From: a virus
UHGV virus genome: UHGV-0348126
Length of the DNA stretch: 35,770 nt
Reading direction: 5' to 3' (one strand)
The notes under the pieces were generated by a model. It made no database searches. It was given only the letters and a program-made list of their open reading frames with translations, and was not told where the DNA came from. Positions 1 through 35,770 of the stretch are shown piece by piece. Both the position numbers and the translations under genes were made by a program. How positions within the stretch are numbered: the stretch's first letter is position 1; every line of letters starts with the position of its first letter.

Positions 1-444
1 TGGCATGTTGACCTGCCAGTAATACCGCCATTCCGGCGCATTCACCGCGTCAGTACAGGCCGATGAGCAGGTGAAGGTGCTTTTGTCGTATCGCGTGATG
101 GTGGCATCTGGTCTGCCCAGGGCAGCAAGCTGTGCAAGATAAAAATCCTCGTTGATGCCGCCCGCCAGGTTAACCTTCGCATCCAGCCGTTGCTGACGCT
201 GGCGAAGGGTCTGTGTCCCTGCGGGAATACATTCATCCGGCAGGCCGCACAGACGCTCCCAGCGATTTATCAGTTCGGTGGTGGTGCGCGGATCCAGCTC
301 CCGCATCAGGGCATCCGCACGCTGATGAACACGGGTTAATGACGGTGCTGCACCGGCAATCGCCGGATCGCTGGCTGGCCACGCCGGACCTGGCGGCAGC
401 AGTGCCGACAACAGACGGATGTAATCATCGTTTGTCACGTCCAT
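1..444 (-). CDS. Mu gp48-like tail/baseplate protein (DUF2313-type), N-terminal 148 codons only; gene continues beyond window start
   Basis: Manual translation of minus strand from ATG at 444..442 gives [36 protein letters not shown]... open to position 1 with no stop; start overlaps the stop of the upstream baseplate J gene; position matches Mu gene order. Family assignment from memory. Confidence 0.6.
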
Positions 445-1493
445 AAAATCGTCCCCAGAACCGCCAGTTCATTTTTTGCAATGGAGATATTGTCCGCCGG
501 TGCAAGCAACTGATGGCTGTATTCCCCGTTCGCACCGGAAATCGCTTCACTGATACGCGACACCTTCAGTTCTCCCTGCGGATAACCATCACGCAGCAGG
601 AACGAACGCAACTCCGCAGTAATGGCGGCTCGTATTTCCGGTGTGTCCGGCGTCACGCGGATATGAAAATCCACCGTATGTGCCACCGGCCTGAATACAT
701 ACAAATCAGAGCCTGCCACCGGGGCCAGTGGCTCGATATGTTGTCTTGCCGCCATTTCCGTTGATTCTTCCGGAATGGGGTTAATCAGGTCACTGCTGGC
801 AATCATCACACCGACAGTTCCCGTTCCCATCCAGTGACGGTATGTCCATGCGCGGGTAATGCCGGGCACTTCTTTAGCCCAGACGACATAGTCCCCGTCA
901 GCCCCGCCCTGCGGCGTCCAGTAATACCGCTCAATGACACGGACGCGCCACGTTTCCAGCTCTTCAGTATCAAATCCGCCTGTCAGGGTGTCAGCCACAC
1001 CGGAAGACGGCAGCCCATTCACCGGCGTGACCAGGATTAATGCCGTACCGTCGTCAGCGTTACCGACCGCTCCTGCACTTGAGCAGGCGATCGGCACGCG
1101 CAGGACACCACCGGTGCTGATTGCATCGGCAGTTGCCGTGTACTGAACCAGGTCATCGCGCTGAATAACACTTCCGGCGGTCACCTTCAGGCCATCGCTG
1201 ACACCTTCCCAGCGCATATACCCGCTGGCAGCCGTGGCCCCCTTGCGCGGACACCGTTTCATCGCAGCATGTCGCGCCAGCCAGGACTCATCGCACAGGT
1301 CAGGCAGCATATTCATTGCCAGATAATCGATGTACCCGTAAACCGTATGCAGCGCCGCCGCATACACCTTTGCCCGCACGTCTTCATCCATGCGCCGGAG
1401 CGTGTCGCTGACGTCCAGCCTGGCGAATAAATCGTTACGGAGCATACTGATATTTTCTGCCAGCGTCGGGCGCTGAAATTCACTGTCCGCCAT
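435..1493 (-). CDS. baseplate J-like protein (Mu gp47 / P2 gpJ family)
   Basis: 352-aa ORF from the track; recalled resemblance to baseplate J family; translationally coupled to neighbours on both sides. Confidence 0.8.
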
Positions 1494-1908
1494 GCGTTAT
1501 CGCACTCCACAGATCATCAAAAGAAATCATTACCGGTCCGTCACGACGCCAGAGAGTGATACTGTTACCCAGTTCATTAATCCCGGTGCGGCGGATATCC
1601 AGATCAATACGGGACACCACGCCATCATCAATCATCCATTGCAGGCATTCGCGGATATACCCCCTTACCGTCTGCACCAGCTGATTGGTCAGTTTGCTGC
1701 GCTGAAGCAGCCACAGTCGGGAGCCGTAACGGTCATTCTGTACCGCAGGCCAGGTATCCCCCCACCATCCCATCGGGACGTCGGCGTTGTCATCAGGCTC
1801 CGCCCGCCGCCAGGTAAACAGGGAAATCACCACGGCGCGGGTCAGCGGATCCAGCGGTGCGCTGGCGCAGGTGCGTTTACCGTTCACCGTCAGCCACAGT
1901 TCCATCAT
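1480..1908 (-). CDS. Mu gp46-like baseplate protein
   Basis: 142-aa ORF; size, position between baseplate V and baseplate J and recalled GP46-family resemblance; overlapping start/stop with neighbours. Confidence 0.7.
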   Translation of the reverse strand: MMELWLTVNGKRTCASAPLDPLTRAVVISLFTWRRAEPDDNADVPMGWWGDTWPAVQNDRYGSRLWLLQRSKLTNQLVQTVRGYIRECLQWMIDDGVVSRIDLDIRRTGINELGNSITLWRRDGPVMISFDDLWSAITHGGQ

Positions 1909-2453
1909 GCCTCCATCGCTTTATCAGGTTTGTCGGTGTTACTGCCCTGACCGTTCTCTCTGTGACGATGCCCGTTATAGGCAAGCCGCATCGCTGACAT
2001 GGTGGTGCCGCTGGAGTCGCACAGGTCTTTCACTTGTCCTGTCACTTCCAGGTCCATTTCAAAACGTGCTTTAGGTGAATTGCGAAACGTGATCGTTTTA
2101 CCTGCACCGTCCACCACGATCCCCTCCCGGGTCAGCGTCACGGACTGCCCCTGATCGTCATAGACAGCCACCTCACCCGTCTGCAGCCCTTTCAGGCGGT
2201 AACGCCGATCCGACACCGTAACAACCACCGCATGAGAACGGTCGCCATCCGGAAACAACACCACCGCTTCCGCACCGCTGTTTGCCCTTGCGGTAAAACC
2301 GTAAGGTTCAAGATGTTCAACCCCGGCTTTGGGTTCACCGGCAATCAGGGACACATCCACGGTCTGACATTTCGTTGCGGCACTGATGCTTTTCACCACG
2401 GCCCGCCCAATCAGCCCGAGGAGTTGTCGCTGTATGGTTTCAATCGCCCTCAT
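1905..2453 (-). CDS. baseplate assembly protein V / spike (Mu gp45-like)
   Basis: 182-aa ORF; position and recalled similarity to phage baseplate assembly protein V; 1-nt overlap with upstream gene. Confidence 0.7.
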   Translation of the reverse strand: MRAIETIQRQLLGLIGRAVVKSISAATKCQTVDVSLIAGEPKAGVEHLEPYGFTARANSGAEAVVLFPDGDRSHAVVVTVSDRRYRLKGLQTGEVAVYDDQGQSVTLTREGIVVDGAGKTITFRNSPKARFEMDLEVTGQVKDLCDSSGTTMSAMRLAYNGHRHRENGQGSNTDKPDKAMEA

Positions 2454-3532
2454 CAGAACGGGTCCTCCTGTACTCTGGCTTTTTTCTTTTTCCGCGCGCC
2501 GGGATCTTCGGGTTCAGGCAGATAAGCATCAGGCGGGCCGACACGGATTTCCGTCAGGGTGCCGTTCTGGTCCTGAGTAAACGTGACTTCCGAAACAAGC
2601 AGTTCGGTATTGTCGAAACCACAGACCGGATCAAAGACAATCACCCGCTGGTTGGGCTGCCACAGCGTACCGTTACCCTGTCGCCAGCCCTGCACCACAT
2701 AGGTGGTTTCATCCGTCCGCGCCGCCCGTTGTCGGGCTTCAAAGTCAGCACGCGCAATACAGCCTGCCCCCGTGGCCTGCCCTGTCTGCCTGATATACAT
2801 CGGACGGTAACGGGCAATAAATGCGTCCTCTGTGCGGGCCCGCAGCGCGGTGGTGGTGGCCTCACCGAAATCATCGTCGTTTCCGGCACGCTGCCCCGCC
2901 ACCTGGTAAACTGAAAACCGCTCCCGGATACTCTTCTCCGTATCACAGGAAAGGATGTTTTCCCCAAGTACCAGCGCGGTATGTGCCCGCGTTGAGCCAA
3001 TACCGCCAATCACCAGCCTGCCGTGCGGGTCGTCGTAAGCCAGTGCCTGCTGCTGACCGAGTATTTTGTTGATTACCTCAATCACCGTTTCACCGTGATC
3101 AGGCTGGACGTCAGGAATAACACCCGACGGCGCACCGTTGTTCACCACCTCAATGCCGAAGGGCGCAGCAAGCGCCTGCGCAATCTGTACCAGCGATCGT
3201 CCGTTAAACTGTGTCGGTTCGGCTGCACAGTCAATCAGATCAGCGGTTAGACTGCGTCCGGCAATACCGGTGCTGACCGAACGGGCATCGTAACGAACGG
3301 GCGTCGCCTCCACCCAGCCGGTGATCACCAGCTCATCACCAATCAGCACTTCCACTTTTGAACCGTTTTTAATGCGCGGCTGAAGCGTGGTGATACCCTC
3401 ATCTCCCGGCCACTGGCGGGTGATCTCCACACTGAAATCCCGCGCCAGTCGTTCAACACCGGCACCGATGCGCACCGATGTCCAGCCATTCCACTCCCGG
3501 CCATTTACCCGTAGCGTGACGTTATCGTTCAT
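2453..3532 (-). CDS. tail protein, Mu gp44 (P) / P2 gpD-like baseplate hub
   Basis: 359-aa ORF directly downstream of the DNA circulation protein gene as in Mu; 4-nt overlap with upstream gene. Confidence 0.7.
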   Translation of the reverse strand: MNDNVTLRVNGREWNGWTSVRIGAGVERLARDFSVEITRQWPGDEGITTLQPRIKNGSKVEVLIGDELVITGWVEATPVRYDARSVSTGIAGRSLTADLIDCAAEPTQFNGRSLVQIAQALAAPFGIEVVNNGAPSGVIPDVQPDHGETVIEVINKILGQQQALAYDDPHGRLVIGGIGSTRAHTALVLGENILSCDTEKSIRERFSVYQVAGQRAGNDDDFGEATTTALRARTEDAFIARYRPMYIRQTGQATGAGCIARADFEARQRAARTDETTYVVQGWRQGNGTLWQPNQRVIVFDPVCGFDNTELLVSEVTFTQDQNGTLTEIRVGPPDAYLPEPEDPGARKKKKARVQEDPF

Positions 3533-4857
3533 TGCACTGGCACCTTTAGAGGGATCACCGGCACAAAGCCGGGATGCGTAATGGCATTACGCCGGATAAT
3601 GTCCGCGTCACGCGCCGCGTTATCAAACCAGGTCGCCGCCAGCACCAGCGCGGGTAAAACCTCATCCGGCGTGCGCTGAATGATCCGTGCAGACTGTTCA
3701 AGGCGCGTGTTGATATCCGCATTCAGATCTGCTTTCACCCGGCGCAGCGCCAGAAACAGCGCATCACTGGTTGTACGGGACAACTCCTTATCAATTGCCG
3801 TATTCAGTGTGTCGCGAATGTCAGTCAGTTCTTCCCACGTCGGCAGGTCAACTGTGTTTTTCACCGCCGGTGCATTGTTCAGTGCCGGATGCGTGACGGA
3901 AGGCCAGCCAGTGCTCTGCGCAGGTGTTGTTGCCTGCCCCACTGCGGAATTCTGCATCACCGCGGAAGTTGTTGGCGCAGGCAATCGGGTGACGGCATAC
4001 GCCGCTTCGCTGATTGCGGTCGTACGAAGGGTGCTGGCAACCACGTTACGCTGCTGCGTCGCCGTGGCGGTGGTTTTACTGTCCGTTTTCCAGACGCCGC
4101 GCGGTTGCAGATCGCTGCCGAGGCTGACACCGGAAAGCGTTTTGATCATGGTGACCAGGTCGCTGGCGTTACCATAAAGGCGTTTCCCGGTACGCCACAT
4201 TTTCTGCACCTGCTCAACGAAATTTTTGCCTGACGATGGCGGCGGCAGAAGTACCGAGATATCCCCCTGCAACAGCCTGGCGGCATCCGATACGGCAGAA
4301 TCCACCACTTTCATCGCATCAGAAACATACCCCAGCATTATGCTGGCATTACCGATAACGTCGTTCTGCACGAAATCCGCCACACCATCGATACTGAAAC
4401 CGCTGAAGCTGTCACTGATGCAGTCATCCAGTGCAGAACAGGATGACATCAGCGTCTGCGCCGTCGCCGCACCTGATGTGGGGTAAGAGAGTTCTCCTGC
4501 TTCGACAAACTTCAGGTCAAAGCGGACAATACGCCCTTCACTTTTCGATGTGCTGACCCGAACTTCCCCGTCAACACAGACTTTCAGCTCACCATATGTC
4601 GGGTGGACAAGCGTGCCGGGACCGGGTTTATTCAGCGCTTCAATCAGGCGATCGCGCTGGTCAAAGCAGTCATCTCCCACCACATAAGCTGTGATGGACG
4701 GGCGGAAAGTGACTTTTCCCAGATCTTCGGTATAGGGCTTGTCGCGGTTCGGATATTCGTGTGTTTCCACACGGCGACCGGTTCCCGCACTTTCTTCTTC
4801 AACCTTAAACGGTACGCCGCGAAATGACGCATCCTGAAGCCTGTCTTTCCACGTCAT
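3529..4857 (-). CDS. DNA circulation protein (Mu N / gp43-like)
   Basis: 442-aa ORF; N-terminus MTWKDRLQDASFRGVPFKVEEESAGTGRRVETHEYPNRDKPYTEDLGK recalled as typical of the DNA circulation N-terminal domain. Confidence 0.8.
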   Translation of the reverse strand: MTWKDRLQDASFRGVPFKVEEESAGTGRRVETHEYPNRDKPYTEDLGKVTFRPSITAYVVGDDCFDQRDRLIEALNKPGPGTLVHPTYGELKVCVDGEVRVSTSKSEGRIVRFDLKFVEAGELSYPTSGAATAQTLMSSCSALDDCISDSFSGFSIDGVADFVQNDVIGNASIMLGYVSDAMKVVDSAVSDAARLLQGDISVLLPPPSSGKNFVEQVQKMWRTGKRLYGNASDLVTMIKTLSGVSLGSDLQPRGVWKTDSKTTATATQQRNVVASTLRTTAISEAAYAVTRLPAPTTSAVMQNSAVGQATTPAQSTGWPSVTHPALNNAPAVKNTVDLPTWEELTDIRDTLNTAIDKELSRTTSDALFLALRRVKADLNADINTRLEQSARIIQRTPDEVLPALVLAATWFDNAARDADIIRRNAITHPGFVPVIPLKVPVQ

Positions 4858-4870
4858 ATAAACTCCGGAT

Positions 4871-4928
4871 ACAAAAAACCCGCCAAATCTGCTTTGTCAG
4901 TTATTTACATCGCAGAAGATGTGGCGGG
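4871..4928 (-). terminator. putative intrinsic terminator downstream of the AT-rich cargo gene
   Basis: On the minus strand CCCGCCACATCT ... AGATTTGGCGGG forms a long imperfect stem (1 mismatch) followed by TTTTTTGT; lies between the cargo gene stop (4948) and the next tail gene start (4857). Confidence 0.45.
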
Positions 4929-4947
4929 AACCTAATATTTTTAATTA

Positions 4948-5460
4948 CTATCTGAGTTGAACATCAATGGAATAAATATCACCACTCTTTATAAATTTAG
5001 AATCTGTCCTTTCATCAAAAGATTCAAATGACTGTACCTTTAAAAACTTTTTCATTTTATTTTCAAAAATACTTTCATTAACACCAGTTAAATACTTGAA
5101 CGCTCTACCAGCAAGGACCTCATTACTTAAATCCATTGTGTTTTTATTGTCTTTGAAAAACCAAACAATAACCTTTTGTGGGCATGATGGATTATAAACA
5201 GATATATAAAACTGCGGCTCATATTTTTCATCAGCGTCATCACTAAGCATTTCTTCAGAAGATAATTCTCTTCTGAATTCATATTGCCGCTTAGTTATTC
5301 CTTCATCCTTTATTATCTCTTGCTTAACTGGCGCAATACCTATAGAAGAGATTAATTCTGACTCATTAAAGCTGAACTTACACTCTTCCGCAGCCAAGTT
5401 AAAAGATAAAAGTGCAGATATAAAAAAAACAAAGATACGCATAATCATCCCTTCAATCAT
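4948..5460 (-). CDS. hypothetical secreted protein (moron) with N-terminal signal peptide
   Basis: 170-aa ORF in a visibly AT-rich island. Three in-frame ATGs (5460, 5448, 5442); GAAGGG lies 6 nt before the ATG at 5442, giving MRIFVFFISALLSFNLAAEE..., a classic signal peptide with an LAA cleavage motif. No recognisable family. Confidence 0.6.
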   Translation of the reverse strand: MIEGMIMRIFVFFISALLSFNLAAEECKFSFNESELISSIGIAPVKQEIIKDEGITKRQYEFRRELSSEEMLSDDADEKYEPQFYISVYNPSCPQKVIVWFFKDNKNTMDLSNEVLAGRAFKYLTGVNESIFENKMKKFLKVQSFESFDERTDSKFIKSGDIYSIDVQLR

Positions 5461-5541
5461 TTGTAAGGAATGATTATATTAACTACTTAAAGCTGAAAAC
5501 CCAAATTATGCCAGACAAAAACACATTAATCATTTTGTACA
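5461..5541 (-). promoter_or_regulatory. putative autonomous promoter of the cargo gene
   Basis: Minus strand carries a perfect TATAAT (plus 5473..5478) about 13 nt upstream of the first ATG, in an AT-rich 81-bp spacer between the tape measure stop and the cargo gene; the -35 is weak. Confidence 0.35.
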
Positions 5542-7374
5542 CTACCTGAACCGCGTATAGCCAACATCATGGCTGACATCAAAACCGCTGGATCGCGTTT
5601 CCATAACCCGCATACCCGGAGGCGAATTCACAAAAGATACCTTGATCTCACCATCAACTTTTGGCACAGAAGCTTTGTTAATCATGAAGGGATTCGAGCC
5701 TGTGGCATCGGAGGCGTTGTTTGACTGAGCCGGATCCACCGCCGGATAAGGTGTGTATCCCCGCGCCGGTATTCCCGTCCCATAAGCATCATAAGCACCC
5801 GCGCCCCACTGCGCAGAGTTAATGGCATCGACCGTGTCACCGGAACTGTCGGTAAACCACTCAATAATTGGCTTCAGCTTGTCCCACATATCCTGAAACC
5901 ACTTAACAACCGGCCCCCAGTTATTGATCACCATCCCCAGCGGCGACCAGGCAAAAACTTTCTTAAGGAGTTCCCAGCCAGCCTCAAAATAAGGACCAAT
6001 GGTTTCCCAGAGTTTCTTAAAATAAGGTCCGACAACATCCCAGTTAGTGATAATTAATCCCGCAGCCAGGGCTATCGCCGTCGCAATCATGCCAATCGGC
6101 GTCATCGACATGATCCTGCTGACAATACTGATGGCACCGCCAACGCCCATCAATCCCAGTTTCAGAATCGCAAGACCAGCAGCAAGCCCGACGACGCCGC
6201 GAATAACCCGGGGATTTTCATCCGCAAACTTCGTGAATTTCTCCCCCAACTCCCCCAGCCATTGCGTGATATTTTTAGCGTCACCAGAAAATGCGCCGCC
6301 AATAGCCGCAAGGCCGTTAGTTGCGGTCCCTGTCATTGCCTCCCACAGGTTGGACAGCGTACCAAGCTGTGCCTGAACACGTTTATTCAGGCTGGCCTGT
6401 TTATTCATCTTCTGCTGGATCTGATCGTAGCCATCCTTTCCTTTATCGATTAGTGCATTGACCACCTGAAGGGTTTCGGCATCATCACCAAATATTGCCT
6501 TAAGTACACCAGTTCGTTTAACGTCGGTCAGTTTTCGCAGCTTTGCCAGTTGCCTGAACATGTTATCAAGACCGCCAAAACTCCCTTTGCCGTCAGTAAA
6601 ATCGAGCTGTACCCCGAGTTTCTGGCGGGCCATAACTTTATTAACATCCCTGATTTTCTTAACGCTTAATCCGGACTGGATAACTTTTCGCAGGGCATTA
6701 CCTGCCGACTCCCCGTTCATCCCCATCTGATCCATCATGACGCTGATGGGGGCAAGGCTATGTGCAGCCTGAAGACCGTCCTTGTTCACCATCTTCAGAA
6801 CAGAACTGGTTTTAGTGAAGAAGGACAACATGTTGGTATCGTCAACGCCCAGATAAAACGCCTTCTGGATAGTGTCGAACAGCCCCATCATGTCTTCTGA
6901 CGCCGTTCCGGTAGCATCCTGCATCTTTGCAGCAAACTCAGCAGCCGCTTCCGGTGTTTTTTTCAGTTGTACCGCAAGATAAGCTGTCGCTTTACCCACA
7001 CCGCCAAGAATGTTTTCTGCCGGGATCCCCTGACGCACCAGCATCTGCATCATGTTCTGGAAATCAGCCGTTGTACCGGGTAGCTGGTTACCCAGGCCAA
7101 TAGCCAGTTTATTGATGTCCTGAAAGCTCTTTCCAACCTCGCCGTTCGCATCCATCATGGCGACTTTCAGCCCGGTGGCGGCGTTTTCCTGATCGGCATA
7201 AGATTTCAGGGAAAGCGTCAGACCCGCTGCCAGTCCGCCACCAAGCGCCAGCCCACCCTGTGACGCTTCTTCCGCCTGGCGTTTAAATCCCCGGATTTTC
7301 TTTTGCATTTTCGACAGCGCGGGAGAAAGCCTGTCGACACCGGTGATCAACGCCTTAAGCTCAAATTCAGCCAT
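5542..7374 (-). CDS. tail tape measure protein
   Basis: 610-aa ORF following the tail chaperone; Ala/Gly-rich with hydrophobic segments (GVVGLAAGLAILKLGLMGVGGAISIV) and a Trp-rich repeat region (WDVVGPYFKKLWETIGPYFEAGWELLKKVF) typical of tape measure proteins. Confidence 0.85.
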   Translation of the reverse strand: MAEFELKALITGVDRLSPALSKMQKKIRGFKRQAEEASQGGLALGGGLAAGLTLSLKSYADQENAATGLKVAMMDANGEVGKSFQDINKLAIGLGNQLPGTTADFQNMMQMLVRQGIPAENILGGVGKATAYLAVQLKKTPEAAAEFAAKMQDATGTASEDMMGLFDTIQKAFYLGVDDTNMLSFFTKTSSVLKMVNKDGLQAAHSLAPISVMMDQMGMNGESAGNALRKVIQSGLSVKKIRDVNKVMARQKLGVQLDFTDGKGSFGGLDNMFRQLAKLRKLTDVKRTGVLKAIFGDDAETLQVVNALIDKGKDGYDQIQQKMNKQASLNKRVQAQLGTLSNLWEAMTGTATNGLAAIGGAFSGDAKNITQWLGELGEKFTKFADENPRVIRGVVGLAAGLAILKLGLMGVGGAISIVSRIMSMTPIGMIATAIALAAGLIITNWDVVGPYFKKLWETIGPYFEAGWELLKKVFAWSPLGMVINNWGPVVKWFQDMWDKLKPIIEWFTDSSGDTVDAINSAQWGAGAYDAYGTGIPARGYTPYPAVDPAQSNNASDATGSNPFMINKASVPKVDGEIKVSFVNSPPGMRVMETRSSGFDVSHDVGYTRFR

Positions 7375-7785
7375 GTGTGCGTTTCTCCTGCTCTATCCTG
7401 TTTGCCTGACTGACCAGTAAGGGAATTTCACTGATCGGCATATTCAGCAATTCGAAAGGATTAATGCGCCAGTAACTGGCGCAGTCAAAGAAGCGATCAG
7501 TGAGGTATTCAGCCGTCAGGCCTGGAGGAAAAAACCAGCCACAAGCCACGCCGCTGCATTCAGGTCTGCCGGAGACATCTGGTCGACAGAGCTTTGCGGC
7601 ACTTTCGCCAGCCGCACAATGTATTTCGATACCACATGCGCCAGAAGTCTGACGGACTCATCCTGATTCATCTGGTAGGGATACCCCAGCTCGCGGACAT
7701 CTTTCCCGGTGGGCTCATCAAACTCCAGTACGGAGAGTGTCTCGCCATGAGCGGTAATCGGTTTCTTTAACTCAAGCTCTTTCAT
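7367..7785 (-). CDS. tail assembly chaperone, -1 frameshift fusion (GT-like) product
   Basis: Slippery heptamer T TTT TTC on the minus strand (plus 7528..7534) in the zero frame of the chaperone; the -1 frame continues FFPPGLTAEYLTDRFF... for about 55 more codons to a stop at 7367, overlapping the tape measure start (7374). Confidence 0.55.
7516..7785 (-). CDS. tail assembly chaperone, short (G-like) product
   Basis: 89-aa ORF between tail tube and tape measure; ends ...AGFFLQA* directly on a slippery site. Confidence 0.7.
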   Translation of the reverse strand: MKELELKKPITAHGETLSVLEFDEPTGKDVRELGYPYQMNQDESVRLLAHVVSKYIVRLAKVPQSSVDQMSPADLNAAAWLVAGFFLQA

Positions 7786-8141
7786 TACTGGTAATCCCCT
7801 TCTTCACCGTGGAACTCAAGATCAACCGTCCCTTCTTCGGCATTATGGTTTGCTTCGCCGTGCAGCCAGGCAGACGACAGTACATAGACCTGACCGTTCG
7901 CCAGCTCGGCTGTGATGGTCATCTCATCAGACGAGGTGATTTTGCTCACCGGAAAATTCTTCGGCACCTTGAAGGTCCCTTTAACATAAGGCGCACGGTG
8001 AGTTTCCTTGCGGTCCACTGAACCGTCCAGGCCGATGATGTCATCATTGACCGTCCTGTTCATGGGCACCTCAATGCCGCCGGTCAGCGATAGCTGCTGA
8101 CCGTCAATTTTGAAATAACAGGTTCCCCCGATACGGGCCAT
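7785..8141 (-). CDS. tail tube protein (Mu gp40-like)
   Basis: 118-aa ORF immediately downstream of the sheath gene with 1-nt overlap; size and position typical. Confidence 0.75.
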   Translation of the reverse strand: MARIGGTCYFKIDGQQLSLTGGIEVPMNRTVNDDIIGLDGSVDRKETHRAPYVKGTFKVPKNFPVSKITSSDEMTITAELANGQVYVLSSAWLHGEANHNAEEGTVDLEFHGEEGDYQ

Positions 8142-9637
8142 TATGCGGACTCCTCTGAATACTGAAGACGGAACTGGTTAACCACGGCAAAGACACGCAA
8201 CTGGTTAACATAGTCAGGCGGGAACAGCGTGTTCAGGCGGTTCGGATCGCTGGCATCACGCTCCACAACCAGGTACTGCTTAAAAAGTTCGTAGTTTTCC
8301 ACGATCCCCGCACGCTCAAGCTGACGGTAGGTTGCCAGCAGTTCCCCTTTGATCACCGCCGGGGTGACAATCGCCTGACCGGGACCAAAGCGGGTACCGT
8401 CGCTGGCAAGCTTGTGACGCCCGTACTTACTGGTAATGACGGATTTCAGTTTGCGCAGTACATACGCACTGGTATGCAGCGTCTCGCTGTCGAGGTAGCT
8501 GTTATCCGCAACCCCGTAAGCGTTTTTCCTGTACGTGGTGACATCACGCTGAATGCGCAGTACCCCGCTTTCGACATACGCCGTTGCCACGCCATGAGAC
8601 AGCAGGGTCTGTTGTTCGGTCATCGTGAACCGTTTCCCCTTCGGCGAAGGCAGCATACCCACCAGCTCACCGGTCTGCGTGGGACGTGCCGGATCGTTGC
8701 GGATAAACACCGCTGCGCGGGCGGTACGGCTTGCCGCCAGCTCGTCGGCAGGCGTCTGGGTCTCTTTTTCGTACCCCGCCAGGGTAATGTGCTGCTGGTT
8801 AAACTGGTCACCTGCGGTCACCAGTTCTGACAGCGTGCCGATCTTTGCCGTATACACATGACCATACAGCTGACGCGCATAGCTCCAGCGACCGCTGGTA
8901 TCGTTCATCTCGGTCACCAGCGTGTTAACGGAGGCCGTGTCGTTGAACGGCAGGCCGATATAATCAAACGGCTCATCCGCCATTGCAGCCACCGCGCCGG
9001 TGAGAACCGGAGCACCCGTTCCGGCGGTACCCGTCGCCACGGCAATCTGTACGCCCGCTGGCAGCACTTCGCCCCCACCAAAGCCGTAGTAATTGAGGCT
9101 GACAGGAATTTCATTCCCGCAAAGCCCCTTATGGCGAGCGGTCAATGTAACCACACCAGCCGAAGATGAGGCCGTAAACGGCAGGGCCGGAACGGCATTG
9201 ATGGCATCTTTGATACTGCTGGCAATCGTCGCGACGTTATCGCCGTTGGTCACCGGTGCCTGCACGCGGGTACGTCCCACATAAACATTCACCGTGCCGG
9301 TTTCGGTTGCTGCCCCGGTCACCGTCAGCGTAACTGTTGCCGCCGCGCCTGTGGATTCAGGAACGGCAATCACATACAGCTCGCCAAACGGGTCAGTCTG
9401 GCGATAAGCCTCGACCATACGCGCCAGCTGACTTCCCGCACCACAAATCTGGCGTGCATAGTCTGCCGACGGCATCAGTACCAGACTGTTGGCAACAATC
9501 TCTGCACCGTTATTGGCATGACCAATCAGCAGCGATGCTCCGCTGTCCTGTGCAGTATTCGCCGCCTGGTTATCCATTTCCGCATAAAACAACGGAACCA
9601 GCGTATTCGACGGAATGGTGTTAAAGCTTATCGTCAT
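8141..9637 (-). CDS. contractile tail sheath protein (Mu L / gp39-like)
   Basis: 498-aa ORF; size, position upstream of the tube gene and recalled sheath-family resemblance. Confidence 0.85.
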   Translation of the reverse strand: MTISFNTIPSNTLVPLFYAEMDNQAANTAQDSGASLLIGHANNGAEIVANSLVLMPSADYARQICGAGSQLARMVEAYRQTDPFGELYVIAVPESTGAAATVTLTVTGAATETGTVNVYVGRTRVQAPVTNGDNVATIASSIKDAINAVPALPFTASSSAGVVTLTARHKGLCGNEIPVSLNYYGFGGGEVLPAGVQIAVATGTAGTGAPVLTGAVAAMADEPFDYIGLPFNDTASVNTLVTEMNDTSGRWSYARQLYGHVYTAKIGTLSELVTAGDQFNQQHITLAGYEKETQTPADELAASRTARAAVFIRNDPARPTQTGELVGMLPSPKGKRFTMTEQQTLLSHGVATAYVESGVLRIQRDVTTYRKNAYGVADNSYLDSETLHTSAYVLRKLKSVITSKYGRHKLASDGTRFGPGQAIVTPAVIKGELLATYRQLERAGIVENYELFKQYLVVERDASDPNRLNTLFPPDYVNQLRVFAVVNQFRLQYSEESA

Positions 9638-9791
9638 CGGTATTCACCTTTTTATTCACGCGCCGGATATCACCCGCTGCTTCACGGCGCAGCCAGTAGT
9701 TGTTCTCGTCAACATTTCGCCCTTCGGCGGGCAAAAGGTCGCCGCGGGCAGGGTCAGGAACTGACCGCCCTTTAACAGGTTTCACAAACAT
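9621..9791 (-). CDS. small conserved tail-module protein (DUF2635-like), absent from the ORF track because under 60 aa
   Basis: Manual translation from ATG at 9791: MFVKPVKGRSVPDPARGDLLPAEGRNVDENNYWLRREAAGDIRRVNKKVNTDDDKL* (56 aa); overlaps the sheath start by 17 nt; recalled resemblance to DUF2635 proteins that precede sheath genes in Mu-like tails. Confidence 0.5.
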   Translation of the reverse strand: MFVKPVKGRSVPDPARGDLLPAEGRNVDENNYWLRREAAGDIRRVNKKVNTDDDKL

Positions 9792-9799
9792 GAAGATTC

Positions 9800-10360
9800 T
9801 CAGGTAGGAAGGGTTATTTCGGTGTGATGTTCGATATCGCCGTCAGGCCCGTTACCGGGATCGAGATAATCAACATCAATCGCCAGCGTTCGCAGTTCAT
9901 CCAGACTGTTCAGGTCATCCTGCTGGCGGGTATCGTCTTCGGTCAGCTCGCTGATGACCGAAAAATCGAACTGATAAATCAGCTCATGACGATTCAGATC
10001 CAGCAGCGTGCCGCCGTCATAGGTAATCGGGTTACCGCACGCCTCCGGGTTCCAGCCCAGCAGAGCCTTAAAGAGCATCTGCCGGACATCGTCCACCACA
10101 TCATACGAGGCAAACTGACCGCGCTCATCACGCCCGTTACTCAGTATGACAACCACGGAGAAACCCTCTTTCAGCTCCTGCCAGTAGTCGGTCTGGCTTT
10201 TGTTTTCTCCCGGAGAGTCATCACCCGGTACCACATACGCCGCCGGGAGTCTCAGCTTTCCGACCTCCGGCAGATTTTTGAACTGTGCCGCGCCTGCCAC
10301 CCGGTTTTCAAAATACGGGCAGCGGGCACGCAGCGCAGCAATAACAGGCGTCAGTTTCAT
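9800..10360 (-). CDS. Mu gp37-like tail protein with acidic C-terminal region
   Basis: 186-aa ORF; position between head-tail joining genes and sheath; recalled Gp37-family resemblance. Confidence 0.55.
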   Translation of the reverse strand: MKLTPVIAALRARCPYFENRVAGAAQFKNLPEVGKLRLPAAYVVPGDDSPGENKSQTDYWQELKEGFSVVVILSNGRDERGQFASYDVVDDVRQMLFKALLGWNPEACGNPITYDGGTLLDLNRHELIYQFDFSVISELTEDDTRQQDDLNSLDELRTLAIDVDYLDPGNGPDGDIEHHTEITLPT

Positions 10361-10863
10361 CTGTGTCGTCGCTCCGGCTTCAGTGATTTACGCAATTCCC
10401 GCGCCAGAAAATAGCGTGTCCAGCTGCGGTTCTTTTCAAGAGTTTCCACCATGAAGTTATTACGTGGAGCCAGTCGCCAGCCGCTGCCACCGGATGCACC
10501 ACGATGATGACTGCGACGACGTTTTGCTCCTCCCCGGACACCAAAAAACAGAAACGCCGGATAGAAGTCACCAGAGATCATCCGGTTCCCCTTCCCGTTG
10601 CGCTGGTTAGGGGCAATGCGTGTCATAAAACCGGCTCGCTTTTTACTGGCTCTCGGCACCATATAACCAATCGAACGAGCCAGGCGTCCGGTCTGATAAC
10701 CGGGGTTTTCACCCGGTGCCGACCGCGCACGGCGCATCACCAGCCGACGGGCATCACGCATATGACGCTGCCCAATCGTGACAAACGCCCGTCGGACACG
10801 GGCGCGGTTAAAGCGCATCTCGGCGGGCTGCTGAACATCAACGTGAAAAAAGGGAGTCGCCAT
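10357..10863 (-). CDS. putative tail completion / neck protein (HK97 gp10-like), highly basic
   Basis: 168-aa ORF; contains PGENPGYQTGRLARSIGY reminiscent of HK97 gp10-family motifs; Arg-rich; ATGA overlap with downstream gene. Confidence 0.45.
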   Translation of the reverse strand: MATPFFHVDVQQPAEMRFNRARVRRAFVTIGQRHMRDARRLVMRRARSAPGENPGYQTGRLARSIGYMVPRASKKRAGFMTRIAPNQRNGKGNRMISGDFYPAFLFFGVRGGAKRRRSHHRGASGGSGWRLAPRNNFMVETLEKNRSWTRYFLARELRKSLKPERRHR

Positions 10864-11248
10864 TGCTGCCTCCGTGACTCTGCCTACATTCGCCCAGCTC
10901 CGTACACTCCAGCAGCAGAAAGCGCCGCGCCCCGTTCAGATCACGCTGACGTTTCACCCGGTACACACTGTCATCACAGACCACCTCATAATCAGCAGTG
11001 ATCCCCCGGCGGTAACGAATGGTGATGTAATGGGTGATGGCGTCCCCGGTCTGCGCGGTTTCCTGCCAGGTGGTGGCACTGGTCTGGACAACCTTCGCCC
11101 ATGCCCGGAACGCAACCGGGTATTGAGGCTCCACGCCAAAGTTATCCGCAGGCATATCCACCCGCTGGCGGATCAGGACGCGTTTATTCAGTTCGCCGGG
11201 GTCCGGCAGAATGTAGGTTGCGCTGGTCTGCGTCTGACGAATTTTCAT
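10838..11248 (-). CDS. head-tail joining / head closure protein
   Basis: 136-aa ORF between the gp6-like connector and the gp10-like gene; order matches the HK97-type head-tail joining cluster. Confidence 0.55.
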   Translation of the reverse strand: MKIRQTQTSATYILPDPGELNKRVLIRQRVDMPADNFGVEPQYPVAFRAWAKVVQTSATTWQETAQTGDAITHYITIRYRRGITADYEVVCDDSVYRVKRQRDLNGARRFLLLECTELGECRQSHGGSNGDSLFSR

Positions 11249-11568
11249 TGCGGAAAGTACCTGTACGGGCCGACAAGCCAGCCAAAACTCTGCGGCATGT
11301 CGAGTTTCTCCACTTCCGTAACCGAAGAGCGGTTTTCGTAAAAATGGCTGATAAGCATCAGCATCCCCAGACGAATATCATCCGACAGGTGCAGCCCGTC
11401 CGGATCGCTGTCCGGAATGGTTTCATCCGGTGCATAGAGCTTCCGGTTCAGATACGTTTCCGTCCGCTTTTGCGCCGCACAGGCCAGCAGTTGCAGATGG
11501 CGGTCATCAGCATCGAAATCCTCATCCAGCCGGAGTTGGGCTTTAATCTCTTCCATTGTCAGAAGCAT
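11245..11568 (-). CDS. head-tail connector protein (gp6-like)
   Basis: 107-aa ORF; position downstream of the major capsid gene; recalled resemblance to the phage gp6-like head-tail connector family. Confidence 0.65.
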   Translation of the reverse strand: MLLTMEEIKAQLRLDEDFDADDRHLQLLACAAQKRTETYLNRKLYAPDETIPDSDPDGLHLSDDIRLGMLMLISHFYENRSSVTEVEKLDMPQSFGWLVGPYRYFPQ

Positions 11569-11570
11569 AC

Positions 11571-11771
11571 TCAGCCCTCTTTACTGGTCGTGGCTTTTTT
11601 CTCTTTTGCCGCTTTACTGCTTTTTGCACTGGTTCCGCGCTCTGCTAACCCGGCCTGAAGTGCAATCTCCTGCACCCGGGCAGGAAGCGCCCCGTCGTCA
11701 TACTCACCGGCCCGAATGACCTCAACACGCATACCGTCCGGTGACCATTTCAGATCTTGTTTCAGGATCAT
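11571..11771 (-). CDS. hypothetical small protein (head module)
   Basis: 66-aa ORF with Lys/Ala-rich C-terminus, RBS-like GGGTGAAG upstream; sits between capsid and connector genes. Confidence 0.4.
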   Translation of the reverse strand: MILKQDLKWSPDGMRVEVIRAGEYDDGALPARVQEIALQAGLAERGTSAKSSKAAKEKKATTSKEG

Positions 11772-11820
11772 GATTCTTCACCCGTCAGAACAGGGGGCGC
11801 GGTTCCGCGCCCCTGAGTGA

Positions 11821-13026
11821 TTACGCCGCTGCAATCTTCATCAGTTTGATGGCCTGCGAATCGACCAGCATCCCGCCGGTGCGCTTGGTGGTATAAAAAC
11901 CGACAAACGGTTTATTGGTGTACGGGTCACGCAGAATGCGGGTGCCGATACGGTCAACGATGGTGTAACCCCGTTTGAAGTTACCAAATGCAAGGGCTTT
12001 CGCATCAGCGGCGATATCCGGCATCTGTTCGTTTTCAGCGATACCGTAACCCGCCAGAGAGGACGGCTGCCCCAGTTCCAGCCCCGGACGCCACAGATAG
12101 TTACCCTCGGTGTCTTTCAGCAGACGGATGGCAAACAGGCTGTTGTTATTCATCATGAACTTCGCGCCAGTGCGGTGTGCCTTTCGCAGCGTGTAAATCA
12201 GTTTGATAATGGCGTCTGCGGTCACCGCAGTCGCGTCGCCGGATACAATATGCTGAAGTTTGCCGAACGCCCGGACCTTATCGGTTTCATCCGTGGATTC
12301 ATACGCCAGGAACCCTTTCGGCTTCTTGGTACCATCGCCGGTGGTAAAGGCAATTTCTTCCTGTTCGGCAAATTCGGTTGCCAGCTCTCTGTTGATCCAG
12401 GCCTCCACGTTGAAAAAGGCATCATCCAGCATTTTCTGGGTGGCCTGCGGGTTACCGTAGATTTCCCCCATGAAAGGTTCAATCAGCCCCAGTTTTGAGG
12501 TGGCAGTCTGGGAGCGCGCGTCAGTCTCGCCAACCCACCCGGAAGCCGTGCCGCCCAGATTCACCAGTTTTTTGTAGTCGGAACCACCAACGGTGATCAC
12601 CGTGGCTTCCTGACGCATCACCACTTCATCTTTCAGCAGGTTAAGAATGTTGCGATCCAGTTCTTCCGGCACGGCGTAGCCACCGTCTTCATCGGTGCCC
12701 ACCTGCAATGCCTTACGCTCCAGATCGCGCAGACCGTCTTCACGGCCTTTACGCAGGAAGCCCACAAACGCCTCTTTATGCTCGGTGGCCAGTTTATTTT
12801 GCGCACCACCTGCCGGACGTTTCAGCTCAAGCAGCTCTTTTTCAAGATCGCTTTTGAGGTTTTCCAGCTCGCTGAGTTTCCCGTTCAGGGTTTCCACCTG
12901 CCCGGCAAGCTTGCCTTTTTCCTGCTCAATCGCATCCACGCGCTTGTCGTTCTTTGCTTTGAAGTCGTCAAACTTCTGCTGCAGCTCCTGCGCGACCTGT
13001 TCGACATCTTTAATATCAACCGCCAT
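11821..13026 (-). CDS. major capsid protein, HK97 family
   Basis: 401-aa ORF; N-terminal coiled-coil delta-domain-like region (LQQKFDDFKAKNDKRVDAIEQEKGKLAGQVETLNGKLSELENLKSDLEKEL) followed by a capsid body; directly downstream of the prohead protease. Confidence 0.9.
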   Translation of the reverse strand: MAVDIKDVEQVAQELQQKFDDFKAKNDKRVDAIEQEKGKLAGQVETLNGKLSELENLKSDLEKELLELKRPAGGAQNKLATEHKEAFVGFLRKGREDGLRDLERKALQVGTDEDGGYAVPEELDRNILNLLKDEVVMRQEATVITVGGSDYKKLVNLGGTASGWVGETDARSQTATSKLGLIEPFMGEIYGNPQATQKMLDDAFFNVEAWINRELATEFAEQEEIAFTTGDGTKKPKGFLAYESTDETDKVRAFGKLQHIVSGDATAVTADAIIKLIYTLRKAHRTGAKFMMNNNSLFAIRLLKDTEGNYLWRPGLELGQPSSLAGYGIAENEQMPDIAADAKALAFGNFKRGYTIVDRIGTRILRDPYTNKPFVGFYTTKRTGGMLVDSQAIKLMKIAAA

Positions 13027-13040
13027 CGTATTTCTCCTGA

Positions 13041-13727
13041 TTAGAAGTTCAGATTTTTCAGTGCATTCAGTGCAGAGCCCACATCCTCAGCGTCGCGCAG
13101 GGACAGTGCGCCATAGCCCCCGGCCATGAATGCTTTGGCCTGGGTACGGGAGAGTCCGACATCACGCAGGACTCTTTCGATTTTTTTCTGTTCGGGGATT
13201 TCCCCGCGGGCCAGTGCGTTCTTGACGTCGCTGATCCGCGCCTCGTCGTTAGACGGGAACGTCACCAGGCTGACTTCCCAGAGGTCGATTTCTTTCAGCA
13301 GAAAGGCTTCTTTGCTCCGGTCGTATTCCCAGTCTTTCAGGACGTACCCAATAGAAAGGCCGGTTAACGAACCGGCCTTCATGTGTGCATGTGCGCGTTT
13401 TGCCAGGGGATCATCATCAATAAGCAACCGTCCCCTGACGTAAAGCCCGACATCGTCTTCCTTCATTTCGGTGTAAACACCGATGGGTTCATCCATGCGG
13501 TGCTGCCAGAGCAGTGCAGGTAACGCTTTTCGGTCACTCCACGCCCGCAGGGAAGCAGCAAATGCCCCGGACATCACCACATCATCGTGGCTGTCCTTTA
13601 CACCAAAGACGGAGCCATACCCTTCAAACTCACCGGAGTCACTGACAGATTTCAGACTCAGCGGTACATCAAGACGTTGTTTCGTCTGCATTGGCGTTAT
13701 CCTTCTGCTTACCGGCCTTACTGCCAT
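13041..13727 (-). CDS. prohead protease (HK97 gp4-like); true start may be the internal Met at 13691
   Basis: 228-aa ORF between portal and capsid; recalled HK97-family protease resemblance; overlaps the portal 3' end. Confidence 0.8.
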   Translation of the reverse strand: MAVRPVSRRITPMQTKQRLDVPLSLKSVSDSGEFEGYGSVFGVKDSHDDVVMSGAFAASLRAWSDRKALPALLWQHRMDEPIGVYTEMKEDDVGLYVRGRLLIDDDPLAKRAHAHMKAGSLTGLSIGYVLKDWEYDRSKEAFLLKEIDLWEVSLVTFPSNDEARISDVKNALARGEIPEQKKIERVLRDVGLSRTQAKAFMAGGYGALSLRDAEDVGSALNALKNLNF

Positions 13728-14910
13728 CGGAGGGTTTCGTGGTCATGTTCATCGGTGTGAGATAGACATCACCACCGGGACGCGGATTCATATCTTCCAG
13801 GTCGCGGCAGTCATTGGGAGAGTAAATTCCCCAGTTGATCCCGGTGGCGTAGGCTTCAAAACGGGACTTCATATCCCCGCGCAGTAACGCCCCGGCGTTA
13901 AATTTGGCGTAATAAACGCCCTGCTTACTTTTTCGTACCAGTCCGGTGTTGATCCGCTGTTCGATGCGGGTCAGATACGGCACCAGTGAATAGTTGATAA
14001 ATCCCAGCCCCAGCTCTTCGATATTGTTGAAGGTGGCGCGATCGGTGTTCTGCACCATGTGCAACGGCACCCGGAACAGACGACAGATTTCTTCAAGCTG
14101 AAACTTGCGGGTTTCCAGGAACTGGCTGTCCTCGGCGTTCAGCGCCATCGACTTCCAGTCCAGCCCCATCTCAAGGATCATCGGGCGGTGAGCATTGCCA
14201 AGCCCGGTGTGACGCTCCTCAAAATCTTTCTTCAGGCGCTCATAAGCCTGATCTGACAGCGTCTGCTCTGTACGCAACACACCCGACGTCACCGCGCCAT
14301 TGCTGAACAGTCTGGCCCCGTGCTCTTCGGTCGCTGCCGCCAGCGATATTGCCTCGCGGGCATAGGCGATGGGATTCAGCCCCACCAGTCCGTCCAGCGT
14401 CAGCGTGCGCACATGCCAGATATCCTCCTGGCTCAGTACATCCGTGGAGCCATCCGGGAATGTGACCTGATAGATCGGCTCCCAGCTACTGTTAAGCTTC
14501 GGTACCACACAGCCGGGATCGACGGGCAGCAGTTCAGCCACTTCGCCAAATGCTTTCACTTTGTAGGCGTAAAAGTTTCCCCGCAGGCACAGACAGGTGA
14601 CCACCAGCTCCCAGAACTCCTGCGGCGTCATATAGCCATTGGGATGCGTGGAGATCAGTTTATGCAGACGTTCGCCGGTGGCTCTCTGCTTCAGGCTGCC
14701 GTTCAGGTGATACAGATTGCAGGGCAACATCCCGACCGACTCTGCCAGCACTCTGACGCAGGAAAAAACCGCCGTCAGTCGCATGGCCCGCTGACTGCTG
14801 ATCTGCTTTCCGGTATAGGTGTCGTAGGACAACCCGATGGCATCCGCCAGCTCTGCTGGCGTGGTCACCGGTGCGTCACTTTTTCGTTGAAATAATCCCG
14901 AAAAGAACAC
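13669..14910 (-). CDS. portal protein, HK97 family
   Basis: 413-aa ORF downstream of the terminase large subunit; size and order typical. Confidence 0.85.
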   Translation of the reverse strand: MFFSGLFQRKSDAPVTTPAELADAIGLSYDTYTGKQISSQRAMRLTAVFSCVRVLAESVGMLPCNLYHLNGSLKQRATGERLHKLISTHPNGYMTPQEFWELVVTCLCLRGNFYAYKVKAFGEVAELLPVDPGCVVPKLNSSWEPIYQVTFPDGSTDVLSQEDIWHVRTLTLDGLVGLNPIAYAREAISLAAATEEHGARLFSNGAVTSGVLRTEQTLSDQAYERLKKDFEERHTGLGNAHRPMILEMGLDWKSMALNAEDSQFLETRKFQLEEICRLFRVPLHMVQNTDRATFNNIEELGLGFINYSLVPYLTRIEQRINTGLVRKSKQGVYYAKFNAGALLRGDMKSRFEAYATGINWGIYSPNDCRDLEDMNPRPGGDVYLTPMNMTTKPSDGSKAGKQKDNANADETTS

Positions 14911-15092
14911 TATTTACCTCCACCAACAGACAGCTGTGTACGGTCGAGATATCGCGCTACCAGCCACGACCAGAACAGGCACAACGCCCCGGCAACAACA
15001 AACCCCGCCGGGGGATAAATCAGCCAGGCACCATACGCCAGCAAAAGCGCCCCCAGCACGCCCACCAGAGGCGCGAGAATCAGCATGATCAT
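14910..15092 (-). CDS. hypothetical small membrane protein
   Basis: 60-aa ORF, two hydrophobic segments ([23 protein letters not shown]; [18 protein letters not shown]); stop overlaps the portal start by 1 nt. Confidence 0.4.
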
Positions 15093-15103
15093 AATTACCT
15101 CAG

Positions 15104-16837
15104 TTAAAGCGAGCGGATCCCATAGGACTCAATGTGGTCAGACAGCGTGTCTTCTTTCTCGTACAGCATGGCTCTGCCAACCGCCATAATCAGCGCAACT
15201 GCACCGTCAATTTTGTTTTCCGCCTGCTCTTTGACGGGTTTCACCACATCATCGTTACCCGGAATGGTTTTGCCGACCACATTGCCGATACACCAGGTCA
15301 TGATGGGATTGCCATCATGATGAAAGCGCCCCGATTCAATTGCCGCTTCCAGCTCTTTCATCGGGTCGGACATGTTGGTGTAGTTCTGAATGATAGTGAC
15401 GGGATTCAGGTCTTCATCAGCAAGGTCATGTGACAACCCGGTCGCCCCGAAGGGGTCGATGGGTGACTCACTGACCGGGCTGATTTTGTTCGCCGCTTTG
15501 GCCTCCTCGAGGATGTAGCGATAATCCACCTCCGCACCATCGGTAACGGTCAGAACGCCCATTTCCACCCATTTCTGAAAGCGTTCGGCTGTCCGGCGAT
15601 CTTCATTTTTCTCGACGCTGTACACCGTGTCATACGGTACCCAGAAGCGCGGAGCCACACTGTAGTAATGCGTTTTACCGTCAATCTCGCGGGTATAAAG
15701 TCGCGCCATGCTGTTCATATCCAGCTTACGCGCCAGGTCAAAGGCCAGAATGCACGGCTGCCCCTCGAACTGCTCAAGGGTCAGTGATTTATCCTCGCAG
15801 CTCTGCCAGCTCACCAGGTTGAAATACGCCGAACGCGCCGACACCCAGATATTGAGGTGTTTTGTTTTAAAGACGTTTGCCAGACGGGCGTTATTTTTCG
15901 CACGCTGCTGCTGACTTAACAAAAATTCGCGATAAACCGACACGCCAATATTTGGATTGGCTTTTTCCAGCACCTGCGGGTCGGTCCAGTCGTCACCTTC
16001 ATCAACGGTATAGATGATCCCGAACAGTTCATCGTTAGGCACCGAGCCGTTGAGCATCTCGATGACTTCCCGCCGCTTGTCGTAGCACGGCCCCTCAATG
16101 TTGTACCCGGCGGTGGTGATGGCCCACATCAGTGGCTGACGTCGCGCCCCCATCCCGGTAAGCATTGTGGTATAAAGCGCATCGGTGGCATGCTCGTGAT
16201 ATTCATCAACCACGGCACAGTGGGGTGATGAACCATCACCGGGGTTGCCGATCAGCGGTTCAAACCGCGCGCCATCCTCCGGACGGTTCATGTTTGAGGC
16301 GTTAACCTCAATCCCGAACGCTTCCGTCAGCATGGGTGTGCGTTTACACATCAGTCGCGCCGGGCGAAAGACTTCCCACGCCTGTTTCTCTGTCGTGGCA
16401 CCGGAATACACTTCCGCGCCAAACTCGTTATCACAGGCAAAACAATACAGGGCAACACCGGCAGAGATTGCTGATTTGCCGTTCTTACGGGGGATTTCGG
16501 TATACACCTCCCGGAAGCGGCGCAACCGGGTGCCTTTATTGACCCAGCCAAACGCACAGCAGATCACAAATAGCTGCCACGGCTCCAGCGTGATGGGCAT
16601 CCGTTTGAATGCCCACTCACCCTTGGTGTGCGGCAACAGCTGAATAAATTTCGCGGCCCGTTCAGCCAGGTCCTTGTCGAAGCGGTAACGAAACGACTTA
16701 CTTTTTTCCGCCATCAGGTCATCAAGATGGCGCTGGCAGGCCTGAATCACAAACTGGCAGGCAACAATCTTTCCGCGCACGACATCCCGGGCATACTGAT
16801 TGGCAGCATTTACGTTGGGGTAAGATTTCCGGCTCAT
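15104..16837 (-). CDS. terminase large subunit
   Basis: 577-aa ORF; Walker-A-like RKNGKS; size and position after the small subunit. Confidence 0.9.
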
Positions 16838-17337
16838 GACTCGATGATTTTCAGAAACGGGTTAGTGGCTTTCTTCTGCCCCGCCAGGCCAATCAGACGC
16901 TGGCGGCTGCTGGGGTCGAGTCCGAGCATTGCCCCCGTGCTGCTCATCTCGGACTCCTGTTCTTTCTTGGCGGTCAGCTCCGGGTTTTTGACCATACCGC
17001 CCATTGCACCGGTAATGGTGTTGCCCTGGCTGGCAATATTTTTCACGGCACGTCGCCAGAACTCATAGGCCACGCACCACCGCTCAAGCACCGCGAGGTC
17101 AGTCACGCACAGCAGGCCCTGACCGCAGAGTTCTTTGGTTGTCAGTTGCCACATGATCGTGGCGAGAGGGAGATCTTCTTCAGCGAACCACTCCGGTGGC
17201 TCAACACCTTTGATGGGCGTAAAAACAGGTTCATCTTTATTCAGGGCTCGCTTGCCGGGGTTTCCGGCCAGCGCCTTGCGCGCCGTTGGCTTGGGGCGAC
17301 GCCCGGAACGCCCCGCCGTTCCAGCCATATGCGGCAC
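16834..17337 (-). CDS. terminase small subunit (P27-family-like)
   Basis: 167-aa ORF with basic N-terminus, ATGA overlap with the large subunit gene; downstream of HNH and the likely cos region. Confidence 0.75.
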
Positions 17338-17453
17338 TCCTGGTTAAATTTCATTTTTCGCGGGTATAAAAAAACGATGGGGCGGGCAGTCCGGAAGACG
17401 TCAGGCCGCAGGGATTTGACCCGCCCCTCCCCTCAGGCAGTTGAGAATAATTA
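17338..17453. other. candidate cos (cohesive end) region
   Basis: 116-bp intergenic region between HNH and the terminase small subunit, the usual cos location in HK97-like phages; contains inverted GC blocks GGGGCGGG (17389..17396) and CCCGCCCC (17420..17427). Confidence 0.35.
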
Positions 17454-17804
17454 TCACTTCAACCATTCACGGGCCGTCTTCGCCTTATGACACGGCCAGC
17501 ACAGACTCTGCAGATTACAGTCGGCATCAGTGCCGCCATGCGCTTTAGGGATGATGTGGTCAACAGTTTTCGCCTCACGCACCACACCAGCACGCAGACA
17601 TAGCTGACACAGGCCTTTGTCACGCTTCAGGACACGCACGCGGATAACATCCCACTTCGAACCATAACCGCGCTGATGACGAGATTGTCCTGGCTTGTAT
17701 TGCTTCCAGCCTTCGCTTTTGTGGCTTTCGCAATAGCCTGACGGGTCAGTCGTGGTATGGCGGCAGCCGCGAACGCGGCAGGCTTTTGGGGTTCGTGGAG
17801 GCAT
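17454..17804 (-). CDS. HNH endonuclease (terminase-associated)
   Basis: 116-aa ORF with Cys-rich HNH motif DHIIPKAHGGTDADCNLQSLCWPCHKAKT; immediately upstream of terminase genes. Confidence 0.85.
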   Translation of the reverse strand: MPPRTPKACRVRGCRHTTTDPSGYCESHKSEGWKQYKPGQSRHQRGYGSKWDVIRVRVLKRDKGLCQLCLRAGVVREAKTVDHIIPKAHGGTDADCNLQSLCWPCHKAKTAREWLK

Positions 17805-17931
17805 CTATTATCCCTGTAGTTTTCGTTAAATATCTAACCATAACTGCAATCAGAAACCGCTTTAACACGGTTTGTTAAATAGACTTTTCAATCCAATGAA
17901 TAAACGGCAAGTAAATACCAATCGTTCATTT

Positions 17932-18378
17932 TCATTTGAATACAAACTGTTCTGAAAGAATATTATGACAAATATATTTCGCCTGAATACTATTATCTCT
18001 CATTCTAATATATTCTTTGTGGGCAACAGATAAAGAACGACAACCGCTGTTTACACGTGGGTATTTTTCCAACATATGTTCGCATATCAAAAAAGCATTA
18101 TTAACAGCATTTAATTTATGATTTAACTCTCGTAGCTCGGCCCTTTTTTCAATACGAACATTACGACTAAGAGATAAAGGTAGTTGTGATAATGCATTTG
18201 AATAATCAGCCACTGCCATTTTCAGAGCCATTTTGGCCTTCAGAGCCTCCTGTCGCCGCCAAACATTCATTGCCCAAAAACCTAATGTAACAGTTACAAT
18301 TGAACCTAAAGCCGATACAGCTGACCACACAGTTCCCCAAGGCCAGTTAAGTAATGTATGCCACATAATAACCTCCAC
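17932..18378 (-). CDS. hypothetical membrane-anchored protein (AT-rich moron)
   Basis: 148-aa ORF in a visibly AT-rich island between the lysis cassette and HNH; N-terminal hydrophobic helix WPWGTVWSAVSALGSIVTVTLGFWAMNVW followed by a charged helical region; no family recognised. Confidence 0.55.
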   Translation of the reverse strand: MEVIMWHTLLNWPWGTVWSAVSALGSIVTVTLGFWAMNVWRRQEALKAKMALKMAVADYSNALSQLPLSLSRNVRIEKRAELRELNHKLNAVNNAFLICEHMLEKYPRVNSGCRSLSVAHKEYIRMRDNSIQAKYICHNILSEQFVFK

Positions 18379-18734
18379 TGAATGAAAAGGTTAGTTTATC
18401 GCAAGTGAACATCACTGGCACTATCTAAAGATTAGCTGCTCTACTAGTTGTACTCTCGATAATCTACACAAAATGATACGTAATAAACCTGTTCATGACT
18501 AGCTCTACTAGACACATGTTTAATCATCGACAAACGATTTGTATAAACTTCCACTTTCATATTGATCCAAAAGGTTGGCCTAATAGTTAATCACGATGCA
18601 TATTTTATGCAAGCTGCTACATTACGCTATAAAAACGCTAGCATCTGAACTTAAAGCCATAGATTTTATAAAATTACCATAATACACAACTTTATTATGA
18701 GCATTCGCAACGATAATGAAAAATATAACTCGAG

Positions 18735-19007
18735 CTATTTGTCTTTCGAATGCAAAATAGCGCGCCGTGATTCAATATTTCTGATTCCAGTTTTATCAAA
18801 ATTACATTGTCCCAAGGCTGACAATAGAGCAACATTCAACTCCAGACTGGTACCATACGTCAGCGGATTGGGTATAAACGGTACTGGAGTATCAGAAGTC
18901 AGGCTGGCTGGCAGCGGTGCCACCGGATCGCTCACGTAAACCGTCCGCGTACTTCCGCAACCGGTCAGCAGCGGCAGCAGGCACAGGACGTGAAGCACAA
19001 TCATCAT
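18735..19007 (-). CDS. Rz1-like outer-membrane spanin lipoprotein (overlaps Rz in another frame)
   Basis: ORF frame 18735..19073 contains MMIVLHVLCLLPLLTGCGS (lipobox LTGC) followed by a Pro-rich sequence; starts inside Rz and runs past its stop. Confidence 0.5.
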   Translation of the reverse strand: MMIVLHVLCLLPLLTGCGSTRTVYVSDPVAPLPASLTSDTPVPFIPNPLTYGTSLELNVALLSALGQCNFDKTGIRNIESRRAILHSKDK

Positions 19008-19284
19008 CCGCAACAGCCACTTTGATATCTTCCTGGGTTCTCTGTGACTCCAGTGCGATCTGCTGTTTTGCATGTTGATTCGCCTCCTGAATGATGTTCG
19101 TTATTGCCATAGTACGCAGAACATTCGCGGTGATAGCCTCAGTAGAATCAGCTCGCTGTTCCGCAGCATCAGCACGCTTCTGCTCCTCCAGAAACTTTCC
19201 ATGATAGTGATTCGCTGACCAGACAAGACCACCAGCGACACAAGCAATAAACGTTAAAATGAGCGCCCAATAACTCATCTTCAT
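18892..19284 (-). CDS. Rz-like inner-membrane spanin
   Basis: 130-aa ORF with N-terminal transmembrane segment (YWALILTFIACVAGGLVW) and charged helical periplasmic domain; directly after the endolysin gene with 4-nt overlap. Confidence 0.7.
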   Translation of the reverse strand: MKMSYWALILTFIACVAGGLVWSANHYHGKFLEEQKRADAAEQRADSTEAITANVLRTMAITNIIQEANQHAKQQIALESQRTQEDIKVAVADDDCASRPVPAAAADRLRKYADGLRERSGGTAASQPDF

Positions 19285-19895
19285 ACCAGCAGCGCCGCCC
19301 GCGCCTTGTTGTATCGGACCTTACGATCCTCAATACCGTTCAAACCGCCGTTAATGATGCGCGTAACACGGTTAATATCGGCACCGTAGATCATGCAACC
19401 TTTAGAGGTGTAGAACCATGCAGCTGAGCGCGCCGCCTGTAGTTCCTGTTCCAGTTGTTCAGGTGAAGTCACCAGATCTAACTTCAGCGCCGCGCCACAG
19501 ATGCGATAATTATGGAGGCCAGTGATTTGAATTAATCCTCTACCACGATATTTCCAGCCATCACCTGGTGCTTTGTTACCCAGTCGGTTGCTATACACCA
19601 GATTGGCAATAGCATCCTGACGAGCTGCATGTCCGGATGTTCTGCCAAGGGCATCAGCCTGCTGCTGTGTGATCCTCTTTCCGAACGTCGCCACAAGCGC
19701 AGATGGTGTGTAGTTAAGATTTTCAACTACGGCGCTAAACCCCATCGACTCATGGCCTGCCTGAGCGATAAACATTGCCTGATCCGCTGGTGCTGTAATG
19801 CCGAATTCCTTCATCGCCGCATCAATGTGCGGAAACCAGCGCGCAGCCAGCCCGGCGCTAATACCAGCCGCCTTTTGAAATAATTGTTGGTTCAT
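19281..19895 (-). CDS. endolysin, glycoside hydrolase family 19-like
   Basis: 204-aa ORF between holin and spanin genes; recalled resemblance to GH19 phage lysozymes. Confidence 0.75.
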   Translation of the reverse strand: MNQQLFQKAAGISAGLAARWFPHIDAAMKEFGITAPADQAMFIAQAGHESMGFSAVVENLNYTPSALVATFGKRITQQQADALGRTSGHAARQDAIANLVYSNRLGNKAPGDGWKYRGRGLIQITGLHNYRICGAALKLDLVTSPEQLEQELQAARSAAWFYTSKGCMIYGADINRVTRIINGGLNGIEDRKVRYNKARAALLV

Positions 19896-20176
19896 TAGTG
19901 CCTCAGATGATCAACCAGACGTGCAACGTTGCCTCTGACGGCCACCAGCACGGAAAGAAAAATAGTATTCGCCACGATAATGGGCCATGAGGAATGGGGA
20001 TAAATCCCACAGAGATAGGCCAATGGAACAGCACTGTATGTAACAGTAATCAGCCAGGCTAAACGTGAAACCCAAGGACGATGCCGCGAATCACCACGAC
20101 GATAAAACATCAGAGTAATAACAACACAAGCACATAACAGCGCATTTATAGTTGCTGTCGGGTCATTTAGCTCCAC
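19895..20176 (-). CDS. holin-like / antiholin membrane protein
   Basis: 93-aa ORF with hydrophobic helices, between holin and endolysin; 1-nt overlap with the endolysin start. Confidence 0.5.
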   Translation of the reverse strand: MELNDPTATINALLCACVVITLMFYRRGDSRHRPWVSRLAWLITVTYSAVPLAYLCGIYPHSSWPIIVANTIFLSVLVAVRGNVARLVDHLRH

Positions 20177-20549
20177 CTGAACCTCCCCGGCGCGTTATGA
20201 GCGCCACCAGCGAGCCGATATCCTGATTATTCAGGAATGTCAGGATTTTAACGGCTAAAGCAGAGACGATTACGGCACCAATAGCATCCAGAGGTTTATC
20301 ACTGTATCCGGTCAAGTTCGCCAGCTTGGAGCCAACCAACCCAGAGCATAGGATCCCGGCAATATATGACACGATAAAATATGCCAGTCGGCGTGATGCA
20401 CTCAGATCTGCTGCTGTTGCTATGTAGAATACAGCCCCTGCAAATGCGCCAAATACAACGCCGTAATCAGTTCCGGTCAGCAGTCCATAAACACTGGCCC
20501 CCGTCAGGGCACCACCAGCCAGCCCAGTACCGGAAATCGGATCGGACAT
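20163..20549 (-). CDS. holin
   Basis: 128-aa ORF, Gly/Ala-rich multi-helix membrane protein with charged C-terminus, first gene of the lysis cassette; AGAGGGGG RBS upstream. Confidence 0.6.
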   Translation of the reverse strand: MSDPISGTGLAGGALTGASVYGLLTGTDYGVVFGAFAGAVFYIATAADLSASRRLAYFIVSYIAGILCSGLVGSKLANLTGYSDKPLDAIGAVIVSALAVKILTFLNNQDIGSLVALITRRGGSGGAK

Positions 20550-20628
20550 TTAGCCCCCTCTTAATTGCTGTTGGTCCTCTCAGATATGAGGGGAAGGGAT
20601 CTTAATGACAGTCTGTTTATTATTTCAG

Positions 20629-20886
20629 TCAAACACTACCCTGTTGATGATTTCTCAGAAGCGAACTTGACTCCCAAGGGAAACTCAACTTTCCGTTAAA
20701 ACCACCAGCAGACATTCGTTCAATTTCCACAGAAATATCACTGAGCCGTTCTTCAAGCTCTGCTTTTTCTTTTACCAGACGGTTATAGCGGCTTAGATGA
20801 AGCTTTTGCTGCTCCAGCCAGTCTTCAAGCTGTTCAACAGTCATACCAGGGTTAAAAAAATATGGCTGCTGCTTTTCGCCCTGCAT
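20629..20886 (-). CDS. hypothetical protein, first late-operon gene (start at internal Met of track ORF 20629..20955)
   Basis: A GGAGG RBS lies 8 nt upstream of the ATG at 20886 (MQGEKQQPYFF...); the upstream part of the track ORF is occupied by a terminator hairpin and is unlikely to be coding. Confidence 0.4.
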   Translation of the reverse strand: MQGEKQQPYFFNPGMTVEQLEDWLEQQKLHLSRYNRLVKEKAELEERLSDISVEIERMSAGGFNGKLSFPWESSSLLRNHQQGSV

Positions 20887-20900
20887 TATTGACCTCCAGA

Positions 20901-20926
20901 AAAGCAAAAACCCCGCCGAAGCGAGG
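20901..20926 (-). terminator. intrinsic terminator, tR'-like (late-leader terminator read through by Q)
   Basis: Minus strand CCTCGC-TTCG-GCGGGG (6-bp stem incl. one G-U pair, UUCG loop) followed by TTTTTGCTTTT; lies between the Q gene and the first late gene. Confidence 0.6.
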
Positions 20927-21036
20927 TTTGTTATGATTTCGTTAACGGCAGACATACAAAGCCCATCGTTAGGAAAATCCTAACCAGATTTTTTGAAAAA
21001 TGCAAGAATCATGTCGCTATCTTCGGCGAAAATCAT

Positions 21037-21789
21037 TTATCTCGTCACTTTTCTTAATTGCGCCTCAGCATATGCTTCTTCCTGCCAGCACTTTGTCACC
21101 AGTTTATCAATGACATCTGCATATCCTTTGTACCACTGATAATCCGTCAGGTCTGGTACCAGCTTCTGGACATGATGCCGCGCCAGTGTGGTTGGTAAAC
21201 GGCTAAACCGGTTTCCATTGCAACGCCCACAAATCTTATAAACAGGCGTGCCATGAAGCCGGGTCCTTTTTTCATCCAGGACAATACCTTTACCCTTACA
21301 CCCTCTGCACGCTGTGCTGGCTTCTCCCTTACCATGACAATGCTGACATAGTTCCTTCACCCACTCTTCCTTGATAACAGATTCCCCGCTTCTGGAGTGT
21401 TTCACCACTTCGCGCAATACATTATGAAATCCAGTACCAGCACAATGCTCACAGCGAGCCTTACTTGCCGCAGACCTGGAATAATCAGCAAAGGCAAAAT
21501 TCACAAGGTAAGGGATGATCTGTAACCGGGTTTCTTCACTCAATTTATTCAATGTCGGATTATCCAGTGCCATCGCGTAATTGAGCAGACCTTCAATCGC
21601 AAACTGAGGATCCTGAACACCAACTTTTGCCAGGAATAAGGCAAATCCAAGCGGTGCTTTCGACTGCACCATCCCCTGCGCAGCCATCACATCCGTAATC
21701 GTTAAACCACCCGAGCCTGTCGCCGGTGCGTCATCGCTCAGTTTTGGAGATTTTGGGGAGTAATATTTTGGTAAGGCTTCAAGGTTCAT
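21037..21789 (-). CDS. late-gene antiterminator Q
   Basis: 250-aa ORF with Cys-rich zinc-binding-like segment (CEHCAGTGF...CQHCHGKGE...CRGCKGKG...CGRCNG); located immediately upstream of the late promoter/terminator and lysis genes. Confidence 0.75.
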   Translation of the reverse strand: MNLEALPKYYSPKSPKLSDDAPATGSGGLTITDVMAAQGMVQSKAPLGFALFLAKVGVQDPQFAIEGLLNYAMALDNPTLNKLSEETRLQIIPYLVNFAFADYSRSAASKARCEHCAGTGFHNVLREVVKHSRSGESVIKEEWVKELCQHCHGKGEASTACRGCKGKGIVLDEKRTRLHGTPVYKICGRCNGNRFSRLPTTLARHHVQKLVPDLTDYQWYKGYADVIDKLVTKCWQEEAYAEAQLRKVTR

Positions 21790-21802
21790 GCTCGTTCTCC
21801 AC

Positions 21803-22798
21803 TTACGCCAGTACGCCTATTGCCAGCGCACGATCGATAAAACGAAATATCAGCTCCAGCTGGGAGCCATACTTCTCTTCAAATGCCACGGTATCCGCAT
21901 GCAGCTCGTCGTGATGCTTTCTGCACAAAGGCAACACAAAGAGGTCATGCGCTTTTGTACCCATTCCCCCCTGACCGTGGCCTATCAGGTGGTGGGGATC
22001 ATCAGCAGGCTTTCCACAACATGCGCACGGCTGTGTCTTAACCCAGCGCGTGTACTTTTCATTAACCCAGCGGCGACGTTTTGGGCGTAACATAAAAGAC
22101 TCCGGCGACTCCGGATCCACTTTCAGCGCCAGCACCTTTTTCGCCTTATCCTGGATGATGCTGGTGGCAGGAACCGAAGGCACAAGGTCACTTTCCCGGG
22201 TGACAGACGGCACAACAGGATTCGGTAATCTCAGTGCCTTACGGGCTGCACTTTCCGGTAAGGCATCCGCCAGATCATTACGAACCAGCCACCAGCACAG
22301 TTCCGGCATTGTCACAACGTGACTGTCATCAAAACCGAGATCCCGACGCACAACAGACAACACCCAGCGGGCACAGTTATCCGTTGCCATTGATTCCAGC
22401 CGTTCCGTGAACTGATCGCGCAGCTGGTTATCGCAGTGCCAGCACAGACGGATTGCGCCCGGAGCGTGTCGCATTGTTGTCATGTTCTCGCTGTGCCAGT
22501 CGGAATGAGGCCACTGGCAGCCTTTTTCACGAAGTAACCAGCTTTCAAGACATTCCACGCCACCAGCACGACGGATCACTGCCTCATTGCGGAACACGGC
22601 CCGAACAGCAGGATCATCCGCCAGCGGTTGTGATGCCGCCGGAACGGCACCACTGGCAAAAGATGAATAACGTTCTGGCTCAGGCTCCAGCAGGACACGC
22701 CCCTGCATAAACAGGGGCATCAGCTCTGAACCGGGTCTGAACAATACGATCCCCATACGCGGGGCAATTTCAGGGGTCAGTAATGCTCTCACGGTCAC
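21803..22798 (-). CDS. DUF968-family protein (YdfU-like), C-terminal HNH-like Cys/His motif
   Basis: 331-aa ORF; C-terminal CACCGKPADDPHHLIGHGQGGMGTKAHDLFVLPLCRKHHDELH; recalled as typical of the nin region of lambdoid prophages. Confidence 0.65.
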   Translation of the reverse strand: MTVRALLTPEIAPRMGIVLFRPGSELMPLFMQGRVLLEPEPERYSSFASGAVPAASQPLADDPAVRAVFRNEAVIRRAGGVECLESWLLREKGCQWPHSDWHSENMTTMRHAPGAIRLCWHCDNQLRDQFTERLESMATDNCARWVLSVVRRDLGFDDSHVVTMPELCWWLVRNDLADALPESAARKALRLPNPVVPSVTRESDLVPSVPATSIIQDKAKKVLALKVDPESPESFMLRPKRRRWVNEKYTRWVKTQPCACCGKPADDPHHLIGHGQGGMGTKAHDLFVLPLCRKHHDELHADTVAFEEKYGSQLELIFRFIDRALAIGVLA

Positions 22799-22799
22799 C

Positions 22800-23597
22800 T
22801 CAATGAACGGTATCGAGCAGCTTTAACAGCTCAGGGAATCGGGATTCGAAGAAATGCGGCTGCGTCTCGCGCGGATTTGCGGGACTGGTGATGTTCTTGC
22901 CGAACATGCAGCCTTTCGCTGTCAGCGACCAGAATTTTTTGATGTTGTTAATCGCGGTACGGCTGTATCGTTCGCGCTGCTCGACGATCCCCAGCTTCAC
23001 CATCTGGTGATATGCCTGATTAGCCGTCAGGCGGATACCATACTGCTTCAGCAGTGCACTCAGTGACAGCGTAGGGCGACTTGAGCCATCGGGTGCATCG
23101 GCAGGAGCATCAATTGCATAGCGCGGAGCCAGATTCGGTAAGCCAACAGCCTCCTGGAGTTTCTGACAAGCCCCAAGCACAGATGAGTTAGACAGGTTTA
23201 ATTCCCGACGCATAAAGTCCAGCAGAATCACACCAGCCTGCATCTTGTCAGCAGCCTGCCCGGATAATTTTTCCGGTGCGCTGGTTACCATATCGAAAGT
23301 ACGGATCACCTTCAGATGGAATGACGGGCTGATCCACATTGCATAGGCATACACCAGTTCTTTGCAGACATACGTCCCCTGGTTATTTCCGCCACGAATA
23401 ACGTTAACTGGCTCTATATTGACCGAGTTGCAAATCTGCAACTCGCTTATTAAACGTTCAGTTTGCTCATTGCGGAGCCAGAATGCAGGCTTATGCTTAT
23501 CCAGAGAACCGGCAGCCCTGTGCAGATCGTTCAGGCTGTAACGACCATAAGCATCACGACGAACTTCAATACCATCAATGACCATCAGATTATTCAT
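22800..23597 (-). CDS. KilA-N domain protein (start at internal ATG 23597)
   Basis: AGGAGA RBS 10 nt upstream of ATG at 23597 giving MNNLMVIDGIEVRRDAYGRYSLNDLHRAAG..., recalled as a KilA-N N-terminus; C-terminal half unassigned. Confidence 0.65.
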   Translation of the reverse strand: MNNLMVIDGIEVRRDAYGRYSLNDLHRAAGSLDKHKPAFWLRNEQTERLISELQICNSVNIEPVNVIRGGNNQGTYVCKELVYAYAMWISPSFHLKVIRTFDMVTSAPEKLSGQAADKMQAGVILLDFMRRELNLSNSSVLGACQKLQEAVGLPNLAPRYAIDAPADAPDGSSRPTLSLSALLKQYGIRLTANQAYHQMVKLGIVEQRERYSRTAINNIKKFWSLTAKGCMFGKNITSPANPRETQPHFFESRFPELLKLLDTVH

Positions 23598-23616
23598 ACT
23601 TCGTTTCTCCTCTTGA

Positions 23617-24006
23617 TCAGGCGGCTGCACCCGCCGTTTTCTCGTACTTACTGATGGTGATCTCGACCTTCCCTTTCGGGATAACCGGTCCCCACTCCAC
23701 CAGCATTCTTTTCACCTGTCTGTCGTCTTCCCACACACCCGCGTGGGTCAACGCGTCAAACAGCGCCTTGTTATAGTTGTCCAGATCGCGGATCCGGTTA
23801 TCCGGAGGAAACAACACGATCTCCACTGAAGCAGGTGCCGACGTTGGTTTTGGCAGACGACGTAACTGCTCAACTATTGCTGCGCACGCCGCGCTCTGAA
23901 ATTTTCGCCCCGCCGCGCTTATCAGGCTCTTACCAGCAAATTCCCCTTTGTTGGGGTGTCGCCAGTACGTGTTCACGCTGGGCGGGAAAGGCAGGATCAG
24001 CTTCAT
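23617..24006 (-). CDS. rusA: RusA Holliday junction resolvase
   Basis: 129-aa ORF; size and recalled RusA-family resemblance (MKLILPFPPSVNTYW...); nin-region location. Confidence 0.8.
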   Translation of the reverse strand: MKLILPFPPSVNTYWRHPNKGEFAGKSLISAAGRKFQSAACAAIVEQLRRLPKPTSAPASVEIVLFPPDNRIRDLDNYNKALFDALTHAGVWEDDRQVKRMLVEWGPVIPKGKVEITISKYEKTAGAAA

Positions 24007-24329
24007 ACTTTCAGGCCTCTCTCATGTAACCAGTGGGTTGCACGCAGCCTGGCGTTTTCCTCACCGGCAAGCAGTGAGCGGATAATCCCGACCGCCTCGC
24101 TGTCGTCGTCCTTCACCGCGGTATGAAGAGTGATACCCCGGGCCACGCCACGCTTTATCGTGATGACGCCTTTTTTCTCCAGTGCGCGAAGATGTTCCAC
24201 CGCTGCATTCACTGAACGGTATCCCAGCATGGTTGCCACCTCCTGATTGGTTGGCGGGAAGCCACGTTCTTTCTGGTAAGAAATCAGCATATCCAGCACC
24301 TGCTGCTGGCATTGAGTTAACGTCGTCAT
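24003..24329 (-). CDS. LexA-family DNA-binding-domain protein (no peptidase domain)
   Basis: 108-aa ORF; N-terminal region (LTQCQQQVLDMLISYQKERGFPPTNQEVATMLGYRSVNAAVEHLRALEKKGVI) resembles a LexA winged-helix; no S24 motifs; ATGA overlaps on both sides. Confidence 0.5.
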   Translation of the reverse strand: MTTLTQCQQQVLDMLISYQKERGFPPTNQEVATMLGYRSVNAAVEHLRALEKKGVITIKRGVARGITLHTAVKDDDSEAVGIIRSLLAGEENARLRATHWLHERGLKV

Positions 24330-24979
24330 GCCGCCATCTCCCTGACCAGTTTTTCCGCCTGCTGGCGAACCTGCGCCAGAAACGCCTCACCACATGCCTC
24401 AAGTTCATCGCGCCCGATGTAGCTGATTGCCGGTCCCTTCCAGGTCTTGTCGAAAACAGCAATAGCACCAGCGAAGAAAGCGCCTGTCGGCACCTGCTTC
24501 TCGTCCTTCGGTATAAACCAGGCAGGCAGTTCAAAACCAATACGCCCGCGAATAAAAGCAATATGATCTGCATCTTCCGGCCACCACACTTCGCTGGTGG
24601 CCGCTTTGATCAGGAAAACATAGCGCCCGCCCTTATCACGCATGGCACTGGCATGTTTCATGATGTAACGCATGCCGGTGATGTATTGCCCCTCATGCTG
24701 ACTGGCGCGGCTGTATGGGGGATTACCAAAGGCAGCACCTTTAAGCTCCGCAAGACGTTCTGACCAGTCATGCGCCAGCGCGTTATCTTCCGCCGTGTAA
24801 TACGCGGCACATTTGGCGTTATCACCGTCAGTAAACAGATCTAGAACAAACGGGCCAAACAGGGTGTTAATTCCCCAGAAAATGTTGTCCGGCGTGCGCC
24901 ACTGATCGCCCACTTCCTTCAGTTCATGGGCTGGTTTGTTCCGCAGCTCCACCAGCGCCTGGCAATATTTATTACTCAT
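24326..24979 (-). CDS. phage N6-adenine DNA methyltransferase (Dam-like orphan); start at internal ATG 24979
   Basis: Contains the NPPY catalytic motif (AAFGNPPYSRAS); the ATG at 24979 overlaps the upstream gene stop by 1 nt (MSNKYCQ...). Confidence 0.8.
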   Translation of the reverse strand: MSNKYCQALVELRNKPAHELKEVGDQWRTPDNIFWGINTLFGPFVLDLFTDGDNAKCAAYYTAEDNALAHDWSERLAELKGAAFGNPPYSRASQHEGQYITGMRYIMKHASAMRDKGGRYVFLIKAATSEVWWPEDADHIAFIRGRIGFELPAWFIPKDEKQVPTGAFFAGAIAVFDKTWKGPAISYIGRDELEACGEAFLAQVRQQAEKLVREMAA

Positions 24980-25473
24980 TAAGCCCCCACGTAATTCCCT
25001 GACAGATACCACTCTTCACCCGATGCAGCGCGCTTGCTGCTTTTCCGTAAGCACCGCTCACGATGCGCCAGAAAATTGTTTCGTTCTGGCTGGGAGTGGC
25101 TTTCACGGAATGCCTCCATCCACACCGTTGCAGCTCGACGGAATAAGCCCCTGGACTCCAGTTCTTCAGCCTGGCGGATCAGGCACAAAATCACCCGGGG
25201 GTCGTTAGTGCCGACATAGAAATTGCGCACAGGTCTGGTTTCACGAACAGATTGTGGTTCCGGCTCCTGCGCTCTCTCAGTCAGGCGCGGGAAATGTCTG
25301 CGTGTATCTCCTTCACAACGGTGAGCCACACGCCCACTCTGACGTAACTTGCTTGCTGACTGCAGAACGCGCTGCCGTGAGTAACCAGCAAAAGCATCCG
25401 CAATGTCTCCGGAAGTACACCCCGGATGGGCTTCAATGAATTTCTGAACTTCATTCAAAAGACTCACGATCAC
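24979..25473 (-). CDS. hypothetical regulator (possible PerC/ANR-like C-terminal region)
   Basis: 164-aa ORF; C-terminal LESRGLFRRAATVWMEAF is reminiscent of PerC/ANR regulators by memory only; ATGA overlap with the replication gene. Confidence 0.3.
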   Translation of the reverse strand: MIVSLLNEVQKFIEAHPGCTSGDIADAFAGYSRQRVLQSASKLRQSGRVAHRCEGDTRRHFPRLTERAQEPEPQSVRETRPVRNFYVGTNDPRVILCLIRQAEELESRGLFRRAATVWMEAFRESHSQPERNNFLAHRERCLRKSSKRAASGEEWYLSGNYVGA

Positions 25474-26288
25474 CCCCTGAATCCTGCCGGGATCTGGCTG
25501 TAGTCCACGTTGTCGTAACTGGATTTGAAGTACGGGTCCTCACGTCTGGCTGCAGATACCGCAGGAACTTCCCAGGATTCTTCGAAATGACGATCCGGAC
25601 CAAAGAACGTGACAGCCTGTTTCACAAATTGTGTGCCGCTATTGCCCATCGCAGATACCCAGCCCGCGTAGCGTTTCACACCTTCCAGCATGGTTTCGGG
25701 GTTTACTCCCTCATTCAAACGGGCTTTCCAGGCTTTGAAGGCTGCAGATTTTGAATTGCCACCAGCACGTTTGGGGTATGCCAGCCATGTCTGCTCAAAC
25801 TCCGGAGAGTATTCCGGTCGGTTTGAACGAACTCGCACAGACTCATCAGCAGATTCACCAACAGCTATTGGTTCATTGACTGGTTCTTTGACTGATTCAA
25901 AAGAGTGACTGGTTCTGGGTGAATCTCCTGCACTACCCCCTGGTGCAACTCCTGCACTACCTGGTGAATTTGCTGCACCAGATAGTGAATTATTTGCACT
26001 ACCCCCTAGTGAATCTCCTGCACCATCCAGATGAAGGAGATAGATATTACTTGAGTTACCTTTTTCACCTTTCCGGGTGACTTTTTTTACCAGCCCGGAC
26101 TCACAAAGGGCCGCAATATGATTCATCACAGAACGTTTGCTAATCTCGCACTGGTCAGCAATATGCTGGTAGCTGGGCCAGCACTCACCCTGATCACTGG
26201 CATTATCAGCCAGCTTGATCAGAACCAGTTTTCGCAATGGATTACCCACTCGAATTTTCATCGCTTTAACCATCAGCTCCATACTCAT
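25470..26288 (-). CDS. replication initiator (lambda O-like; N-terminal HTH, Gly/Ser/Ala/Pro linker, C-terminal domain)
   Basis: 272-aa ORF; N-terminal winged-helix-like region (RKLVLIKLADNASDQGECWPSYQHIADQCEISKRSVMNHIAALCESGLVKK); the linker GAGDSLGGSANNSLSGAANSPGSAGVAPGGSAGDSP is encoded by the iteron repeats, as in lambda O. Confidence 0.7.
   Translation of the reverse strand: MSMELMVKAMKIRVGNPLRKLVLIKLADNASDQGECWPSYQHIADQCEISKRSVMNHIAALCESGLVKKVTRKGEKGNSSNIYLLHLDGAGDSLGGSANNSLSGAANSPGSAGVAPGGSAGDSPRTSHSFESVKEPVNEPIAVGESADESVRVRSNRPEYSPEFEQTWLAYPKRAGGNSKSAAFKAWKARLNEGVNPETMLEGVKRYAGWVSAMGNSGTQFVKQAVTFFGPDRHFEESWEVPAVSAARREDPYFKSSYDNVDYSQIPAGFRG
25919..26023. repeat. five iteron-like direct repeats (candidate replication origin) inside the initiator gene
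   Basis: Plus-strand 15-mers GTGAATCTCCTGCAC (25919), GTGCAACTCCTGCAC (25943), GTGAATTTGCTGCAC (25964), GTGAATTATTTGCAC (25985), GTGAATCTCCTGCAC (26009); spacing 24/21/21/24 bp; an AT-rich stretch follows at 26030..26060. Confidence 0.6.
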
Positions 26289-26509
26289 GCTGCACCTCCG
26301 AGATGCTTCATGTTTTTTCCGGAGCGAAAGGCTATAAGCGGCATACTGACGCGGTAATTACGGCCCAGCGGTTCACAAACCACCTTCTGACATTCACGGT
26401 CAACCAGGCTAACACGTAGAACATGCCCTGCAGGCGTGGTGTACCACTGACCCGGACGAGGACAACGGAAAGTCTGATTGGTAAAACGTTTGAAAATATT
26501 CCGGATCAT
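26285..26509 (-). CDS. hypothetical protein
   Basis: 74-aa ORF with ATGA overlaps to Rha (upstream) and the replication initiator (downstream). Confidence 0.4.
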   Translation of the reverse strand: MIRNIFKRFTNQTFRCPRPGQWYTTPAGHVLRVSLVDRECQKVVCEPLGRNYRVSMPLIAFRSGKNMKHLGGAA

Positions 26510-27657
26510 TTGCGCCCCCTTACCTCTGAAGGGTTCAGCGACAAATTTATGAGGCAGGCCAGCGCCGAAGCATCATTAATATAGTCATATAAGCTAACAG
26601 CCAGCGGAGATTCGGCTTTTGCCAACATAGGATAAAGCTGCTGCAGCCAGACCTGATGAATTGATGAAATGTAGGAACAGAGAACGCTGGCGTTATGTGC
26701 AACGTCGCTCGGTACAGCGGGCTTTGAAAGCTGTTTCTCCATCTGGTTAAAGGCATTGATGTATGCCTCTTTGAACTGGGCAGCACGTTTACCCGTGAAA
26801 CCCATAGCAAGAAACGCAAAGCCGTCGCGGGTTATTTGATAGCAAGGTAGTTTGCGGCCTGTGCAATCGGTGTAATCACTCACCGAAAAATTGCGGGCAG
26901 TGAATGATGCGGAGCATTCAAGCGTGCGGATCTTTTTCAGTACATCGTCATGACGTTTGGAGAAGAAGTTGGCAACAGCCAGGGATGAAGTAACAGCCTG
27001 ACCATCAACGATGGCAATTTCAGGTTGAGTGAGGGTTGGGATCGTAGCCATGATGGCAGCCTCTTTGGTGATTTTAAATAACTCACCACCAAGGCTTTCC
27101 ACGACCTTATTGGTGGTGAGACGTACAGGGGTGGAAATACCGGTCACCAAAGAACCCGGCCCAACCGAAGTTGGCCCTGCACGCCCCACCATAATTTGGG
27201 CGTAATGCTGCTCATGACACAAAAAAACCGCAAGAGCGCGGTTGTGCGCTTTGGTGAATTCCGGGTTTCCACGCCCGGCACCCGCTTTATAAGGTGCCTG
27301 AACAGTGTAACGTCCCGGAATGGCAGAATCAATGTGCTGGTGGTCCTTCACACTCAACAAAATCACGCCTGAATTTCCACAAAGGACTAAAGCACTCATG
27401 CGGGTAGTCTTTGCGAAGATAGATAACGCGCTGTGTTTCTGGCTCCCAACGAATAACATGAACATAAAGTCCTCTTCCGTCACGAAACCAGCGGTTAAGT
27501 TCCTGCACAACTCGCCCCCCACAGTCAGGTAAAGTTCTCTGTGGTTACTTACAGCCAGGTGATTTGGTAATCTGCATTCATGCCGTAACAACAGGTGTTC
27601 AGCCACGCGGACCACCAGCTGTTGCGACCAACGGTTATTTGCCGTTAAACTGTTCAT
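26506..27657 (-). CDS. Rha-family regulatory protein; Rha-like domain occupies 26506..27051 (alternative start ATG 27051), preceded in frame by a 202-codon extension of unknown function
   Basis: C-terminal 181 aa (MATIPTLTQPEIAIVDGQAVTSSLAVANFFSKRHDDVLKKIRTLE...) recalled as Rha-like, with AAAGAGG RBS 9 nt upstream of ATG 27051; the full ORF start at 27657 overlaps the upstream gene stop as ATGA. Confidence 0.55.
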   Translation of the reverse strand: MNSLTANNRWSQQLVVRVAEHLLLRHECRLPNHLAVSNHRELYLTVGGELCRNLTAGFVTEEDFMFMLFVGSQKHSALSIFAKTTRMSALVLCGNSGVILLSVKDHQHIDSAIPGRYTVQAPYKAGAGRGNPEFTKAHNRALAVFLCHEQHYAQIMVGRAGPTSVGPGSLVTGISTPVRLTTNKVVESLGGELFKITKEAAIMATIPTLTQPEIAIVDGQAVTSSLAVANFFSKRHDDVLKKIRTLECSASFTARNFSVSDYTDCTGRKLPCYQITRDGFAFLAMGFTGKRAAQFKEAYINAFNQMEKQLSKPAVPSDVAHNASVLCSYISSIHQVWLQQLYPMLAKAESPLAVSLYDYINDASALACLINLSLNPSEVRGRK

Positions 27658-28205
27658 GCGTTAGTTTCTCCACAGACACAAAACGCCACGACGCCCGGAG
27701 CTGCACACTCGCGGGCGTCACTCTTTTCTGGAACGCAGAAAATTTTGTAGACCAGTGCCGCATGTTCCTGGAGCTTCGAAATCGACAGATACAACTCATC
27801 ATTAATTGCTGTCTGCTCATGTGGCTCCACTACCCCGTCTTCGATTGCCGAACGAATCTGCTTTGAGTAACTCCCGATCTGTTCAATAACTTCCAGTAGA
27901 CGTTGGTTGATATCAGCGTTCTCTACTTCCTCAATTTCTGGAAGTGATACAAACACCCCACCAGCAGACTGTGCGACAGCATCCGCAATGTGGTGAGTAC
28001 CAGCCGCACGCTGTAAAACCATTGCCCATCCCAACGGAAAAAACTGATCGCCATCGGCACGAAGGCGGTTGAATAAAGCGTTCTCTGTTACATCCAGCCA
28101 CTCAGCAGCTTCAGCGTAACCCCCCGGCAACGCCGCGATAGTTTTTCTGACAGCTTTCACGTACCACTCAGGCTGTTTTTCCACTTTCCAGTGATGCTTA
28201 CCCAC
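27654..28205 (-). CDS. putative CII-like / YdaT-like early regulator
   Basis: 183-aa ORF directly after cro, overlapping its stop; assignment by position and weak recall only. Confidence 0.35.
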   Translation of the reverse strand: MGKHHWKVEKQPEWYVKAVRKTIAALPGGYAEAAEWLDVTENALFNRLRADGDQFFPLGWAMVLQRAAGTHHIADAVAQSAGGVFVSLPEIEEVENADINQRLLEVIEQIGSYSKQIRSAIEDGVVEPHEQTAINDELYLSISKLQEHAALVYKIFCVPEKSDARECAAPGVVAFCVCGETNA

Positions 28206-28458
28206 GGCTTACCTCCTGTTCCTGTGGTTTTAACTCATTCCGGTTTTGACTAGATTGAAAGCGTGCAGGATAGAGAATCTGCATTTCGCTGATTTCTCCC
28301 TTAAAAAAATTGGCCAAACGCTCTGCAAGATCGATAGATGGAATTTGTTCCAGTCTCTCAATACGACTCAGCGTTGCTGGATTAACCTGAACGCCCGCAG
28401 CAACATGCTGCAAAGTAAAGCCGTGCGCCTTACGCACATTTCGTAATGGTGATTGCAT
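28198..28458 (-). CDS. Cro-like repressor (XRE-family HTH)
   Basis: 86-aa ORF divergent from CI; HTH-like LQHVAAGVQVNPATLSRIERLEQIPSIDLAERLANFF; GTGGAGG RBS 5 nt upstream of ATG. Confidence 0.75.
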   Translation of the reverse strand: MQSPLRNVRKAHGFTLQHVAAGVQVNPATLSRIERLEQIPSIDLAERLANFFKGEISEMQILYPARFQSSQNRNELKPQEQEVSRG

Positions 28459-28555
28459 ATAACCTCCACATATTGCGTGATGAGCATATTATTTCACGCA
28501 AATATTTTGCGCAAGTTGATTTGCTTAACGCGCAATAAAGAAATGTAATAAACGC
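28459..28555. promoter_or_regulatory. divergent immunity control region (OR-like): PR for cro plus operator repeats
   Basis: Minus-strand TTGCGC (plus 28509..28514) -17 bp- TAATAT (plus 28486..28491) fits a sigma70 promoter for cro; inverted repeat TTGCGTGA-N13-TCACGCAA (28472..28500) overlaps the -10; TTGCTTAACGCGCAA (28521..28535) matches TTGC-N7-GCAA. Confidence 0.55.
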
Positions 28556-29248
28556 ATGAACATAGGAAACCGAGTCAGACAACTTCGCCAGGCGAAGAAC
28601 ATGAAAATCGCCGATCTCGCTGAAGCAATAGGAGTGGATGCGGCGAATATCTCGCGCCTGGAAACAGGTAAGCAGAAACAATTCACTGAACAAGCCCTGA
28701 GTAATATTGCCAGGAGCTTAGGTGTTGATATTGCTGATCTCTTTACCTCAGACGTCAAAAGTAATACTGTATGTAAAAACAGTATTAGTGAGGATGTTGC
28801 GCAGGTGAAGGATGTATTCCGTATTGAAATGCTGGATGTCAGTGCCAGTGCGGGAAATGGCCTTATCCAGGGCGGTGATGTCATTGATGTGATTCATGCC
28901 ATTGAATACAGAACTGATAATGCTGTATCGATGTTTGGCGGACGACCAGCCAATCACATTAAAGTTATCAACGTTCGTGGGGACAGTATGTGTCCAACCA
29001 TTGAGCCAGGAGATCTCATCTTCGTTGATGTCAGTATCAATCAGTTTGATGGAGATGGTATCTATGTATTTGGTTTTGATGATAAAATTTATGTCAAACG
29101 ACTGCAAATGATACCTGACAAACTACTGGTGATTTCTGATAACCAGATTTACCGTGAATGGGGAATTACCAGCGAAAATGAACACCGGTTTATGGTCTTT
29201 GGAAAGGTCTTAATCAGCCAGTCACAAACCCTTAAACGACACAATTAA
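28556..29248 (+). CDS. CI-like repressor (HTH plus S24 LexA-like autopeptidase domain)
   Basis: 230-aa ORF; N-terminal HTH (RVRQLRQAKNMKIADLAEAIGVDAANISRLETGK); C-terminal S24 motifs GDSMCPTI (Ser) and VKRL (Lys). Confidence 0.9.
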   Translation: MNIGNRVRQLRQAKNMKIADLAEAIGVDAANISRLETGKQKQFTEQALSNIARSLGVDIADLFTSDVKSNTVCKNSISEDVAQVKDVFRIEMLDVSASAGNGLIQGGDVIDVIHAIEYRTDNAVSMFGGRPANHIKVINVRGDSMCPTIEPGDLIFVDVSINQFDGDGIYVFGFDDKIYVKRLQMIPDKLLVISDNQIYREWGITSENEHRFMVFGKVLISQSQTLKRHN

Positions 29249-29268
29249 CCCTTACTTCCTCATCAATT

Positions 29269-29293
29269 AGCCACCCGAAGGTGGCTTTTCATT
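29269..29293 (+). terminator. intrinsic terminator after cI
   Basis: AGCCACC-CGAA-GGTGGCT perfect 7-bp stem followed by TTTCATT, 20 nt after the cI stop. Confidence 0.65.
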
Positions 29294-29303
29294 ACCCACC
29301 AAA

Positions 29304-29356
29304 TTGCATATCTCGCAATAAAAACACTTGCACAATGCGCAACTTCATTTTATCTT
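29304..29356 (+). promoter_or_regulatory. OL-like operators with candidate leftward early promoter
   Basis: TTGCATATCTCGCAA (29304..29318) and TTGCACAATGCGCAA (29328..29342) share TTGC-N7-GCAA with the OR-side site; TTGCAC -17 bp- TATCTT (29351..29356) is a possible -35/-10. Confidence 0.45.
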
Positions 29357-29787
29357 TCTTTCCAGACCAACAAACAAGGTACTAACAAAATTTGGTTGTA
29401 ACACGGCGTATGGCACATGCGTCGTTAGCGGTCTGGGGACGTTAAAGGGGACAATCCACTCCTTGCTCGGGCAAACAAACCAGGTAGCCGGAATGTGCAA
29501 GTCAATGATGATGCTGATAAGACGCCTAACCAGCGTGGCGATCCGGTTTGACGCCTGGGAAGAGACCAGGGTGCAACGATGAGGGCATTTATGGAGCCGC
29601 GACAAAGTGTGGTGCCGTAACTGGCTAAGTGCTCTCAGCGTTGTGGTGAAGGCGCAGGCTGATGCGCGAAAGACATTGCAGCTATTGCGGAAAAGAGCTG
29701 TTCGGCGGGGCAATTAAACGCCCGTGAGAGTCTGAAATAACCGCAAGCCGGAGATCAGCACCGGTCACCACAACAGCCACTGCTTTG

Positions 29788-29835
29788 GCGGTACCAGTTT
29801 GTACACTTGCTTCCGGCTGGTACCGCTCTTTTTAC
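29788..29835 (+). terminator. leader hairpin with T-run (terminator-like) carrying a boxA-like sequence
   Basis: GCGGTACCAG (29788..29797) pairs with CTGGTACCGC (29817..29826), then TCTTTTTAC; the 3' arm and T-run read CGCTCTTTTTAC, close to nut/rrn boxA (CGCTCTTA / GCTCTTTAACAA). Confidence 0.4.
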
Positions 29836-29970
29836 AAAACAGAGAAGAGCATCACCGGACGACGGGCTCATAACCCAATCCATCCGGGCGGCTGCCACCG
29901 CAGGTGTTCTTCTCTGTTTTGTGGAGAAACCAACCGACCTTGCAGGGTCGATATGATGAGGAGCAGCAAA

Positions 29971-30333
29971 ATGGCTAGCGAACGCAGTACTGATGTGCAG
30001 GCATTTATCGGGGAGCTGGACGGCGGCGTATTTGAAACCAAAATCGGCGCAGTTCTCAGTGAAGTCGCTTCCGGTGTGATGAACACGAAAACCAAAGGGA
30101 AGGTCTCACTCAACCTGGAAATCGAACCATTTGATGAGAACCGTGTGAAAATCAAACACAAACTCTCATATGTTCGCCCGACTAACCGCGGGAAAATTTC
30201 CGAAGAAGACACCACCGAAACGCCGATGTATGTCAATCGCGGTGGTCGCCTGACTATTCTGCAGGAAGACCAGGGACAGTTACTGACTCTTGCCGGTGAA
30301 CCTGACGGAAAACTCCGCGCAGCAGGTCGTTAA
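29971..30333 (+). CDS. hypothetical early protein, YfdP-like (start at internal ATG 29971)
   Basis: GAGGAG RBS 7 nt upstream of ATG 29971 (MASERSTDVQAF..., 120 aa); first gene after the structured leader; the upstream part of the track ORF is unlikely to be coding. Name by memory of the E. coli CPS-53 gene order. Confidence 0.5.
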   Translation: MASERSTDVQAFIGELDGGVFETKIGAVLSEVASGVMNTKTKGKVSLNLEIEPFDENRVKIKHKLSYVRPTNRGKISEEDTTETPMYVNRGGRLTILQEDQGQLLTLAGEPDGKLRAAGR

Positions 30334-30398
30334 TATCGTTTTTAATTAACTGATTATTTATCTCATCACTGAATATCTTTATATAGTGAGGACTTATT

Positions 30399-31223
30399 AT
30401 GTCTCAGAACTTAGACGCAACCGCAATTAATCAAATCCATGCCCTTATTTCTGCTCAGGGTGTTAATGAAATTATCAGTAAGATTGGTGCCGATGCTGTG
30501 GCATTGCCTGAGAATTTCCGCATTCATGATCTGGAAAAATTTAATTTAAATCGCTTCCGTTTCCGTGGTGCGCTTTCCACTGCCAGCATCGATGACTTTA
30601 CCCGTTATTCTAAAGATCTTGCAGATGAAGGCACCCGCTGCTTTATCGATGCTGATAATATGCGTGCCGTCAGTGTGCTTAACCTAGGTACTATTGATGA
30701 ACCAGGTCACGCAGATAACACCGCCACACTCAAACTGAAAAAGACAGCACCGTTCTCTGCTCTGTTGTCTGTTAACGGCGAGCGTAACTCCCAGAAGTCA
30801 CTGGCAGAATGGATTGAAGACTGGGCCGACTATCTTGTGGGCTTTGATGCTAATGGTGACGCTATTCAGGCAACAAAAGCGGCTGCGGCTGTCCGTAAAA
30901 TCACGATTGAAGCAAACCAGACCGCTGATTTTGAAGATAATGACTTCAGCGGCAAACGCTCCCTGATGGAGTCTGTCGAAGCGAAGACCAAAGACATTAT
31001 GCCAGTGGCATTTGAATTTAAATGCGTTCCGTTTGAAGGTCTGAAAGAACGTCCGTTTAAATTACGCCTCAGTATTATCACTGGCGATCGTCCTGTACTG
31101 GTTCTGCGCATTATTCAGCTGGAGGCGGTGCAGGAAGAAATGGCTAACGAATTTCGTGATCTGCTTGTTGAGAAATTCAAGGACAGCAAAGTAGAAACCT
31201 TTATTGGTACTTTCACCGCCTGA
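30399..31223 (+). CDS. yfdQ: DUF2303-family protein, YfdQ-like
   Basis: 274-aa ORF; length and position match what I recall of E. coli CPS-53 YfdQ. Confidence 0.55.
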
Positions 31224-31350
31224 TTTCATTACTGCAAATGCCCCTGCGGGGGCATTTATGGAAACGTAATTTACTCAATAATCGCCGGATGGTGAGGGAT
31301 TCTTTTTACCAGAATTCAGCGCGGTGCAGCGCATATACGTGGAGAACAAA

Positions 31351-31887
31351 ATGTCATTTATTAAAACTTTTTCCGGGAAGCATTTTTATTATGACAAGAT
31401 AAATAAAGACGACATCGTTATTAACGATATCGCGGTTTCCCTTTCAAATATCTGCCGCTTTGCCGGTCATCTTTCTCACTTCTACAGCGTCGCCCAACAT
31501 GCGGTGCTTTGCAGCCAGCTGGTGCCTCAGGAATTTGCTTTTGAAGCGTTAATGCATGATGCAACAGAAGCGTATTGCCAGGACATCCCCGCACCACTGA
31601 AACGCCTTCTTCCTGACTATAAACGGATGGAAGAAAAAATAGACGCCGTAATCCGTGAGAAATACGGGTTACCTCCGGTTATGAGCACGCCAGTGAAATA
31701 TGCCGATCTCATTATGCTGGCAACCGAACGCCGCGATCTCGGGCTTGATGATGGCTCTTTCTGGCCTGTACTGGAAGGTATCCCGGCAACAGATATGTTC
31801 AAAGTGATTCCACTGGCACCGGACCATGCCTACGGGATGTTTATGGAACGTTTTAACGAGTTATCGGAGTTACGCAAATGCGCATGA
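31351..31887 (+). CDS. yfdR: HD-domain 5'-deoxynucleotidase, YfdR-like (start at internal ATG 31351)
   Basis: GGAG RBS 8 nt upstream of ATG 31351 giving MSFIKTFSGKHFYY... (178 aa); HD motif LMHDATEAY with upstream His (AGHLSHFYSVAQHAVL); recalled match to E. coli YfdR. Confidence 0.7.
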   Translation: MSFIKTFSGKHFYYDKINKDDIVINDIAVSLSNICRFAGHLSHFYSVAQHAVLCSQLVPQEFAFEALMHDATEAYCQDIPAPLKRLLPDYKRMEEKIDAVIREKYGLPPVMSTPVKYADLIMLATERRDLGLDDGSFWPVLEGIPATDMFKVIPLAPDHAYGMFMERFNELSELRKCA

Positions 31888-32240
31888 ATGTTTTCGAAAT
31901 GGAAGGGTTTCTTCGTGGGAGATGTGTACCGCGAGACCTGAAAGTGAATGAAACAGATGCTGAATACCTGGTGCGTAAATTCGATGCGCTTGAAGCTAAA
32001 TGTGCGGCACTGGAAAACAAAGTAATACCAGTGTCAACTGCACTGCCACCAGCAAATGAAAGTGTTTTGTTATTCGATGCTAACGGAGAAGGCTGGCTAA
32101 TTGGCTGGCGTTCTCTCTGGTACACCTGGGGGCAAAAAGAAACCGGAGAATGGCAGTGGACATTTCAGGTCGGGGACCTTGAAAACGTCAATATCACTCA
32201 CTGGGCAGTAATGCCGAAAGCACCGGAGGCTGGAGCATAA
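31878..32240 (+). CDS. hypothetical protein, YfdS-like
   Basis: 120-aa ORF; ATG overlaps the upstream stop; Trp-rich C-terminal half. Confidence 0.5.
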   Translation: MRMNVFEMEGFLRGRCVPRDLKVNETDAEYLVRKFDALEAKCAALENKVIPVSTALPPANESVLLFDANGEGWLIGWRSLWYTWGQKETGEWQWTFQVGDLENVNITHWAVMPKAPEAGA

Positions 32241-33064
32241 TGATCACGTTTACCGACAAAGAACTGATTAAAGAAATTAAAGAGCGAATTGGGAGCCTGG
32301 ACGTTCGAGACAATATTGAGCGCCGTGCTTATGAAATTGCACTGGCATCACTGGAAGCAGATCCAGTTGCTTATATTTTCAAACATCCGGCCGGGAAATT
32401 ATTCTGGGCTTTAACGGATGAAAGCAATAAAGAGCAAGCGGACGTTATTCCTGTTTATGCTGCCGCGCCTGCGTCGGTTGTGCCGGATAATGCATCAGAG
32501 CCTCTTGCTTATGCTTACAAAGAGCTTACGCCTGAGATTATGCGCAACCATTTAGCTGTATTCGAGCGATATGGAATAGCCCCAAACGATAGCTCTACCA
32601 CAATTCAGGCACTGCGAATCGCGCTGGATGGCATAGAGCGGAGCGACGCCATGCTTCATGGTGCTGAACCTGTAAGCCAAACTTACAAGTTGCCAGTTAA
32701 TACACCTTGCCAAGATGCGCCAGCCCATATCTGGCTGCAAACAGCTGGAGTATGGCCAGAAGATGGCGAGTTAAGCGAATTAACGTGGTGCAGCCACAAT
32801 CAGCACCATGATGACACACTATATGTTCGAGCTGACCTTGTGAATGGCAACTATCCGGTAATTCCGGATGGTTGGATAAGCTGTAGTGAGCGAATGCCGG
32901 AAGACGGGCAGGAAGTTGTTGTTCAAACTCATTCAGGGTGGCGTTACATCGCATTCTACGAATCCCACTCTGGATTGTTCTATGACAGTCCTGAGGGTGA
33001 TGTCGAGTATGTTCTCGTAACCCACTGGATGCCACTACCGGAGCCGCCGCAGGAGGTGAAGTAA
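32240..33064 (+). CDS. DUF551-domain protein
   Basis: 274-aa ORF; C-terminal WISCSERMPEDGQEVVVQTHSGWRYIAFYESHSGLFYD...VTHWMPLPEPP recalled as DUF551-like; TAATG overlaps on both sides. Confidence 0.55.
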   Translation: MITFTDKELIKEIKERIGSLDVRDNIERRAYEIALASLEADPVAYIFKHPAGKLFWALTDESNKEQADVIPVYAAAPASVVPDNASEPLAYAYKELTPEIMRNHLAVFERYGIAPNDSSTTIQALRIALDGIERSDAMLHGAEPVSQTYKLPVNTPCQDAPAHIWLQTAGVWPEDGELSELTWCSHNQHHDDTLYVRADLVNGNYPVIPDGWISCSERMPEDGQEVVVQTHSGWRYIAFYESHSGLFYDSPEGDVEYVLVTHWMPLPEPPQEVK

Positions 33065-33258
33065 TGAACAACTTAATGACAACTAAACAAGTCGCCGATT
33101 TCTGTGGTGTTTCAGTATCGACAGTTCTTCGCTGGAACAGCGTAAACAGGAGAACTGGCCAGAAATACAGGCCTGACTTTCCAGATCCTGATATTAAATC
33201 CTGCCCAAATAAATGGGCATCACACAAGATTTACAGATTTGCGGGAGTGATTGAGTAA
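33064..33258 (+). CDS. excisionase / AlpA-family DNA-binding protein
   Basis: 64-aa ORF, last gene of the early-left operon; HTH-like KQVADFCGVSVSTVLRW followed by a FPDP motif; GGAGGTGAAG RBS. Confidence 0.55.
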   Translation: MNNLMTTKQVADFCGVSVSTVLRWNSVNRRTGQKYRPDFPDPDIKSCPNKWASHKIYRFAGVIE

Positions 33259-33540
33259 AATGTATTAGCTTAGATGTGAGCTGACACATCTATGCTTAGA
33301 TGCCAAACCTAATCTGAGCGTCCACTCTTTACCAAGAGCGGACGTTACCAATGACCATATGACATGAATCGATAAGATCAAAACATTATCGCCAAGAAAT
33401 GTCATACCATTGATACAAATAAAATTGATTACCCCCTTACTCTTGTTGAAAAGTTAGTCGTAGAGTACCTATCGCAATGTAATCAGCTTTAATCATCTGA
33501 AAATTACTCCTTAAAAATTAGCTTTTATATACTGAACAAA

Positions 33541-34260
33541 TTAAATCTCTGTTTCTTTTCCTGCTCGGCTCAACCAATACTCCATTGTTTGAGTATGAAT
33601 CTTTTCAGCGTATATTTTATCAATTAATTTATCTTGTTTTTCTTTAATGACTTCACGCAGTGAATCATATAACATAAAAAAACGTTCATCATCTTCCTCA
33701 TTATTACCGTAATTTATTTGATTGAGTTCTGAAAAAATATGATAGTACCTTTTTTTCTTGGTCCCCGGCAATATTAAAACCAAGCCACATTGATCATATT
33801 CGAATTCACCTTTATGGGCAGCAAAGTTATGTCTAACATTCATAATAGAGTCATGTAAATCTCTGTATTTTTCTGGCACATGCTTTCTCTGCAATGTGAA
33901 TCGACGCCCTTTCGCCTCTGTAAAACACTTACCGTAAGTAACAACTTTTGATATAAACAAAGACTTTAATATTAGATTCTTTTCTAAATCCGGATAAATA
34001 AAGTGTTGTTCTTTATTAATGTTATTACAAATGTTTTTTATTATATTCTCCCAACCAATAACATTCCGAAGATCTTTATCAAGCAACTGTAAGGCCACAT
34101 ATTGTTCTACAAAACGGCCTTTTAAAGGTATTCGTGGTAATATTACACCTTTCTGCTTATAAATTCTTTCTATCGTATTATCTGGATATTGGATCTTCCT
34201 TATTTCTATTCCGTCTTCTTCTGATACCCTTACTAATGGTTCATTTTTTAACTTTGACAT
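33541..34260 (-). CDS. hypothetical cytoplasmic protein in AT-rich cargo island (candidate defence / abortive infection gene)
   Basis: 239-aa ORF, visibly AT-rich codon usage unlike flanking phage genes, flanked by AT-rich intergenic regions; no transmembrane segment; contains RHNFAAH (R-x5-H); no family recognised. Confidence 0.55.
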   Translation of the reverse strand: MSKLKNEPLVRVSEEDGIEIRKIQYPDNTIERIYKQKGVILPRIPLKGRFVEQYVALQLLDKDLRNVIGWENIIKNICNNINKEQHFIYPDLEKNLILKSLFISKVVTYGKCFTEAKGRRFTLQRKHVPEKYRDLHDSIMNVRHNFAAHKGEFEYDQCGLVLILPGTKKKRYYHIFSELNQINYGNNEEDDERFFMLYDSLREVIKEKQDKLIDKIYAEKIHTQTMEYWLSRAGKETEI

Positions 34261-34546
34261 GTTAACCCTCTTAAATAAAAAACTAACTTTATCCAGATAG
34301 TGTCCGTTAAGAAGTTTTCGTTACAACTAAGTTTCTAGGTAAATCATGAATCGACCTATAGTATCAAAAACATTTGGTGGTAAACATCTGCATTTATCAA
34401 ATGGCAGGAGCGATTTAGGGGCATAGGGATAGTGATGATATCGATACCCGCCCCCCTCTTATGTCAACACAATGGCGTAAACTTAACGCTCACATCTCGC
34501 TCAAAGTGTGCTAGGAGATTTGGTTATGTTCAGGTGATACAAACCG

Positions 34547-35770
34547 TCAGTTTGAATCAGATATAGTACAATTAACAATCGATTCAACCCTCTTCCACCA
34601 TGCCAGGTAAGCTTTACGCTGTTCTTCTAGATAATCGCTCTTATCATAAACTTGCCATACCCCTGGCAGCTTATGACCAAGCATAATTTCTGCGATATGA
34701 GGCGCAGTAAGATCAGAAAAATTTGTTCGAGCTGTACGTCTCAAGTCATGAAGAGACCAATGAGGGAATTGATATCCTAAACGCCGCCATGCGTACTGCA
34801 TTAAATTGTAAGGCAGCGACTGCAATGATGTCCGACCAACGGGTTCCCTGCTTCCTTCCTTAGTAAAAAGCATATCTGAACCATTGTTCATAGAGATAGC
34901 GTACTTTATAAGCTCTTCAACCGGTTCAATAATCGGCCGCTTTAGCGGTTCGCCTGTTATCTCCCCAGTCTTATGTCGTTCTGGTGGTACAGTCCATACT
35001 TTATTAATGAAATCAAAATCGTCCACCCGGGCGGTAATAAGCTCTGAACTACGGCAACCAAAATGCAGCAATAGTTTAATGAAGGCCCGGTATTTAGGAA
35101 CCATTCGAGAACCATCGATCGCAGCATAAAGGATTTTAATTTCATCATGTGTCAGAAACCGTTTCTTCTGACCTTTACGGATATCCATATCTTTACCCGT
35201 GATATCCGACAGCGGGCGAGTTTCAATGAGCTTTCTCTTATACGCCCAGACATGGGCCTGCTTTGCGTTAATTAGCAATCGGTCTGCTATTGCTGGAGTC
35301 TTAGTGCTAAGAGGCTCCAGGACTTCTAACCAATCATGCAATGTAGCTGCATCGTGAGGGATATTCCCGATTTTAGAGAACAGGTGCAGCTCAAACGAGC
35401 GGAGTATCTGTTCAGAACCTTTTTTATTTTTTACACAATATGCTTCATACCAAGCACGGATCACAGACTCTACCGTCATGGCTTCAGTAGCTTTTCGTTT
35501 TTCAGCCTGCTTGACCAATCGTGGATTACGGTTTGACTCGAGTTCACCACGAAGACGGATAACTTCTTCTCTGGCCTCTTTTAATCCAGTTGCCGGGTAA
35601 GTTCCGATATCAAGACGCTCACCTTTCCCTGCCCATTGATAACGATATTGGAACACTACGCGACCTTTCGGTGATACTCTGACAGACAGACCATCACGAT
35701 CGGATTTAACCAAAACCTTATCACGTTCCTTTCCAACGACTGAACGCAACCACGCATCAGACAGCGCCAT
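34547..35770 (-). CDS. tyrosine integrase, P4-type (N-terminal DUF4102-like arm-binding domain)
   Basis: 407-aa ORF; N-terminus MALSDAWLRSVVGKERDKVLVKSDRDGLSVRVSPKGRVVFQYRYQWAGKGERLDIGTYPATGLKEAREE; catalytic region HDLRRTARTN...LGHKLPGVWQVYDKSDY; start codon is the last 3 nt of the window. Confidence 0.9.
   Translation of the reverse strand: MALSDAWLRSVVGKERDKVLVKSDRDGLSVRVSPKGRVVFQYRYQWAGKGERLDIGTYPATGLKEAREEVIRLRGELESNRNPRLVKQAEKRKATEAMTVESVIRAWYEAYCVKNKKGSEQILRSFELHLFSKIGNIPHDAATLHDWLEVLEPLSTKTPAIADRLLINAKQAHVWAYKRKLIETRPLSDITGKDMDIRKGQKKRFLTHDEIKILYAAIDGSRMVPKYRAFIKLLLHFGCRSSELITARVDDFDFINKVWTVPPERHKTGEITGEPLKRPIIEPVEELIKYAISMNNGSDMLFTKEGSREPVGRTSLQSLPYNLMQYAWRRLGYQFPHWSLHDLRRTARTNFSDLTAPHIAEIMLGHKLPGVWQVYDKSDYLEEQRKAYLAWWKRVESIVNCTISDSN

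Follow-up and report, generated by a model that had tools for sequence, protein, structure and literature searches.

Morons, as defined by Hendrix and Juhala, are stretches of extra DNA with deviant GC content that bring their own promoter and terminator and are expressed from the repressed prophage (PMC3594210). Roles of such genes in host fitness and virulence are documented, and there is precedent for morons within tail operons that encode exclusion proteins (PMC3594210). HK97 gp15, a relative of YebO, is a short protein of the inner membrane for which expression from the prophage and an exclusion phenotype have both been demonstrated (Juhala et al. 2000; Cumby et al. 2012, as summarized in PMC3594210). 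Cor of phages phi80, N15, and HK022 and Llp of T5 are exported proteins of enterobacterial phages that are encoded beside tail genes; both are FhuA-inactivating lipoproteins that act at the envelope against superinfection. The T4 Sp protein is another small envelope protein encoded beside tail genes. Temperate phages also have hotspots of variable cargo and defense genes, with those of P2 and P4 and the phage "moron loci" as described examples (as cited in PMC11364771).

The window analyzed here, a stretch of 35,770 nucleotides, is an almost complete genome of an SfV-like temperate phage of the E. coli prophage type with its late genes on the minus strand. Over its first 17.8 kb it matches, at 98.8% identity, a prophage located at dusA of E. 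coli strain 1428. SfV-like prophages are often carried in E. coli and Shigella genomes. The original prediction, made from the DNA alone, was that a self-contained moron encoding a secreted protein had been inserted between the tape-measure and DNA-circulation genes of this phage. The coordinates of the locus and of the genes that help define its setting are given in Table 1.

Table 1. Features of the cargo segment, the surrounding tail operon, and selected prophage genes (positions in the window)
Feature	Position	Strand	Details
Baseplate hub protein	2453-3532		Pfam
DNA-circulation gene, Mu N/gp43 type, 442 aa	3529..4857	minus	Pfam DNA_circ_N, E 4e-34; right border of the slot
Intrinsic terminator	4873..4928	minus	stem CCCGCCA/TGGCGGG, 35-nt expanded loop, then TTTTTT
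Cargo gene, protein X, 164 aa	4948..5442, stop codon included	minus	PHROG 8976, WP_001219112.1; GC 0.315
Predicted signal peptide, residues 1-18	5389..5442	minus	MR, 12-16-residue uncharged core, small-x-A site
AT-rich leader, 99 nt	5443..5541	minus	follows the tape-measure stop codon (5544-5542)
Candidate promoter	-35 TTTTCA 5499-5494; 15-nt spacer; -10 TATAAT 5478-5473	minus	sequence
Tail tape-measure gene, 610 aa	5542..7374	minus	Pfam PhageMin_Tail, E 3e-26; left border of the slot
Tail assembly chaperone, tube, and sheath genes	further inward, past the tape-measure gene		Pfam
Q-type antiterminator	21037..21789	minus	Pfam Antiterm PF03589, E 1e-53
CI-like repressor	28556-29248
Integrase	34547-35770

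The anatomy of the locus is as it had been described: a 684-bp AT-rich segment (4858-5541) lies between the tape-measure and DNA-circulation genes and carries a single 164-aa ORF on the minus strand, the product of which is here called protein X. It is the largest gap in a tail operon whose neighboring genes abut or overlap, in line with the tight coupling that had been noted. The segment has a GC content of 0.317, compared with 0.54-0.60 for the tail genes on either side and 0.51 for the window as a whole, a deviation of the kind that belongs to the definition of a moron. Counted from its first ATG, the ORF extends over 5460-4948. That ATG lacks an SD. Translation probably begins at the ATG at 5442: the SD GAAGGGA (5454-5448) lies 5 nt ahead of this codon, and PGAP chose the same start for the 164-aa form, WP_001219112.1. 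From this start, the N terminus of X reads MRIFVFFISALLSFNLAAEEC. On the other side of the terminator, the DNA-circulation gene follows directly with its own SD (GGAG, 4866-4863) and its ATG at 4857. Rfam searches with the leader and with the expanded loop of the terminator returned matches at chance level only.

The locus shares several attributes with the described systems. Like HK97 gp15, X is encoded by a small accessory gene of deviant GC content that sits in a tail operon beside the tape-measure gene, is absent from close relatives, is followed by a terminator, and specifies an envelope-targeted product. Unlike HK97 gp15, X is a protein of 164 aa that is predicted to be soluble and periplasmic, shows no sequence relation to gp15, has no convincing promoter, and is encoded on the other side of the tape-measure gene in the tail module of a myovirus (Mu-type). 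Export, a gene position beside tail genes, and an origin in enterobacterial phages are also common to X, Cor, and Llp. However, X has no homology to these lipoproteins and no lipobox, and its cysteine falls at position +3 of the predicted mature protein, behind a cleavage site of the A-x-A type.

That the segment is extra DNA was borne out by comparison with phages lacking X. SfV, SfII, SfI, and vB_EcoM-689R6 do not have the segment between flanks that are 95.6-97.4% identical, and SfIV has merely 24 bp between the tape-measure and DNA-circulation genes. Homology to SfV and SfII ends at 5552, three codons ahead of the tape-measure stop codon, and resumes at the T-run of the terminator. In place of the segment these two phages have approximately 45 nt with a short hairpin, TCCCACTCCGGTGGGA, and a T-run; this hairpin is labeled a rho-independent terminator in the SfII record. 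When phage genomes were searched by megablast, only E. coli phage SKA5 matched the whole 1.6-kb query (98.6%). The segment is therefore extra DNA that close relatives lack at the same position, as the moron definition has it. Among isolated phages, X is found in SKA5 and Pantoea phage AH07 and is missing from SfV, SfI, SfII, and SfIV, and the existence of viable close relatives without X makes it a dispensable accessory gene. Within 5426 complete E. coli genomes the segment was present in 85, in the chromosome every time, and the carriers include avian pathogenic and clinical strains.

The original prediction spoke of an insert; a one-off insertion is not what the comparisons show. A census of near-identical phages was made from 80 IMG/VR loci with a DNA-circulation gene of 99-100% identity, with the 73 that retained both anchors being counted. 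X occupies the site in 21 of these, one of them frameshifted. In 25 others the site encodes an unrelated protein of 176 aa that has a hydrophobic segment at its N terminus, a 148-aa tRNA_anti-like protein with an N-terminal transmembrane (TM) segment is encoded on the opposite strand in six, and one has a bPH_1 protein. The remaining 20 are empty, with just a 72-nt spacer of the SfV type that includes the terminator. All of these cassettes have a GC content of 0.32-0.37.

The same variability was found at larger distances. A scan of species-representative genomes gave 50 usable prophage loci, nearly all from Enterobacterales, with Shigella, Kosakonia, Kluyvera, Buttiauxella, Edwardsiella, Citrobacter, Pantoea, Erwinia, Mangrovibacter, Symbiopectobacterium, Serratia, Lonsdalea, Yersinia, Mixta, and Arsenophonus represented along with one Paraburkholderia locus. 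The gap between the two anchor genes ranges from 2 to 2877 nt; it is at most 85 nt in 19 loci and filled in 31, mostly with DNA of 0.33-0.44 GC. X itself is present in three of the 50. About half of the filled slots (~16 of 31) encode a protein with a signal peptide, a lipobox, or a TM segment. The cargo includes a 150-aa secreted family (four loci), a two-TM protein on the opposite strand (two loci), two lipoproteins with canonical lipoboxes, the E. coli types called B, C, and D, a ClpP-like protein, small cytoplasmic pairs, and multigene inserts. The idea that the cargo represents a single diversifying superfamily was rejected: hhalign probabilities among X, the 150-aa family, and the B family were 1-17%, and only the signal peptides aligned.

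SfV-like temperate phages have a hypervariable cargo slot in their Mu-type tail module, and the segment is one of the alleles found there. The slot has a fixed order, with the tape-measure stop codon followed by the cargo, a conserved intrinsic terminator, an SD, and the DNA-circulation gene. Its cargo is AT-rich, dispensable for phage production, and swapped among phages via recombination in the conserved flanks. X is a moron in the broad sense of an accessory, exchangeable gene of deviant composition. As in the P2 and P4 hotspots, unrelated small AT-rich units interchange among near-identical phages at a fixed site between conserved genes; in contrast to those hotspots, small proteins that are exported or membrane-bound prevail in the slot over cytoplasmic enzymes. 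None of the slot cargo matched the PADLOC defense models. In the searchable literature we found no description of a slot between the tape-measure and DNA-circulation genes of SfV-like phages, nor any work on the accession of X or on phage SKA5.

No family had been recognized for the protein, and this stands as far as Pfam, NCBIfam, and PADLOC (at E<=0.1) are concerned, where X has no match; it is nevertheless a member of PHROG 8976, with a full-length match of residues 1-164 to profile positions 1-164 (phrog_8976, E 2.8e-107). Because this PHROG has no functional annotation, membership gives X a name and explains nothing. The family is very small: at 90% identity, it makes up 16 clusters in a set of 5.8 billion proteins. 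When 1.8 billion representative proteins were searched exhaustively by HMM, 12 clusters (50% identity) came up, all of the same orphan family, and repeating the profile search with the distant members added brought nothing new and no informative names. A sequence-profile search of the PDB gave only noise.

Nearly every member of the X family that could be placed sits in the same slot. Orthologues with 57-62% identity are found there in Kosakonia pseudosacchari, several metagenomic contigs, and Atlantibacter, and the slots of Kluyvera and Pantoea alvi also hold X. More distant are gene 16 of Pantoea phage AH07 (42.5% identity), a Yersinia ruckeri prophage (33%), and two metagenomic loci (36% and 27%), again all in the slot. 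In the same comparisons, X has 27-66% identity and the flanking tail proteins 43-92%, so that X diverges roughly in step with its neighbors, about twice as fast. The orthologous genes remain AT-rich, with a GC content of 0.33-0.40 versus 0.47-0.57 for their surroundings. Between orthologues, pN is 0.21-0.27 and pS 0.65-0.91 (saturated), and the length is fixed at 160-166 aa, which together indicate that X is under purifying selection. A recent foreign insertion is unsupported, given that X was kept in the same slot while the flanking tape-measure proteins fell to 58-60% identity. One homologue (P0023) is an exception to the association with the slot. It is also AT-rich but has neither the signal peptide nor the first cysteine, and its gene follows that of an autotransporter in a nonphage context. 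This homologue counts against the explanation preferred below.

The signal peptide that had been called in X was confirmed as a Sec-type pattern kept across the family, in 14 of 15 homologues, even though the sequence itself varies freely. The shared N terminus consists of M-R/K/H, 12-17 uncharged residues, (A/S/V/L)-x-A, and E/Q/G-x-C (14 of 15 members). Cleavage is predicted after A18, two residues ahead of the near-invariant Cys21. Cys21 is present in 14 of 15 members and Cys87 in all of them; the mature protein has no other cysteines, and the pair is compatible with a disulfide in the periplasm. A lipoprotein was considered and rejected, as the sequence ...NLAAEEC does not have the lipobox [LVI][ASTVI][GAS]C and the residues between the small-x-A site and the cysteine are always E-E, E-Q, or G-E. 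This pattern argues strongly that X is exported by Sec and cleaved after Ala18. The mature form (~146 aa, ~17 kDa, pI ~4.95) would then very probably be a soluble, acidic periplasmic protein with one disulfide, Cys21-Cys87, and no membrane anchor.

An AlphaFold2 model based on a 13-sequence alignment reached a pLDDT of 88 and a pTM of 0.80. It predicts a seven-stranded antiparallel sheet with helices packed on it, and only the signal peptide is disordered. Foldseek with this model found nothing in the PDB at E<=0.001. In BFVD a single phage protein matched, A0A8S5RVB8 (180 aa, TM 0.63, E 7e-6); its metagenome-derived name, "ABC transporter periplasmic binding protein," was judged unreliable. 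The fold is predicted with confidence, yet the model offers no functional lead.

The terminator downstream of X folds stably. Its hairpin has an energy of -22.3 kcal/mol (z = -3.55), which was matched by none of 200 shuffled sequences. The GC stem and T-run of the original prediction are therefore present, and with the hairpin at 4928-4873 the segment has the terminator that a moron should have. The type of terminator is slot-wide, however, empty slots included, and it is no hallmark of X. Most loci of the clade have ACCCGCTTCGGCGGG and a T-run followed by CCCGGAG, within 65 nt upstream of the start codon of the DNA-circulation gene. Across genera the slot hairpin takes the form CCCGC-TTCGG-GCGGG plus a T-run and is kept in most loci, whether filled or empty; where the stem varies, for example to CCCAC/GTGGG, pairing is maintained. 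Exceptions are chiefly slots with cargo on the opposite strand, along with a few directly coupled genes. Beside the SD of the DNA-circulation gene, every same-strand E. coli cassette closes with a hairpin and T-run variant of its own. The terminator of X is the cassette's version of a slot-conserved terminator, and the cargo is placed between the tape-measure stop codon and a terminator that was already there. Because the terminator is present even in empty slots, it gives no evidence that X is a self-contained unit.

A perfect TATAAT was the other mark of autonomy that had been pointed out. It exists, and with its -35 element it makes up a candidate promoter that ends 30 nt ahead of the ATG at 5442. 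Its occurrence is at chance level: among shuffled 99-nt leaders, TATAAT turns up in 16%, and 20% attain an equal score for -35 and -10 together. A standard promoter scan did not call the TTTTCA/TATAAT site. The regions upstream of X at ten loci were examined by this hexamer rule, allowing spacers of 15-19 nt. Only the E. coli clade showed a candidate suitably spaced from the ATG, and a comparably placed candidate was absent from eight of nine orthologous loci. At the metagenomic loci L096 and L100 and in Pantoea phage AH07, the X ORF starts 15-17 nt past the tape-measure stop codon with only an SD between them, and in Yersinia ruckeri the called X ORF overlaps the end of the tape-measure gene; these distant orthologues have no space for an intergenic promoter. 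Other E. coli cassettes do show promoter candidates, 36-37 nt ahead of their ATG, in B (TTGTAA, 16 nt, TG-n-TAGAAT) and D (TTGGCA, 15 nt, TATAAT). Cassette C, which runs on the opposite strand, is beyond the reach of the late promoter and must have a promoter of its own.

X and the tape-measure gene are read in the same direction, and between the tape-measure stop codon and the X ORF no terminator-like site was found, which points to late co-transcription with the tail operon. Late co-transcription would be the general state for X, and the leader promoter may possibly be active in the E. coli clade. By analogy with the biology of lambda Q, the Q antiterminator is likely the reason late transcription passes the slot terminator; on the same analogy, Q-independent transcripts that enter from the slot would stop there. 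As for the original prediction of a self-contained unit, the deviant composition and accessory nature hold up. The promoter is at chance level and unconserved, the terminator belongs to the slot, and the picture of an autonomous promoter, gene, and terminator is not established for X.

The explanation that we prefer, at a probability of roughly 0.45 for the whole, is that X is an exported cargo allele of the slot that is transcribed late, with superinfection exclusion as its proposed function. X would be transcribed together with the Q-antiterminated late tail operon, and in the E. coli clade some further expression may come from the repressed prophage through a weak leader promoter. The terminator would then keep these prophage-state transcripts out of the baseplate genes. 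The periplasmic protein would hinder an incoming phage at tail penetration or DNA injection. Exclusion of incoming phages at the envelope is speculative as the function of X, and we favor it tentatively, by analogy, because the slot is rich in small envelope proteins, lies beside the tape-measure gene, and has counterparts in morons such as HK97 gp15 and Cor that act in this manner. Searches of PADLOC, Pfam, NCBIfam, and PDB profiles matched X to no known defense or superinfection-exclusion family. Exclusion of the classical type needs expression in the prophage state, which for X, with its chance-level, unconserved candidate promoter, is no more than a possibility. Two further points count against exclusion. 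Enterobacteria typically silence such AT-rich DNA through H-NS, and the exclusion proteins of Gram-negative phages known to us are lipoproteins or membrane proteins, never soluble periplasmic ones.

A bolder version of the proposal, which we regard as rather doubtful, would have X found a new class of soluble periplasmic exclusion factors with a fold that has no solved relative. Such a factor would intercept the tape-measure or tail-tip complex of incoming contractile-tailed phages during passage through the periplasm. The slot and its conserved terminator would then constitute a dedicated, undescribed hotspot of Enterobacterales prophages for swapping unrelated small envelope proteins that act at the injection step.

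Late transcription would also fit a helper of the lytic phase. In this role X would be exported during lytic growth. It could then keep progeny from being lost by abortive adsorption to, or injection into, debris and cells that are lysing, or it could modulate periplasmic steps of lysis. The orientation with the tail operon, the uninterrupted path from the tape-measure gene, the operon-like coupling of the distant orthologues, at 15-17 nt behind or overlapping the tape-measure stop codon, and the Q antiterminator in the same prophage are all consistent with this. What makes a lytic helper improbable is that X is dispensable and freely replaced by unrelated genes, some of them on the opposite strand, where they cannot be genes of the late operon. 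In addition, the receptor-masking proteins T5 Llp and Cor are lipoproteins, which X is not.

A contribution to the lysogenic host has to be weighed as well. Lambda Bor and Lom are examples of lysogenic-conversion factors, and X made by the prophage could likewise alter envelope physiology, resistance to stress or serum, or the interaction with an animal host. Such a role would suit a gene that is accessory and AT-rich, has an exported product, and, in the E. coli clade, is preceded by a candidate promoter, and avian pathogenic and clinical E. coli are among the carriers. However, the X family tracks the tail module over plant-associated Pantoea, fish-pathogenic Yersinia ruckeri, and Kosakonia, and persistence in such different hosts argues against a role specific to one host niche. 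Within E. coli only 85 of the 5426 complete genomes carry the segment, with no visible host restriction, and Pfam and NCBIfam searches found no known virulence factor that resembles X. A host fitness or conversion factor is accordingly considered unlikely.

The view of X as a conserved tail component or tail-assembly factor is largely refuted and highly improbable: its position between the tape-measure and DNA-circulation genes is fixed in every phage that has it, distant ones included, but SfV, SfI, SfII, and SfIV are viable without it, 47 of the 50 species-level loci lack it, isolated phages exist both with and without it, its rate of evolution is about double that of the flanking tail proteins, and tails are built in the cytoplasm, whereas X has a conserved, predicted cleavable signal peptide.

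On its own, X is one more uncharacterized prophage accessory gene, and the slot, its terminator, and the catalog of exported cargo are of more use. In a tail module that is widespread among prophages, one slot that is easy to find is home to no fewer than ten unrelated families of small cargo, the majority exported or membrane proteins and none of them listed in present defense catalogs. If, as the preferred explanation of superinfection exclusion would have it, the cargo acts on incoming phages, the slot would offer a ready list of candidates for exclusion at the injection stage. To our knowledge, few mechanisms of this type are understood in Gram-negative bacteria, and exclusion at this stage matters for phage therapy of E. 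coli and Shigella. A conserved intrinsic terminator in the midst of a tail operon is a separate small puzzle that concerns the regulation of tail gene dosage.

The slot between the tape-measure and DNA-circulation genes accommodates a variety of cargo other than the 164-aa protein family (PHROG 8976) found in the window. Among the compared loci, it was found with a 176-aa protein with a hydrophobic segment at its N terminus, a bPH_1 protein, a secreted 150-aa family with conserved cysteines, and two lipoproteins with the lipoboxes LFSC and LSAC. Other slots encode their cargo on the opposite strand, as is the case with a tRNA_anti-like transmembrane (TM) protein and a 145-aa protein with two TM segments. 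None of these alternative cargo proteins had a match in PADLOC, and most had no Pfam family.

An intrinsic terminator sits within the tail operon, directly 5' of the DNA-circulation gene. Comparison of the 65 nt 5' of each DNA-circulation start (loci L103-L153 and L005-L100) gave the consensus ACCCGCTTCGGCGGG plus a T-run, followed by the SD sequence CCCGGAG. This terminator is present in many genera of the Enterobacterales, in empty and filled slots alike, and stem variants (CCCAC/GTGGG) keep the pairing. The terminator might set the dosage of tube and sheath versus baseplate; alternatively, it might insulate the baseplate genes against cargo promoters. In the E. coli cassette with the PHROG 8976 gene, the terminator hairpin (window 4879-4928, minus strand) has a loop expanded by ~35 nt, and the extra sequence forms a small hairpin of its own (CUGC...GCAG). 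The other cassettes examined that carry this gene and have a readable downstream hairpin show the usual 4-nt loop.

Features of the slot, the additional AT-rich islands, and the nonphage homologue
Feature	Location	Strand	Details
Slots with other cargo	L012 3309-4000; L054 3403-4000; L066 3496-4000; L107, L124, L138, L145; L109, L113; L143/L144; L147		
Intrinsic terminator	window 4873-4928	minus	
Second AT-rich island	window 17700-18900		GC 0.37-0.39; flanked by terminase/HNH region and lysis genes
ORF of second island	window 17932-18378	minus	148 aa
Third AT-rich island	window 33300-34500		GC 0.31-0.34; adjoins integrase gene (34547-35770)
ORF of third island	window 33541-34260	minus	239 aa
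P0023	L157 3001-3471		156 aa; AT-rich (0.37)

Frameshifted or truncated copies occur among the PHROG 8976 genes, and the gene is therefore decaying in part of the population. One of the 21 IMG/VR loci that carry it has a 1-bp deletion (L038 3309-4000), and several protein clusters (P0007, P0015, P0016, and P0018) are fragments of 89-109 aa. Within the fragment clusters, 66 sequences are labelled Salmonella Derby. The homologue P0023 is the only family member found in a nonphage setting, where its gene adjoins an MFS transporter gene and closely follows a pertactin-type autotransporter gene with its terminator. P0023 has neither a signal peptide nor the first of the conserved cysteines; it may represent a copy that was stranded or repurposed.

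The window has additional AT-rich islands. In Shigella phages of this kind, the position next to the integrase, where the third island lies, is the usual site of genes for serotype conversion or other lysogenic conversion. Neither the 239-aa ORF of this island nor the 148-aa ORF of the second island had a Pfam family. The second island is a candidate for a further cargo locus; here the window differs from the prophage of E. coli strain 1428, which is otherwise nearly identical.

Follow-up and report, generated by a model that had tools for sequence, protein, structure and literature searches.

The G/GT class of tail assembly chaperone frameshifts is reportedly to be traced to work of Xu, Hendrix and Duda in 2004, and the described systems closest to the locus analysed here are those of phages P2, lambda and Mu. 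The P2 record gives E as 91 aa and E+E′ as 142 aa, the latter as a joined CDS with a site marked as a "-1 translational frameshift", and annotates both as essential tail proteins; the site itself, GTC GGT TTT TTG (T_TTT_TTG), belongs to the FETUD tail operon. There is no downstream hairpin at the P2 frameshift (PMC3091744), and P2 and related phages are reported to shift at a level 2- to 3-fold above that of lambda (PMC5009743). In lambda, the tape measure protein (gpH) binds both G and the G portion of GT, and the major tail protein gpV binds T; the ratio of G to GT is critical, and neither protein is found in the virion (PMC5009743). The chaperone shift of Mu is a -2 shift (PMC2628397; PMC5009743).

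We examined a tail module in a 35,770-nucleotide stretch of viral DNA (the window). A 551-nt query spanning the chaperone genes identifies it as an SfV/SfI-like E. coli prophage, with 99.8% identity to SfI and 98.5% to SfV. The same locus was found in 1063 of 5426 complete E. coli genomes (~20%) and in the serotype-converting Shigella phages SfV, SfI and SfII. Its features are as follows.

9637..8141, minus strand: sheath gene (Pfam)
7785..8141, minus strand: tail tube gene, 118 aa (PF10618 Tail_tube, E=2e-33)
7516..7785, minus strand: zero-frame tail assembly chaperone, equivalent of G and of P2 E, 89 aa (PF10109 Phage_TAC_7)
7547..7549, minus strand: GTG opening a mechanical 60-aa ORF, 7367..7549 (ORF call)
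7528..7534, minus strand: slippery heptamer T_TTT_TTC, in codons GGT TTT TTC for G84 F85 F86
7367..7528, minus strand: -1 frame extension, equivalent of T and E′, 53 codons PPGLTAEYL...EQEKRTHG plus TGA 7369..7367 (PHROG 32181)
7465..7483, minus strand: 8-bp hairpin or palindrome UGCGCCAG-UUA-CUGGCGCA, in the T codons for C-A-S-Y-W-R
5542..7374, minus strand: tape measure gene, 610 aa (PF10145, E=3e-26)
4857..3529, minus strand: DNA_circ_N gene (Pfam)
3532..2453, minus strand: Mu GpP-type baseplate hub gene (Pfam)

Along the minus strand, the tube gene (8141..7785) is followed by G (7785..7516), the -1 ORF running to 7367 and the tape measure gene (7374..5542). The TAA stop of the tube gene shares bases with the chaperone ATG (TAATG). 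The chaperone aligns to PF10109, named "Phage tail assembly chaperone proteins, E, or 41 or 14", over residues 4-86, corresponding to model positions 2-78 of 79 (E=2e-16; 60.3 bits, with a cut-off of 25); it also matches PHROG 166, a tail protein, and carries the RefSeq label "phage tail assembly protein". Its 89 residues, encoded by 7785..7516, end in AWLVAGFFLQA*. The first T of the heptamer TTTTTTC (7534..7528) is the wobble base of GGT, which places the motif in the X_XXY_YYZ register, and the zero-frame TGA (7518..7516) lies 9 nt after it. Read in the -1 frame from the heptamer, the sequence gives W FF, then PPGLTAEYLTDRFFDCASYWRINPFELLNMPISEIPLLVSQANRIEQEKRTHG, ending in RTHG at TGA 7369..7367. 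This extension matches PHROG 32181, a family of unknown function, at E=4e-40. The earlier note had described an 89-codon chaperone ORF ending GFFLQA* with an in-frame heptamer near its stop, and a -1 frame open from there to 7367 that overlaps the start of the tape measure gene; all of these coordinates are confirmed, with the tape measure ATG at 7374..7372. This ATG overlaps the stop of the -1 ORF (ATGGCTGA), and a putative SD for the tape measure gene, AGGAG at 7389..7385, lies within the T coding sequence.

The predicted fusion would comprise 139 aa, namely zero-frame residues 1-86 followed by 53 residues from the -1 frame. C7528 would be read twice; the predicted sequence around the shift is AGFF|PPGL, with the junction peptide ...AAWLVAGFFPPGLTAEYLTDR and the tryptic peptide VPQSSVDQMSPADLNAAAWLVAGFFPPGLTAEYLTDR.

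Elsewhere in the module, an AT-rich island (4860-5540; 31-36% GC against ~52-55% around it) separates the tape measure gene from the DNA-circulation gene. It holds an ORF (5460..4948, minus strand) of 170 aa with a hydrophobic, signal-like N-terminus, which has no Pfam match and matches PHROG 8976, of unknown function, at E=3e-107. The island with its ORF has the look of a moron that entered the tail module.

The closest parallel to the chaperone genes is P2. The P2 chaperone also matches PF10109, at 47.8 bits for E compared with 60.3 bits in the window, and hmmscan places both P2 E residues 7-85 and window residues 4-86 on model positions 2-78 of 79. Both heptamers have their last codon at model position 78 of 79, and the window site is therefore positionally homologous to that of P2. 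Both encode the motif (V/A)-G-F-(L/F) as GGT TTT TTN, and the products are of similar size (89 and 139 aa in the window, 91 and 142 aa in P2). The -1 ORF also has its stop codon in the same place, starting 5 nt after the tape measure ATG (that of the T gene in P2); both phages have contractile tails, and no downstream structure is known for either. The last base of the heptamer differs, being C in the window (T in some relatives) and G in P2. The C-terminal domain resembles that of P2 only weakly. PF06528 (Phage_P2_GpE), which P2 E+E′ matches at 1e-21, is matched by 0 of 20 T-domain sequences at E<=10, and hhalign alignments between T and P2-type E′ are collinear but not significant (E=0.002-0.003, probability 10-15%). 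The window is thus P2-like in mechanism and in its G domain, whereas its T domain is different or highly diverged. The tail module is otherwise Mu-like, unlike that of P2. By sequence, no solved structure was found for G and only spurious designed proteins for T, and an AlphaFold model of the fusion from the single sequence was unusable (pLDDT 46.5).

The lambda gpG/gpGT pair, with its -1 shift at G_GGA_AAG, occupies the same position between the major tail (tube) and tape measure genes and follows the same logic, in which the short form is abundant, the C-terminally extended one is rare, their ratio is fixed and the extension lacks its own start (PMC5009743). However, no sequence similarity between the lambda and window proteins is detectable, the heptamers differ and the lambda tail is non-contractile. 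The domain functions were demonstrated in lambda, and we infer those of the window from lambda. With Mu, the window shares the type of module: a sheath like gpL, a tube of PF10618 (the family given in RefSeq for Mup40), DNA_circ_N (the domain given there for Mup43) and GpP. The chaperones differ. Mu gp41, of 144 aa, matches PF23746 (Gp41_Mu) at 9e-35 and PF10109 only marginally (24.7 bits against the cut-off of 25), whereas in Pfam the window chaperone matches PF10109 and has no match to PF23746. The Mu extension lies in the +1/-2 frame at a G-rich site; in the window, that frame closes 7 nt beyond the G stop. The earlier note had seen the conserved G/GT arrangement in a Mu-like tail module. 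The module is indeed Mu-like, but this part of the comparison does not carry over to the frameshift, since Mu uses a -2 shift and PF23746 and the window site is homologous to that of P2. The locus thus combines a tail module of the Mu type, a chaperone frameshift of the P2 type and a T-domain family of its own.

A heptamer in one sequence does not go beyond chance, and a comparative test is needed: among its ORFs of at least 80 aa, the window has 61 X_XXY_YYZ heptamers in register, several of them with long -1 extensions. We used the 53-residue extension as a tblastn query; phage matches sit between chaperone and tape measure genes, with identities of 74% in EPP-1, 55% in AH07 and 35-44% in ST64B, SfIV, phiP27 and YeP1. 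The comparison set comprised 8 phage loci and 33 loci from one-genome-per-species contigs, reduced to 32 by dropping L043 (Rivibacter), a false positive that proved to be a secretion ATPase. After removal of redundancy, 36 unique loci remained, spanning the Enterobacterales and Derxia, with G identity down to 27-40%.

T_TTT_TT(C/T) is present in register, at the same (G/N/R/S)-F-F motif, in 8 of 8 phage loci and 32 of 32 genome loci, and in every one of them the -1 ORF is open for 50-59 codons from the heptamer. In 31 of the 32 genome loci this ORF ends between -4 and +11 nt from the tape measure start, and the phage loci are comparable; in the exception, L023, an upstream in-frame codon has probably been called wrongly as the tape measure start. 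The position of the zero-frame stop varies among relatives, at 9, 24, 27, 42 or 60-78 nt past the heptamer. In relatives of the ST64B/SfIV/phiP27 type (L006-L009, L031-L042), the zero frame runs for 20-26 Ser/Glu/Gly/Thr-rich codons past the slip site, and this overlap region holds many complementary segments of the GGAG/CTCC type 10-40 nt past the heptamer.

Codon usage at the site is similarly restricted. In the 36 unique loci, Phe-Phe is preceded by GGT in 28, AAT in 4, CGT in 3 and AGT in 1, a codon that always ends in T, and TTT encodes the first Phe in every one; one codon further upstream, GCC, GCA, GCT and GCG are all used freely. For the wobble positions we analysed 16 unique sequences of the 89-aa subgroup (59-99% nt identity), in which all 7 heptamer bases are invariant, compared with 5 of 83 upstream third positions. 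Mean column entropy per codon phase is 0.38, 0.25 and 1.23 in the G part and 0.31, 0.94 and 0.52 after the heptamer, with the maximum in phase 2 up to the heptamer and in phase 1 beyond it. Synonymous variation thus moves from frame 0 to frame -1 exactly there, as is characteristic of a protein translated across a -1 shift; the -1 ORF is protein-coding and under purifying selection at the protein level. Judged by the aligned sequences, conservation is decisive in putting the heptamer site far beyond chance.

The IMG/VR scan gave only near-identical copies and was therefore used solely as a population check. TTTTTTC is kept in 77 of 80 of these prophage copies. The other three (L064, L095 and L101) have GGG for GGT at the equivalent of 7534, giving G_TTT_TTC in two and G_TTT_TTT in one; in these variants the A-site tetramer is intact and P-site re-pairing is weakened, and the three copies may be decaying prophages.

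These observations bear directly on the explanations that compete with a programmed ribosomal frameshift. If the heptamer merely encoded Gly-Phe-Phe, the -1 frame would be fortuitous or a relict and the fusion irrelevant, a reading that could draw on the number of in-register heptamers in the window, on the weakness of the bare motif in reporters and on the loss of the first T in three prophage copies. It is nevertheless highly improbable, given that the synonymous positions of the heptamer are invariant, that the wobble phase switches at the heptamer, that the -1 ORF protein is conserved down to 35% identity and that its end point at the tape measure start is conserved across the 36 unique loci. 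An independent small gene, read as the 60-aa ORF 7549..7367 from the GTG, is how the sequence appears in vB_EcoM-689R6 and some E. coli records (as a "hypothetical protein"), in PHROG 32181 and in stand-alone calls of 53-64 aa in protein databases. We give this reading almost no weight. Judged from its surroundings, the GTG at 7547..7549 is not a credible independent start, having no SD upstream; in 26 of the 36 unique relatives the -1 frame contains none of the codons ATG, GTG and TTG ahead of the heptamer, and an SD-like motif for the -1 ORF occurs in 0 of 36. Independent initiation is therefore no general route to the -1 ORF. Internal ATG or GTG codons are not conserved, and starting at them would remove the conserved N-terminal half, while an independent gene would leave the invariant heptamer and the fixed register unexplained. 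An exhaustive phmmer search with the extension against 1.84 billion representatives returned 10 matches, 3 of which are repeat-protein artefacts; the genuine ones are stand-alone calls of 53-64 aa beginning just before FF, and no natural in-frame G-T fusion is among them, as is expected if both forms are needed. Six candidate fusions (P0001-P0006) were rejected as assembly errors, since they come from singleton contigs with indels at differing places.

Slippage could also occur during transcription, with RNA polymerase adding an extra U in the U6 run and standard translation then giving the same 139-aa fusion. The site is a homopolymer, T6 in the window and T7 in ST64B-type relatives, and selection for T at heptamer position 1 would lengthen the run as well. 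A transcript with one extra nucleotide encodes an identical protein, so sequence analysis cannot separate ribosomal from transcriptional slippage. However, efficient slippage by bacterial RNA polymerase has been reported at runs of ~9 A/T, and shorter motifs such as T5C5 depend on a nascent hairpin directly 5′ of them (PMC5009743). Here the run has 6 nt, no hairpin abuts it in the upstream 60 nt and the wobble positions there vary; in addition, the homologous P2 site is annotated as -1 translational and has been described as a translational frameshift (PMC3091744). We consider transcriptional slippage very unlikely.

Together, our results argue strongly for a programmed -1 ribosomal frameshift of the G/GT (P2 E/E+E′) type, which we regard as highly probable. 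Two overlapping ORFs lie between the tube and tape measure genes, an in-register slippery sequence falls within the ORF overlap in 36 of 36 unique relatives, and the downstream ORF is coding but has no translation start of its own. The earlier note's central claim of such a frameshift is borne out in every computational expectation, from gene position, the PF10109 match and the heptamer to the coding -1 ORF and the absence of a start. Expression of the fusion, the ribosomal nature of the slippage, its efficiency and the binding partners of both domains are inferred.

In the model that we favour, most ribosomes starting at ATG 7785 would stop at TGA 7518..7516 and yield the 89-aa chaperone. In a minority, with tRNA-Phe on UUU in the P site and on UUC in the A site of U_UUU_UUC, both tRNAs would slip back one base onto UUU_UUU. 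The next codon would then be CCU, and 53 codons would be read to TGA 7369..7367. The resulting 139-aa product would have its first 86 residues in common with the short form, followed by a C-terminal domain of its own. On the analogy of the lambda gpG/gpGT and P2 gpE/gpE+E′ pairs, the shared N-terminal domain would coat the tape measure protein and the extension would recruit the tail tube protein. A fixed slip frequency would set the ratio of the short to the long form, and by the same analogy neither form would be present in the virion.

How such a site would reach a useful level of frameshifting is less obvious. The motif U_UUU_UUY falls in the class H_HH.U_UU.Y, which is listed as one of the most efficient for -1 shifts in E. 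coli (PMC4066793). In reporters, UUUUUUC gave 0.12% frameshifting when no stimulator was present, 0.89% when combined with that of IS911 and 7.6% when combined with the IS3 pseudoknot; the corresponding values were 0.33%, 0.45% and 10.2% for UUUUUUU and 0.12%, 0.25% and 0.77% for the UUUUUUG of P2 (PMC4066793 supplement). With 0.12% for bare UUUUUUC, a useful level of fusion would need a further context effect, and the same puzzle exists in P2. The earlier note had proposed RNA folding as a check for a downstream stimulatory structure; at the usual spacing of 5-9 nt there is none. Folds of the first 30-95 nt after the heptamer are unremarkable (z -1.3 to +1.0), the 5-40 nt region has z ~0, and an Rfam search returned nothing relevant. 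Only a 100-nt fold reaches z=-2.45, through a 10-bp repeat pairing 7503..7494 with 7437..7428. The repeat is perfect and inverted, TCACTGATCG / CGATCAGTGA (7494-7503 and 7428-7437, minus strand), begins 24 nt past the heptamer and flanks the 8-bp hairpin; EPP-1, AH07 and L021-L023 do not conserve it, and it is therefore probably incidental. Upstream, no conserved SD-like stimulator was found, and the wobble positions vary freely.

The DNA form of the hairpin at 7465-7483 is TGCGCCAG-TTA-CTGGCGCA, a perfect palindrome that lies 44 nt 3′ of the heptamer. In 15 of 16 unique close relatives the stem does not vary, even at the wobble bases of TGC, GCC, TAC and CGC; all substitutions within the hairpin fall in the loop, and the neighbouring Phe, Asp, Ile and Pro codons vary. 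The stem is also intact in L029 and L030, and 7 of its 8 pairs are kept in L024. Relatives of the ST64B/SfIV/phiP27 type lack the hairpin yet have the frameshift anatomy, so the hairpin is not required for the signal. At 44 nt, it lies farther off than a canonical stimulator could, and it probably does not belong to the shift signal. The low level of ~0.1% for the bare heptamer, with no canonical stimulator adjoining, means that an unconventional element may set the level, for which the candidate would be this hairpin, written as UGCGCCAG-NNN-CUGGCGCA at 7483..7465. Such a hairpin could pause a leading ribosome and so cause the following one to dwell near the slippery site. We think it unlikely that the level is set in this way; alternatively, the hairpin could tune translation or stability of the tape measure message. 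The palindrome was also considered as a repeated operator and rejected, since it occurs in a single copy in the window.

The frameshift is missing from current annotation. None of the RefSeq and GenBank records that we examined annotates slippage at this locus. RefSeq/PGAP and the GenBank records of SfV and SfI give only the 89-aa protein and leave the 141 nt before the tape measure gene blank (7370-7515 in the window; 1836-1976 in L001), and the record of phage vB_EcoM-689R6 enters the -1 ORF as a separate protein. In NCBI records of P2-type prophages, the -1 ORF is entered as a protein in its own right, a "GpE family phage tail protein", and the fusion is unrepresented there as well. Our search, which did not include Xu et al. 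2004, found no paper naming the frameshift in SfV, SfI, SfII or ST64B, and this cluster is missing from the list in the E. coli-wide heptamer screen by Sharma et al.

In summary, our results support the view that the site is an ordinary, unannotated member of the conserved class of tail-chaperone frameshifts. The mechanism is a textbook one, and the gain is therefore mostly in annotation: the 139-aa fusion is probably essential for tail assembly, which would mean that a required virion-assembly protein is missing from annotated proteomes. In addition, the family offers a natural series, with T_TTT_TTC and T_TTT_TTT variants, a variable distance to the zero-frame stop and a downstream hairpin that is present or absent, for understanding how a weak heptamer reaches a useful level of shifting without a nearby structure.

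What the first reader, a model, noticed from the sequence alone, without database searches (positions are those of the whole stretch)
17932..18378. Membrane-anchored moron between the lysis cassette and the HNH/terminase genes
A 148-aa ORF with one N-terminal transmembrane helix and a charged helical domain lies in an AT-rich island at the position where lambda carries the bor moron. It has its own long AT-rich upstream region, so it is probably expressed from the prophage independently of late transcription. Small membrane proteins at this locus are typically superinfection-exclusion, abortive-infection or host-fitness factors. No family is recognisable.
Basis: partly seen in the sequence, partly recalled or inferred. 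Interest (0 to 1): 0.6.

Follow-up and report, generated by a model that had tools for sequence, protein, structure and literature searches.

The report
Prophage cargo gene: membrane protein cassette
A small, horizontally acquired gene cassette in an E. coli prophage encodes an uncharacterised single-pass inner-membrane protein; its conserved leader appears to block translation when the phage's late transcripts read through it, and it most likely protects the lysogen against other phages, though that function is untested.

Summary
An ORF lies on the minus strand at 17932-18378 (more likely 144 aa, from the ATG at 18366), with one N-terminal TM helix and a helical C-terminal domain. It sits in a 0.32-0.40 GC island between Rz/Rz1 and HNH-terS-terL of an HK97/P27-like E. 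coli prophage.

"No family recognisable" is only partly right. It matches PHROG 6169 (unknown function). About 66 clusters at 50% identity exist, and every member whose surroundings I examined lies in a temperate phage or prophage of Enterobacterales.

Comparison supports the moron reading, but not through the long AT-rich upstream region, whose distal 280 bp is the least conserved part. The Rz1-to-HNH slot is variable: empty, or holding one of at least six other cargos. In other phages the same slot holds PD-T4-6-like kinase and Abi_alpha genes next to family members.

A compact leader travels with the gene. It has a -10-like TAnAAT box about 32 nt before the ATG, followed at once by a hairpin pairing an anti-SD with the gene's own SD. 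Many members also have a terminator.

Inferred: a transcript from the cassette's own promoter would be translatable, and late read-through transcripts would not (as for T4 gene e, and IS10). The protein's function is untested; I favour inner-membrane exclusion or defence. This is a new member of a known kind.

The parts
17932..18366 (-). Coding sequence of the cargo protein (144 aa from the ATG at 18366; the mechanical ORF extends to a GTG at 18378, giving 148 aa)
   Evidence: PGAP 144 aa, WP_033868734.1; PHROG 6169 at E=2.4e-57; dN/dS 0.09-0.34.
18268..18336 (-). Single transmembrane helix (residues about 11-33), rich in Ser/Ala/Thr/Gly, with family-conserved small residues (S18, T/S22, A/G29, A32)
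   Evidence: Hydropathy and positive-inside counts; conservation across 62 members; AF2 helix 10-60.
18220..18261 (-). Juxtamembrane motif W36-x2-Q39-E40-x2-K43-x-K45-x3-K49, the most conserved stretch of the family, predicted on the cytoplasmic side
   Evidence: W36 and Q39 each in 61 of 62 members, K49 in 58 of 62.
18370..18392 (-). Leader hairpin: 5' arm AACCTTTTC (18392-18384), loop ATTCA (18383-18379), 3' arm GTGGAGGTT (18378-18370). The 3' arm contains the Shine-Dalgarno GGAGG (18376-18372).
   Evidence: MFE -7.0 kcal/mol with the SD fully paired. An equivalent hairpin occurs in 30 of 34 distinct family leaders versus 46 of 294 control genes. Covariation.
18393..18398 (-). -10-like box TAAACT (family consensus TAnAAT), directly abutting the 5' arm of the hairpin and 32 nt before the ATG
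   Evidence: T3, A4 and A6 invariant; A7 and T8 at least 90% across 27 leaders; box-to-ATG 31-32 nt in most. The tool's stricter consensus scan does not call it.
18416..18421 (-). Weak -35-like hexamer GTGCCA, 17 nt upstream of the box. It is part of a block (ACTGAGTGCCT...) also seen upstream of members only about 20% identical in protein.
   Evidence: Read from the sequence; alignment; L069/L070 leader. Only a 4/6 match to TTGACA; inference.
18455..18734 (-). Distal AT-rich spacer between the LysC stop and the conserved leader; apparently unconstrained
   Evidence: 93% identity where the ORF and leader are 99%; stops in all six frames and no protein similarity; found only together with this gene; no Rfam match.
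17854..17873 (-). Marginal terminator-like hairpin AAACCG-TGTTAAAG-CGGTTT followed by CTGATTG, at the position where other family members carry canonical intrinsic terminators
   Evidence: Alignment. Not flagged by the tool but passes my looser script. Clear terminators in L017 and L069 and in 21 of 38 distinct loci.
17805..18792 (-). The variable cargo segment as a whole (low-GC island). Homology to sister prophages stops at 17804-17817 and resumes at 18771-18793.
18735..19284 (-). Flank: spanin pair (Rz-like DUF2570 18892-19284; LysC/Rz1-like 18735-19073), the end of a complete lysis cassette
17454..17804 (-). Flank: HNH endonuclease preceding P27-type terS (16834-17337) and terL (15104-16837)
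   Evidence: PF01844, 5.3e-15.
21037..21789 (-). Context: Q-type antiterminator upstream of the lysis genes. Late transcription is therefore expected to read through the cargo.
   Evidence: PF03589 Antiterm, 1.2e-53. Read-through is inferred from lambdoid biology.

Best explanation
The feature is a self-contained moron cassette inserted in the late operon of an HK97/P27-like E. coli prophage, between the spanin genes and HNH/terminase.

It encodes a 144-aa single-pass inner-membrane protein. The N-terminus is predicted outside. The C-terminal helical bundle of about 110 aa is predicted in the cytoplasm, held against the membrane by a strongly conserved juxtamembrane helix.

The cassette brings its own compact leader: a weak sigma-70-like promoter whose -10 box abuts a hairpin that pairs an anti-Shine-Dalgarno sequence with the gene's own SD.

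Inferred mechanism of expression:
- A transcript starting about 7 nt after the box begins inside the 5' arm, so its SD is free and the protein is made at a low level from the repressed prophage.
- Q-antiterminated late transcripts reading through from the lysis genes contain the whole hairpin and are poorly translated. The protein is therefore kept low during the phage's own lytic growth.

Inferred function: a lysogen-expressed factor in phage-phage conflict that acts at the inner membrane. Candidates are blocking genome entry of a superinfecting phage or membrane-based abortive infection. The conserved small-residue face of the TM helix and the juxtamembrane stripe would contact a membrane partner or another copy of itself.

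Shown here: the cassette structure, variable-slot behaviour, family, predicted topology, leader conservation, and purifying selection. Inferred only: promoter activity, TSS position, differential translation, and the anti-phage role.
For: Cargo behaviour:
- The HNH-terS module occurs in about 1310 of 5426 complete E. coli genomes, this cargo in 54.
- In sister prophages the slot is empty (26 bp), or holds a GrlR-like gene, a distant long-N paralogue, or four other unrelated small ORF sets. The breakpoints are sharp.
- GC is 0.37-0.44 against 0.46-0.55 for the locus in nearly all of the 57 loci tabulated.

Family:
- 21 clusters at 90% identity and 66 representatives at 50% identity, nearly all 137-195 aa apart from truncated fragments and one 966-aa weak hit, same architecture.
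- All contexts examined are temperate phages or prophages. CobraSix has int, xis, a repressor and Q.
- In the 57 loci tabulated the gene shares the strand of the identifiable flanking late genes (lysis, terminase, portal). It lies between lysis and terminase, between terL and portal, or just upstream of terS.

Leader:
- The SD is fully paired to an upstream arm in 30 of 34 distinct leaders, versus 46 of 294 strong-SD control genes in the same loci.
- 81.7% of cells are paired versus 37-67% for slid registers, and 6 of 9 pairs change on both sides.
- Divergent subfamilies keep the pairing with different sequences (L059 CTCACT/AGTGAG, L030 GCCTC/GAGGC, L066 CATCTCAT/ATGATGAG).
- TAnAAT sits 31-32 nt from the ATG in most leaders.
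- The composite motif occurs 23 times in 1.42 Mb, 21 of them at family genes.
- Modelled SD accessibility has a median of 0.02 in long transcripts and 0.42 in transcripts starting 7 nt after the box.

Terminators lie downstream in 21 of 38 distinct loci.

Protein:
- N-out/C-in by the positive-inside rule in 74 of 76 members.
- Conserved A29, A32, W36, Q39, E40, K43, K49, P63, E96, Y119.
- dN/dS 0.09-0.34.

Defence association: in other phages the same slot holds a PD-T4-6/Stk2-like kinase plus PP2C, Abi_alpha (PADLOC PDC-S47), or a Tad2-like gene directly beside a family member.

Precedents:
- A promoter placed inside an SD-occluding hairpin: T4 e, soc, 49, I-TevI (PMC3014915 section 29).
- The moron definition and HK97 gp15 as an inner-membrane exclusion protein: PMC3594210.
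- The need to switch prophage defences off on induction: PMC11087260.
Against: - No experiment or transcript data bear on this gene.
- The promoter is weak by consensus (GTGCCA-17-TAAACT, 8/12). The tool's scan does not call it, and promoter-like hits in the region do not exceed shuffles (6 versus 4.3 +/- 2.1).
- The TSS is assumed, not observed.
- In one subgroup (L027, L029, L038, L054) the box overlaps the stop codon of the upstream gene. There, ordinary translational coupling could open the hairpin instead.
- The covariation signal is moderate and the sequences are related.
- The window's own hairpin is among the weakest (-7 kcal/mol, with U-G pairs and one mismatch), and its terminator is marginal.
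- The gene always shares the strand of the late genes, which is also what a true late gene would do.
- There is no similarity to any known exclusion, Abi or defence protein. Structural matches are generic four-helix bundles and no viral structure match is significant.
- Defence association by neighbourhood is circumstantial, and one of the neighbours (Tad2-like) is an anti-defence gene.
Confidence: 0.42

Rival explanations
1. It is a lysogenic-conversion or host-fitness factor unrelated to phage defence. The cassette is a moron expressed in the lysogen, but the membrane protein modulates a host inner-membrane protein (a sensor kinase, transporter or stress pathway). It would benefit the host in some niche, as Bor and Lom do in lambda.
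Against: No homology to any known conversion factor; there is no lipobox or signal peptide, so it is not Bor-like. The family diverges to about 20% identity inside a conserved leader/terminator frame and occurs as tandem paralogues. That pattern suggests an arms race more than a conserved host target. Its immediate neighbours in three unrelated phages are defence or anti-defence genes.
Confidence: 0.2
2. It is a late-acting accessory of the phage's own lytic cycle, for example a lysis-timing regulator (antiholin-like) or a membrane-associated helper. It would be translated from late transcripts, with the SD hairpin merely tuning the amount or coupling translation to an upstream ORF.
For: It lies next to a lysis cassette in most contexts and always shares the strand of the late genes. 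The TM helix is rich in Ser/Ala/Thr/Gly, reminiscent of SAR-type helices of lysis proteins (the comparison is from my own knowledge). In one subgroup the upstream gene's stop codon abuts the hairpin, the classic coupling geometry. Lambda S has a regulatory leader hairpin (own knowledge).
Against: It is dispensable: absent from most prophages that share the same lysis and terminase genes at 95-97% identity, and the slot can be empty. It also occurs between terL and portal and among DNA-methylase genes, away from lysis genes. It has foreign base composition and its own terminators. The window already has two holins, an endolysin and both spanins. There is no significant match to holin or antiholin families (phrog_20 at E=1.5). 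The predicted topology puts the soluble domain in the cytoplasm, unlike T4 RI.
Confidence: 0.15
3. It is an anti-defence (counter-defence) protein. It would be expressed from its constitutive promoter as soon as the phage genome enters a cell, or in the lysogen, and would neutralise a membrane-associated host or prophage defence system.
For: In Pectobacterium the adjacent gene carries a Tad2-like (anti-Thoeris) domain. A sigma-70-type promoter not controlled by the repressor would fire on incoming DNA (inference). The rapid diversification and paralogy fit either side of an arms race.
Against: No similarity to known anti-defence proteins. Silencing translation in late transcripts is harder to rationalise for a counter-defence needed throughout infection. 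The other neighbours are defence genes, not anti-defence genes.
Confidence: 0.1
4. It is a chance ORF in AT-rich junk, or a decaying gene with no function.
For: The surrounding spacer is unconstrained. No Pfam or NCBIfam family matches.
Against: dN/dS is 0.09-0.34. Homologues retain their length down to about 20% identity, with conserved motifs. A strong SD is present. AF2 gives a confident helical fold from 18 sequences. The PHROG family matches.
Confidence: 0.02

Closest known systems
Morons of lambdoid phages as defined for HK97/HK022 (Juhala et al. 2000; reviewed in PMC3594210), especially HK97 gp15
   Same: An extra gene in a late operon, absent from close relatives, with deviant GC content, a small inner-membrane product, and (in the family) a flanking promoter-like element and an intrinsic terminator. 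gp15 is a prophage-expressed inner-membrane protein that blocks genome entry.
   Different: No sequence relationship: no Pfam family matched at all, so no YebO-type hit. The slot differs (lysis/terminase junction rather than the tail operon). The protein is larger, with a cytoplasmic helical bundle. The conserved SD-occluding leader is not part of the classical moron description, as far as the papers I searched show. Function untested.
Lambda bor
   Same: The same map position relative to Rz/Rz1 and the cos/terminase end, and an accessory gene expressed from the prophage (own knowledge).
   Different: Bor is an outer-membrane lipoprotein encoded on the opposite strand. This protein has no lipobox or signal peptide, is co-oriented with the late genes, and has no Pfam match.
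T4 genes e, soc, 49 and I-TevI (translation blocked in long transcripts by an SD-sequestering hairpin, with a promoter inside the hairpin); IS10 'fold-back inhibition' against external transcripts
   Same: The geometry: a -10-type box placed so that its transcript would start within the 5' arm of a hairpin that occludes the ribosome-binding site. Only locally initiated transcripts are then translatable (PMC3014915 section 29; IS10 from my own knowledge).
   Different: Here the logic would be reversed in time: silent in late transcripts and active from a host-type promoter in the lysogen. It is attached to a mobile cargo gene and conserved across many phage backgrounds. The TSS and differential translation are not demonstrated.
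Single-gene prophage-encoded membrane-anchored exclusion or Abi proteins (P22 SieA, T4 Imm, S. aureus PdpSau)
   Same: Prophage- or phage-encoded small membrane proteins that act alone against incoming phages (PMC10883804 and PMC10127798, seen as titles and abstracts only).
   Different: No detectable homology. The number of TM helices and the topology differ (own knowledge for SieA and Imm). No phenotype is known for this family.
PHROG 6169
   Same: A direct profile match over residues 7-148, E=2.4e-57.
   Different: The PHROG carries no functional annotation, so membership gives a name but no function.

Membership tests
Moron (Hendrix/Juhala definition) | Present in one phage and absent at the same site from close relatives | tested here: met
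   The slot is empty or differently filled in prophages 95-97% identical in the flanks. Breakpoints lie at 17804-17817 and 18771-18793.
Moron (Hendrix/Juhala definition) | Base composition differs from the surrounding genes | tested here: met
   GC is 0.32-0.40 versus 0.52-0.58. The same contrast holds in nearly all of the 57 loci tabulated.
Moron (Hendrix/Juhala definition) | Own promoter | tested here: inconclusive
   A conserved TAnAAT box sits at a fixed distance from the ATG, with a weak -35 (GTGCCA, spacer 17). It is not called by the consensus scan, and hits in the region do not exceed shuffles. No TSS data.
Moron (Hendrix/Juhala definition) | Own factor-independent terminator | tested here: inconclusive
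   The window has only a marginal hairpin at 17854-17873 (not flagged, passes the looser script). Across the family, 21 of 38 distinct loci have one, with clear cases in L017 and L069.
Moron (Hendrix/Juhala definition) | Expressed from the repressed prophage | not testable with these tools
   Needs RNA-seq, 5'-RACE or a Western blot of a lysogen.
PHROG 6169 | Significant match to the family profile over most of its length | tested here: met
   E=2.4e-57; residues 7-148 on profile positions 2-164 of 165.
Known superinfection-exclusion families (YebO/gp15-like, Imm, SieB, Cor, Bor lipoprotein) | Sequence membership in the corresponding Pfam/NCBIfam models | tested here: not met
   Zero Pfam and zero NCBIfam families even at E<=10.
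Known superinfection-exclusion families | Inner-membrane location | tested here: met
   By prediction only: one TM segment, positive-inside rule met in 74 of 76 members, AF2 helix.
Known superinfection-exclusion families | Blocks infection by other phages when expressed | not testable with these tools
   Requires a phage challenge.
Catalogued anti-phage defence systems (PADLOC-DB v2.0.0) | Match to a defence-protein model | tested here: not met
   No hit for this protein or for its long-N paralogue. Neighbouring genes in other phages do hit PD-T4-6/Stk2 and PDC-S47.
Lysis proteins (holin, antiholin, spanin) | Profile or fold similarity to a lysis family, and being needed to complete the cassette | tested here: not met
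   The best lysis hit is phrog_20 holin at E=1.5. The cassette is already complete, with two holins, an endolysin, Rz and Rz1. The gene is absent from most sister prophages.
Promoter-in-hairpin translational insulation (T4 e type, IS10 fold-back inhibition) | A hairpin that sequesters the SD in long transcripts | tested here: met
   Computational only: 30 of 34 leaders versus 16% of controls, with covariation. For the window, SD unpaired probability is 0.01 in the long transcript.
Promoter-in-hairpin translational insulation (T4 e type, IS10 fold-back inhibition) | A transcription start inside the 5' arm of that hairpin | tested here: inconclusive
   The -10-like box ends 0-3 nt before the arm or overlaps it. 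The TSS position is assumed.
Promoter-in-hairpin translational insulation (T4 e type, IS10 fold-back inhibition) | Long transcripts poorly translated and short ones well translated | not testable with these tools
   Needs reporter fusions or ribosome profiling.

The most novel reading that the evidence does not exclude
This family is a previously unrecognised single-gene anti-phage system: an N-out/C-in membrane-anchored helical bundle that blocks genome entry or triggers membrane-based abortive infection. It is carried in a portable cassette whose promoter-in-hairpin leader makes it translatable only from its own lysogenic transcript and silent in the phage's late read-through transcripts. 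That would be a built-in safeguard against self-exclusion. Other cargos of late operons share the design: L062 and L064, and a 264-aa membrane protein in L003.
Probability: 0.27. Interest if true: 0.7.

Novelty: new member of a known kind. Interest (0 to 1): 0.5.

Why it matters
If the inference holds, three things follow.

1. An uncharacterised protein family (PHROG 6169 and distant relatives) becomes a candidate single-gene exclusion or defence factor. In E. coli the two alleles checked are present in 54 and 27 of 5426 complete genomes. Relatives occur in Salmonella, Enterobacter, Hafnia, Pectobacterium and Photorhabdus.

2. The junction between lysis genes and terminase in HK97/P27-like and other temperate phages is a cargo hotspot worth mining. 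Here it holds PD-T4-6-like kinases, Abi_alpha, a Tad2-like gene, a GrlR-like regulator and several unknowns.

3. The conserved leader suggests a simple general answer to a practical problem for prophage-borne defences embedded in late operons: how to be on in the lysogen yet off when strong late transcription runs through them. Reporter fusions can test this directly.

If the protein turns out to have no phage phenotype, it remains an ordinary moron of unknown function.

Tried and rejected
- **Profile libraries.** Pfam, NCBIfam and PADLOC gave nothing. PHROGs gave only an unannotated family.
- **Solved structures by sequence profile.** Nothing below E=0.17.
- **Rfam on 17300-19400.** No match.
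- **The long upstream spacer as a regulatory region or decayed gene.** Rejected. It is the least conserved part, has stops in every frame and no protein similarity, and occurs only together with this gene.
- **A metal-binding site from the Cys/His residues (C95, H97, C111, H116, C133, H134).** Rejected as a family feature, because the cysteines are not conserved.
- **A periplasmic disulfide-bonded domain.** Disfavoured by the positive-inside rule.
- **The leader hairpin plus A/T box as a terminator for antisense transcription.** The tool flags this on the opposite strand in L017 and L022. Rejected, because the largest subgroup (TAGAAT) would give a poor U-tract and nothing is transcribed from that direction.
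- **TTGCCA as the -35 in the TAGAAT subgroup.** Rejected; the spacing would put the start inside the SD.
- **A type I toxin-like reading of the fold-back leader.** Rejected on size (144 aa).
- **The GiPD474 Gifsy defence protein (PMC12724215).** Unrelated; it is an ATPase.
- **Literature searches for WP_033868734 and phrog_6169.** Nothing found.
- **The search for related loci with the broad alignment.** Failed for lack of a conserved stretch. The genome-contig scan then returned a single locus.
Full report
**What is there.** The ORF reported at 17932-18378 on the minus strand is present. Its mechanical start is a GTG. Four codons downstream is an ATG (18366) preceded at 6 nt by GGAGG (18372-18376). 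RefSeq annotates the 144-aa version, WP_033868734.1, in a 99%-identical prophage of E. coli L3Cip3. GC falls to 0.32-0.40 across about 17800-18800, against 0.52-0.58 on either side. On the minus strand the order is: Q-type antiterminator (21037-21789, PF03589), two holins, a GH19 endolysin, an Rz-like DUF2570 protein with an overlapping LysC/Rz1, 356 bp without an ORF, the gene, an HNH endonuclease, P27-type small terminase, then large terminase. The element is an HK97/P27-like prophage; in strain L3Cip3 it is integrated next to tRNA-Thr/proA.

**The protein.** It has one hydrophobic segment (residues about 11-33). No basic residue precedes it and five lie within the 20 residues after it. Across the family, 74 of 76 members show the same bias, so the prediction is N-terminus out and C-terminal domain in the cytoplasm. 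There is no lipobox and no positively charged signal-peptide n-region.

Family-wide, the best conserved positions are W10, S18, A/G29, A32, W36, Q39, E/D40, K43, K45, K49, P63, E96 and Y119; the cysteines are not conserved. The conserved positions run as a stripe with 3-4 spacing from the inner half of the membrane into the juxtamembrane helix. Because the protein has only one TM helix, the membrane-embedded part of that stripe suggests contact with another copy or another membrane protein. This is inference. The gene is under purifying selection, with dN/dS 0.09-0.34.

**The family.** Pfam, NCBIfam and PADLOC give no hit. PHROG 6169, with no known function, matches at 2.4e-57. A word-indexed search finds 21 clusters at 90% identity in Escherichia, Salmonella, Enterobacter and Hafnia, all labelled hypothetical. 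An exhaustive profile search finds 66 representatives at 50% identity. Apart from truncated fragments (51-116 aa) and one 966-aa weak hit, they are 137-195 aa with the same architecture, and some carry a 20-aa N-terminal extension. Further members come from Photorhabdus and Pectobacterium.

Among 50,697 deposited phage genomes, only two phages carry a member: the temperate lambdoid Enterobacter phage CobraSix, which has integrase, excisionase, repressor and antiterminator, and Salmonella phage 118970_sal3. One plasmid record matches weakly. Nothing in the literature library mentions the accession or the PHROG.

**It behaves as cargo.** The HNH-terS module occurs in about 1310 of 5426 complete E. 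coli genomes, but this gene in only 54. In prophages whose flanks are 95-97% identical, homology stops at 17804-17817 and resumes at 18771-18793. Between these points the sister prophages carry one of the following:
- nothing (26 bp);
- 292 bp of non-coding DNA;
- a GrlR-like gene;
- a 169-aa ORF;
- a 112-aa ORF on the other strand;
- 74- plus 50-aa ORFs;
- a 64-aa ORF;
- a 184-aa protein that is a distant long-N paralogue of the same family. That paralogue is present in 27 genomes, including ETEC H10407.

In 53 IMG/VR loci the family gene lies in several unrelated phage backbones:
- lysis -> X -> HNH -> terS;
- lysozyme/Rz -> X -> Nu1/gpA-type terminase;
- terS (DUF2280) -> terL -> X -> portal -> Mu-F;
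- among DNA-methylase genes upstream of terS;
- X -> terS -> terL -> portal.

In these loci the gene shares the strand of the identifiable flanking late genes, and its GC (0.37-0.44) is lower than that of its locus (0.46-0.55) in nearly all of them. Five loci carry two tandem paralogues.

Three distant members looked up individually again sit between the lysis and terminase genes, directly beside defence-related genes:
- a PD-T4-6/Stk2-like Ser/Thr kinase plus PP2C phosphatase, in Photorhabdus;
- an Abi_alpha protein, matching PADLOC candidate PDC-S47;
- a Tad2-like gene, in Pectobacterium.

**The leader is the most informative result.** The long AT-rich upstream region is not what is conserved. 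Its distal 280 bp (18455-18734) is 93% identical between alleles whose ORF and proximal leader are 99% identical. It has stops in all frames and no protein similarity, and it is found only with this allele. Other family contexts have upstream gaps of only 24-140 bp.

What travels with the gene in every backbone is a block of about 70 nt. It contains a -10-like box, TAnAAT: TAAACT in the window at 18398-18393, and TAAAAT, TAGAAT, TACAAT or TATAAT elsewhere. In an alignment of 27 leaders, T, A, A are invariant and A, T are at least 90% conserved. The box starts 31-32 nt before the ATG in most leaders.

Directly after the box comes an inverted repeat whose 3' arm is the gene's own Shine-Dalgarno. 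The consensus is AACCTCCTT-aaatc-AAGGAGGTT-ttc-ATG. The window has AACCTTTTC-attca-GTGGAGGTT-att-ATG at 18392-18370, with an MFE of -7.0 kcal/mol.

The evidence that this hairpin is a selected feature:
- The SD is fully paired to an upstream arm in 30 of 34 distinct leaders, against 46 of 294 strong-SD control genes in the same loci.
- On the alignment, 81.7% of cells pair, against 37-67% for slid registers, and 6 of 9 pairs show changes on both sides. Only 1 to 14 of 500 shuffles reach the observed percentage paired, count of double changes and covariation score; the count of further pair types is not distinctive (120 of 500).
- Divergent subfamilies keep the pairing with different sequences: L059 CTCACT/AGTGAG, L030 GCCTC/GAGGC, L040 CACCTCTC/GGGAGGTG, L066 CATCTCAT/ATGATGAG.
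- A composite pattern (box + anti-SD + SD + ATG) occurs 23 times in 1.42 Mb of both strands, 21 of them at family genes.

The upstream -35-like block (ACTGAGTGCCT) and the downstream terminator are recognisably similar between members only about 20% identical in protein. The ORF therefore diversifies inside a conserved expression frame. Intrinsic terminators follow the stop codon in 21 of 38 distinct loci. They are strong in the terL-portal group and in L017, L021 and L069. The window has only a marginal hairpin at 17854-17873.

**How the leader probably works (inferred).** If the box is a sigma-70 -10 element, transcription starts about 7 nt downstream, inside the 5' arm. That transcript lacks the anti-SD. 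The modelled SD unpaired probability rises from a median of 0.02 in long transcripts to 0.42 in such short transcripts; for the window it rises from 0.01 to 0.47.

The phage has a Q antiterminator upstream of the lysis genes, so late transcripts should read through the cassette, terminator included. Those transcripts would carry the closed hairpin. This is the arrangement documented for T4 genes e, soc, 49 and I-TevI: long transcripts are translationally silent, while transcripts from a promoter immediately upstream of the RBS are translated (PMC3014915 section 29). IS10 fold-back inhibition is similar, from my own knowledge.

The expected consequence is production in the lysogen and silence during the phage's own late development. 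That fits the general need of prophage-borne defences to avoid acting on their own phage after induction (PMC11087260).

Caveats:
- The promoter is weak by consensus (GTGCCA-17-TAAACT), the tool does not call it, and promoter-like hits in the region do not exceed shuffles.
- No TSS data exist.
- In one subgroup the upstream gene's stop codon overlaps the box, so translational coupling could open the hairpin there.
- The window's hairpin is one of the weaker ones.

**What the protein probably does.** Nothing identifies a biochemical activity. I commit to a lysogen-expressed inner-membrane factor in phage-phage conflict, either exclusion at genome entry or membrane-based abortive infection. The reasons are:
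- the cassette is a dispensable, mobile, low-GC cargo found only in the temperate phages and prophages examined;
- its leader looks designed to keep it off in late transcripts;
- its slot-mates elsewhere are defence genes;
- the ORF diversifies and duplicates inside a conserved frame;
- the precedent of HK97 gp15, a moron-encoded inner-membrane exclusion protein (PMC3594210).

I put this at about 0.4. The rivals are a host-fitness factor unrelated to phages (0.2), a late lytic accessory such as a lysis-timing regulator (0.15), an anti-defence protein (0.1), and a non-functional ORF (0.02, contradicted).

**Comparison and novelty.** Against the moron definition, two features are met here: presence/absence polymorphism and deviant composition. 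Two are inconclusive for this allele but supported across the family: own promoter and own terminator. One cannot be tested: expression from the repressed prophage. Membership of known exclusion, lysis or defence families was tested by profile and not met. The gene is therefore a new, uncharacterised member of a known kind, a moron-encoded small membrane protein.

The promoter-in-hairpin leader is a known regulatory principle. My searches did not find it described for morons. It also appears on other small cargos of the same slot (L062, L064) and on a 264-aa low-GC membrane protein elsewhere in an Enterobacter prophage. That is the part most worth an experiment.

**Verdict.** The function remains inferential. 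Interest is 0.5.

Noticed in passing
L003:5012-5836 (+), Enterobacter quasihormaechei prophage: A second low-GC (0.38) ORF of 264 aa, with a membrane segment followed by a long charged helical region, carries the same leader design (TAAAAT-AACCTCTT-aacat-AGGAGGGTT-t-ATG) about 2 kb upstream of the family gene. No PADLOC hit. This suggests that the promoter-in-hairpin leader is shared among different cargos.
   Followed up: partly
L062:1172-1396 (-) and L064:1058-1252 (-), E. coli sister prophages: Two unrelated small cargos (74 and 64 aa) in the same Rz1-to-HNH slot also have SD-occluding hairpins in their leaders (AACCTCAC...GGAGGTT, and a -19 kcal/mol stem covering the SD and the ATG). The GrlR-like and 169-aa cargos do not show this clearly.
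   Followed up: partly
L066:6075-7585, L069:7029-7808, L068:8515-9438: Immediately beside distant family members, between the lysis and terminase genes, lie three gene sets: a PD-T4-6/Stk2-like Ser/Thr kinase with a PP2C phosphatase (Photorhabdus), an Abi_alpha/PDC-S47 protein, and a Phage_gp49_66 + Tad2-like protein (Pectobacterium). The slot is a defence and anti-defence hotspot across phage types.
   Followed up: partly
L041:6409-7426; L043, L048, L049, L050: 6429-7438: Tandem pairs of divergent family paralogues, each with its own box-plus-hairpin leader. In L043 the second copy is preceded by a non-coding remnant of the 3' end of a methyltransferase gene that flanks the cassette in other phages.
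   Followed up: no
L059:1256-1810 (-); 27 E. coli genomes including ETEC H10407; Salmonella phage 118970_sal3: A 184-aa long-N paralogue (WP_001005134, roughly 22-25% identical by analogy with similar long-N members; not measured directly) occupies exactly the same slot in sister prophages, with a covarying leader (TACAAT-ACTCTCACT-attaac-AGTGAGG). H10407 is well studied, so public transcriptomes could test lysogenic expression.
   Followed up: partly
window:20629-20955 (-): A 108-aa ORF with no Pfam match lies in a second lower-GC stretch (0.42-0.47) between the Q antiterminator and the first holin, where the late promoter/terminator region and, in Stx phages, cargo genes sit. I did not examine whether it is a gene or another moron.
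   Followed up: no
L001:15691-18849 (E. coli L3Cip3): In this strain the prophage is truncated by two IS26 copies just beyond terS, and the structural genes are gone. The lysis genes, the cargo cassette, HNH and terS are retained at 99% identity. This is a single case, so it says little about selection.
   Followed up: no
window:18771-18793: The right-hand homology breakpoint of the cargo segment lies inside the last codons of LysC/Rz1 rather than after its stop codon. The C-terminal end of the o-spanin therefore changes with the cargo.
   Followed up: no
L017:6976-6996 and L022:6975-6997 (minus strand of those loci): Read on the opposite strand, the leader hairpin followed by the complement of the A/T box is flagged as terminator-like by the scan. 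I judged this incidental, because the TAGAAT subgroup gives a poor U-tract, but a role in blocking antisense transcription was not excluded experimentally.
   Followed up: partly

Follow-up and report, generated by a model that had tools for sequence, protein, structure and literature searches.

A replication origin is probably built into the initiator gene of the SfV-like E. coli prophage studied here. We propose that it consists of five iterons, 19-bp palindromes each taken to bind one winged-helix dimer, and of an adjoining 38-nt element, all lying within the part of the gene that codes for the linker of the initiator protein. The window, by which we mean the whole stretch of DNA analyzed (35,770 nt of UHGV virus genome UHGV-0348126), was compared with 80 relatives from many gammaproteobacterial genera (81 loci with the window). 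Origin activity of the array is ascribed by analogy, and we infer that binding of the initiator, unwinding of the DNA and recruitment of a helicase would take place there.

The initiator gene (25470..26288, minus strand) is an ORF of 272 aa. Its product matches PF13730 HTH_36 at 1.8e-11 (44.1 bits, cut-off 25) and, over residues 3-271, PHROG 270 ‘replication initiation protein’ at 5.2e-88; the PHROG and family annotation as a replication initiator is by similarity only. A winged-helix N-terminal domain, a disordered linker and a helical C-terminal domain are predicted. The N-terminal DNA-binding domain (aa 1-86; 26031..26288, minus strand) is modeled by AlphaFold with a pLDDT of 69-91 as helices 3-11, 17-28, 40-47 and 51-64 and a beta hairpin at 67-85, with the recognition helix at ~aa 47-60 (CEISKRSVMNHI), and is the single winged-helix domain predicted in the protein. 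Foldseek matches it to winged-helix structures including DnaD-N 2v79 and the plasmid Rep-DNA complex 5kbj, and a weak DnaD_N match (3.6e-5) falls under the Pfam cut-off. Residues 92-156 are predicted to be disordered (pLDDT 30-48, AlphaFold), and three helices are predicted at 162-214 in the C-terminal domain (aa 158-272; 25473..25817, minus strand), which presumably recruits the host helicase machinery. The C-terminal nonapeptide SQIPAGFRG (25473-25499) is identical at 8 of 9 positions to residues 171-179 of host DnaT. Phmmer and profile searches of the C-terminal domain against the PDB found no homology to DnaT or to any solved structure, and the domain was rejected as a DnaT homologue, the likeness being confined to these last nine residues.

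The gene sits in an early operon downstream of cro/cII-type regulators, with a cro-like gene (28198-28458), a cII/YmfL-like gene (27654-28205) and a Rha/Ash gene (26506-27657) upstream of it on the minus strand. It is the sole replication gene of the prophage (‘initiator-solo’); no helicase or loader gene was found in its neighborhood, and a search for stx genes found none in the window.

The initial annotation had described five 15-bp direct repeats at a spacing of 21-24 bp, had placed them within the coding sequence of a replication initiator, and had taken them to encode a flexible linker between two domains. All three statements hold. The five repeats, of the form GTG(A/C)A-N5-TGCAC, span 25919-26023 (+ strand coordinates) with start-to-start spacings of 24, 21, 21 and 24 bp; four read GTGAA...TGCAC, and the second, GTGCA...TGCAC, is a perfect palindrome. 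The GTGMANNNNNTGCAC pattern has no further site in the whole 35.8-kb window, where shuffles give a chance expectation of 0.38 matches and 6 matches were reached in 0 of 100 shuffles. A looser family pattern recovers the same five sites only, and Tandem Repeats Finder calls the array with a period of 24 and 4.6 copies. The array corresponds to nt 265-369 of the PF13730/PHROG 270 gene (aa 89-123), where it encodes GAGDSLGGSANNSLSGAANSPGSAGVAPGGSAGDSP, and lies in the stretch modeled as disordered between the winged-helix and helical domains.

With its flanks each repeat unit is a 19-bp imperfect palindrome, T-R-GTGMA-N5-TKCAC-Y-A. Iteron 1, closest to the N-terminal domain, occupies 26007..26025 (core 26009-26023; minus strand TGGTGCAGGAGATTCACTA) and is followed in gene direction by iteron 2 at 25983..26001 (core 25985-25999; minus strand GTGCAAATAATTCAC), iteron 3 at 25962..25980 (core 25964-25978; minus strand GTGCAGCAAATTCAC), iteron 4 at 25941..25959 (core 25943-25957; GTGCAGGAGTTGCAC), whose perfectly palindromic half-sites match on both strands, and iteron 5 at 25917..25935 (core 25919-25933), which abuts the conserved 38-nt element. 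A sixth, degenerate inverted repeat at 25844-25858 (12/15 matches) is lost in relatives with the same C-terminal type and was therefore treated as chance. An RNA element was likewise rejected, Rfam giving just a chance miRNA-like match (E = 0.066). No other iteron-like array was found in the window and no DnaA box near this one, the lone DnaA box match in the window being at 35429. Between 25400 and 26600 we found no internal promoter on either strand and one terminator-like hairpin, equal to the chance expectation.

The comparison of relatives shows that the constraint acts on the repeat DNA rather than on the encoded protein, since repeat sequence and 21-24 bp spacing are kept while the 101 iterons of 23 diverged loci encode 66 different hexapeptides in two reading frames. 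The motif GTG[AC]A-N5-T[GT]CAC is present 3-7 times at gene nt ~265-430 in 42 of the 80 relatives (Pseudomonas, Aeromonas, Shewanella, Marinomonas, Marinobacter, Halomonadaceae and enterobacteria), with zero occurrences in the 6-kb flanks of these motif-bearing relatives. Eleven of the 101 iterons lie in the other frame, with spacings of 23+22 bp, and there VVQEIHQG replaces AGDSP. Positions outside the search pattern are conserved too (T 88%, R 100%, Y 96%), and Pseudomonas loci of ~0.60 GC still keep the GCA and TCA codons in their repeats. Across 61 alleles from E. coli/Shigella, polymorphism affects 2 of 50 half-site positions vs 9 of 30 in the spacers (Fisher p = 0.0018), and purifying selection on the half-sites, as read from these alleles, is recent. 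Unit number varies from 1 to ~9 among E. coli alleles, the common ones having two repeats (250 aa) or one (242 aa); either few iterons suffice or these prophages are defective.

The repeats also change with the protein that they encode in part. Six recognition-helix types correspond one-to-one to six repeat consensus sequences in 81/81 loci, a count that is partly circular because patterns and helix classes were defined on the same loci; a test free of hand-made patterns, which lessens this circularity without removing it, showed that the 19-mer adjoining the element recurs 2.64 times within its own linker, 1.88 times in loci sharing its helix class and 0.13 times in loci of the other classes. 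For example, helix SKRSVMNH pairs with GTGMA-N5-TKCAC, GRSTVKxH with GGGGC..CCCC, DRSTVRKH with GTAGGC.., SKRSVMRH with GTGAC-N5-GTCAC, and CSKSAVRxH with TGCC-N-GGCA. Given both the constraint on DNA and this co-variation, the repeats behave as expected of iterons, and they are very probably, on this comparative evidence, binding sites for the N-terminal domain of their own gene. Six natural helix/iteron pairs on one scaffold should also be useful for learning how winged-helix domains read DNA.

On the C-terminal side of the array lies a stretch of DNA of unusual conservation, the family-invariant 38-nt element (25881..25918; minus strand CCAGAACCAGTCACTCTTTTGAATCAGTCAAAGAACCA, encoding PRTSHSFESVKEP). 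It contains direct repeats of the 10-mer GAAYCAGTCA, at 25906-25915 and 25889-25898 and, running past its end, at 25877-25886, and there is a further, partial one at 25865-25874; the full copies are spaced 17 and 12 nt apart and fall in two reading frames. A strict pattern finds one copy of the element in each of 77 of the 81 loci, the other four having close variants, and zero occurrences in the locus flanks; all readable occurrences in viral contigs fall within this initiator gene family. Per-base conservation is >=0.9, third positions reach 0.86 vs 0.42 just downstream, and the AGA, AGT and TCT codons are fixed at 100%, whereas across the N-terminal domain the modal codon accounts for a fraction of 0.55. 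The element is near-identical in phages of E. coli, Pseudomonas, Shewanella and Vibrio, in which neighboring synonymous sites are saturated, and it is kept, with its two to four copies of GAAYCAGTCA, across all iteron specificities and C-terminal domains.

An AT-rich stretch had been noted in the initial annotation as following the repeats. Its AT-richness was confirmed, but not its order: the stretch (26024..26064), which encodes the wing of the winged helix (NSSNIYLLHLDG), precedes the repeats in gene direction, on the N-terminal side and thus opposite to lambda's, and the conserved cis element is found instead at 25881-25918, just beyond the coordinates of the initial annotation. The AT-rich stretch is an alternative candidate for unwinding, and we consider it somewhat unlikely that the origin opens there while the 38-nt element has another function, for example as a host-factor site or a peptide motif. 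The stretch includes the least stable 25-mer of the gene (26040-26064; -26.3 vs a mean of -33.7 kcal/mol; 98th percentile for the window), its flank is of low stability in 80% of 45 diverged loci, and an unwinding element may need low stability alone and no fixed sequence. However, all synonymous codons are in use at 26024-26064 among relatives, which argues that there is no constraint at the level of DNA sequence, and the AT-richness may just follow from a peptide rich in N, K, Y, S and I. Duplex stability was rejected as a means of choosing between the flanks, both being equally unstable across the family (z 1.91 on the N-terminal side, z 1.88 on the C-terminal side), and the C-terminal flank is in addition invariant in sequence, with tandem 10-mers like those of known unwinding elements.

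From these comparisons the 38-nt element appears to be a better candidate than 26024-26064 for an unwinding or helicase-loading site. Its role in unwinding is a guess, since the element is moderately AT-rich (mean GC 0.41 vs 0.53 for the loci; stability z 1.9), unlike a classical AT tract, and in the window the gene has a less stable segment on the other side of the array. A more specific proposal, possible and no firmer than tentative, is that it represents a new sequence-specific origin element read as ssDNA for unwinding or helicase loading, which with the helix/iteron pairs and the DnaT-like tail makes up a modular cassette. The reader of the single strand may then be an invariant part of the initiator N-terminal domain, looping back as has been proposed for plasmid Rep proteins, or a host factor common to gammaproteobacteria. 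If true, such an origin cassette would let phages freely swap helicase-recruitment domains, and the phage studied here would use it to take over the restart primosome of its host.

Replication from the proposed origin could proceed as follows. Upon induction, transcription from the cro-side early promoter would lead to synthesis of the initiator, and four to five initiator dimers would load onto sites that, being ~two helical turns apart, place them on the same face of the DNA. The loaded dimers would form an O-some-like nucleoprotein complex whose strain would open flanking DNA, the favored site being the GAAYCAGTCA-repeat element on the C-terminal side. The C-terminal domain, with a tail copying that of host DnaT, would bring in host DnaB/DnaC or primosome machinery, because the phage encodes no helicase or loader of its own. 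Across the family ~30 C-terminal sequence types (k-mer clusters) are attached to the unit that N-terminal domain, iterons and element make up; most of these types are unrecognisable to Pfam, and one is Phg_2220_C. Such a pattern, so far as sequence can tell, is the one expected for an origin-specificity module combined with a helicase-recruitment module. In a circular, phage-sized record of 44.6 kb (NZ_CP148393.1), no replication gene other than this one is recognisable; plasmid records were rejected as proof of origin function, being phage-sized circles and not minimal replicons.

The repeats could instead bind the encoded protein for regulation (autorepression, a transcriptional roadblock, copy control or exclusion of related phages), with the origin located elsewhere. 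The individual sites have the palindromic form used by dimeric repressors, and Rep dimers of iteron plasmids achieve autorepression by binding inverted repeats. Protein bound within the coding region would impede transcription of the gene and of all that lies downstream, and the co-variation of helix and repeat shows the behavior of binding sites, not origin function. On the replication proteins of Eru phages, to which the gene is closely related (see below), nothing is known (PMC8951638), and this too leaves room for a regulatory role. On the other side, the window offers no other iteron-like array and no DnaA box near this one, position and order match ori-lambda, and the array always occurs with the invariant element and a swappable C-terminal domain, sometimes with an adjacent helicase gene, a combination that fits an origin module better. 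We regard the regulatory explanation as improbable.

It is highly improbable that repeats and element together are a recombination ‘linker’ for module shuffling, kept by repeated exchange and not for replication. The element does lie exactly at the junction of the ~30 C-terminal types with the N-terminal module, and mosaic alleles (e.g., P0065, P0072) switch partners there, but exchange cannot account for repeats that track the recognition helix, nor for near-perfect identity over 38 nt across phages of E. coli, Pseudomonas, Shewanella and Vibrio, and a junction role is compatible with an origin role. Scarcely credible is a slippage-prone, low-complexity coding repeat that has no cis function and merely supplies a flexible Gly/Ser/Ala/Pro linker: the spacings in the window are multiples of three, the peptide is low-complexity and disordered, and unit number differs between alleles as in slippage-prone repeats, but the motif is kept as the peptide changes (66 hexapeptides, two frames, 22 and 23 bp spacings), retains GCA/TCA codons in Pseudomonas loci of ~0.60 GC, changes along with the recognition helix, and has half-sites less polymorphic than its spacers.

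An origin inside the initiator gene, as we prefer to read the array, would concern a widespread group of phages. Full-length copies of the gene are present in 897 of 5,426 complete E. coli genomes, and at E <= 1e-30 the N-terminal module is represented by 198 protein clusters (50% identity). Among the members of the group are SfV (orf39), ST64B, Stx2c phages, the ‘Eru6’ Stx2a phages and phi24B (O). In full-text literature searches we found no repeats or origin described for SfV, ST64B, phi24B, Min27 or cdtI, though an earlier mention in the SfV genome paper or in Weigel & Seitz 2006 is possible, and in the searchable literature we found no experiment on any member of this initiator family. The design of an origin within its initiator gene is textbook knowledge for lambda, and our finding thus leaves concepts unchanged. 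It gives a very common group of temperate phages a concrete candidate origin, and the replication of Stx phages affects toxin output.

Among known systems, an initiator that binds repeats inside its own gene is found in Bacillus phage SPP1 (G38P/oriL) and the DnaD-like replisome organisers. The present protein resembles these in having the repeats in its own gene, and its N-terminal domain shows a weak DnaD_N-like signal (3.6e-5) and the fold match to 2v79; it differs in family, host range and repeat structure, and its DnaD_N likeness rests on a sub-threshold match. Iteron plasmids (RK2 TrfA, F RepE, R6K pi, pPS10 RepA) likewise have direct repeats at ~two-turn spacing beside an unwinding region of short tandem repeats, and winged-helix initiators. 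It has been proposed that in plasmids the initiator makes contact with one of the strands once the element is open (PMC10602881), which by analogy may serve as a model for the invariant 10-mers here. In contrast, the iterons of plasmids are located outside rep in an intergenic oriV, bind monomers as a rule and occur together with DnaA boxes, whereas the sites in the window are intragenic palindromes with no DnaA box close by, and one winged-helix domain is predicted where plasmid Rep has two.

Closer relatives are found among Stx phages. The initiator is 98.2% identical to the gene of the Eru6 reference Stx2a_WGPS2 (AP012537), and Eru6 has the same order of a Rha/Ash gene (here 26506-27657) followed by the HTH_36 gene on the cro side of cI (PMC8951638). 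In the O genes of phi24B/Min27, the N-terminal module of the phi24B ‘O’ is 66% identical, with three perfect GGGGCAGGAGCTGCCCC palindromes and the same 38-nt element. There the module is followed by a primase-helicase gene ‘P’, whereas the phage in the window has no helicase gene. The Eru6 and phi24B papers classify the genes, and the origin is undescribed there.

The initial annotation had called the initiator ‘O-like’, which is apt for its architecture and not for its family. Lambda O itself matches PF04492 at 5.7e-36, whereas the initiator in the window gives no PF04492 match at E <= 0.01, and hhalign of the family alignment against lambda O gave a probability of 1.4%, with a shallow profile (Neff 1.6). 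Membership of the lambda O family was rejected on these grounds, and ‘O-like’ should thus be read as a statement about architecture. Remote homology is possible because an HTH_36-like N-terminus has been reported for lambda O by HHpred (PMC5509034). Besides belonging to PF13730 and having another iteron sequence, the system differs from lambda in carrying, in place of a 40-bp AT-rich tract, an invariant 38-nt element with GAAYCAGTCA repeats and ~41% GC, and in having no P-type loader gene, a PerC-family regulator occupying that position. Both arrays are made of 18-19-bp imperfect palindromes, spaced at 20-24 bp in lambda and Stx phages (PMC7466680) and at 20, 24 and 23 bp start-to-start among the annotated iterons of lambda O. 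Unit number varies in both, from 1 to ~9 here and as 4 iterons in lambda vs 6 in Stx phages, where the extra iterons add residues to O (PMC7466680). Both genes lie in the early rightward operon after cro/cII, and both arrays, in mid-gene, encode the linker that joins the DNA-binding domain at the N-terminus to the C-terminal domain that recruits partners. A flanking element lies on the C-terminal side of the iterons, where lambda has its AT-rich region, and the order of N-terminal domain, iterons, flanking element and C-terminal domain matches that of the lambda O gene. So far as computation can tell, the dual-coding arrangement suggested at the outset is supported.

The five 15-mers that the initial annotation read as iterons start at 25919, 25943, 25964, 25985 and 26009 on the plus strand, at spacings of 24, 21, 21 and 24 bp, and neither their pattern nor a wider one occurs elsewhere in the window (shuffles gave 0.38 expected chance matches and never reached six). 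They occupy nt 265–369 of the predicted replication initiator gene (25470–26288, minus strand, 272 aa) and encode GAGDSLGGSANNSLSGAANSPGSAGVAPGGSAGDSP. The N-terminus of the protein matches Pfam HTH_36 (1.8e-11), with a DnaD_N match below threshold, and the match to PHROG 270 'replication initiation protein' spans the whole protein (5e-88). AlphaFold2 predicts a confident winged-helix domain at residues 1–86, disorder at 92–156 (pLDDT 30–48) and three helices at 162–214, so that the repeats encode an inter-domain linker, as had been proposed. By Foldseek, the N-terminal domain resembles DNA-binding winged-helix proteins, among them DnaD-N and a plasmid Rep in complex with DNA. No DnaA box, promoter or known RNA family was found in the initiator-gene region. 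A hairpin and T-run resembling a terminator (TCACCTTTCCGGGTGA CTTTTTTTAC) occur at 26065–26089 on the plus strand, antisense to the part of the initiator gene that encodes the winged helix; chance alone predicts one such site in that stretch.

Comparison with relatives shows that the repeats are constrained at the DNA level. In 42 of 80 relatives, taken from one-genome-per-species contigs with protein search patterns not involving the linker, GTG[AC]A-N5-T[GT]CAC occurs in 3–7 copies at the corresponding position within the gene, with none in the 6-kb flanks; these 42 come from Pseudomonas, Aeromonas, Shewanella, Marinomonas, Marinobacter, Microbulbifer, Halomonadaceae and several enterobacteria. 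The 21–24 bp spacing is kept, and many loci have 23 + 22 bp, which places one repeat in another reading frame, where it encodes VVQEIHQG instead of AGDSP. Across 23 loci with N-terminal coding DNA >15% diverged, 101 repeats encode 66 different hexapeptides. Outside the search pattern, T at −1 (88%), a purine at 0 (100%) and a pyrimidine at +16 (96%) are conserved, making the unit a 19-bp imperfect palindrome, equal in size to the lambda iteron (PMC7466680). Polymorphic positions number 2/50 in half-sites vs 9/30 in spacers (p = 0.0018) over 61 closely related E. coli/Shigella alleles. Alleles P0001–P0042 from these hosts differ in length only through the number of linker repeats, spanning 242–302 aa and ~1–9 units; the two-unit form of 250 aa, for instance, is present in 64 contigs, and a 294-aa form has 22 additional residues. 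One- or two-repeat alleles are common in E. coli and may still be functional, since two iterons adjoining the AT-rich tract suffice for lambda in vitro (PMC7466680).

The 38 relatives without the GTGMA-type motif have in that position different repeats that track the recognition-helix sequence. Helix (S/G/T)(K/R)R(S/T/A)(V/A)(M/I/V)xH goes with GTGMA-N5-TKCAC, (G/A/S)RSTVKxH with GGGGC(A/G)...(G/A)(A/C)CCC, DRSTVR(K/R)H with GTAGGC-N7-(G/C)(C/T)AC, SKRS(V/A)MRH with GTGAC-N5-GTCAC, CSKS(A/T)VRxH with TGCC-N7-GGCA and, at one locus, GRSTVRKH with a sixth repeat type. The pairing holds in 81/81 loci, with patterns made by eye and classes defined on the same loci as tested. Because the patterns were made by eye, a pattern-free recurrence test was run, which lessens the circularity of these definitions: the 19-mer adjoining the conserved element that follows the array recurs 2.64x in its own upstream 150 nt, and 1.88x in other loci sharing its helix class vs 0.13x in loci that do not. 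Sites recognized by the N-terminal domain of the gene's own product would be expected to co-vary in this way. The 9-nt spacers behind the 24-bp spacings (25934–25942 and 26000–26008) always carry a five-G or five-C run (TAGGGGGTA, CAGGGGGTG, CACCCCCTA), and across iteron classes such a spacer precedes the last iteron in nearly all loci inspected (L002–L081, fetched relatives).

The last repeat is followed immediately, at every locus, by a 38-nt element, CCAGAACCAGTCACTCTTyTGAAyCAGTCAwnGAACC (25881–25918 in the window), beyond which the loci diverge completely. The element encodes (P)RTSHSFEPVxEP with fixed codons (Arg always AGA, Ser AGT then TCT, Glu GAA); its modal-codon fraction is 0.94–1.0, against 0.55 for invariant residues of the N-terminal domain, where all synonymous codons are used, and third-position conservation is 0.86 vs 0.42 just downstream. 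Judged by its codons, the conservation of the element acts on DNA. It consists of 2–4 copies of GAAYCAGTCA, spaced by 17 and 12 nt and read in two frames (RTSH and EPVx), with a background rate for such 10-mers of 0.03 per equivalent length. The exact pattern matched at least 120 stretches in viral contigs; among the matches listed, 71 of 80 readable stretches carry the GECWPS signature, and the other nine are CFPS variants, contig-end truncations or copies disrupted in other ways, in which the upstream peptide, where readable, fits the initiator family. A degenerate inverted repeat copy at 25844–25858 (12/15 positions; minus strand GTGAATCTGCTGATG), 20 nt beyond the 10-mers, is not kept in relatives sharing this C-terminal domain and is probably due to chance.

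The initial annotation noted an AT-rich stretch following the array. This stretch (26024–26064) is real and contains the least stable 25-mer of the gene, but it lies on the N-terminal side of the iterons, whereas the A-rich tract of lambda adjoins them on the C-terminal side. The wing of the DNA-binding domain is encoded there, and across the family every synonymous codon is used, so that the AT-richness may just follow from a peptide rich in Asn, Lys, Tyr and Ser. Duplex instability is about equal in both flanks (z ~1.9; 45 diverged loci), so that stability does not favor either one as the opening site. We favor opening at the invariant element for its position, tandem repeats and conservation.

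The 819-nt initiator gene has an exact match in a chromosomal prophage of E. coli AR_0055 (100% identity) and shares 98% identity with genes of SfV (orf39), mEp460, cdtI, ST64B, many Stx2c phages and Stx2a_WGPS2; it is matched in 2,709/5,426 complete E. coli genomes, with full-length copies in 897. Its annotated neighborhood is a complete temperate phage, comprising integrase, cI-like, cro-like, YmfL/cII-like, Rha/Ash, initiator, PerC-family yfdN, Dam-type methylase, LexA-like, RusA, antiterminator, lysis genes, HK97-type head and sheathed tail. Directly upstream of the initiator region is an Ash (PF10554) and Rha (PF09669) fusion (26506–27657, minus strand, 383 aa), and between them a 74-aa ORF of unassigned function (PHROG 1153, 26285–26509) overlaps each neighbor by 4 nt. 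In gene pair and layout, the Rha/Ash and HTH_36 genes match the 'Eru6' type of Stx-phage replication region, whose reference phage (AP012537) is among the sequence matches to the initiator gene. According to the authors of the Eru classification, nothing is known of the replication proteins of these phages (PMC8951638). Several PLSDB 'plasmids' of 38–54 kb from E. coli, Salmonella, Klebsiella, Shewanella, Microbulbifer and many Arsenophonus also carry the module and are probably circular phage genomes or phage-plasmids; one (NZ_CP148393.1, 44.6 kb) is a complete lambdoid phage genome with integrase and the initiator as its sole recognizable replication gene.

When residues 1–140 were searched against 1.84 billion representative proteins, 198 clusters were found at E <= 1e-30 and 908 at E <= 1e-10, and most alignments stop at 136–140, the end of the element. 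K-mer clustering of relatives gave ~30 C-terminal sequence types after it; some share F(E/D)xFWxxYPxK, most have no Pfam match, and one is Phg_2220_C, the C-terminal domain of lambda O (PMC5509034). In phi24B, the 'O' gene (HM208303, 3001–3777) combines this N-terminal module and element with three perfect GGGGCAGGAGCTGCCCC palindromes and is followed by 'P', which encodes a primase-helicase; both genes were named by position only (PMC3430580). The picture that emerges is of a fixed cassette of winged helix, iterons and element joined to exchangeable, putatively partner-recruiting domains. The initiator tail SQIPAGFRG (aa 264–272; 25473–25499, minus strand) is identical at 8/9 positions to the DnaT extreme C-terminus SQIPPGFRG (aa 171–179), and IPAGFRG also ends another C-terminal type (L013/L045). 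This may be mimicry of the host primosomal DnaT tail by a phage without its own helicase or loader, and is a clue to the host partner of the C-terminal domain.

From evidence that is comparative throughout, we infer an origin at which N-terminal-domain dimers would bind the five palindromes on one helix face in an O-some-like complex, the adjoining DNA would open and the C-terminal domain would recruit the host helicase machinery. A non-exhaustive literature search found no prior account of an origin for the HTH_36 initiator family. In lambda the helicase loader gene P follows O, whereas here a PerC/ANR-family regulator gene (yfdN-like, 24979–25473, minus strand, 164 aa), overlapping the initiator stop codon, takes that position, and no helicase, loader or primase gene was found in the annotated neighborhood; it is on these grounds that the helicase would come from the host. 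The description of the initiator as O-like stands for its architecture but not for demonstrable O-family membership, as PF04492 has no match in the protein (lambda O, 5.7e-36) and hhalign of a shallow family alignment against lambda O found nothing. Lambda O carries four annotated 18-bp iterons (nt 349–433 of O; start-to-start 20, 24 and 23 bp), and, provided that the 38-nt element corresponds to the AT-rich tract, the two genes share the order of N-terminal domain, iterons, flank and C-terminal domain. The iteron copy-number polymorphism of the E. coli/Shigella alleles resembles that between lambda and Stx phages. The N-terminal half of lambda O is specific for the origin and its C-terminal half for P, a division mirrored by the fixed cassette and its swappable C-terminal domain.

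Follow-up and report, generated by a model that had tools for sequence, protein, structure and literature searches.

What keeps an open reading frame intact for 202 codons upstream of a phage gene that has its own start site? The question is raised by a locus in the virus genome UHGV-0348126, analysed here as a stretch of 35,770 nt (the window). A first-pass annotation had noted a Rha-like domain preceded by an in-frame extension that was translationally coupled to the upstream gene, and had offered a choice between a two-domain Rha protein of an unusual kind and a 600-bp stretch of apparently non-coding DNA within a tightly packed early operon.

A long open reading frame containing a nested rha gene

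The locus is defined by the following features.

26506..27657, minus strand: long ORF of 383 codons (383 aa), an in-frame YmfM-like/Eta ('Ash')-like/Rha fusion
27654..28205, minus strand: upstream CII/YmfL-like gene, 183 aa (Pfam Phage_CP76, 56.5 bits; 'protein YmfL' in PGAP)
26509..27051, minus strand: nested Rha of 181 aa, from ATG 27051 (Pfam Phage_pRha, TIGR02681)
26506..26509, minus strand: ATGA overlap between the long-ORF stop and the next gene (26285..26509)

We verified that the frame 26506..27657 contains no stop codon, which leaves the 202 codons upstream of 27051 open, and that ATG 27051 is in frame and has its own ribosome-binding site, AGAGG at 27064-27060, 8 nt upstream. The coupling to the preceding gene was also found: the ATG of the long ORF (27657-27655) shares bases with the TGA (27656-27654) of the CII/YmfL-like gene in an ATGA at 27657-27654, and is preceded at 10 nt by the Shine-Dalgarno sequence GGAG, which is not ideal. 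As the first-pass annotation had claimed, the same coupling runs along the operon, with an ATGA at 26509-26506 and another at 26288-26285 that joins gene 26285..26509 to a replication-type gene. It seems to be a real design feature: P4 eta shows it too, as do many unrelated contexts. The reported odd composition was only partly confirmed. Compared with the long ORFs of the window, the extension is enriched in His (5.0% vs 1.9%) and Cys (2.0% vs 1.2%) but not in Arg (5.9% vs 6.0%), and it is depleted in Asp (1.5% vs 5.9%).

The Rha part is well defined. Phage_pRha (PF09669) matches aa 223-308 of the long ORF (~26734-26991) at 106.2 bits against a cut-off of 29.9, TIGR02681 (Rha) matches at 103.1 bits against 45.95, and the dN/dS of this part is 0.17-0.32. 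The remainder of the locus is described in public records in mutually incompatible ways: the same DNA appears as a 383-aa Rha, as DUF4222 plus a shortened Rha, or as an 'ash family protein'. The 383-codon ORF is annotated at full length in mEp460, ST64B (sb41) and PGAP AR_0055, and the RNA genes described below are unannotated in every fetched record.

The extension contains an overlapping gene and an antisense-RNA cassette

Six features were located upstream of ATG 27051, within the long ORF.

27343..27657, minus strand: YmfM-like part, codons 1-105 (BLASTP match to e14 YmfM; phrog_1170 match)
27329..27508, minus strand: DUF4222 small gene, 59 aa, GTG start (Pfam DUF4222, PF13973; phrog_1343)
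27304..27332, minus strand: promoter-like site inside the long ORF (TTGATT 27332-27327, 17-nt spacer, TACACT 27309-27304)
27221..27297, minus strand: IsrK/seqA-type RNA (Rfam isrK RF01394, 67 bits vs GA 50)
27109..27196, minus strand: c4/CI-type antisense RNA (Rfam C4 RF01695, 83.6 bits vs GA 45, full-length match)
27060..27102, minus strand: second target region, seqC or a2-b2 (a2 GTGGAAA 27102-27096; b2 TCACCAAAGA 27071-27062)

A BLASTP search revealed 32% identity (E 9e-9) between codons 1-105 and YmfM of the E. coli K-12 element e14. Codons 1-49 (27657-27511) lie upstream of DUF4222, and the remaining ~56 YmfM-like codons overlap it in a different frame. The DUF4222 gene matches its Pfam profile at 51.1 bits (cut-off 27) and is annotated by PGAP in other genomes.

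The promoter-like site has a predicted transcription start near 27297, and its -35 hexamer overlaps the DUF4222 stop codon. Its position and geometry equal those of P4 PLE (TTGCCT-17-TATAGT), and it is conserved immediately upstream of the seqA hairpin in all sampled lineages. A sigma-70 scan of 26900-27800 flagged no promoter, the site having been missed because it has only 8 of 12 consensus matches; the promoter is proposed from positional homology only. The IsrK/seqA-type RNA that follows contains the first target sites, a1 (27272-27266) and b1 (27257-27249), in a region with a weak Rfam c4-a1b1 match, and ends in an intrinsic terminator with a stem at 27243-27226 followed by a T run.

Mature c4/CI RNAs of this family are excised from a longer transcript, by RNase P in P1 and P4. 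In the window the b' loop of c4 (27152-27144) is complementary to b1 and, over 27071-27063, to b2, and the a' linker (27137-27131) to a1 and a2. The b2 site overlaps the Shine-Dalgarno sequence of ATG 27051, and P4 has the identical stretch GAGGCTGCCATCATGGCTAC of this Shine-Dalgarno-ATG region ahead of its kil start. The long ORF is read in the same frame as an AUG at the 5' end of c4 (27192-27190).

The fold and the pairing were examined in c4 loci gathered with a search pattern in which one helix and the UUCG loop were fixed; scoring was limited to loci that have a 5' ATG, which 11 did not. In a set of 50 variants that contained the window and P4, pairing was seen in 93.9% of the cells, compared with 31-50% in slid controls; the covariation score was 0.476 against 0.07-0.13, and 15 pairs were altered on both sides. 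Helix 3 and the tetraloop are uninformative for covariation because the search pattern fixed them. The three-helix c4 fold is thus supported by compensatory changes in the aligned variants. In 44 distinct c4 specificity variants, the b' loop and the a' linker have exact complements of 7-11 nt at constant upstream positions and, on the other side, 34-43 nt downstream. Downstream complements of at least 8 nt were found in 27 of the 44 loci with their own c4, as opposed to 31 of 1882 cross-locus pairs.

Amino-acid selection along the extension

Over codons 1-49, the single informative comparison (ST64B) gave a dN/dS of 0.28 in the long frame, versus 1.20 and 0.46 in the other frames; for the same start region in c4-less relatives the values were 0.30-0.31 in two of three comparisons and 0.68 in the third. 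This is suggestive of purifying selection on the first 49 codons. We had considered 27509-27657 as an untranslated spacer, an idea that was dropped when dN/dS and the YmfM homology favoured the long frame.

In the DUF4222 region, dN/dS was 0.08 in the DUF4222 frame and 3.5 in the long frame. Values of 0.03-0.12 were obtained for the DUF4222 frame across the informative comparisons, and 14 of the 20 substitutions relative to ST64B fall at its third codon position. Relatives collected with DUF4222 were only 97-98% identical and too close to serve as a divergent control, so phage records were taken instead. Judged by these substitutions, DUF4222 is the frame under amino-acid selection within the overlap.

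Over the RNA cassette, the long-frame dN/dS was about 1 (0.69-1.72), and the substitutions relative to cdtI were spread evenly over the codon positions (26/25/26), with no periodicity. By this measure, amino-acid selection is absent over the cassette. Codon-usage log-ratios and GC3, suggested in the first-pass annotation, did not tell the frames and regions apart.

Pfam Phage_ASH (PF10554) matches aa 117-213 of the long ORF (59 bits vs 26) and also aa 22-146 of P4 Eta, and in both proteins the match is the RNA cassette. The dN/dS and the missing codon periodicity of this region are not those of a protein domain under purifying selection. Pfam Ash has been equated with P4 epsilon (PMC8628076); we rejected this identification, since epsilon matches PF25738 and Ash matches Eta. 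A PDB sequence search with the N-terminal 202 aa returned noise only (E of at least 0.34), and NCBIfam had no match for the N-terminus, DUF4222 or the YmfM-like ORF. On these substitution patterns, the 202-codon extension is not an ordinary protein domain.

Neither of the two options first offered is right as stated, though each is partly true. Far from being empty, the DNA carries the DUF4222 gene, the promoter-like site, the IsrK/seqA RNA with its terminator, c4 and a c4 target; the long-frame dN/dS over the cassette and the DUF4222 overlap is not that of a conventional protein domain.

Apparent selection for an open long frame

Between 27052 and 27657 the long frame has no stops, whereas the other two frames have 12 and 10, and only 4 of 20,000 dinucleotide-preserving shuffles left the 202 codons free of stops. 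The frame was open in all 12 homologous loci first fetched, and each time it began on or beside the upstream gene's stop; identity in this set went down to 82.5% (ST64B), and some members have other C-terminal domains. Indels among the homologues of the extension are multiples of 3, and the frame stays open at 15-28% divergence. The search for stops or frameshifts in homologues, which had been named as one way to refute the extension, gave none in any homologue of this architecture.

Similar results were obtained with the wider set of c4 loci. In 67 of 68, no stop interrupts c4 in the frame of its 5' AUG, which runs on downstream for 87-903 nt; in the other frames a stop usually appears within 43-107 nt. 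Of 50 variants of the hypervariable c4 loops, one had a stop in the long frame where 9.4 were expected. Within DUF4222, Leu and Val codons at which NTR would create a long-frame stop are NTY in 33 of 33 cases, compared with 11 Y and 17 R where no stop is at risk; synonymous recoding of DUF4222 keeps the long frame open only 4-8% of the time. These stop-avoidance counts are not independent because they are drawn from related sequences. The ATGA at the start of the cassette ORF recurs after unrelated upstream ORFs of 273, 546, 552, 618, 708, 915, 1026 and 2703 nt, and many loci have kept a nested in-frame ATG at 58-63 nt beyond c4. Taken together, these observations suggest that selection has kept the long frame free of stops. 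Translation through seqA cannot be general, as about 18 of the 68 c4 loci, of the P1/Gifsy type, have a closed frame between seqA and c4.

These counts bear on the 'non-coding' option of the first-pass annotation, in which ribosomes never translate the extension, Rha consists of the 181 aa that begin at ATG 27051, and both the openness of the frame and the ATGA are incidental to a conserved, G+C-rich RNA and the adjacent genes. Such a reading would account for the cassette dN/dS near 1 without codon periodicity, for amino-acid selection on the DUF4222 frame and not on the long frame, for a terminator and a promoter-like site inside a frame, and for the frequent splitting of the ORF by annotators; a conserved RNA sequence would by itself give a conserved 'protein' such as Pfam Ash. 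We nevertheless consider it unlikely. It is at odds with the rarity of stop-free shuffles, the open frame and indel pattern of divergent homologues, the avoidance of stops in DUF4222 and in the c4 loops, the repeated ATGA coupling in unrelated contexts and the dN/dS of the first 49 codons. Moreover, P4 eta (PMC10111431) and Gifsy-1 orf45 (PMC4825925) are experimentally translated. Translation of the long frame is part of the reading that we prefer.

Similarity to known immunity regions

The P4 immunity region, eta/kil-PLE-seqA-CI-seqC, was reportedly the subject of Forti et al. 1999 (J Bacteriol 181:5225; summarised in PMC10111431), and the same region is said to have been treated by Sabbattini 1995. 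We found that the window and P4 have alignable DNA and the same order of parts: an ATGA-coupled ORF, PLE or the promoter-like site in its place, seqA with a T-run terminator, CI, seqC and a nested start. Rfam C4 and isrK match P4 at CI and seqA, as they match the window at c4 and IsrK. P4 ORF199/eta begins as an ATGA on the stop of ORF88, just as the window ORF begins on the cII/ymfL stop. The nested starts are alike ('..QEAAIMATT' in P4 Kil, '..KEAAIMATI' in the window), which makes the nested Rha the positional homologue of P4 kil ('..EAAIMAT..').

Several differences were also noted. The nested gene encodes the 65-aa Kil in P4 and a 181-aa Rha antirepressor-type protein in the window, and the upstream partner is alpA/ORF88 in P4 and cII/ymfL in the window. 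The window belongs to a lambdoid prophage whose switch is built from the proteins CI, Cro and CII, whereas P4 is a satellite in which the RNA is the sole immunity factor. The window ORF has ~105 additional YmfM-like codons that overlap DUF4222, and the gap between seqA and CI is ~78 nt longer in P4. In P4, eta translation prevents termination, a role assigned to translation from upstream of PLE (PMC10111431).

The c4 antisense RNA-icd-ant1/ant2 region of P1/P7 (Citron & Schuster 1990, as cited in PMC3632133) resembles the window in having a c4 of the same Rfam family, with a'/b' complementary to a1/b1 and a2/b2, and a downstream target that overlaps the ribosome-binding site of the first translated frame before the antirepressor. 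The direct DNA match of the window c4 to P1 and P7 is weak. P1/P7 has a separate icd, whereas the window has none and its c4 region lies within a single frame fused to the antirepressor.

In Gifsy-1, orf45 overlaps the c4-like STnc1160, is translated and is required for AnrP expression; according to the authors, its nucleotides are conserved and its amino acids variable (Hershko-Shalev et al. 2016, PMC4825925). The Gifsy-1 locus resembles the window: its IsrK RNA has its own promoter and a leaky terminator, an antirepressor-like gene lies downstream, and a processed STnc1160 of ~80 nt lies inside a translated leader ORF that starts from the c4 5' AUG. The first AUG of orf45 is at +107 of the IsrK transcript (PMC4825925); its equivalent in the window is the c4 5' AUG, whose position matches (27297 minus 106). 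orf45 ends as an AUGA on the anrP start, an arrangement also found as a separate short-leader class in other c4 loci, whereas the window leader is fused in frame to the antirepressor because no stop lies between AUG 27192 and ATG 27051. A fusion of orf45 and anrP in S. dysenteriae was noted by the same authors (PMC4825925). Unlike the window locus, the Gifsy-1 locus does not lie inside a long frame coupled to the upstream gene; activation in trans by IsrK is a feature of Gifsy-1 (PMC4825925).

The beginning of the long frame resembles e14, whose YmfM is an SOS-inducible division inhibitor (bioRxiv 10.1101/2020.11.19.390815). There, ymfM begins as an ATGA on the ymfL stop, the protein starts MNSLT.., and a DUF4222 ORF overlaps it in another frame. 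In e14 and other c4-less phages YmfM has 112 codons and ends directly ahead of the replication gene, whereas the window frame continues into the c4 cassette and Rha. By its conserved parts, the extension holds a putative antisense-RNA switch of the P1/P4 type.

Proposed mechanism and alternative explanations

By analogy with P4, P1 c4-icd-ant and Gifsy-1, the early promoter would be off and the internal promoter on in the lysogen. Most transcripts from the internal promoter would end at the IsrK terminator, and those that read through would be processed into c4 RNA. We propose that c4 would then pair with a2/b2 and prevent Rha translation from ATG 27051, and that therefore no antirepressor would be made. 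When the early operon is transcribed, ribosomes ending cII would re-initiate at ATG 27657 and cross the promoter, seqA, the terminator, c4 and seqC without a break. Their passage would stop the RNA structures and the c4 pairing from forming, and transcription and translation would then reach Rha and the downstream replication genes whatever c4 does. Internal-promoter transcripts would stay repressed by c4, while those coupled to cII would be insensitive.

The long ORF is thus probably the lambdoid counterpart of P4 eta, with coupled translation through the cassette making Rha and the downstream genes insensitive to c4. As to why the 383 codons stay open across DUF4222, the promoter-like site, the terminator, c4 and its targets, we tentatively favour the passage of ribosomes, not the protein, with a probability of about 0.45. 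The frame is probably kept open because ribosomes from the upstream gene can then override the antisense switch, as in P4. The N-terminal 202 residues would be mostly a by-product, and selection would act on the open frame and not on the protein, except for the first ~50 YmfM-like residues. It counts against this explanation that a ribosome in the long frame would have to cross a genuine coding gene, DUF4222, and an intrinsic terminator.

Alternatively, only a short leader from AUG 27192 may matter, translated on read-through from the internal promoter, bringing ribosomes to Rha as Gifsy-1 orf45 does for its antirepressor gene and giving a 228-aa isoform; the 465 nt of upstream open frame would be part of YmfM and joined by accident. 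The AUG at the 5' end of c4 is nearly universal in our sample, it equals the first AUG of orf45, and the S. dysenteriae orf45-anrP fusion would be a precedent. YmfM exists as a stand-alone 112-aa ORF in e14 and c4-less phages, and the cassette ORF of one locus (L037) has its own ATG where the window has GTG 27351. If the cassette ORF of the window starts at that GTG or at ATG 27399, the PGAP choice, its join to the YmfM frame could be incidental, the two frames having a chance of 1 in 3 to match. However, most cassette loci are open well upstream of seqA and start as an ATGA on the preceding gene, and the fusion to the YmfM frame is kept in ST64B and, behind a different upstream gene, in Stx1_14744. 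No recognisable Shine-Dalgarno sequence precedes AUG 27192, and P4 genetics (PMC10111431) attributes anti-termination to translation from upstream of PLE. We regard this explanation as quite unlikely.

It is very improbable that the 383-aa product is a true multi-domain regulator in which a folded 'Ash' domain works with the Rha domain: Phage_ASH and Phage_pRha do match one polypeptide, PHROG 821 spans aa 61-383, the ORF is conserved and Rha/Ash proteins of Stx phages have been described as two-domain (PMC8951638), but the Ash match covers the same span as seqA-c4-seqC, in P4 as in the window, the dN/dS values of the Ash frame and the DUF4222 overlap argue against it, the variation tracks RNA pairing and antisense-target covariation instead of amino-acid conservation, the N-terminus has no sequence match in PDB or NCBIfam, and the nucleotides of Gifsy-1 orf45 are conserved while its amino acids vary.

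Implications

If ribosome passage is indeed what keeps the frame open, the widespread Pfam 'Ash domain' would be the translation shadow of an RNA cassette and not a protein domain, a lambdoid early operon could run over its own c4 immunity and terminator, and YmfM-Eta-Rha would be made as a by-product or as an isoform of the lytic phase. The locus would also carry a lesson of method: an ORF can be conserved and have a Pfam match although its protein sequence is not what selection acts on, and an overlapping frame can be held open without amino-acid constraint. The module occurs in over 1,400 of the 5,426 complete E. coli genomes, Stx-converting phages included, and recognising the cassette would allow its consistent annotation. 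Because the cassette would control an antirepressor-type protein beside the CI/Cro/CII switch, it could affect prophage induction, also in Shiga-toxin phages.

Hypervariability marks the c4 loops and their targets alike, and phages that are otherwise near-identical have exchanged the two as one unit. Through such exchange, the cassette could affect heteroimmunity.

Structure of the long ORF

The ORF at 26506..27657 on the minus strand comprises 383 codons, and its ATG (27657-27655) and the TGA of the preceding gene (27656-27654) have three bases in common. The preceding gene encodes a 183-aa CII/CP76-type protein, named YmfL by PGAP. The Rha domain occupies aa 223-308, 3' of an in-frame ATG at 27051 that is preceded by AGAGG (27064-27060). 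The first-pass annotation had described a Rha-like domain with its own RBS and ATG, a frame open for 202 codons upstream and an ATGA coupling that recurs in the operon. This observation stands: between the two ATGs the long frame has no stop versus 12 and 10 in the other frames, only 4 of 20,000 dinucleotide shuffles of the stretch are stop-free, and the ATGA chain, present at 27657-27654, goes on downstream at 26509 and 26288. The reported richness in His, Cys and Arg is correct for His and, slightly, for Cys, but Arg is not enriched; Asp is depleted. Alternative starts are possible at GTG 27351, which aligns with the ATG of another cassette ORF (L037), at ATG 27399, the PGAP choice, and at AUG 27192, the position used by the Gifsy-1 leader ORF orf45. 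The cII/ymfL gene is overlapped at its 3' end by a putative 61-aa ORF (27635..27820, minus strand) read in a different frame; the counterpart of this ORF in e14 and SfIV-like phages is an open frame of 91-92 codons ('..KLTHEQFN..').

A probable RNA switch inside the extension

An Rfam scan of the whole window with curated thresholds gave only two matches above threshold, C4 and isrK. These RNAs are the same as CI and seqA, and the system is present in some lambdoid prophages (PMC3632133).

Features of the extension
27329..27508, minus strand: 59-aa DUF4222 ORF (Pfam), in a frame different from that of the long ORF
27332-27327 (TTGATT), 17-nt spacer, 27309-27304 (TACACT), minus strand: promoter-like site, by positional likeness to P4 PLE
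27297-27221, minus strand: isrK (Rfam 67 bits, threshold 50)
27196-27109, minus strand: C4 antisense RNA (Rfam 83.6 bits, threshold 45)
27152-27144: c4 segment b', pairs with b1 27257-27249 and b2 27071-27063
27137-27131: c4 segment a', pairs with a1 27272-27266 and a2 27102-27096

The 3' end of isrK is a hairpin followed by a T run, also flagged by the terminator scan. When c4-like loci were gathered from IMG/VR by a loose pattern, the long outer helix was found in about 90. A set of 50 different sequences, with the window and P4 among them, has 93.9% of its cells paired in the c4 fold versus 31-50% with slid partners, and 15 pairs are changed on both sides. In 44 different loop variants, perfect complements of 7-11 nt to the b' loop, and likewise to the a' linker, lie on both sides of c4, at constant positions on the upstream side and 34-43 nt away on the downstream side; a downstream complement of at least 8 nt was found for the own c4 in 27 of 44 loci versus 31 of 1882 cross-locus pairs. 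In the window, b2 overlaps the SD of ATG 27051. Judged from its sequence, the switch looks real and intact. The seqA hairpin is directly preceded by TTGnnn-17-TAnnnT in every lineage compared; the window site matches the consensus at 8 of 12 positions and was not flagged by a generic promoter scanner.

Compared with phages 1720a-02 (L007) and cdtI (L008) and with L009, the window diverges by 1-3% over the first 329 nt, 21-28% across the cassette (27052-27330) and 10-17% over Rha. Changes in the c4 loops are accompanied by changes in both pairs of targets. It seems that phages otherwise nearly identical trade this immunity cassette as one block, or that it diversifies as one; either would yield heteroimmune variants.

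Selection along the long frame

Comparison of dN/dS and codon positions between the window and ST64B, 1720a-02, cdtI and Lys8385Vzw revealed that coding status differs along the frame, with three answers by region. The Rha part is ordinary coding sequence (dN/dS 0.17-0.32, with a third-position excess). The seqA-c4-seqC part, seqC being the second target (a2/b2), is without amino-acid selection: long-frame dN/dS is 0.69-1.72, the other frames are similar, and no codon periodicity was found between the window and the compared phages. In the DUF4222 overlap the selected protein is DUF4222 (dN/dS 0.08 versus 3.5 in the long frame), an ORF that PGAP annotates in some genomes and omits in others. 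For codons 1-49, dN/dS of 0.28 in the long frame versus 1.20 and 0.46 in the others (33 substitutions) is suggestive of selection as protein. This is echoed by an ATGA-coupled 112-codon ORF in cassette-less relatives, whose pre-overlap part has dN/dS of 0.30-0.31 in two of three comparisons and 0.68 in the third; the other frames give 0.7 or more. This ORF is e14 ymfM, whose product shares 32% identity with window codons 1-105.

In E. coli K-12 e14 (L220), ymfM (2323..2661), a characterised division-inhibitor gene, holds an unannotated DUF4222 ORF of 59 aa (2502..2681) that starts with TTG and is read in another frame. Among its relatives, overlap dN/dS is 0.03-0.11 in the DUF4222 frame, where dS is estimable, versus 3-6.7 in the ymfM frame. 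Because most of this ORF is present in the published ymfM clone, the assignment of the filamentation phenotype may merit a check. In the cassette-less phages (L214-L219 and e14), the replication gene ATG lies 10 nt after the end of the YmfM-frame ORF and 11 nt before the end of DUF4222, so the two overlapping frames would both bring ribosomes to this one start; the alternative frame is also kept open near that start.

Conservation of the open frame

Stops or frameshifts in homologues had been named as what would refute the extension; in each of the 12 homologues fetched first, the frame runs without a stop from the end of the upstream gene, and extension indels are 3 or 6 nt. The c4 loci were sampled with the UUCG loop kept constant, and only those with a 5' ATG were scored. 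In 67 of these 68, the frame set by the 5' AUG of c4 reads through c4 and continues without a stop for 87-903 nt, while other frames usually stop after 43-107 nt. It is mostly open 180-580 nt upstream as well; in about a quarter of the c4 loci (the P1/Gifsy-like ones) a stop closes it between seqA and c4. Only one hypervariable loop variant has a stop in this frame, versus 9.4 predicted with shuffled letters. Over eight diverged sequences, DUF4222 has 33 Leu/Val codons whose NTR form would put a TAA, TAG or TGA into the long frame, and all 33 are NTY; at the 28 whose following codon removes that risk, NTR occurs 17 times. When DUF4222 is recoded at random with synonymous codons, only 4-8% of trials keep the long frame open; the third frame of this stretch contains 4-7 stops. 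The first ATG of the cassette ORF forms ATGA with the stop of preceding ORFs of 273, 546, 552, 618, 708, 915, 1026 and 2703 nt. These sequences are related and the counts not independent, but several independent observations say that the frame is kept open. Gifsy-1 orf45, starting at the c4 5' AUG position, overlaps a processed ~80-nt RNA, is translated, is required for antirepressor translation, and has conserved nucleotides but unconserved amino acids (PMC4825925).

Comparison with phage P4 and proposed mechanism

In satellite phage P4, the C4 and isrK matches fall on CI RNA and seqA. Like the long ORF, P4 ORF199/eta opens with ATGA on the preceding (ORF88) stop and encloses both RNAs. Promoter, seqA, T run, c4 and second target are collinear in the DNA alignment, with GAGGCTGCCATCATGGCTAC identical; P4 PLE (TTGCCT-17-TATAGT) and the window site (TTGATT-17-TACACT) both lie directly upstream of the seqA hairpin. 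The nested starts are '..QEAAIMATTLTPSHPE' for the 65-aa P4 Kil and '..KEAAIMATIPTLTQPE' in the window. P4 has about 78 nt more between seqA and CI (L133, ~8510-8590); this insert starts with a second copy, perhaps left over from a duplication, of 'ATTATGGTG', the motif marking the c4 5' end.

In P4, the transcript from the eta-internal promoter is terminated via CI/seqA interactions and processed to CI, and Kil is translated from read-through transcripts. Only an upstream promoter gives full-length Eta, which is translationally coupled to the alpA homologue and whose translation blocks termination (PMC10111431). Anatomy, homology, antisense complementarity and selection pattern are shown for the window; its mode of action is most likely similar. 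In a lysogen, the internal promoter would give an IsrK-like RNA, read-through and processing would give c4, and c4 pairing with a2/b2 would stop initiation of Rha at 27051. Once transcription of the early operon is under way, coupling would carry ribosomes from cII across the whole cassette, and their translation would prevent the terminator, the c4 structures and c4 pairing from forming; Rha (long isoform) and the downstream replication genes would be expressed despite c4. Published work already covers the RNA families, the P4 nested-gene logic and the occurrence of IsrK-C4 systems in lambdoid prophages; this locus adds to that kind a new member in which the nested gene is Rha and a YmfM-like segment overlapping DUF4222 lengthens the frame.

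The Ash domain and public annotation

In the long ORF, the Pfam Phage_ASH match spans aa 117-213 (27309-27019), exactly isrK, c4 and the downstream target. In P4, Phage_ASH (PF10554) matches Eta/ORF199 aa 22-146 (8330-8704). Its identification with P4 epsilon, which acts in helper derepression, was rejected, since epsilon matches PF25738. A survey of P4 satellites took PF10554 as an 'epsilon/Ash' marker (PMC8628076); as PF10554 falls on the cassette translation in both the window and P4, what this marker picks up is probably the immunity cassette rather than epsilon. That the 'Ash domain' marks an RNA cassette position without protein-level constraint may be under-appreciated, as may the evidence of stop avoidance in the overlapping frame. 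Among the public records of the same DNA examined (L001-L007), none annotates c4 or IsrK RNA, and gene calls are inconsistent: some give the full 383-aa 'Rha', others DUF4222 with a shortened Rha at differing start codons, or an 'ash family protein'.

Follow-up and report, generated by a model that had tools for sequence, protein, structure and literature searches.

The large structured RNAs GOLLD and ROOL are commonly found beside tRNA genes, and the phage T4 RNAs C and D (rnaC and rnaD) are small, stable RNAs that come from the T4 tRNA cluster and are processed with the tRNAs. The C4, isrK and P4 CI antisense RNAs are phage RNAs that are excised from an operon leader by RNase P. GOLLD and ROOL are the subject of PMC12286853, and PMC9697503 refers to rnaC and rnaD. 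The locus described here, positions 29357-29970 of the virus genome UHGV-0348126 (35,770 nucleotides, called the window below), spans about 600 nt between a repressor gene and the first early gene and consists of four conserved folded RNA modules and a conserved terminator. Like GOLLD and ROOL, these modules are phage-borne, have an elaborate covarying structure, lack an associated protein and are found adjacent to tRNA genes. They differ from GOLLD and ROOL in that no Rfam model matches them in 29200-30050 (gathering threshold; E up to 10), in that they form a chain of separable 70-180 nt units that recombine independently rather than one RNA of 500-800 nt, and in that their hosts are Gammaproteobacteria. 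The T4 RNAs, to which the modules are likened by description, are comparable in their tRNA-cluster setting, with no sequence relation apparent; unlike rnaC and rnaD, the modules also occur away from tRNAs, for example at the head of an early operon.

Genuine copies of C4 and isrK are present in the right operon of the window, and the matches obtained with Rfam 15 at the gathering threshold over the whole window were confined to these two. The left-operon modules do not match the C4 or isrK models. Searching the leader (29200-30050) against Rfam 15 with E values up to 10 returned noise only, as did searches with the relatives. The modules are absent from the Rfam 15 families, the tRNA models and the literature searched; the literature search (gene names, topics and exact sequence strings) retrieved no description of them, and an overlap with the unnamed csRNA candidates of PMC10690425 is possible.

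The position of the modules also recalls the putL and putR elements of HK022, where a structured RNA separates the terminators from an early promoter and the lambdoid phage has no N. Here, the first three modules sit between a tentative promoter (29328-29356) and a terminator (29787-29835), as a put-type RNA would. This comparison was made by position, copies and size, as Rfam 15 holds no put RNA model. Whereas putL and putR provide a copy for each early operon, the modules occur in the left operon only; they are also much larger than a put RNA (a two-stem-loop of ~70 nt) and are not tied to promoters in relatives. A likeness to lambda-type nut sites is seen in CGCUCUUUUUACAA, which resembles boxA and is positioned just after the early-left promoter, but the bases concerned are unconserved parts of a terminator stem and tail, and no N-like protein was found among the ORFs scanned.

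The leader, whose features are all given here for the + strand, follows a cI-like repressor gene (28556-29248, +, named from the mEp460 annotation 'prophage repressor') that is ended by an intrinsic terminator-like hairpin at 29269-29286 (7-bp stem, 5 of its pairs being GC, and a TTTTCATT tail). A tentative early-left promoter, TTGCAC-17-TATCTT at 29328-29356, was read from the sequence; it agrees with the consensus at 7 of 12 positions and was not called by the promoter scan. Its -35 is overlapped by the operator-like palindrome TTGCACAATGCGCAA, whose resemblance to TTGCTTAACGCGCAA in the cI/cro intergenic region (28521-28535) suggests a putative operator role. The modules then follow in the order A1, S-type hairpin, C-type unit, terminator and second S-type unit, before the SD and ATG of a yfdP-like gene. 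A small hairpin that precedes the ribosome-binding site (29935-29950; -8.5 kcal/mol, z = -0.08) folds no better than shuffles, is partially conserved in SfV and is a weakly supported feature. The yfdP-like gene (29958-30333 with its SD GAGGAG at 29958-29963; ATG at 29971; 120 aa; phrog_204, E = 1e-49, aligned from residue 1) opens the early-left operon and bears the RefSeq name yfdP in E. coli genomes; in K-12 CPS-53, just ~45 nt are retained upstream of yfdP.

The first proteins of the left operon are YfdP-like (phrog_204), DUF2303 and HD-domain proteins, and no N-family or N-like protein was found among these first left-operon ORFs, which were the ones scanned. This agreed with an earlier note on this DNA, which had claimed that an N-like gene is absent and that cro overlaps the next gene; indeed, the cro-like gene (28198-28458) shares 8 nt with the gene for a CII-like protein (27654-28205; PF06892). 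The order of promoter, structure, terminator and operon near yfdP is one that would also be expected of a cis-acting antiterminator.

When compared to shuffled sequences, the region 29357-29970 gave z = -4.75 and -5.18 for its two strands. Since both strands fold far better than shuffles, folding energy alone cannot assign the RNA strand. RNA folding combined with covariance analysis showed that the modules fold and that their helices covary across relatives. The region is a mosaic of independently folding, mobile RNA modules on the + strand, and its interpretation as a simple leader was dropped. The suggestion that the leader may encode a small RNA was right in spirit but missed this mosaic of mobile RNA gene modules.

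Module A1 (29391-29570) is a conserved multi-helix RNA of ~180 nt, represented by 91 distinct variants in IMG/VR. Covariation was observed in at least three helices, with 5 to 9 double changes each, and the supported helices contain 34 G.U versus 0 A.C cells, which identifies the + strand as the RNA strand. A1 also carries near-invariant single-stranded blocks. For the near-invariant block UGGCACAUG, two competing pairings were predicted, one within a local hairpin and the other long-range, with AUGUGC; the consensus behind this prediction was obtained with RNAalifold on 16 diverse sequences, which was usable, whereas RNAalifold on the raw MAFFT alignment performed poorly. A same-strand tRNA adjoins 56 of the 125 copies of A1, and an opposite-strand tRNA adjoins 0. 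For example, A1 lies directly 3' of trnI in P1, also follows trnI in P7, and is located with an S unit directly 5' of tRNA-Arg(UCU) in phiV10-like podophages.

The S-type family was defined in this analysis, with membership based on inspection and on listed compensatory variants. In its members, a small bulge or internal loop separates an outer helix (CAAC../..GUUG) from an inner helix (8-11 bp, with AUU/AGU at its end) that encloses a variable insert, and S units usually lie directly 5' of a C unit. Both 29574-29643 and 29834-29922 fit this description. The first unit, A2, is a long closing hairpin (CAACG-A-UGAGGGCAUUU / AAGUGCUCUCA-G-CGUUG) around a small hairpin; it folds with -31.1 kcal/mol (z = -4.4), and its last 4 nt are common to the C closing stem. 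In unrelated phages, most C units are preceded by an A2-like structure whose stems covary.

The second unit, D, is formed by a 20-bp stem (29834-29853 / 29903-29922) whose interior holds an inner helix around the GGGCUCAUAACCC hairpin, plus a GCGG/CCGC hairpin (-45.5 kcal/mol, z = -7.3). In D, a switch from G-C to A-U is fully correlated (125 and 4 cases), the inner hairpin varies from GCGG/CCGC to GCUG/CAGC, and two G.U pairs point to the + strand. The insert of D, GGGYUCAUAWCCCAAUC, is found twice in the P1 ban leader. Although the second long-range stem with nested hairpins that had been noticed at this position is real, its role as a terminator was rejected, as the 'TTTTG' taken for a tail lies inside the 20-bp stem and D is an S-type RNA unit. 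In other phages, the S unit of Klebsiella phage KP591P1 gave a sub-threshold match to the tRNA-Sec model (23 bits, E = 0.028). Some of the inserts of S and C units contain T-arm-like hairpins (GGGUUCGAGUCCC).

The C-type unit (29640-29774) comprises a closing stem (29640-29648 / 29766-29774), a 5' hairpin (29652-29667), a variable 77-nt middle, and a 3' hairpin (29747-29765), and the hairpin loops GCUGA (29658-29662) and UCAGC (29755-29759) are complementary. The family, which was also defined in this analysis, is characterized by a covarying closing stem, the 5' hairpin (A)AUGCGCAGGCUGAUGCGC, a variable middle and the 3' hairpin GCCGGAGAUCAGCACCGG. The C unit of the window matches the two core motifs with 1 and 0 mismatches, respectively, and scored 36.5 bits with model R1 (E = 5e-8). 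Searches of the window with the core motifs and model R1, right operon included, revealed no second C copy besides this single one in the left operon.

Among 83 distinct cores, 83.7% of cells were paired versus 69.4% in shuffles, a level reached by 0 of 500 shuffles, and both partners vary in 19 of the 24 pairs. The closing-stem pair 13-70, for instance, is UA in 38 cores, GC in 35, CG in 3 and AU in 1, with 6 cells unpaired. Additionally, 4 double-compensated and 22 wobble-compatible cases were counted for the loop-loop pairing, and the hairpin loops GGCUGAU and AGAUCAGCA are near-invariant, while the middle is hypervariable, ranging from 24 to 160 nt across the family. The G.U:A.C ratio over all closing-stem columns (38:47) is uninformative, but restricted to well-paired columns it becomes 31:7, which indicates the + strand.

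A terminator on the same strand was found 3' of C units in 34 of 120 loci, versus 6 of 120 for the other strand. In five loci (L175, L190, L132, L197 and L201) a clean terminator comes after the C unit, and these represent stand-alone RNA genes; in some stand-alone loci, such as L175, an apparent new promoter was read from the sequence after the terminator.

The topology of the C unit is tRNA-like, with an acceptor-like closing stem, two unpaired A, two hairpins with pairing loops and the hypervariable middle. A parallel exists with YrlA Y RNA and the tRNA-like domain of tmRNA, with which the unit shares the acceptor-like stem, a two-nucleotide linker, two hairpins with interacting loops and a variable central arm; units also fill tRNA-like slots in tRNA arrays, and the T-arm-like hairpins of some inserts add to the resemblance. 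This likeness is one of topology only; the C unit was recognized neither by ARAGORN nor by the Rfam tRNA models. The modules differ from tRNA, tmRNA and Y RNA in being unrecognized by ARAGORN and by the Rfam models for these three RNAs and in having no CCA end, and the loop-loop contact of the C unit is Watson-Crick (GCUGA/UCAGC), unlike the D-loop/T-loop interaction of tRNA. The window has no tRNA genes according to ARAGORN at default thresholds, and lowered thresholds yielded noise only. Readings of the C core as a hammerhead, twister or pistol ribozyme were discarded, there being no Rfam match and the GAAA after CUGAUG being unconserved, as was a reading as an integron attC site, since the core does not fit RYYYAAC / GUURRRY.

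The cassette formed by A1, the first S unit and the C unit is closed by a credible, predicted intrinsic terminator at 29787-29835, with an 11-bp stem (29787-29797 / 29817-29827, including one G.U), an atypically large loop of 19 nt and a CUUUUUAC tail at 29828-29835. The consensus scan missed this hairpin because its loop exceeds 8 nt. The hairpin has an energy of -21.2 kcal/mol (z = -3.8), which 0 of 200 shuffles equaled. The GC stem and tail that the earlier note had placed at 29788-29835 were confirmed in this form, and the tail is conserved in relatives. Hairpin and tail are retained in 40 of 40 upstream variants, and Salmonella phage F1055 has a wholly different stem (GUCGGCGUC...GACGCCGAC) with the same CUUUUUACA tail, which represents a compensatory change. 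The end of a C-type unit (CACCACAAC) is located just 5' of the terminator in essentially all 128 loci where the terminator and the second S unit occur together.

A boxA-like sequence is present as claimed, CGCTCTTTTTACAA at 29825-29838, but it is not conserved: CGCUCUUUUUACA of the window corresponds to GUCCUUUUUACA in SfV and to GACCUUUUUACA in Salmonella F1055, the variable part being the terminator stem. The likeness to boxA is considered coincidental because CGCUC forms the 3' side of the terminator stem and gives way to GUCC or GACC in relatives. The proposal of a host-factor boxA mechanism found no support for the same reason, as the bases in question belong to the stem and tail of the terminator.

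Sub-segments of the region match different phages, namely the P1 ban operon and phiV10/epsilon15-like, Klebsiella and Pseudomonas phages. Klebsiella phages including JL22 and IME207 have a C unit beside tRNA genes, and SfV and Salmonella phages have the terminator and the second S unit. The modules are found inside tRNA arrays, 3' of tRNAs, in multiple or tandem copies and in virulent phages. In P1 they occupy the leader of the C1-repressor-controlled ban operon, where model R1 identified a further C unit (29.7 bits). A same-strand tRNA is located within 700 nt of 21 of the 148 C loci and an opposite-strand tRNA near 0, the remaining 127 being without a nearby tRNA. The covariation spans phages of Enterobacteriaceae and Pseudomonas plus uncultured viral contigs. 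Parts of the region were found in about half of the complete E. coli genomes (2836 of 5426), with at least 80% of it in 797; sequence identity among the enterobacterial copies is very high, which may be due in part to horizontal transfer in the recent past. Among 120 matches listed from a scan of genome contigs with the 17-mer CCGGAGATCAGCACCGG, 114 were due to chance in GC-rich genomes and ~3 were real, including one in Stutzerimonas stutzeri.

A constant protein neighbor of the modules was not found in the neighbor-gene search, where the sole recurrent neighbor was a cI-like S24 repressor, upstream and on the same strand (57 loci, 14 insert groups). The lack of a constant protein neighbor argues for an RNA that acts with host factors or alone. 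Frames resembling tmRNA tags were observed upstream in P1 and Klebsiella phages; the P1 frame reads ANDDLMMVAA.

On balance, we lean towards the interpretation that the leader is a non-coding RNA cassette expressed from the early-left promoter and ending in a leaky terminator, with RNAs that are probably processed in a tRNA-like manner and act in trans. Rightward transcription of the + strand would start at the early-left promoter close to the repressor gene, with read-through from cI as another possible source. A1, the S hairpin unit and the C unit would be made before the polymerase reaches the terminator at 29787-29835, where stopping would release an RNA of ~450 nt, and polymerases that read through would continue into the second S unit, followed by the yfdP-like operon. 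With such partial read-through, the terminator would determine how much structured RNA is made relative to early-left mRNA. The joining of modules to tRNAs with almost no spacer and the tRNA-like layout of the C unit suggest a probable excision by tRNA-processing enzymes, which may be RNase P, RNase E or, for the long stems, RNase III. Compact, stable RNAs would then probably accumulate and act in trans early after induction, with host or rival-phage factors that handle tRNAs as the most plausible targets. As the window has no tRNA, a tRNA-linked function could be irrelevant at the yfdP locus.

Other explanations must be weighed against this cassette. Minus-strand protein genes, as annotated in mEp460 (GenBank lists hypothetical proteins at mEp460_036 and mEp460_037), with an incidental fold, would be in line with a 122-aa minus-strand ORF that is open in many variants and with a 47-aa minus-strand ORF that matches phrog_3651 (E = 9e-28). 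However, the variable columns of the 122-aa ORF are distributed over codon positions 1, 2 and 3 as 28:30:27, without a third-position excess, its frame is shifted by length differences of +4 and +61 nt in relatives, and it crosses modules that are found separately in other phages. The phrog_3651 alignment covers just positions 88-127 of the 162-position profile, and that family may itself have been assembled from antisense translations. On the plus strand, an 84-aa ORF is interrupted in 13 of 25 variants, and the Pfam search of the leader ORFs, including the minus-strand products, gave zero matches. Codon-position, frame and Pfam evidence all speak against coding, in agreement with the previous view that the leader has no convincing ORF, and the G.U pairs, same-strand tRNAs and same-strand terminators indicate the + strand, which makes minus-strand genes scarcely credible. 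A derivation from decayed tRNA or tmRNA genes, that is, functionless pseudogene remnants of a former tRNA cluster that hitch-hike by recombination, is very improbable to us. It would suit the T-arm-like hairpins and the sub-threshold tRNA-Sec match of some S units, the tmRNA-like tag frames upstream in P1 and Klebsiella phages, and the ARAGORN tRNA-like candidates that appear only at lowered thresholds, but covarying helices and near-invariant loops are unexpected in pseudogenes, and strong purifying selection with compensatory substitutions, already seen as covariation, extends across the Enterobacteriaceae and Pseudomonas phages and uncultured contigs.

The modules might instead serve as punctuation for processing and stability, with closing stems as RNase III or RNase P/E sites and structures that shield the transcript from Rho or decay and mark tRNA/mRNA cuts, the excised pieces being functionless. 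Closing stems of 9 to 20 bp, often ~17 bp, would suit such a role, as would the zero spacer between units and adjoining tRNAs or each other, the overlap by 4 to 6 nt of the S outer helix and C closing stem, reminiscent of nested processing stems, and the long, untranslated, GC-rich nature of the module regions. We nevertheless consider this unlikely, since simple processing stems would need neither the near-invariant loops (GGCUGAU and AGAUCAGCA) with their compensated loop-loop pairing nor the near-invariant single-stranded blocks of A1, and stand-alone units with their own terminator have no downstream cargo. A put-like cis antitermination, which the earlier note had offered as one possibility, would require that one or more modules, most likely the C unit, bind the polymerase that made them and let it read through the 29787-29835 terminator and later ones, replacing an N protein. 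The order of promoter, structured RNA, terminator and operon fits such a mechanism, as do the C-type unit end that precedes the terminator in relatives, the absent N-like gene and the overlapping cro and cII genes; moreover, the promoter scan revealed no promoter-like site between the terminator and yfdP, so that read-through would be needed. On the other hand, modules that lie within tRNA arrays, behind tRNAs, as tandem copies and in virulent phages are a poor fit to a promoter-tied antiterminator, many C units are followed directly by a terminator with an apparent new promoter beyond it, and the hypervariable middle of the C unit also counts against it. The unconserved boxA likeness and the lack of a counterpart element in the right operon of the window disfavor put- and nut-type readings alike, and we regard cis antitermination as improbable.

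Returning to the trans-acting RNA cassette, a broader and clearly more speculative proposal is that A1, S and C belong to an undescribed superfamily of tRNA-derived, kissing-loop 'pseudo-tRNA' RNAs. These would be released by the tRNA-processing machinery and would act in trans on tRNA-handling factors of the host or of rival phages, with a decoy role against tRNA-targeting defense nucleases as one example, or alternatively would work with the adjacent tmRNA-like tag templates seen in P1 and Klebsiella phages. Under the same tentative proposal, recombination would have distributed them among phages of Enterobacteriaceae and Pseudomonas, both temperate and virulent, including P1, SfV, mEp460 and Stx phages.

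If the cassette interpretation is correct, a large, strongly covarying RNA family has been left unannotated in well-studied phages, including the P1 ban operon, SfV, mEp460 and the cdtI/Stx-converting phages. The mEp460 hypothetical proteins 036 and 037, phrog_3651, P1 plp and upl, and perhaps Pfam Phage_ASH, may then be translated RNA genes. The modules would also offer a testable E. coli genetic system for the problem posed by GOLLD and ROOL, namely why phages keep ornate RNAs beside tRNA genes, and would be relevant to the way in which lambdoid phages without N get past a conserved terminator where their early-left operon begins.

The window represents a lambdoid prophage of the mEp460/SfV type. 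Its leader (29357-29970) shares 98.8% identity with phage mEp460 and matches an E. coli chromosome at 100%. The lambda-type 'early-left' direction is rightward here, on the + strand. Upstream of the leader, a terminator (29269-29286) comes after the cI-like repressor gene (28556-29248, +). Between this terminator and a yfdP-like gene (ATG 29971, +; phrog_204, E = 1e-49) no gene has been accepted over some 680 nt, and DUF2303 and HD-domain genes lie 3' of the yfdP-like gene. A cro-like and a CII-like gene (PF06892), divergent from the leader, overlap by 8 nt. The tentative left promoter by the repressor (+ strand) has 7/12 consensus matches and an operator-like palindrome over its -35 that resembles a site in the cI/cro region. 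Three TTGC-N6-CGCAA-type palindromes occur in the cI/cro intergenic region (28460-28540; ATTGCGTGA...TCACGCAAAT, TTGCGCAA and TTGCTTAACGCGCAA), and a further one, TTGCACAATGCGCAA (29326-29343), overlaps that -35; these palindromes are candidate operators of the repressor.

All features that an earlier note had listed in the leader were found in place by sequence inspection and folding. A hairpin (29787-29797 / 29817-29827) followed by CUUUUUAC folds at -21.2 kcal/mol (z = -3.8), a 20-bp stem (29834-29853 / 29903-29922) encloses nested hairpins (-45.5 kcal/mol, z = -7.3), and the whole 614-nt leader folds better than all shuffles on both strands. The statement that it holds no convincing ORF was borne out, as codon-position, indel, variant and Pfam checks all spoke against a gene. 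In a 122-aa minus-strand ORF, variable alignment columns were spread 28:30:27 over the codon positions and relatives differed in length by +4 and +61 nt; an 84-aa plus-strand ORF was broken in 13/25 variants, and Pfam gave no match to the leader ORFs. A profile without assigned function, phrog_3651, matched a 47-aa antisense ORF only, over 40/162 profile positions. That ORF (29755-29898, - strand) covers the terminator and the adjoining S-type unit, which suggests that the PHROG family derives from a conserved RNA translated in antisense.

Judged from BLAST against phage records, the leader region is a mosaic of nested pieces with sharp breakpoints, not one block. The pieces are shared with P1 and P7 (29390-29567), phiV10-like podophages (29403-29646), P1-like JL22 and Klebsiella phage IME207 (29627-29775), many Klebsiella phages (29628-29669), SfV, SfIV and many E. 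coli prophages (29785-29975), and Salmonella phages (29828-29934). In other phages the matching pieces are unannotated DNA adjoining same-strand tRNA genes. In P1 the piece termed A1 begins 2 bases past trnI, within the leader of the ban operon that C1 controls; in phiV10-like phages A1 and an S hairpin stop exactly at the start of tRNA-Arg(UCU); and in JL22, IME207, KP591P1 and Kp4882-1 the C piece adjoins tRNA-Thr, Ser, Arg and Met genes. A same-strand tRNA gene directly adjoined 56/125 copies of A1 in IMG/VR and lay within 700 nt of 21/148 C-motif loci, where opposite-strand tRNA genes numbered 0/148. A constant protein neighbour was sought and none was found; only a cI-like repressor recurred, its gene lying upstream and in the same orientation at 57 loci from 14 insert groups, just as in the window. 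In three IMG/VR prophage contigs (L364, L369 and L370) the A1-S pair is followed by P1 'dicF-like region'-type sequence (GGCGCGGCGGUAAGUAUGGC...), not by a C unit. Because A1-S precedes dicF-like sequence in some relatives, the slot 3' of S is one that takes varied RNA cargos: C, tRNA-Arg or a DicF-like RNA.

Module C (29640-29774), whose motifs occur once in the window, was sampled by scanning viral contigs with a 17-mer of its 3' hairpin, and the 5' hairpin was also present upstream in 129 of the resulting 148 sites. The unit has a 9- to ~17-bp closing stem, two unpaired A's, a nearly invariant hairpin (UGCGC-AGGCUGA-GCGCA), a hypervariable middle of 24-160 nt and a hairpin GCCGG-AGAUCAGCA-CCGGC. 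Across 83 distinct cores, 83.7% of cells were paired, versus 69.4% in shuffles and at most 43.5% with partners slid by 1 to 3 columns; 19/24 pairs changed on both sides, and the observed values were reached by 0/500 shuffles. All 14/14 closing-stem pairs covary (for pair 13-70: UA 38, GC 35, CG 3, AU 1, unpaired 6), and G.U versus A.C in well-paired columns stood at 31 to 7. The two hairpin loops are mutually complementary (GCUGA/UCAGC). Loop variants, which were fetched on purpose, comprised 4 doubly compensated (GCCGA/UCGGC), 22 wobble-compatible single changes and 15 disruptive ones, and are supportive but not conclusive for loop-loop pairing. R1, a model built from the cores, scored the window unit at 36.5 bits (E = 5e-8), and relatives also occur in Pseudomonas phages. 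Several hypervariable middles (L137, L142, L213 and L152) carry T-arm-like hairpins (NNNNGUUCGAGUCNNNN), and one Pseudomonas-type locus (L148) has two just 3' of its C unit.

A long hairpin, S, lies 5' of most C units. A small internal loop or bulge separates its outer from its inner helix, and both helices covary. Its enterobacterial form is CACAAC-A-GGUAAGAGCA...UGCUCUUUCC-GUUGUG and its other form CAACACG-CA-UGGGGAUUG...CAGUCCCCA-GC-CGUGUUG. The window has one such unit at 29574-29643 (CAACG-A-UGAGGGCAUUU / AAGUGCUCUCA-G-CGUUG; -31.1 kcal/mol, z = -4.4). The stem at 29834-29922, which the earlier note had taken as terminator-like, is instead a second S-type unit, its strands ACAAAACAGAGAAGAGCAUC and GGUGUUCUUCUCUGUUUUGU aligning with the S consensus. 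There the two sides of a pair switch from G-C to A-U in perfect correlation (125 and 4 cases), GCGG/CCGC of the inner hairpin becomes GCUG/CAGC in Salmonella phages, and two G.U pairs fix the strand. Two further occurrences of its insert motif GGGYUCAUAWCCCAAUC lie in the P1 ban leader. A T-arm-like hairpin is present in some S inserts, and the S unit of KP591P1 scored 23 bits on the tRNA-Sec model (E = 0.028, below threshold). The final 4-6 nt of the S outer helix double as the start of the C closing stem, which puts the two helices in competition for them, and this overlap is maintained despite covarying sequences. The shared nucleotides, GUUG in the window (29640-29643) and homologous positions in L130, L174, L146, L190 and others, can pair with an upstream or a downstream CACAAC-type segment, mutually exclusively and across lineages; this could be a switch, a junction or a tandem-array by-product.

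The 91 distinct variants of A1 (29391-29570) show near-invariant blocks with two variable hairpins between them. Among 16 diverse sequences, double changes number 5 to 9 in each of three helices and 2 to 3 in a fourth; G.U to A.C is 34:0. The near-invariant UGGCACAUG may pair locally or with AUGUGC some 80 nt away, and both pairings fit the data.

By analogy with other loci, the hairpin at 29787-29835 would end an A1-S-C cassette. A C-type unit end (CACCACAAC) lies just upstream in essentially all of 128 loci with the U-run and second S unit, a hairpin before the tail is kept in 40/40 upstream variants, and Salmonella F1055 combines an entirely different stem with an unchanged CUUUUUACA tail. 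Elsewhere a C unit often comes last before a clean terminator, as at L175, L190, L132, L197 and L201, and an apparent new promoter, as read from sequence, follows the terminator in some loci. Terminator-like sites 3' of C units were found on the same strand at 34/120 unique loci and on the other strand at 6/120. A promoter scan found no promoter-like site between the terminator and yfdP, and therefore the operon must depend on read-through.

Such read-through could be promoted in cis, and the earlier note had proposed a put-like antitermination RNA or a boxA mechanism. A cis role for C would agree with its position upstream of a terminator of this type in every locus examined, but the right operon has no twin and the relatives are not tied to promoters, which lowers the put-like reading. 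The boxA identity was rejected, as CGCUC in the boxA-like string forms the 3' side of the terminator stem, and relatives carry GUCC or GACC in its place. Structured RNAs next to tRNA genes are already known from phages (GOLLD, ROOL, T4 RNAs C and D). The leader modules do not match the GOLLD and ROOL models, and their architecture is different and modular. No family of Rfam 15, including tRNA, tmRNA, Y RNA, GOLLD and ROOL, matches them, and a literature search found no paper with the core sequences. The comparison covered named families.

Related RNA features were seen elsewhere. On the window's - strand, genuine C4 (27109-27196, 83.6 bits) and isrK (27221-27297, 67 bits) genes occupy a region (27018-27309) within a 383-aa 'Rha/antirepressor' mechanical ORF (26506-27657) that mEp460 annotates in full. 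The Pfam Phage_ASH match (aa 117-213) is exactly the translated C4/isrK genes; therefore the real ant/Rha gene probably starts downstream, and Phage_ASH may have been built on RNA-gene translations. In P1 (AF234172) a chain of S and C units on the ban-operon strand (L003, the P1 locus, 985-1700; record ~69494-70209) overlaps the minus-strand CDSs plp and upl, which may be artefacts or overlap RNA genes. R1 detects a further C unit there (locus 1299-1416, 29.7 bits), and a second, SfV-type, lies at ~1560-1700. Frames resembling tmRNA tags follow ACUGACC...AAAU in P1 (L003 ~415-465), JL22 (L004 ~1854), KP591P1 (L130 ~1264-1320) and UPM 2146 (L131 ~1306), within transcription units that carry S and C units further downstream. 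Translated, they give ANDDLMMVAA* (P1-like phages), ANEEMYLAVA* and ANEEMYLAAA* (Klebsiella siphophages) and ANDNTFLAVA* (an Ackermannviridae phage), and the frame and a hydrophobic C-terminus are kept. These regions fall below threshold on Rfam tmRNA (E = 0.01), no literature on them was found, and the window has none.

Altogether, we lean slightly towards reading the leader as a non-coding RNA cassette. It would be transcribed from the tentative repressor-proximal promoter and closed by a leaky terminator, with read-through transcripts passing the second S unit before entering yfdP. The modules would probably be cut free by tRNA-processing nucleases and then act in trans. Their association with tRNA genes and their tRNA-like layout lead us to speculate that the target may lie among tRNA-handling factors.

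Follow-up and report, generated by a model that had tools for sequence, protein, structure and literature searches.

The yfdP-yfdQ-yfdR-yfdS cassette in the putative early-left operon of a predicted SfV/mEp460-like prophage

Genes and control region of the operon

The window, that is, the whole stretch of 35,770 nucleotides that was analysed (UHGV virus genome UHGV-0348126), contains the yfdP-yfdQ-yfdR-yfdS cassette followed by a fifth ORF and an excisionase gene (Table 1). The identification made from the sequence was correct, and the cassette is an ordinary one that is already known. Comparison by BLASTP with the proteins of the CPS-53 element of E. coli K-12 MG1655 gave identities of 98.3% for YfdP (120/120 residues), 99.3% for YfdQ (274/274), 97.8% for YfdR (178/178) and 95.8% for YfdS (120/120). 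The HD-domain enzyme and the DUF2303 protein, which the sequence-only reading had likened to YfdR and YfdQ, are therefore full-length orthologues of these K-12 proteins. YfdQ matched DUF2303 (PF10065) with E=2e-92 and 309.7 bits (cutoff 26.6) over profile positions 2-269 of 269. YfdP matched phrog_204 (1e-49) but had no Pfam match because PF27127, which is precomputed on all of its close homologues, was absent from the Pfam copy searched. Near-identical DNA in other genomes carries the RefSeq names yfdP, yfdQ, "yfdR: 5'-deoxynucleotidase" and DUF551.

Table 1. Features of the early region of the window (positions in the window)
Feature	Position	Strand	Description
O-like/DnaD-like initiator	25470-26288	-	sole replication gene; YfdN/PerC-like gene directly after
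Chi cluster	19229-27965	-	12 same-strand sites (GCTGGTGG) over lysis, Q, nin, replication and cII genes; adjoins terminase end
OR, between cro-like and cI-like genes	28473-28535		operator-like; TTGCGTGATGAGCAT (28473-28487, 1 mismatch), TTGCTTAACGCGCAA (28521-28535)
cI-like repressor, 230 aa	28556-29248	+	Peptidase_S24 6e-19, HTH_3 1e-10 (Pfam); same strand as yfd operon
Intrinsic-terminator-like hairpin and T-run	29269-29286	+	directly 3' of cI
OL and candidate pL	29304-29356	+	two exact TTGCN7GCAA: 29304-29318, 29328-29342
Candidate pL hexamers	29328-29333; 29351-29356		-35 TTGCAC, 17-nt spacer, -10 TATCTT; consensus match 7/12
Structured 5' leader	29786-29970	+	hairpin 1 at 29788-29826, terminator-like, U-run after
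Leader hairpins 2 and 3	29829-29925; ~29937-29952	+	hairpin 2 an inverted repeat with 25-bp stem; then Shine-Dalgarno GAGGAG
yfdP, 120 aa	29971-30333	+	PF27127/phrog_204; predicted long N-terminal helix, then three-stranded sheet
yfdQ, 274 aa	30399-31223	+	DUF2303 (PF10065)/phrog_210; K-12 YfdQ orthologue
yfdR, 178 aa	31351-31887	+	HD-domain phosphohydrolase, phrog_318; RefSeq name 5'-deoxynucleotidase
yfdS, 120 aa	31878-32240	+	DUF551 at C-terminus; 10-nt overlap with yfdR end
Fifth ORF, mosaic 274-aa protein	32240-33064	+	YfdT-like aa 1-42; variable middle phrog_6847; DUF551 aa 211-271
Excisionase (xis), phrog_1553	33064-33258	+	last operon gene; start overlaps fifth-ORF stop (TAATG)

The reported presence of DUF551 (PF04448) in the operon was borne out by the fifth ORF, which scored 58.3 bits, above the cutoff, and marginally by YfdS, whose 22.3 bits barely exceed the cutoff of 22. 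Whereas the first four proteins aligned with their K-12 counterparts over the full length at 96-99% identity, the similarity of the fifth ORF to YfdT (81% identity by BLASTP) was confined to residues 1-42. Assignment of this ORF as YfdT was rejected, since it encodes 274 rather than 101 amino acids, is unrelated to YfdT beyond residue 42 and ends in DUF551. In its full length the fifth ORF is missing from all 5426 complete E. coli genomes examined, where coverage reached 81% at best, and from all 84 related loci. This particular ORF, a chimera of the YfdT N-terminus and DUF551, is a rare combination. The five proteins had been described as translationally coupled, which was true of part of the operon: overlaps were found at three of the five junctions (yfdR-yfdS, 10 nt; yfdS-fifth ORF and fifth ORF-xis, TAATG each), whereas 65 and 127 nt separate yfdP from yfdQ and yfdQ from yfdR, with a Shine-Dalgarno sequence for each gene.

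The cI-like repressor has the same amino acid sequence as that of phage mEp460 (100% identity). Of the 21 TTGCN7GCAA sites found in the window with at most one mismatch, four fall within the 181 nt flanking cI. The yfd genes run from the cI side towards xis with operators on both sides of cI, and this arrangement points to a repressor-controlled early-left operon. The pL promoter is a candidate only, because its hexamers were read by eye and were missed by the promoter scan. Since a terminator-like hairpin lies between candidate pL and yfdP, expression of the cassette from pL is likewise presumed.

The leader upstream of yfdP folded with a minimum free energy of -87.1 kcal/mol (z=-6.5), and none of 200 shuffled sequences folded as well. 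In 33 of 85 sequences, including the window, homology to the window begins at positions 29785-29788. The leader was retained in all of the 85 sequences except K-12, and its alignment comprised 50 unique sequences that differed from each other by only a few percent. Rfam gave no match at E<=1 to the 600-nt leader. A boxA-like sequence after hairpin 1 (CGCTCTTTTTA) was considered as a nut site and rejected, as it is not conserved and many loci read CGTCCTTTTTA. A minus-strand ORF of 122 aa, annotated in mEp460, was taken to be non-coding because it has no PHROG family, a TTG start and no PGAP call.

Recombination genes, Chi sites and the YfdP-YfdQ core

Of 5426 complete E. coli genomes, 3022 carry the cassette (leader plus yfdPQR, 56%), and many sequenced phages have it as well. 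The spacing of yfdP, yfdQ and yfdR is fixed, with yfdP present in 84/84 related loci and yfdR in 79/84. A YfdP/YfdQ pair was detected in Xanthomonas phage CP2. Phage ArgO145 has a complete Gam-RecT-Exo-SSB module with such a pair directly after it. A cII/cro/cI layout followed by YfdP-YfdQ was also seen in Klebsiella and Xenorhabdus prophages. No recognisable YfdR accompanies the pair in ArgO145, and the same is probably true of the Xenorhabdus prophage. DnaA binding therefore cannot account for the core of the cassette. It may be concluded that the unit consists of the structured leader and an ancient YfdP-YfdQ core, to which YfdR is a frequent addition and the DUF551 genes a mosaic tail.

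Homologues of N, cIII, Gam, Bet and Exo were not found by Pfam and PHROG searches among the early-region ORFs. The same searches of all ORFs from 17.4 to 35.8 kb revealed no annealing protein (Bet, RecT, Erf or Sak), exonuclease, SSB or anti-RecBCD protein. The sequence-only reading had placed the operon "instead of lambda-type recombination genes"; such genes are indeed lacking in the window, but the cassette is not a substitute for them, since ArgO145 has both the Rec module and the YfdP/YfdQ pair. Likewise, the cassette was not regarded as an alternative to the recombination module in PMC12315714.

The position of the cassette, which is the usual one of a Rec module, would also suit a cryptic role in recombination or repair, in which YfdQ, either alone or together with YfdP, would fill the Bet/Exo slot as a single-strand annealing or DNA-repair protein that has escaped recognition. 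A solved YfdQ homologue (PDB 9o7m, "YfdQ Protein") was deposited with 36 chains, and large oligomers are also formed by annealing proteins; no citing paper was found for this entry. The AF2 model of YfdQ (pLDDT 76) had no significant fold match in a library of releases to 2026-04-08, which did not include 9o7m. The YfdP model matched no known fold, and neither model matched the folds of annealing proteins. A cryptic recombination function is considered very improbable.

The window contains 18 Chi sites against 1.40 expected; none of 100 shuffles reached 18, and 15 of these sites are on the minus strand. The genes cI, cro, cII and Q are all present in a lambdoid regulatory layout, and RusA is encoded in the nin region. 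No P-, DnaC- or helicase-type gene was found beside the O-like initiator, and the layout was the same in related loci. Lambdoid phages of the "LLS functional type" were recently described as lacking a Rec module, rich in Chi and aided by RecBCD, with a yfdP/yfdQ/yfbR-like trio and with an O homologue as the sole component of the replication module (Genome Res 2025, PMC12315714). By its layout, the absence of Rec genes and the strand-biased Chi sites, the window belongs to this "no Rec module / high Chi" class. A link between the cassette and loader-less replication modules was also seen in the 84 E. coli loci and was rejected as evidence, as these loci are close relatives and do not provide independent evidence; the association of the cassette with single-gene replication in E. 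coli may reflect common descent of close prophages.

YfdR, DnaA and the possible function of the cassette

The sequence-only reading had stated that overexpression of yfd genes inhibits replication initiation and that YfdR binds DnaA, and both statements are found in the literature. Purified K-12 YfdR binds domain I of DnaA in a Phe46-dependent manner and competes with DiaA and DnaB (Noguchi & Katayama 2016, PMC4776307). In the same study, initiation at oriC was inhibited in vivo by multicopy yfdQR together with yfdS or yfdT, and in vitro in extracts oversupplied with YfdQRST. The yfdP gene was not needed for the multicopy effect, and YfdQ, YfdS and YfdT did not bind DnaA or YfdR strongly. Deletion of yfdQRST in K-12 changed neither initiation nor hydroxyurea resistance, and the authors noted that the overexpression effects were possibly artefacts (PMC4776307). 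With yfdQ, yfdR and yfdS, the window carries the smallest combination of genes that was active in K-12. From the identity of 96-99% to the K-12 proteins, we infer that DnaA binding and oriC inhibition would carry over to the proteins of the window.

The H50...H69-D70...D motif of YfdR aligned with those of the HD protein 2gz4 and of YfbR, so that the metal-binding motif is intact. This motif would allow YfdR to act as a nucleotide enzyme, its HD site dephosphorylating dNMPs or degrading a signalling or defence nucleotide; nucleotide pools would then be adjusted or the host response blunted early in infection, and the binding to DnaA would be an incidental result of overexpression. Phage early regions commonly hold HD-domain nucleotide enzymes, and the PHROGs and RefSeq family names (deoxyribonucleoside 5'-monophosphate phosphatase and 5'-deoxynucleotidase) agree with such an activity. 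However, YfdR's affinities for nucleotides lie far below YfbR's and its function is "elusive", according to the statement in PMC4776307 that cites Zimmerman 2008. Moreover, YfdR scored 24.2 bits with the Pfam YfbR-like/HD family (PF12917), just under the cutoff of 25.9, and 19.9 bits with the NCBIfam YfbR equivalog NF003009, for which the cutoff is 122. With 23% identity and scores below both of these cutoffs, YfdR was rejected as a YfbR orthologue and is an HD-superfamily relative instead. Neither the five proteins nor the low-GC ORFs had a PADLOC match, and a defence or anti-defence role for the five proteins was rejected on these grounds. A nucleotide enzyme would also leave unexplained the need for yfdQ and yfdS or yfdT and the conserved YfdP/YfdQ pair, and this explanation is regarded as unlikely.

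A benefit to the lysogen was also considered, in which the cassette would be cargo that helps the host to withstand, for example, oxidative, acid or alkylation stress, or that controls other prophages, and would have little role in lytic growth. Deletion of CPS-53, yfdQ or yfdS alters the sensitivity of K-12 to H2O2 or MMS (PMC4776307), production of phage SW1 is affected by yfdQ (preprint 10.1101/413146), and more than half of the E. coli genomes have kept the cassette, which also persists in the decayed CPS-53. However, in intact prophages the yfd genes share an operon with xis and lie downstream of the operators of the repressor, so that a stable lysogen should not express them. The occurrence of YfdQ homologues in Vibrio, Xanthomonas, Pseudomonas and Acinetobacter phages also speaks for a phage function, and cargo of this kind seems still less likely than a nucleotide enzyme.

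A host-takeover or nucleotide-pool role of the cassette had been suggested, and it is treated here as a hypothesis. Its preferred form is that, in the early-left operon of an SfV/mEp460-like prophage, YfdR, YfdQ and YfdS would damp initiation at host oriC for the benefit of a phage that has only O and relies on RecBCD and Chi. On loss of repressor, pL would transcribe the operon, and YfdR would occupy the Phe46 patch of DnaA domain I, which is also used by DiaA and DnaB. Together with YfdQ and YfdS, it would damp host initiation, and replication resources would be spared or redirected to the phage with its single O-like initiator, whose recombination would depend on host RecBCD and Chi. YfdP-YfdQ would be an older two-gene unit whose activity may be separate from the DnaA effect. 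This proposal is tentative and falls a little short of being probable.

In a more elaborate version, take-over would have two layers. YfdR, YfdQ and the DUF551 protein, acting on the DnaB/DiaA patch, would shut oriC and free DnaB-DnaC for the loader-less phage. The ancient YfdP-YfdQ pair, with YfdQ as a large homo-oligomer as in 9o7m, would provide an activity that temperate and other phages across Gammaproteobacteria have in common, and the leader would be a cis-acting attenuator that times expression. This version is doubtful, being about as improbable as the cargo explanation.

The cassette is among the commonest prophage gene sets of E. coli, and interference with DnaA, reported from K-12, is its only known activity; its role in phage growth is a modest question. 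No phage-infection experiment on the cassette was found in the literature that was searched, where the functional data are all from multicopy or overexpression in K-12. Since the arrangement is known in mEp460 and other plaque-forming phages, intact phage contexts for testing already exist; direct experiments are possible in the cultivable phages mEp460, SfV, SfII and LLS, which carry the same genes, and the window adds little to this question. As useful by-products, the analysis defines the unit more cleanly and assigns this prophage to the Rec-less, Chi-rich class that was described recently.

Comparison with known systems

E. coli YfbR, a dCMP phosphohydrolase, shares with YfdR the HD-domain fold family and the conserved metal-binding H, HD and D residues, whereas DnaA binding was reported as an additional property of K-12 YfdR. 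The yfdP-Q-R-S-T-torI genes of K-12 CPS-53 (KpLE1) resemble the operon of the window in gene order, strand and an excisionase-type gene that closes the operon. However, CPS-53 is decayed and lacks cI, cro and pL, and its homology to the leader starts only 19 nt before yfdP. In addition, its fifth gene encodes the 101-aa YfdT, and TorI is unrelated to the Xis of the window, with no match by BLASTP.

The cassette was already described in the early-left operons of SfV, ST64B, LLS and phiNP. The layout from cI to yfdP, yfdQ and the HD-protein gene in SfV (orf29-32), mEp460 (gp32-35), ST64B (gp35-37) and LLS (gp37-39) is the same as in the window, whereas the genes between yfdR and xis differ phage by phage among SfV-type and lambdoid operons. 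YfdP, YfdQ, YfdR and YfdS of mEp460 are 95-100% identical to those of the window, and the virion genes of the window are ~97% identical to those of SfV, SfII and vB_EcoM-689R6. The window is predicted to be a lambdoid prophage of the SfV/mEp460 type that has a Mu-type tail. With the LLS type it shares the absence of Rec genes, Chi sites on the late-gene strand near the packaging end, a single O-like gene and the yfd trio; it differs from this type in its Mu-like contractile tail and in the presence of RusA, and the main text of PMC12315714 does not mention SfV-type phages by name.

Identity of the yfd genes and layout of the prophage

The five ORFs of the cassette were aligned by BLASTP to the proteins of CPS-53, the cryptic prophage of E. 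coli K-12 MG1655 (NC_000913.3). YfdP, YfdQ, YfdR and YfdS matched their K-12 counterparts over the full length with 98.3%, 99.3%, 97.8% and 95.8% identity, respectively, and the fifth ORF matched YfdT at residues 1-42 only (81%). The identity of the yfd genes is essentially certain; the sequence-only reading had recognized them as relatives of the K-12 Yfd proteins, and it had placed the operon at 29971-33064, which are exactly the yfdP start and the fifth-ORF stop. In Pfam searches, YfdQ matched DUF2303 (2e-92), DUF551 was found in both YfdS and the fifth ORF, and the HD/YfbR-like match of YfdR fell slightly below the cutoff. YfdR was also considered as an equivalog of YfbR, which was ruled out (19.9 bits against a cutoff of 122; 23% identity). 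The supposed translational coupling of all five genes held for the distal part, in which yfdR-yfdS, yfdS-fifth ORF and fifth ORF-xis overlap, but not for yfdP-yfdQ and yfdQ-yfdR, where spacers of 65 and 127 nt intervene; after these spacers, yfdQ and yfdR each have their own ribosome-binding site.

The window covers the greater part of a temperate prophage, in reversed orientation relative to the lambda map.

Features of the prophage and of the region around the yfd cassette
Feature	Position	Strand	Remark
Tail (Mu-like), head and terminase genes	1-17.3 kb	-	~97% identity to Shigella phages SfV, SfII, SfI and Escherichia phage vB_EcoM-689R6
170-aa ORF	4948-5460	-	Mid tail block
Lysis genes, Q antiterminator, DUF968/HNH, KilA-N, RusA, LexA-DNA-binding-domain protein, Dam, PerC/YfdN-like gene	within 17.4-28.5 kb	-	
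Single O-like/DnaD-like replication gene, Rha-type regulator, CII-like, Cro-like gene	within 17.4-28.5 kb	-	After PerC/YfdN-like gene
383-aa ORF	26506-27657	-	PGAP: Rha family phage regulatory protein
C4 antisense RNA	27109-27196	-	Rfam, 83.6 bits
isrK Hfq-binding RNA	27221-27297	-	Rfam, 67 bits
TTGCN7GCAA	28473		One mismatch; between cro and cI
TTGCN7GCAA	28521		Exact; between cro and cI
cI-like S24 repressor	28556-29248	+	
Terminator-like hairpin	29269-29286		After cI
TTGCN7GCAA	29304		Exact; past the hairpin
TTGCN7GCAA	29328		Exact; past the hairpin
Leader	29786-29970	+	185 nt; directly upstream of yfdP
yfdP	29971-30333	+	After cI
yfdQ	30399-31223	+	
yfdR	31351-31887	+	
yfdS	31878-32240	+	
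Fifth ORF	32240-33064	+	
xis	33064-33258	+	After the yfd genes
Low-GC gene	33541-34260	-	239 aa; matches phrog_8440 (unknown function)
Integrase	34547-35770	-	Reaches the window end

The low-GC gene between xis and int has a GC content of 36-39%, compared with ~50% in neighbouring regions, had no match in Pfam, NCBIfam or PADLOC, and was found in only 3 of 84 related loci; it looks like acquired cargo. The 170-aa ORF in the tail block lies in another low-GC island (41%), has a hydrophobic, signal-peptide-like N-terminus and no PADLOC match, and may be a moron. The C4 and isrK matches both fall inside the 383-aa ORF and coincide with its Pfam Phage_ASH stretch (aa 117-213). Two readings fit: these RNAs overlap genuine coding sequence, or the annotated CDS is too long and the Rha protein begins further downstream. 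The layout resembles antirepressor control units of the P1/P7 c4-ant or Gifsy isrK type.

Operator-like sites, candidate promoter and leader

Four of the 21 TTGCN7GCAA-type sites in the window fall in the 181 nt that adjoin cI on its two sides, which is how OR and OL would be expected to look. Overlapping the second OL site is a pair of hexamers, TTGCAC and TATCTT, spaced 17 nt apart, that makes a weak sigma-70 candidate. A pL could lie here; this placement is tentative because the hexamers were picked by eye and were not reported by the consensus scan. In the ~600 nt between this site and yfdP, neither a PGAP gene nor an Rfam match was found.

The leader folds at -87.1 kcal/mol (z=-6.5 versus shuffled controls) into three hairpins: the first is terminator-like and has a U-run, the second has a stem of 25 bp, and the third is small. 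The leader may act as an attenuator or as a processing site, or be the remnant of a terminator. It is kept in all related loci except K-12. Because the left edge of homology to the window, a recombination boundary, is commonest at 29785-29788 (33 of 85 sequences, window included; other break points lie at ~29630, at ~29384 or within cI), it may be concluded that the leader is part of the cassette and not of the immunity region. The interval between cI and the leader was also found to be a cargo insertion site (L002, 4254-5339, and other related loci), where one strain has a ParA-family gene and other loci have varied unrelated ORFs.

Relation to recombination genes

The sequence-only reading regarded the yfd module as replacing lambda-type recombination genes. 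The window indeed contained no gene for an annealing protein, exonuclease, SSB or anti-RecBCD function, and RusA was its sole recombination-related gene. However, the module is not a strict substitute, since phage ArgO145 carries both: its gene order, inspected directly, is Kil, Gam-like, RecT, exonuclease, SSB, YfdP homologue (59% identity) and YfdQ homologue (53%). For LLS, ST64B and phiNP, the yfdP/yfdQ/HD trio has been reported to lie in the early-left operon (Genome Research 2025, PMC12315714). According to that study, it is common in lambdoid early-left operons, is neither restricted to nor universal in phages lacking a Rec module, and is unlikely to encode recombination proteins because ArgO145 has trio-type genes together with a Rec module. 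A hidden recombination function of the yfd genes is very improbable. The models of YfdQ (pLDDT 76) and YfdP (pLDDT 70) matched none of Rad52, Red-beta, RecT, Erf and Gam, and gave no informative fold match in a library of releases to April 2026 without 9o7m. This PDB entry, titled 'YfdQ Protein', contains 36 chains of one 274-aa YfdQ homologue (YfdQ profile, E=3e-59); no paper on it was found. A very large homo-oligomer, if true of 9o7m, would be a useful clue to YfdQ function.

Chi (GCTGGTGG) occurred 18 times, at 8659-32046. The expected number is 1.40, and all 100 shuffled sequences had fewer than 18. Fifteen of the sites are on the minus strand, 12 of them clustered at 19.2-28.0 kb (19229-27965), adjoining the terminase end. 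As worked out from strand and position, these 12 are in the active orientation for RecBCD entering at the terminase side if the packaging end is there. Since the window is Chi-rich and lacks Rec genes, it was placed in the 'LLS functional type' (PMC12315714), with which it shares a replication module of an O homologue only and from which it differs by its Mu-type tail.

Proposed role, spread and origin of the cassette

The statement in the sequence-only reading that an overexpressed yfd cluster inhibits replication initiation, with YfdR binding DnaA, proved accurate (Noguchi & Katayama 2016, PMC4776307). In that work, yfdQ-yfdR-yfdS-yfdT was obtained as a multicopy suppressor of hda-185, and multicopy supply inhibited initiation in wild-type, seqA, DARS and diaA backgrounds. 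The minimal set yfdQ, yfdR and yfdS is intact in the window. The operon would be derepressed together with pL, YfdR with YfdQ and YfdS would damp DnaA-dependent initiation at oriC, and in a phage that has a single replication gene and lacks recombination genes, this could free host replication factors. Resting on K-12 overexpression data and genomic context, this is tentatively the best-supported mechanism, with a chance of being correct that falls somewhat short of even. Against it, deletion of the yfd genes leaves initiation in K-12 unaffected (PMC4776307), the YfdP/YfdQ core is not accounted for, and no phage experiment was found in the literature searched. Regarding a catalytic nucleotide role of YfdR, the HD motif is intact, and the nucleotide affinity is much below that of YfbR (Zimmerman et al. 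2008, as cited in PMC4776307); such a role is unlikely.

The module has already been described, is very common and is available in cultivable phages. Leader plus yfdPQR (29786-31887) matched 3022 of 5426 complete E. coli genomes at no less than 90% identity, with at least 80% of the query covered in 2452 of them. PADLOC gave no match for any of the five yfd-operon proteins. A benefit of the yfd genes to the lysogen is considered quite unlikely. The region 29250-33300 had full or partial matches in 421 phage records, among them Stx2c phages, 2H10, cdtI, Ayreon and mEp460; the last forms plaques, and its repressor and that of the window are identical. YfdQ homologues were found in 184 phage records of Escherichia, Salmonella, Vibrio, Xanthomonas, Pseudomonas, Halomonas and Acinetobacter.

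Among the 84 related loci (80 IMG/VR contigs, K-12 CPS-53, one E. coli prophage, vB_EcoM-689R6 and mEp460), yfdP-yfdQ-yfdR spacing is fixed, with yfdP in all, yfdR in 79 and YfdS in 50. Adjacent YfdP and YfdQ also follow cII/cro/cI in Klebsiella and Xenorhabdus prophages and occur in Xanthomonas phage CP2 (39% and 38% identity). Because the pair recurs outside E. coli and the ArgO145 gene following yfdQ is not YfdR, YfdP and YfdQ appear to be an ancient core to which YfdR is a frequent addition. The whole fifth ORF was found in none of the 84 loci and in none of the complete E. coli genomes. Just past yfdS lies a mosaic junction, where a conserved N-terminus of ~42 residues is followed by differing bodies; a similar mosaicism has been described for Ea22 proteins (PMC10834534).

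In 44 related loci, a 330-aa single replication protein (e.g., L071, 1976-2968) is encoded upstream of the cassette. K-12 YfdO (L001, 8879-9247) matches the C-terminal part of this protein, and K-12 YfdM aligns with ~90 residues at the N-terminus of the Dam methylase sequence that represents these loci. CPS-53 thus carries this SfV-type early region in decayed form.
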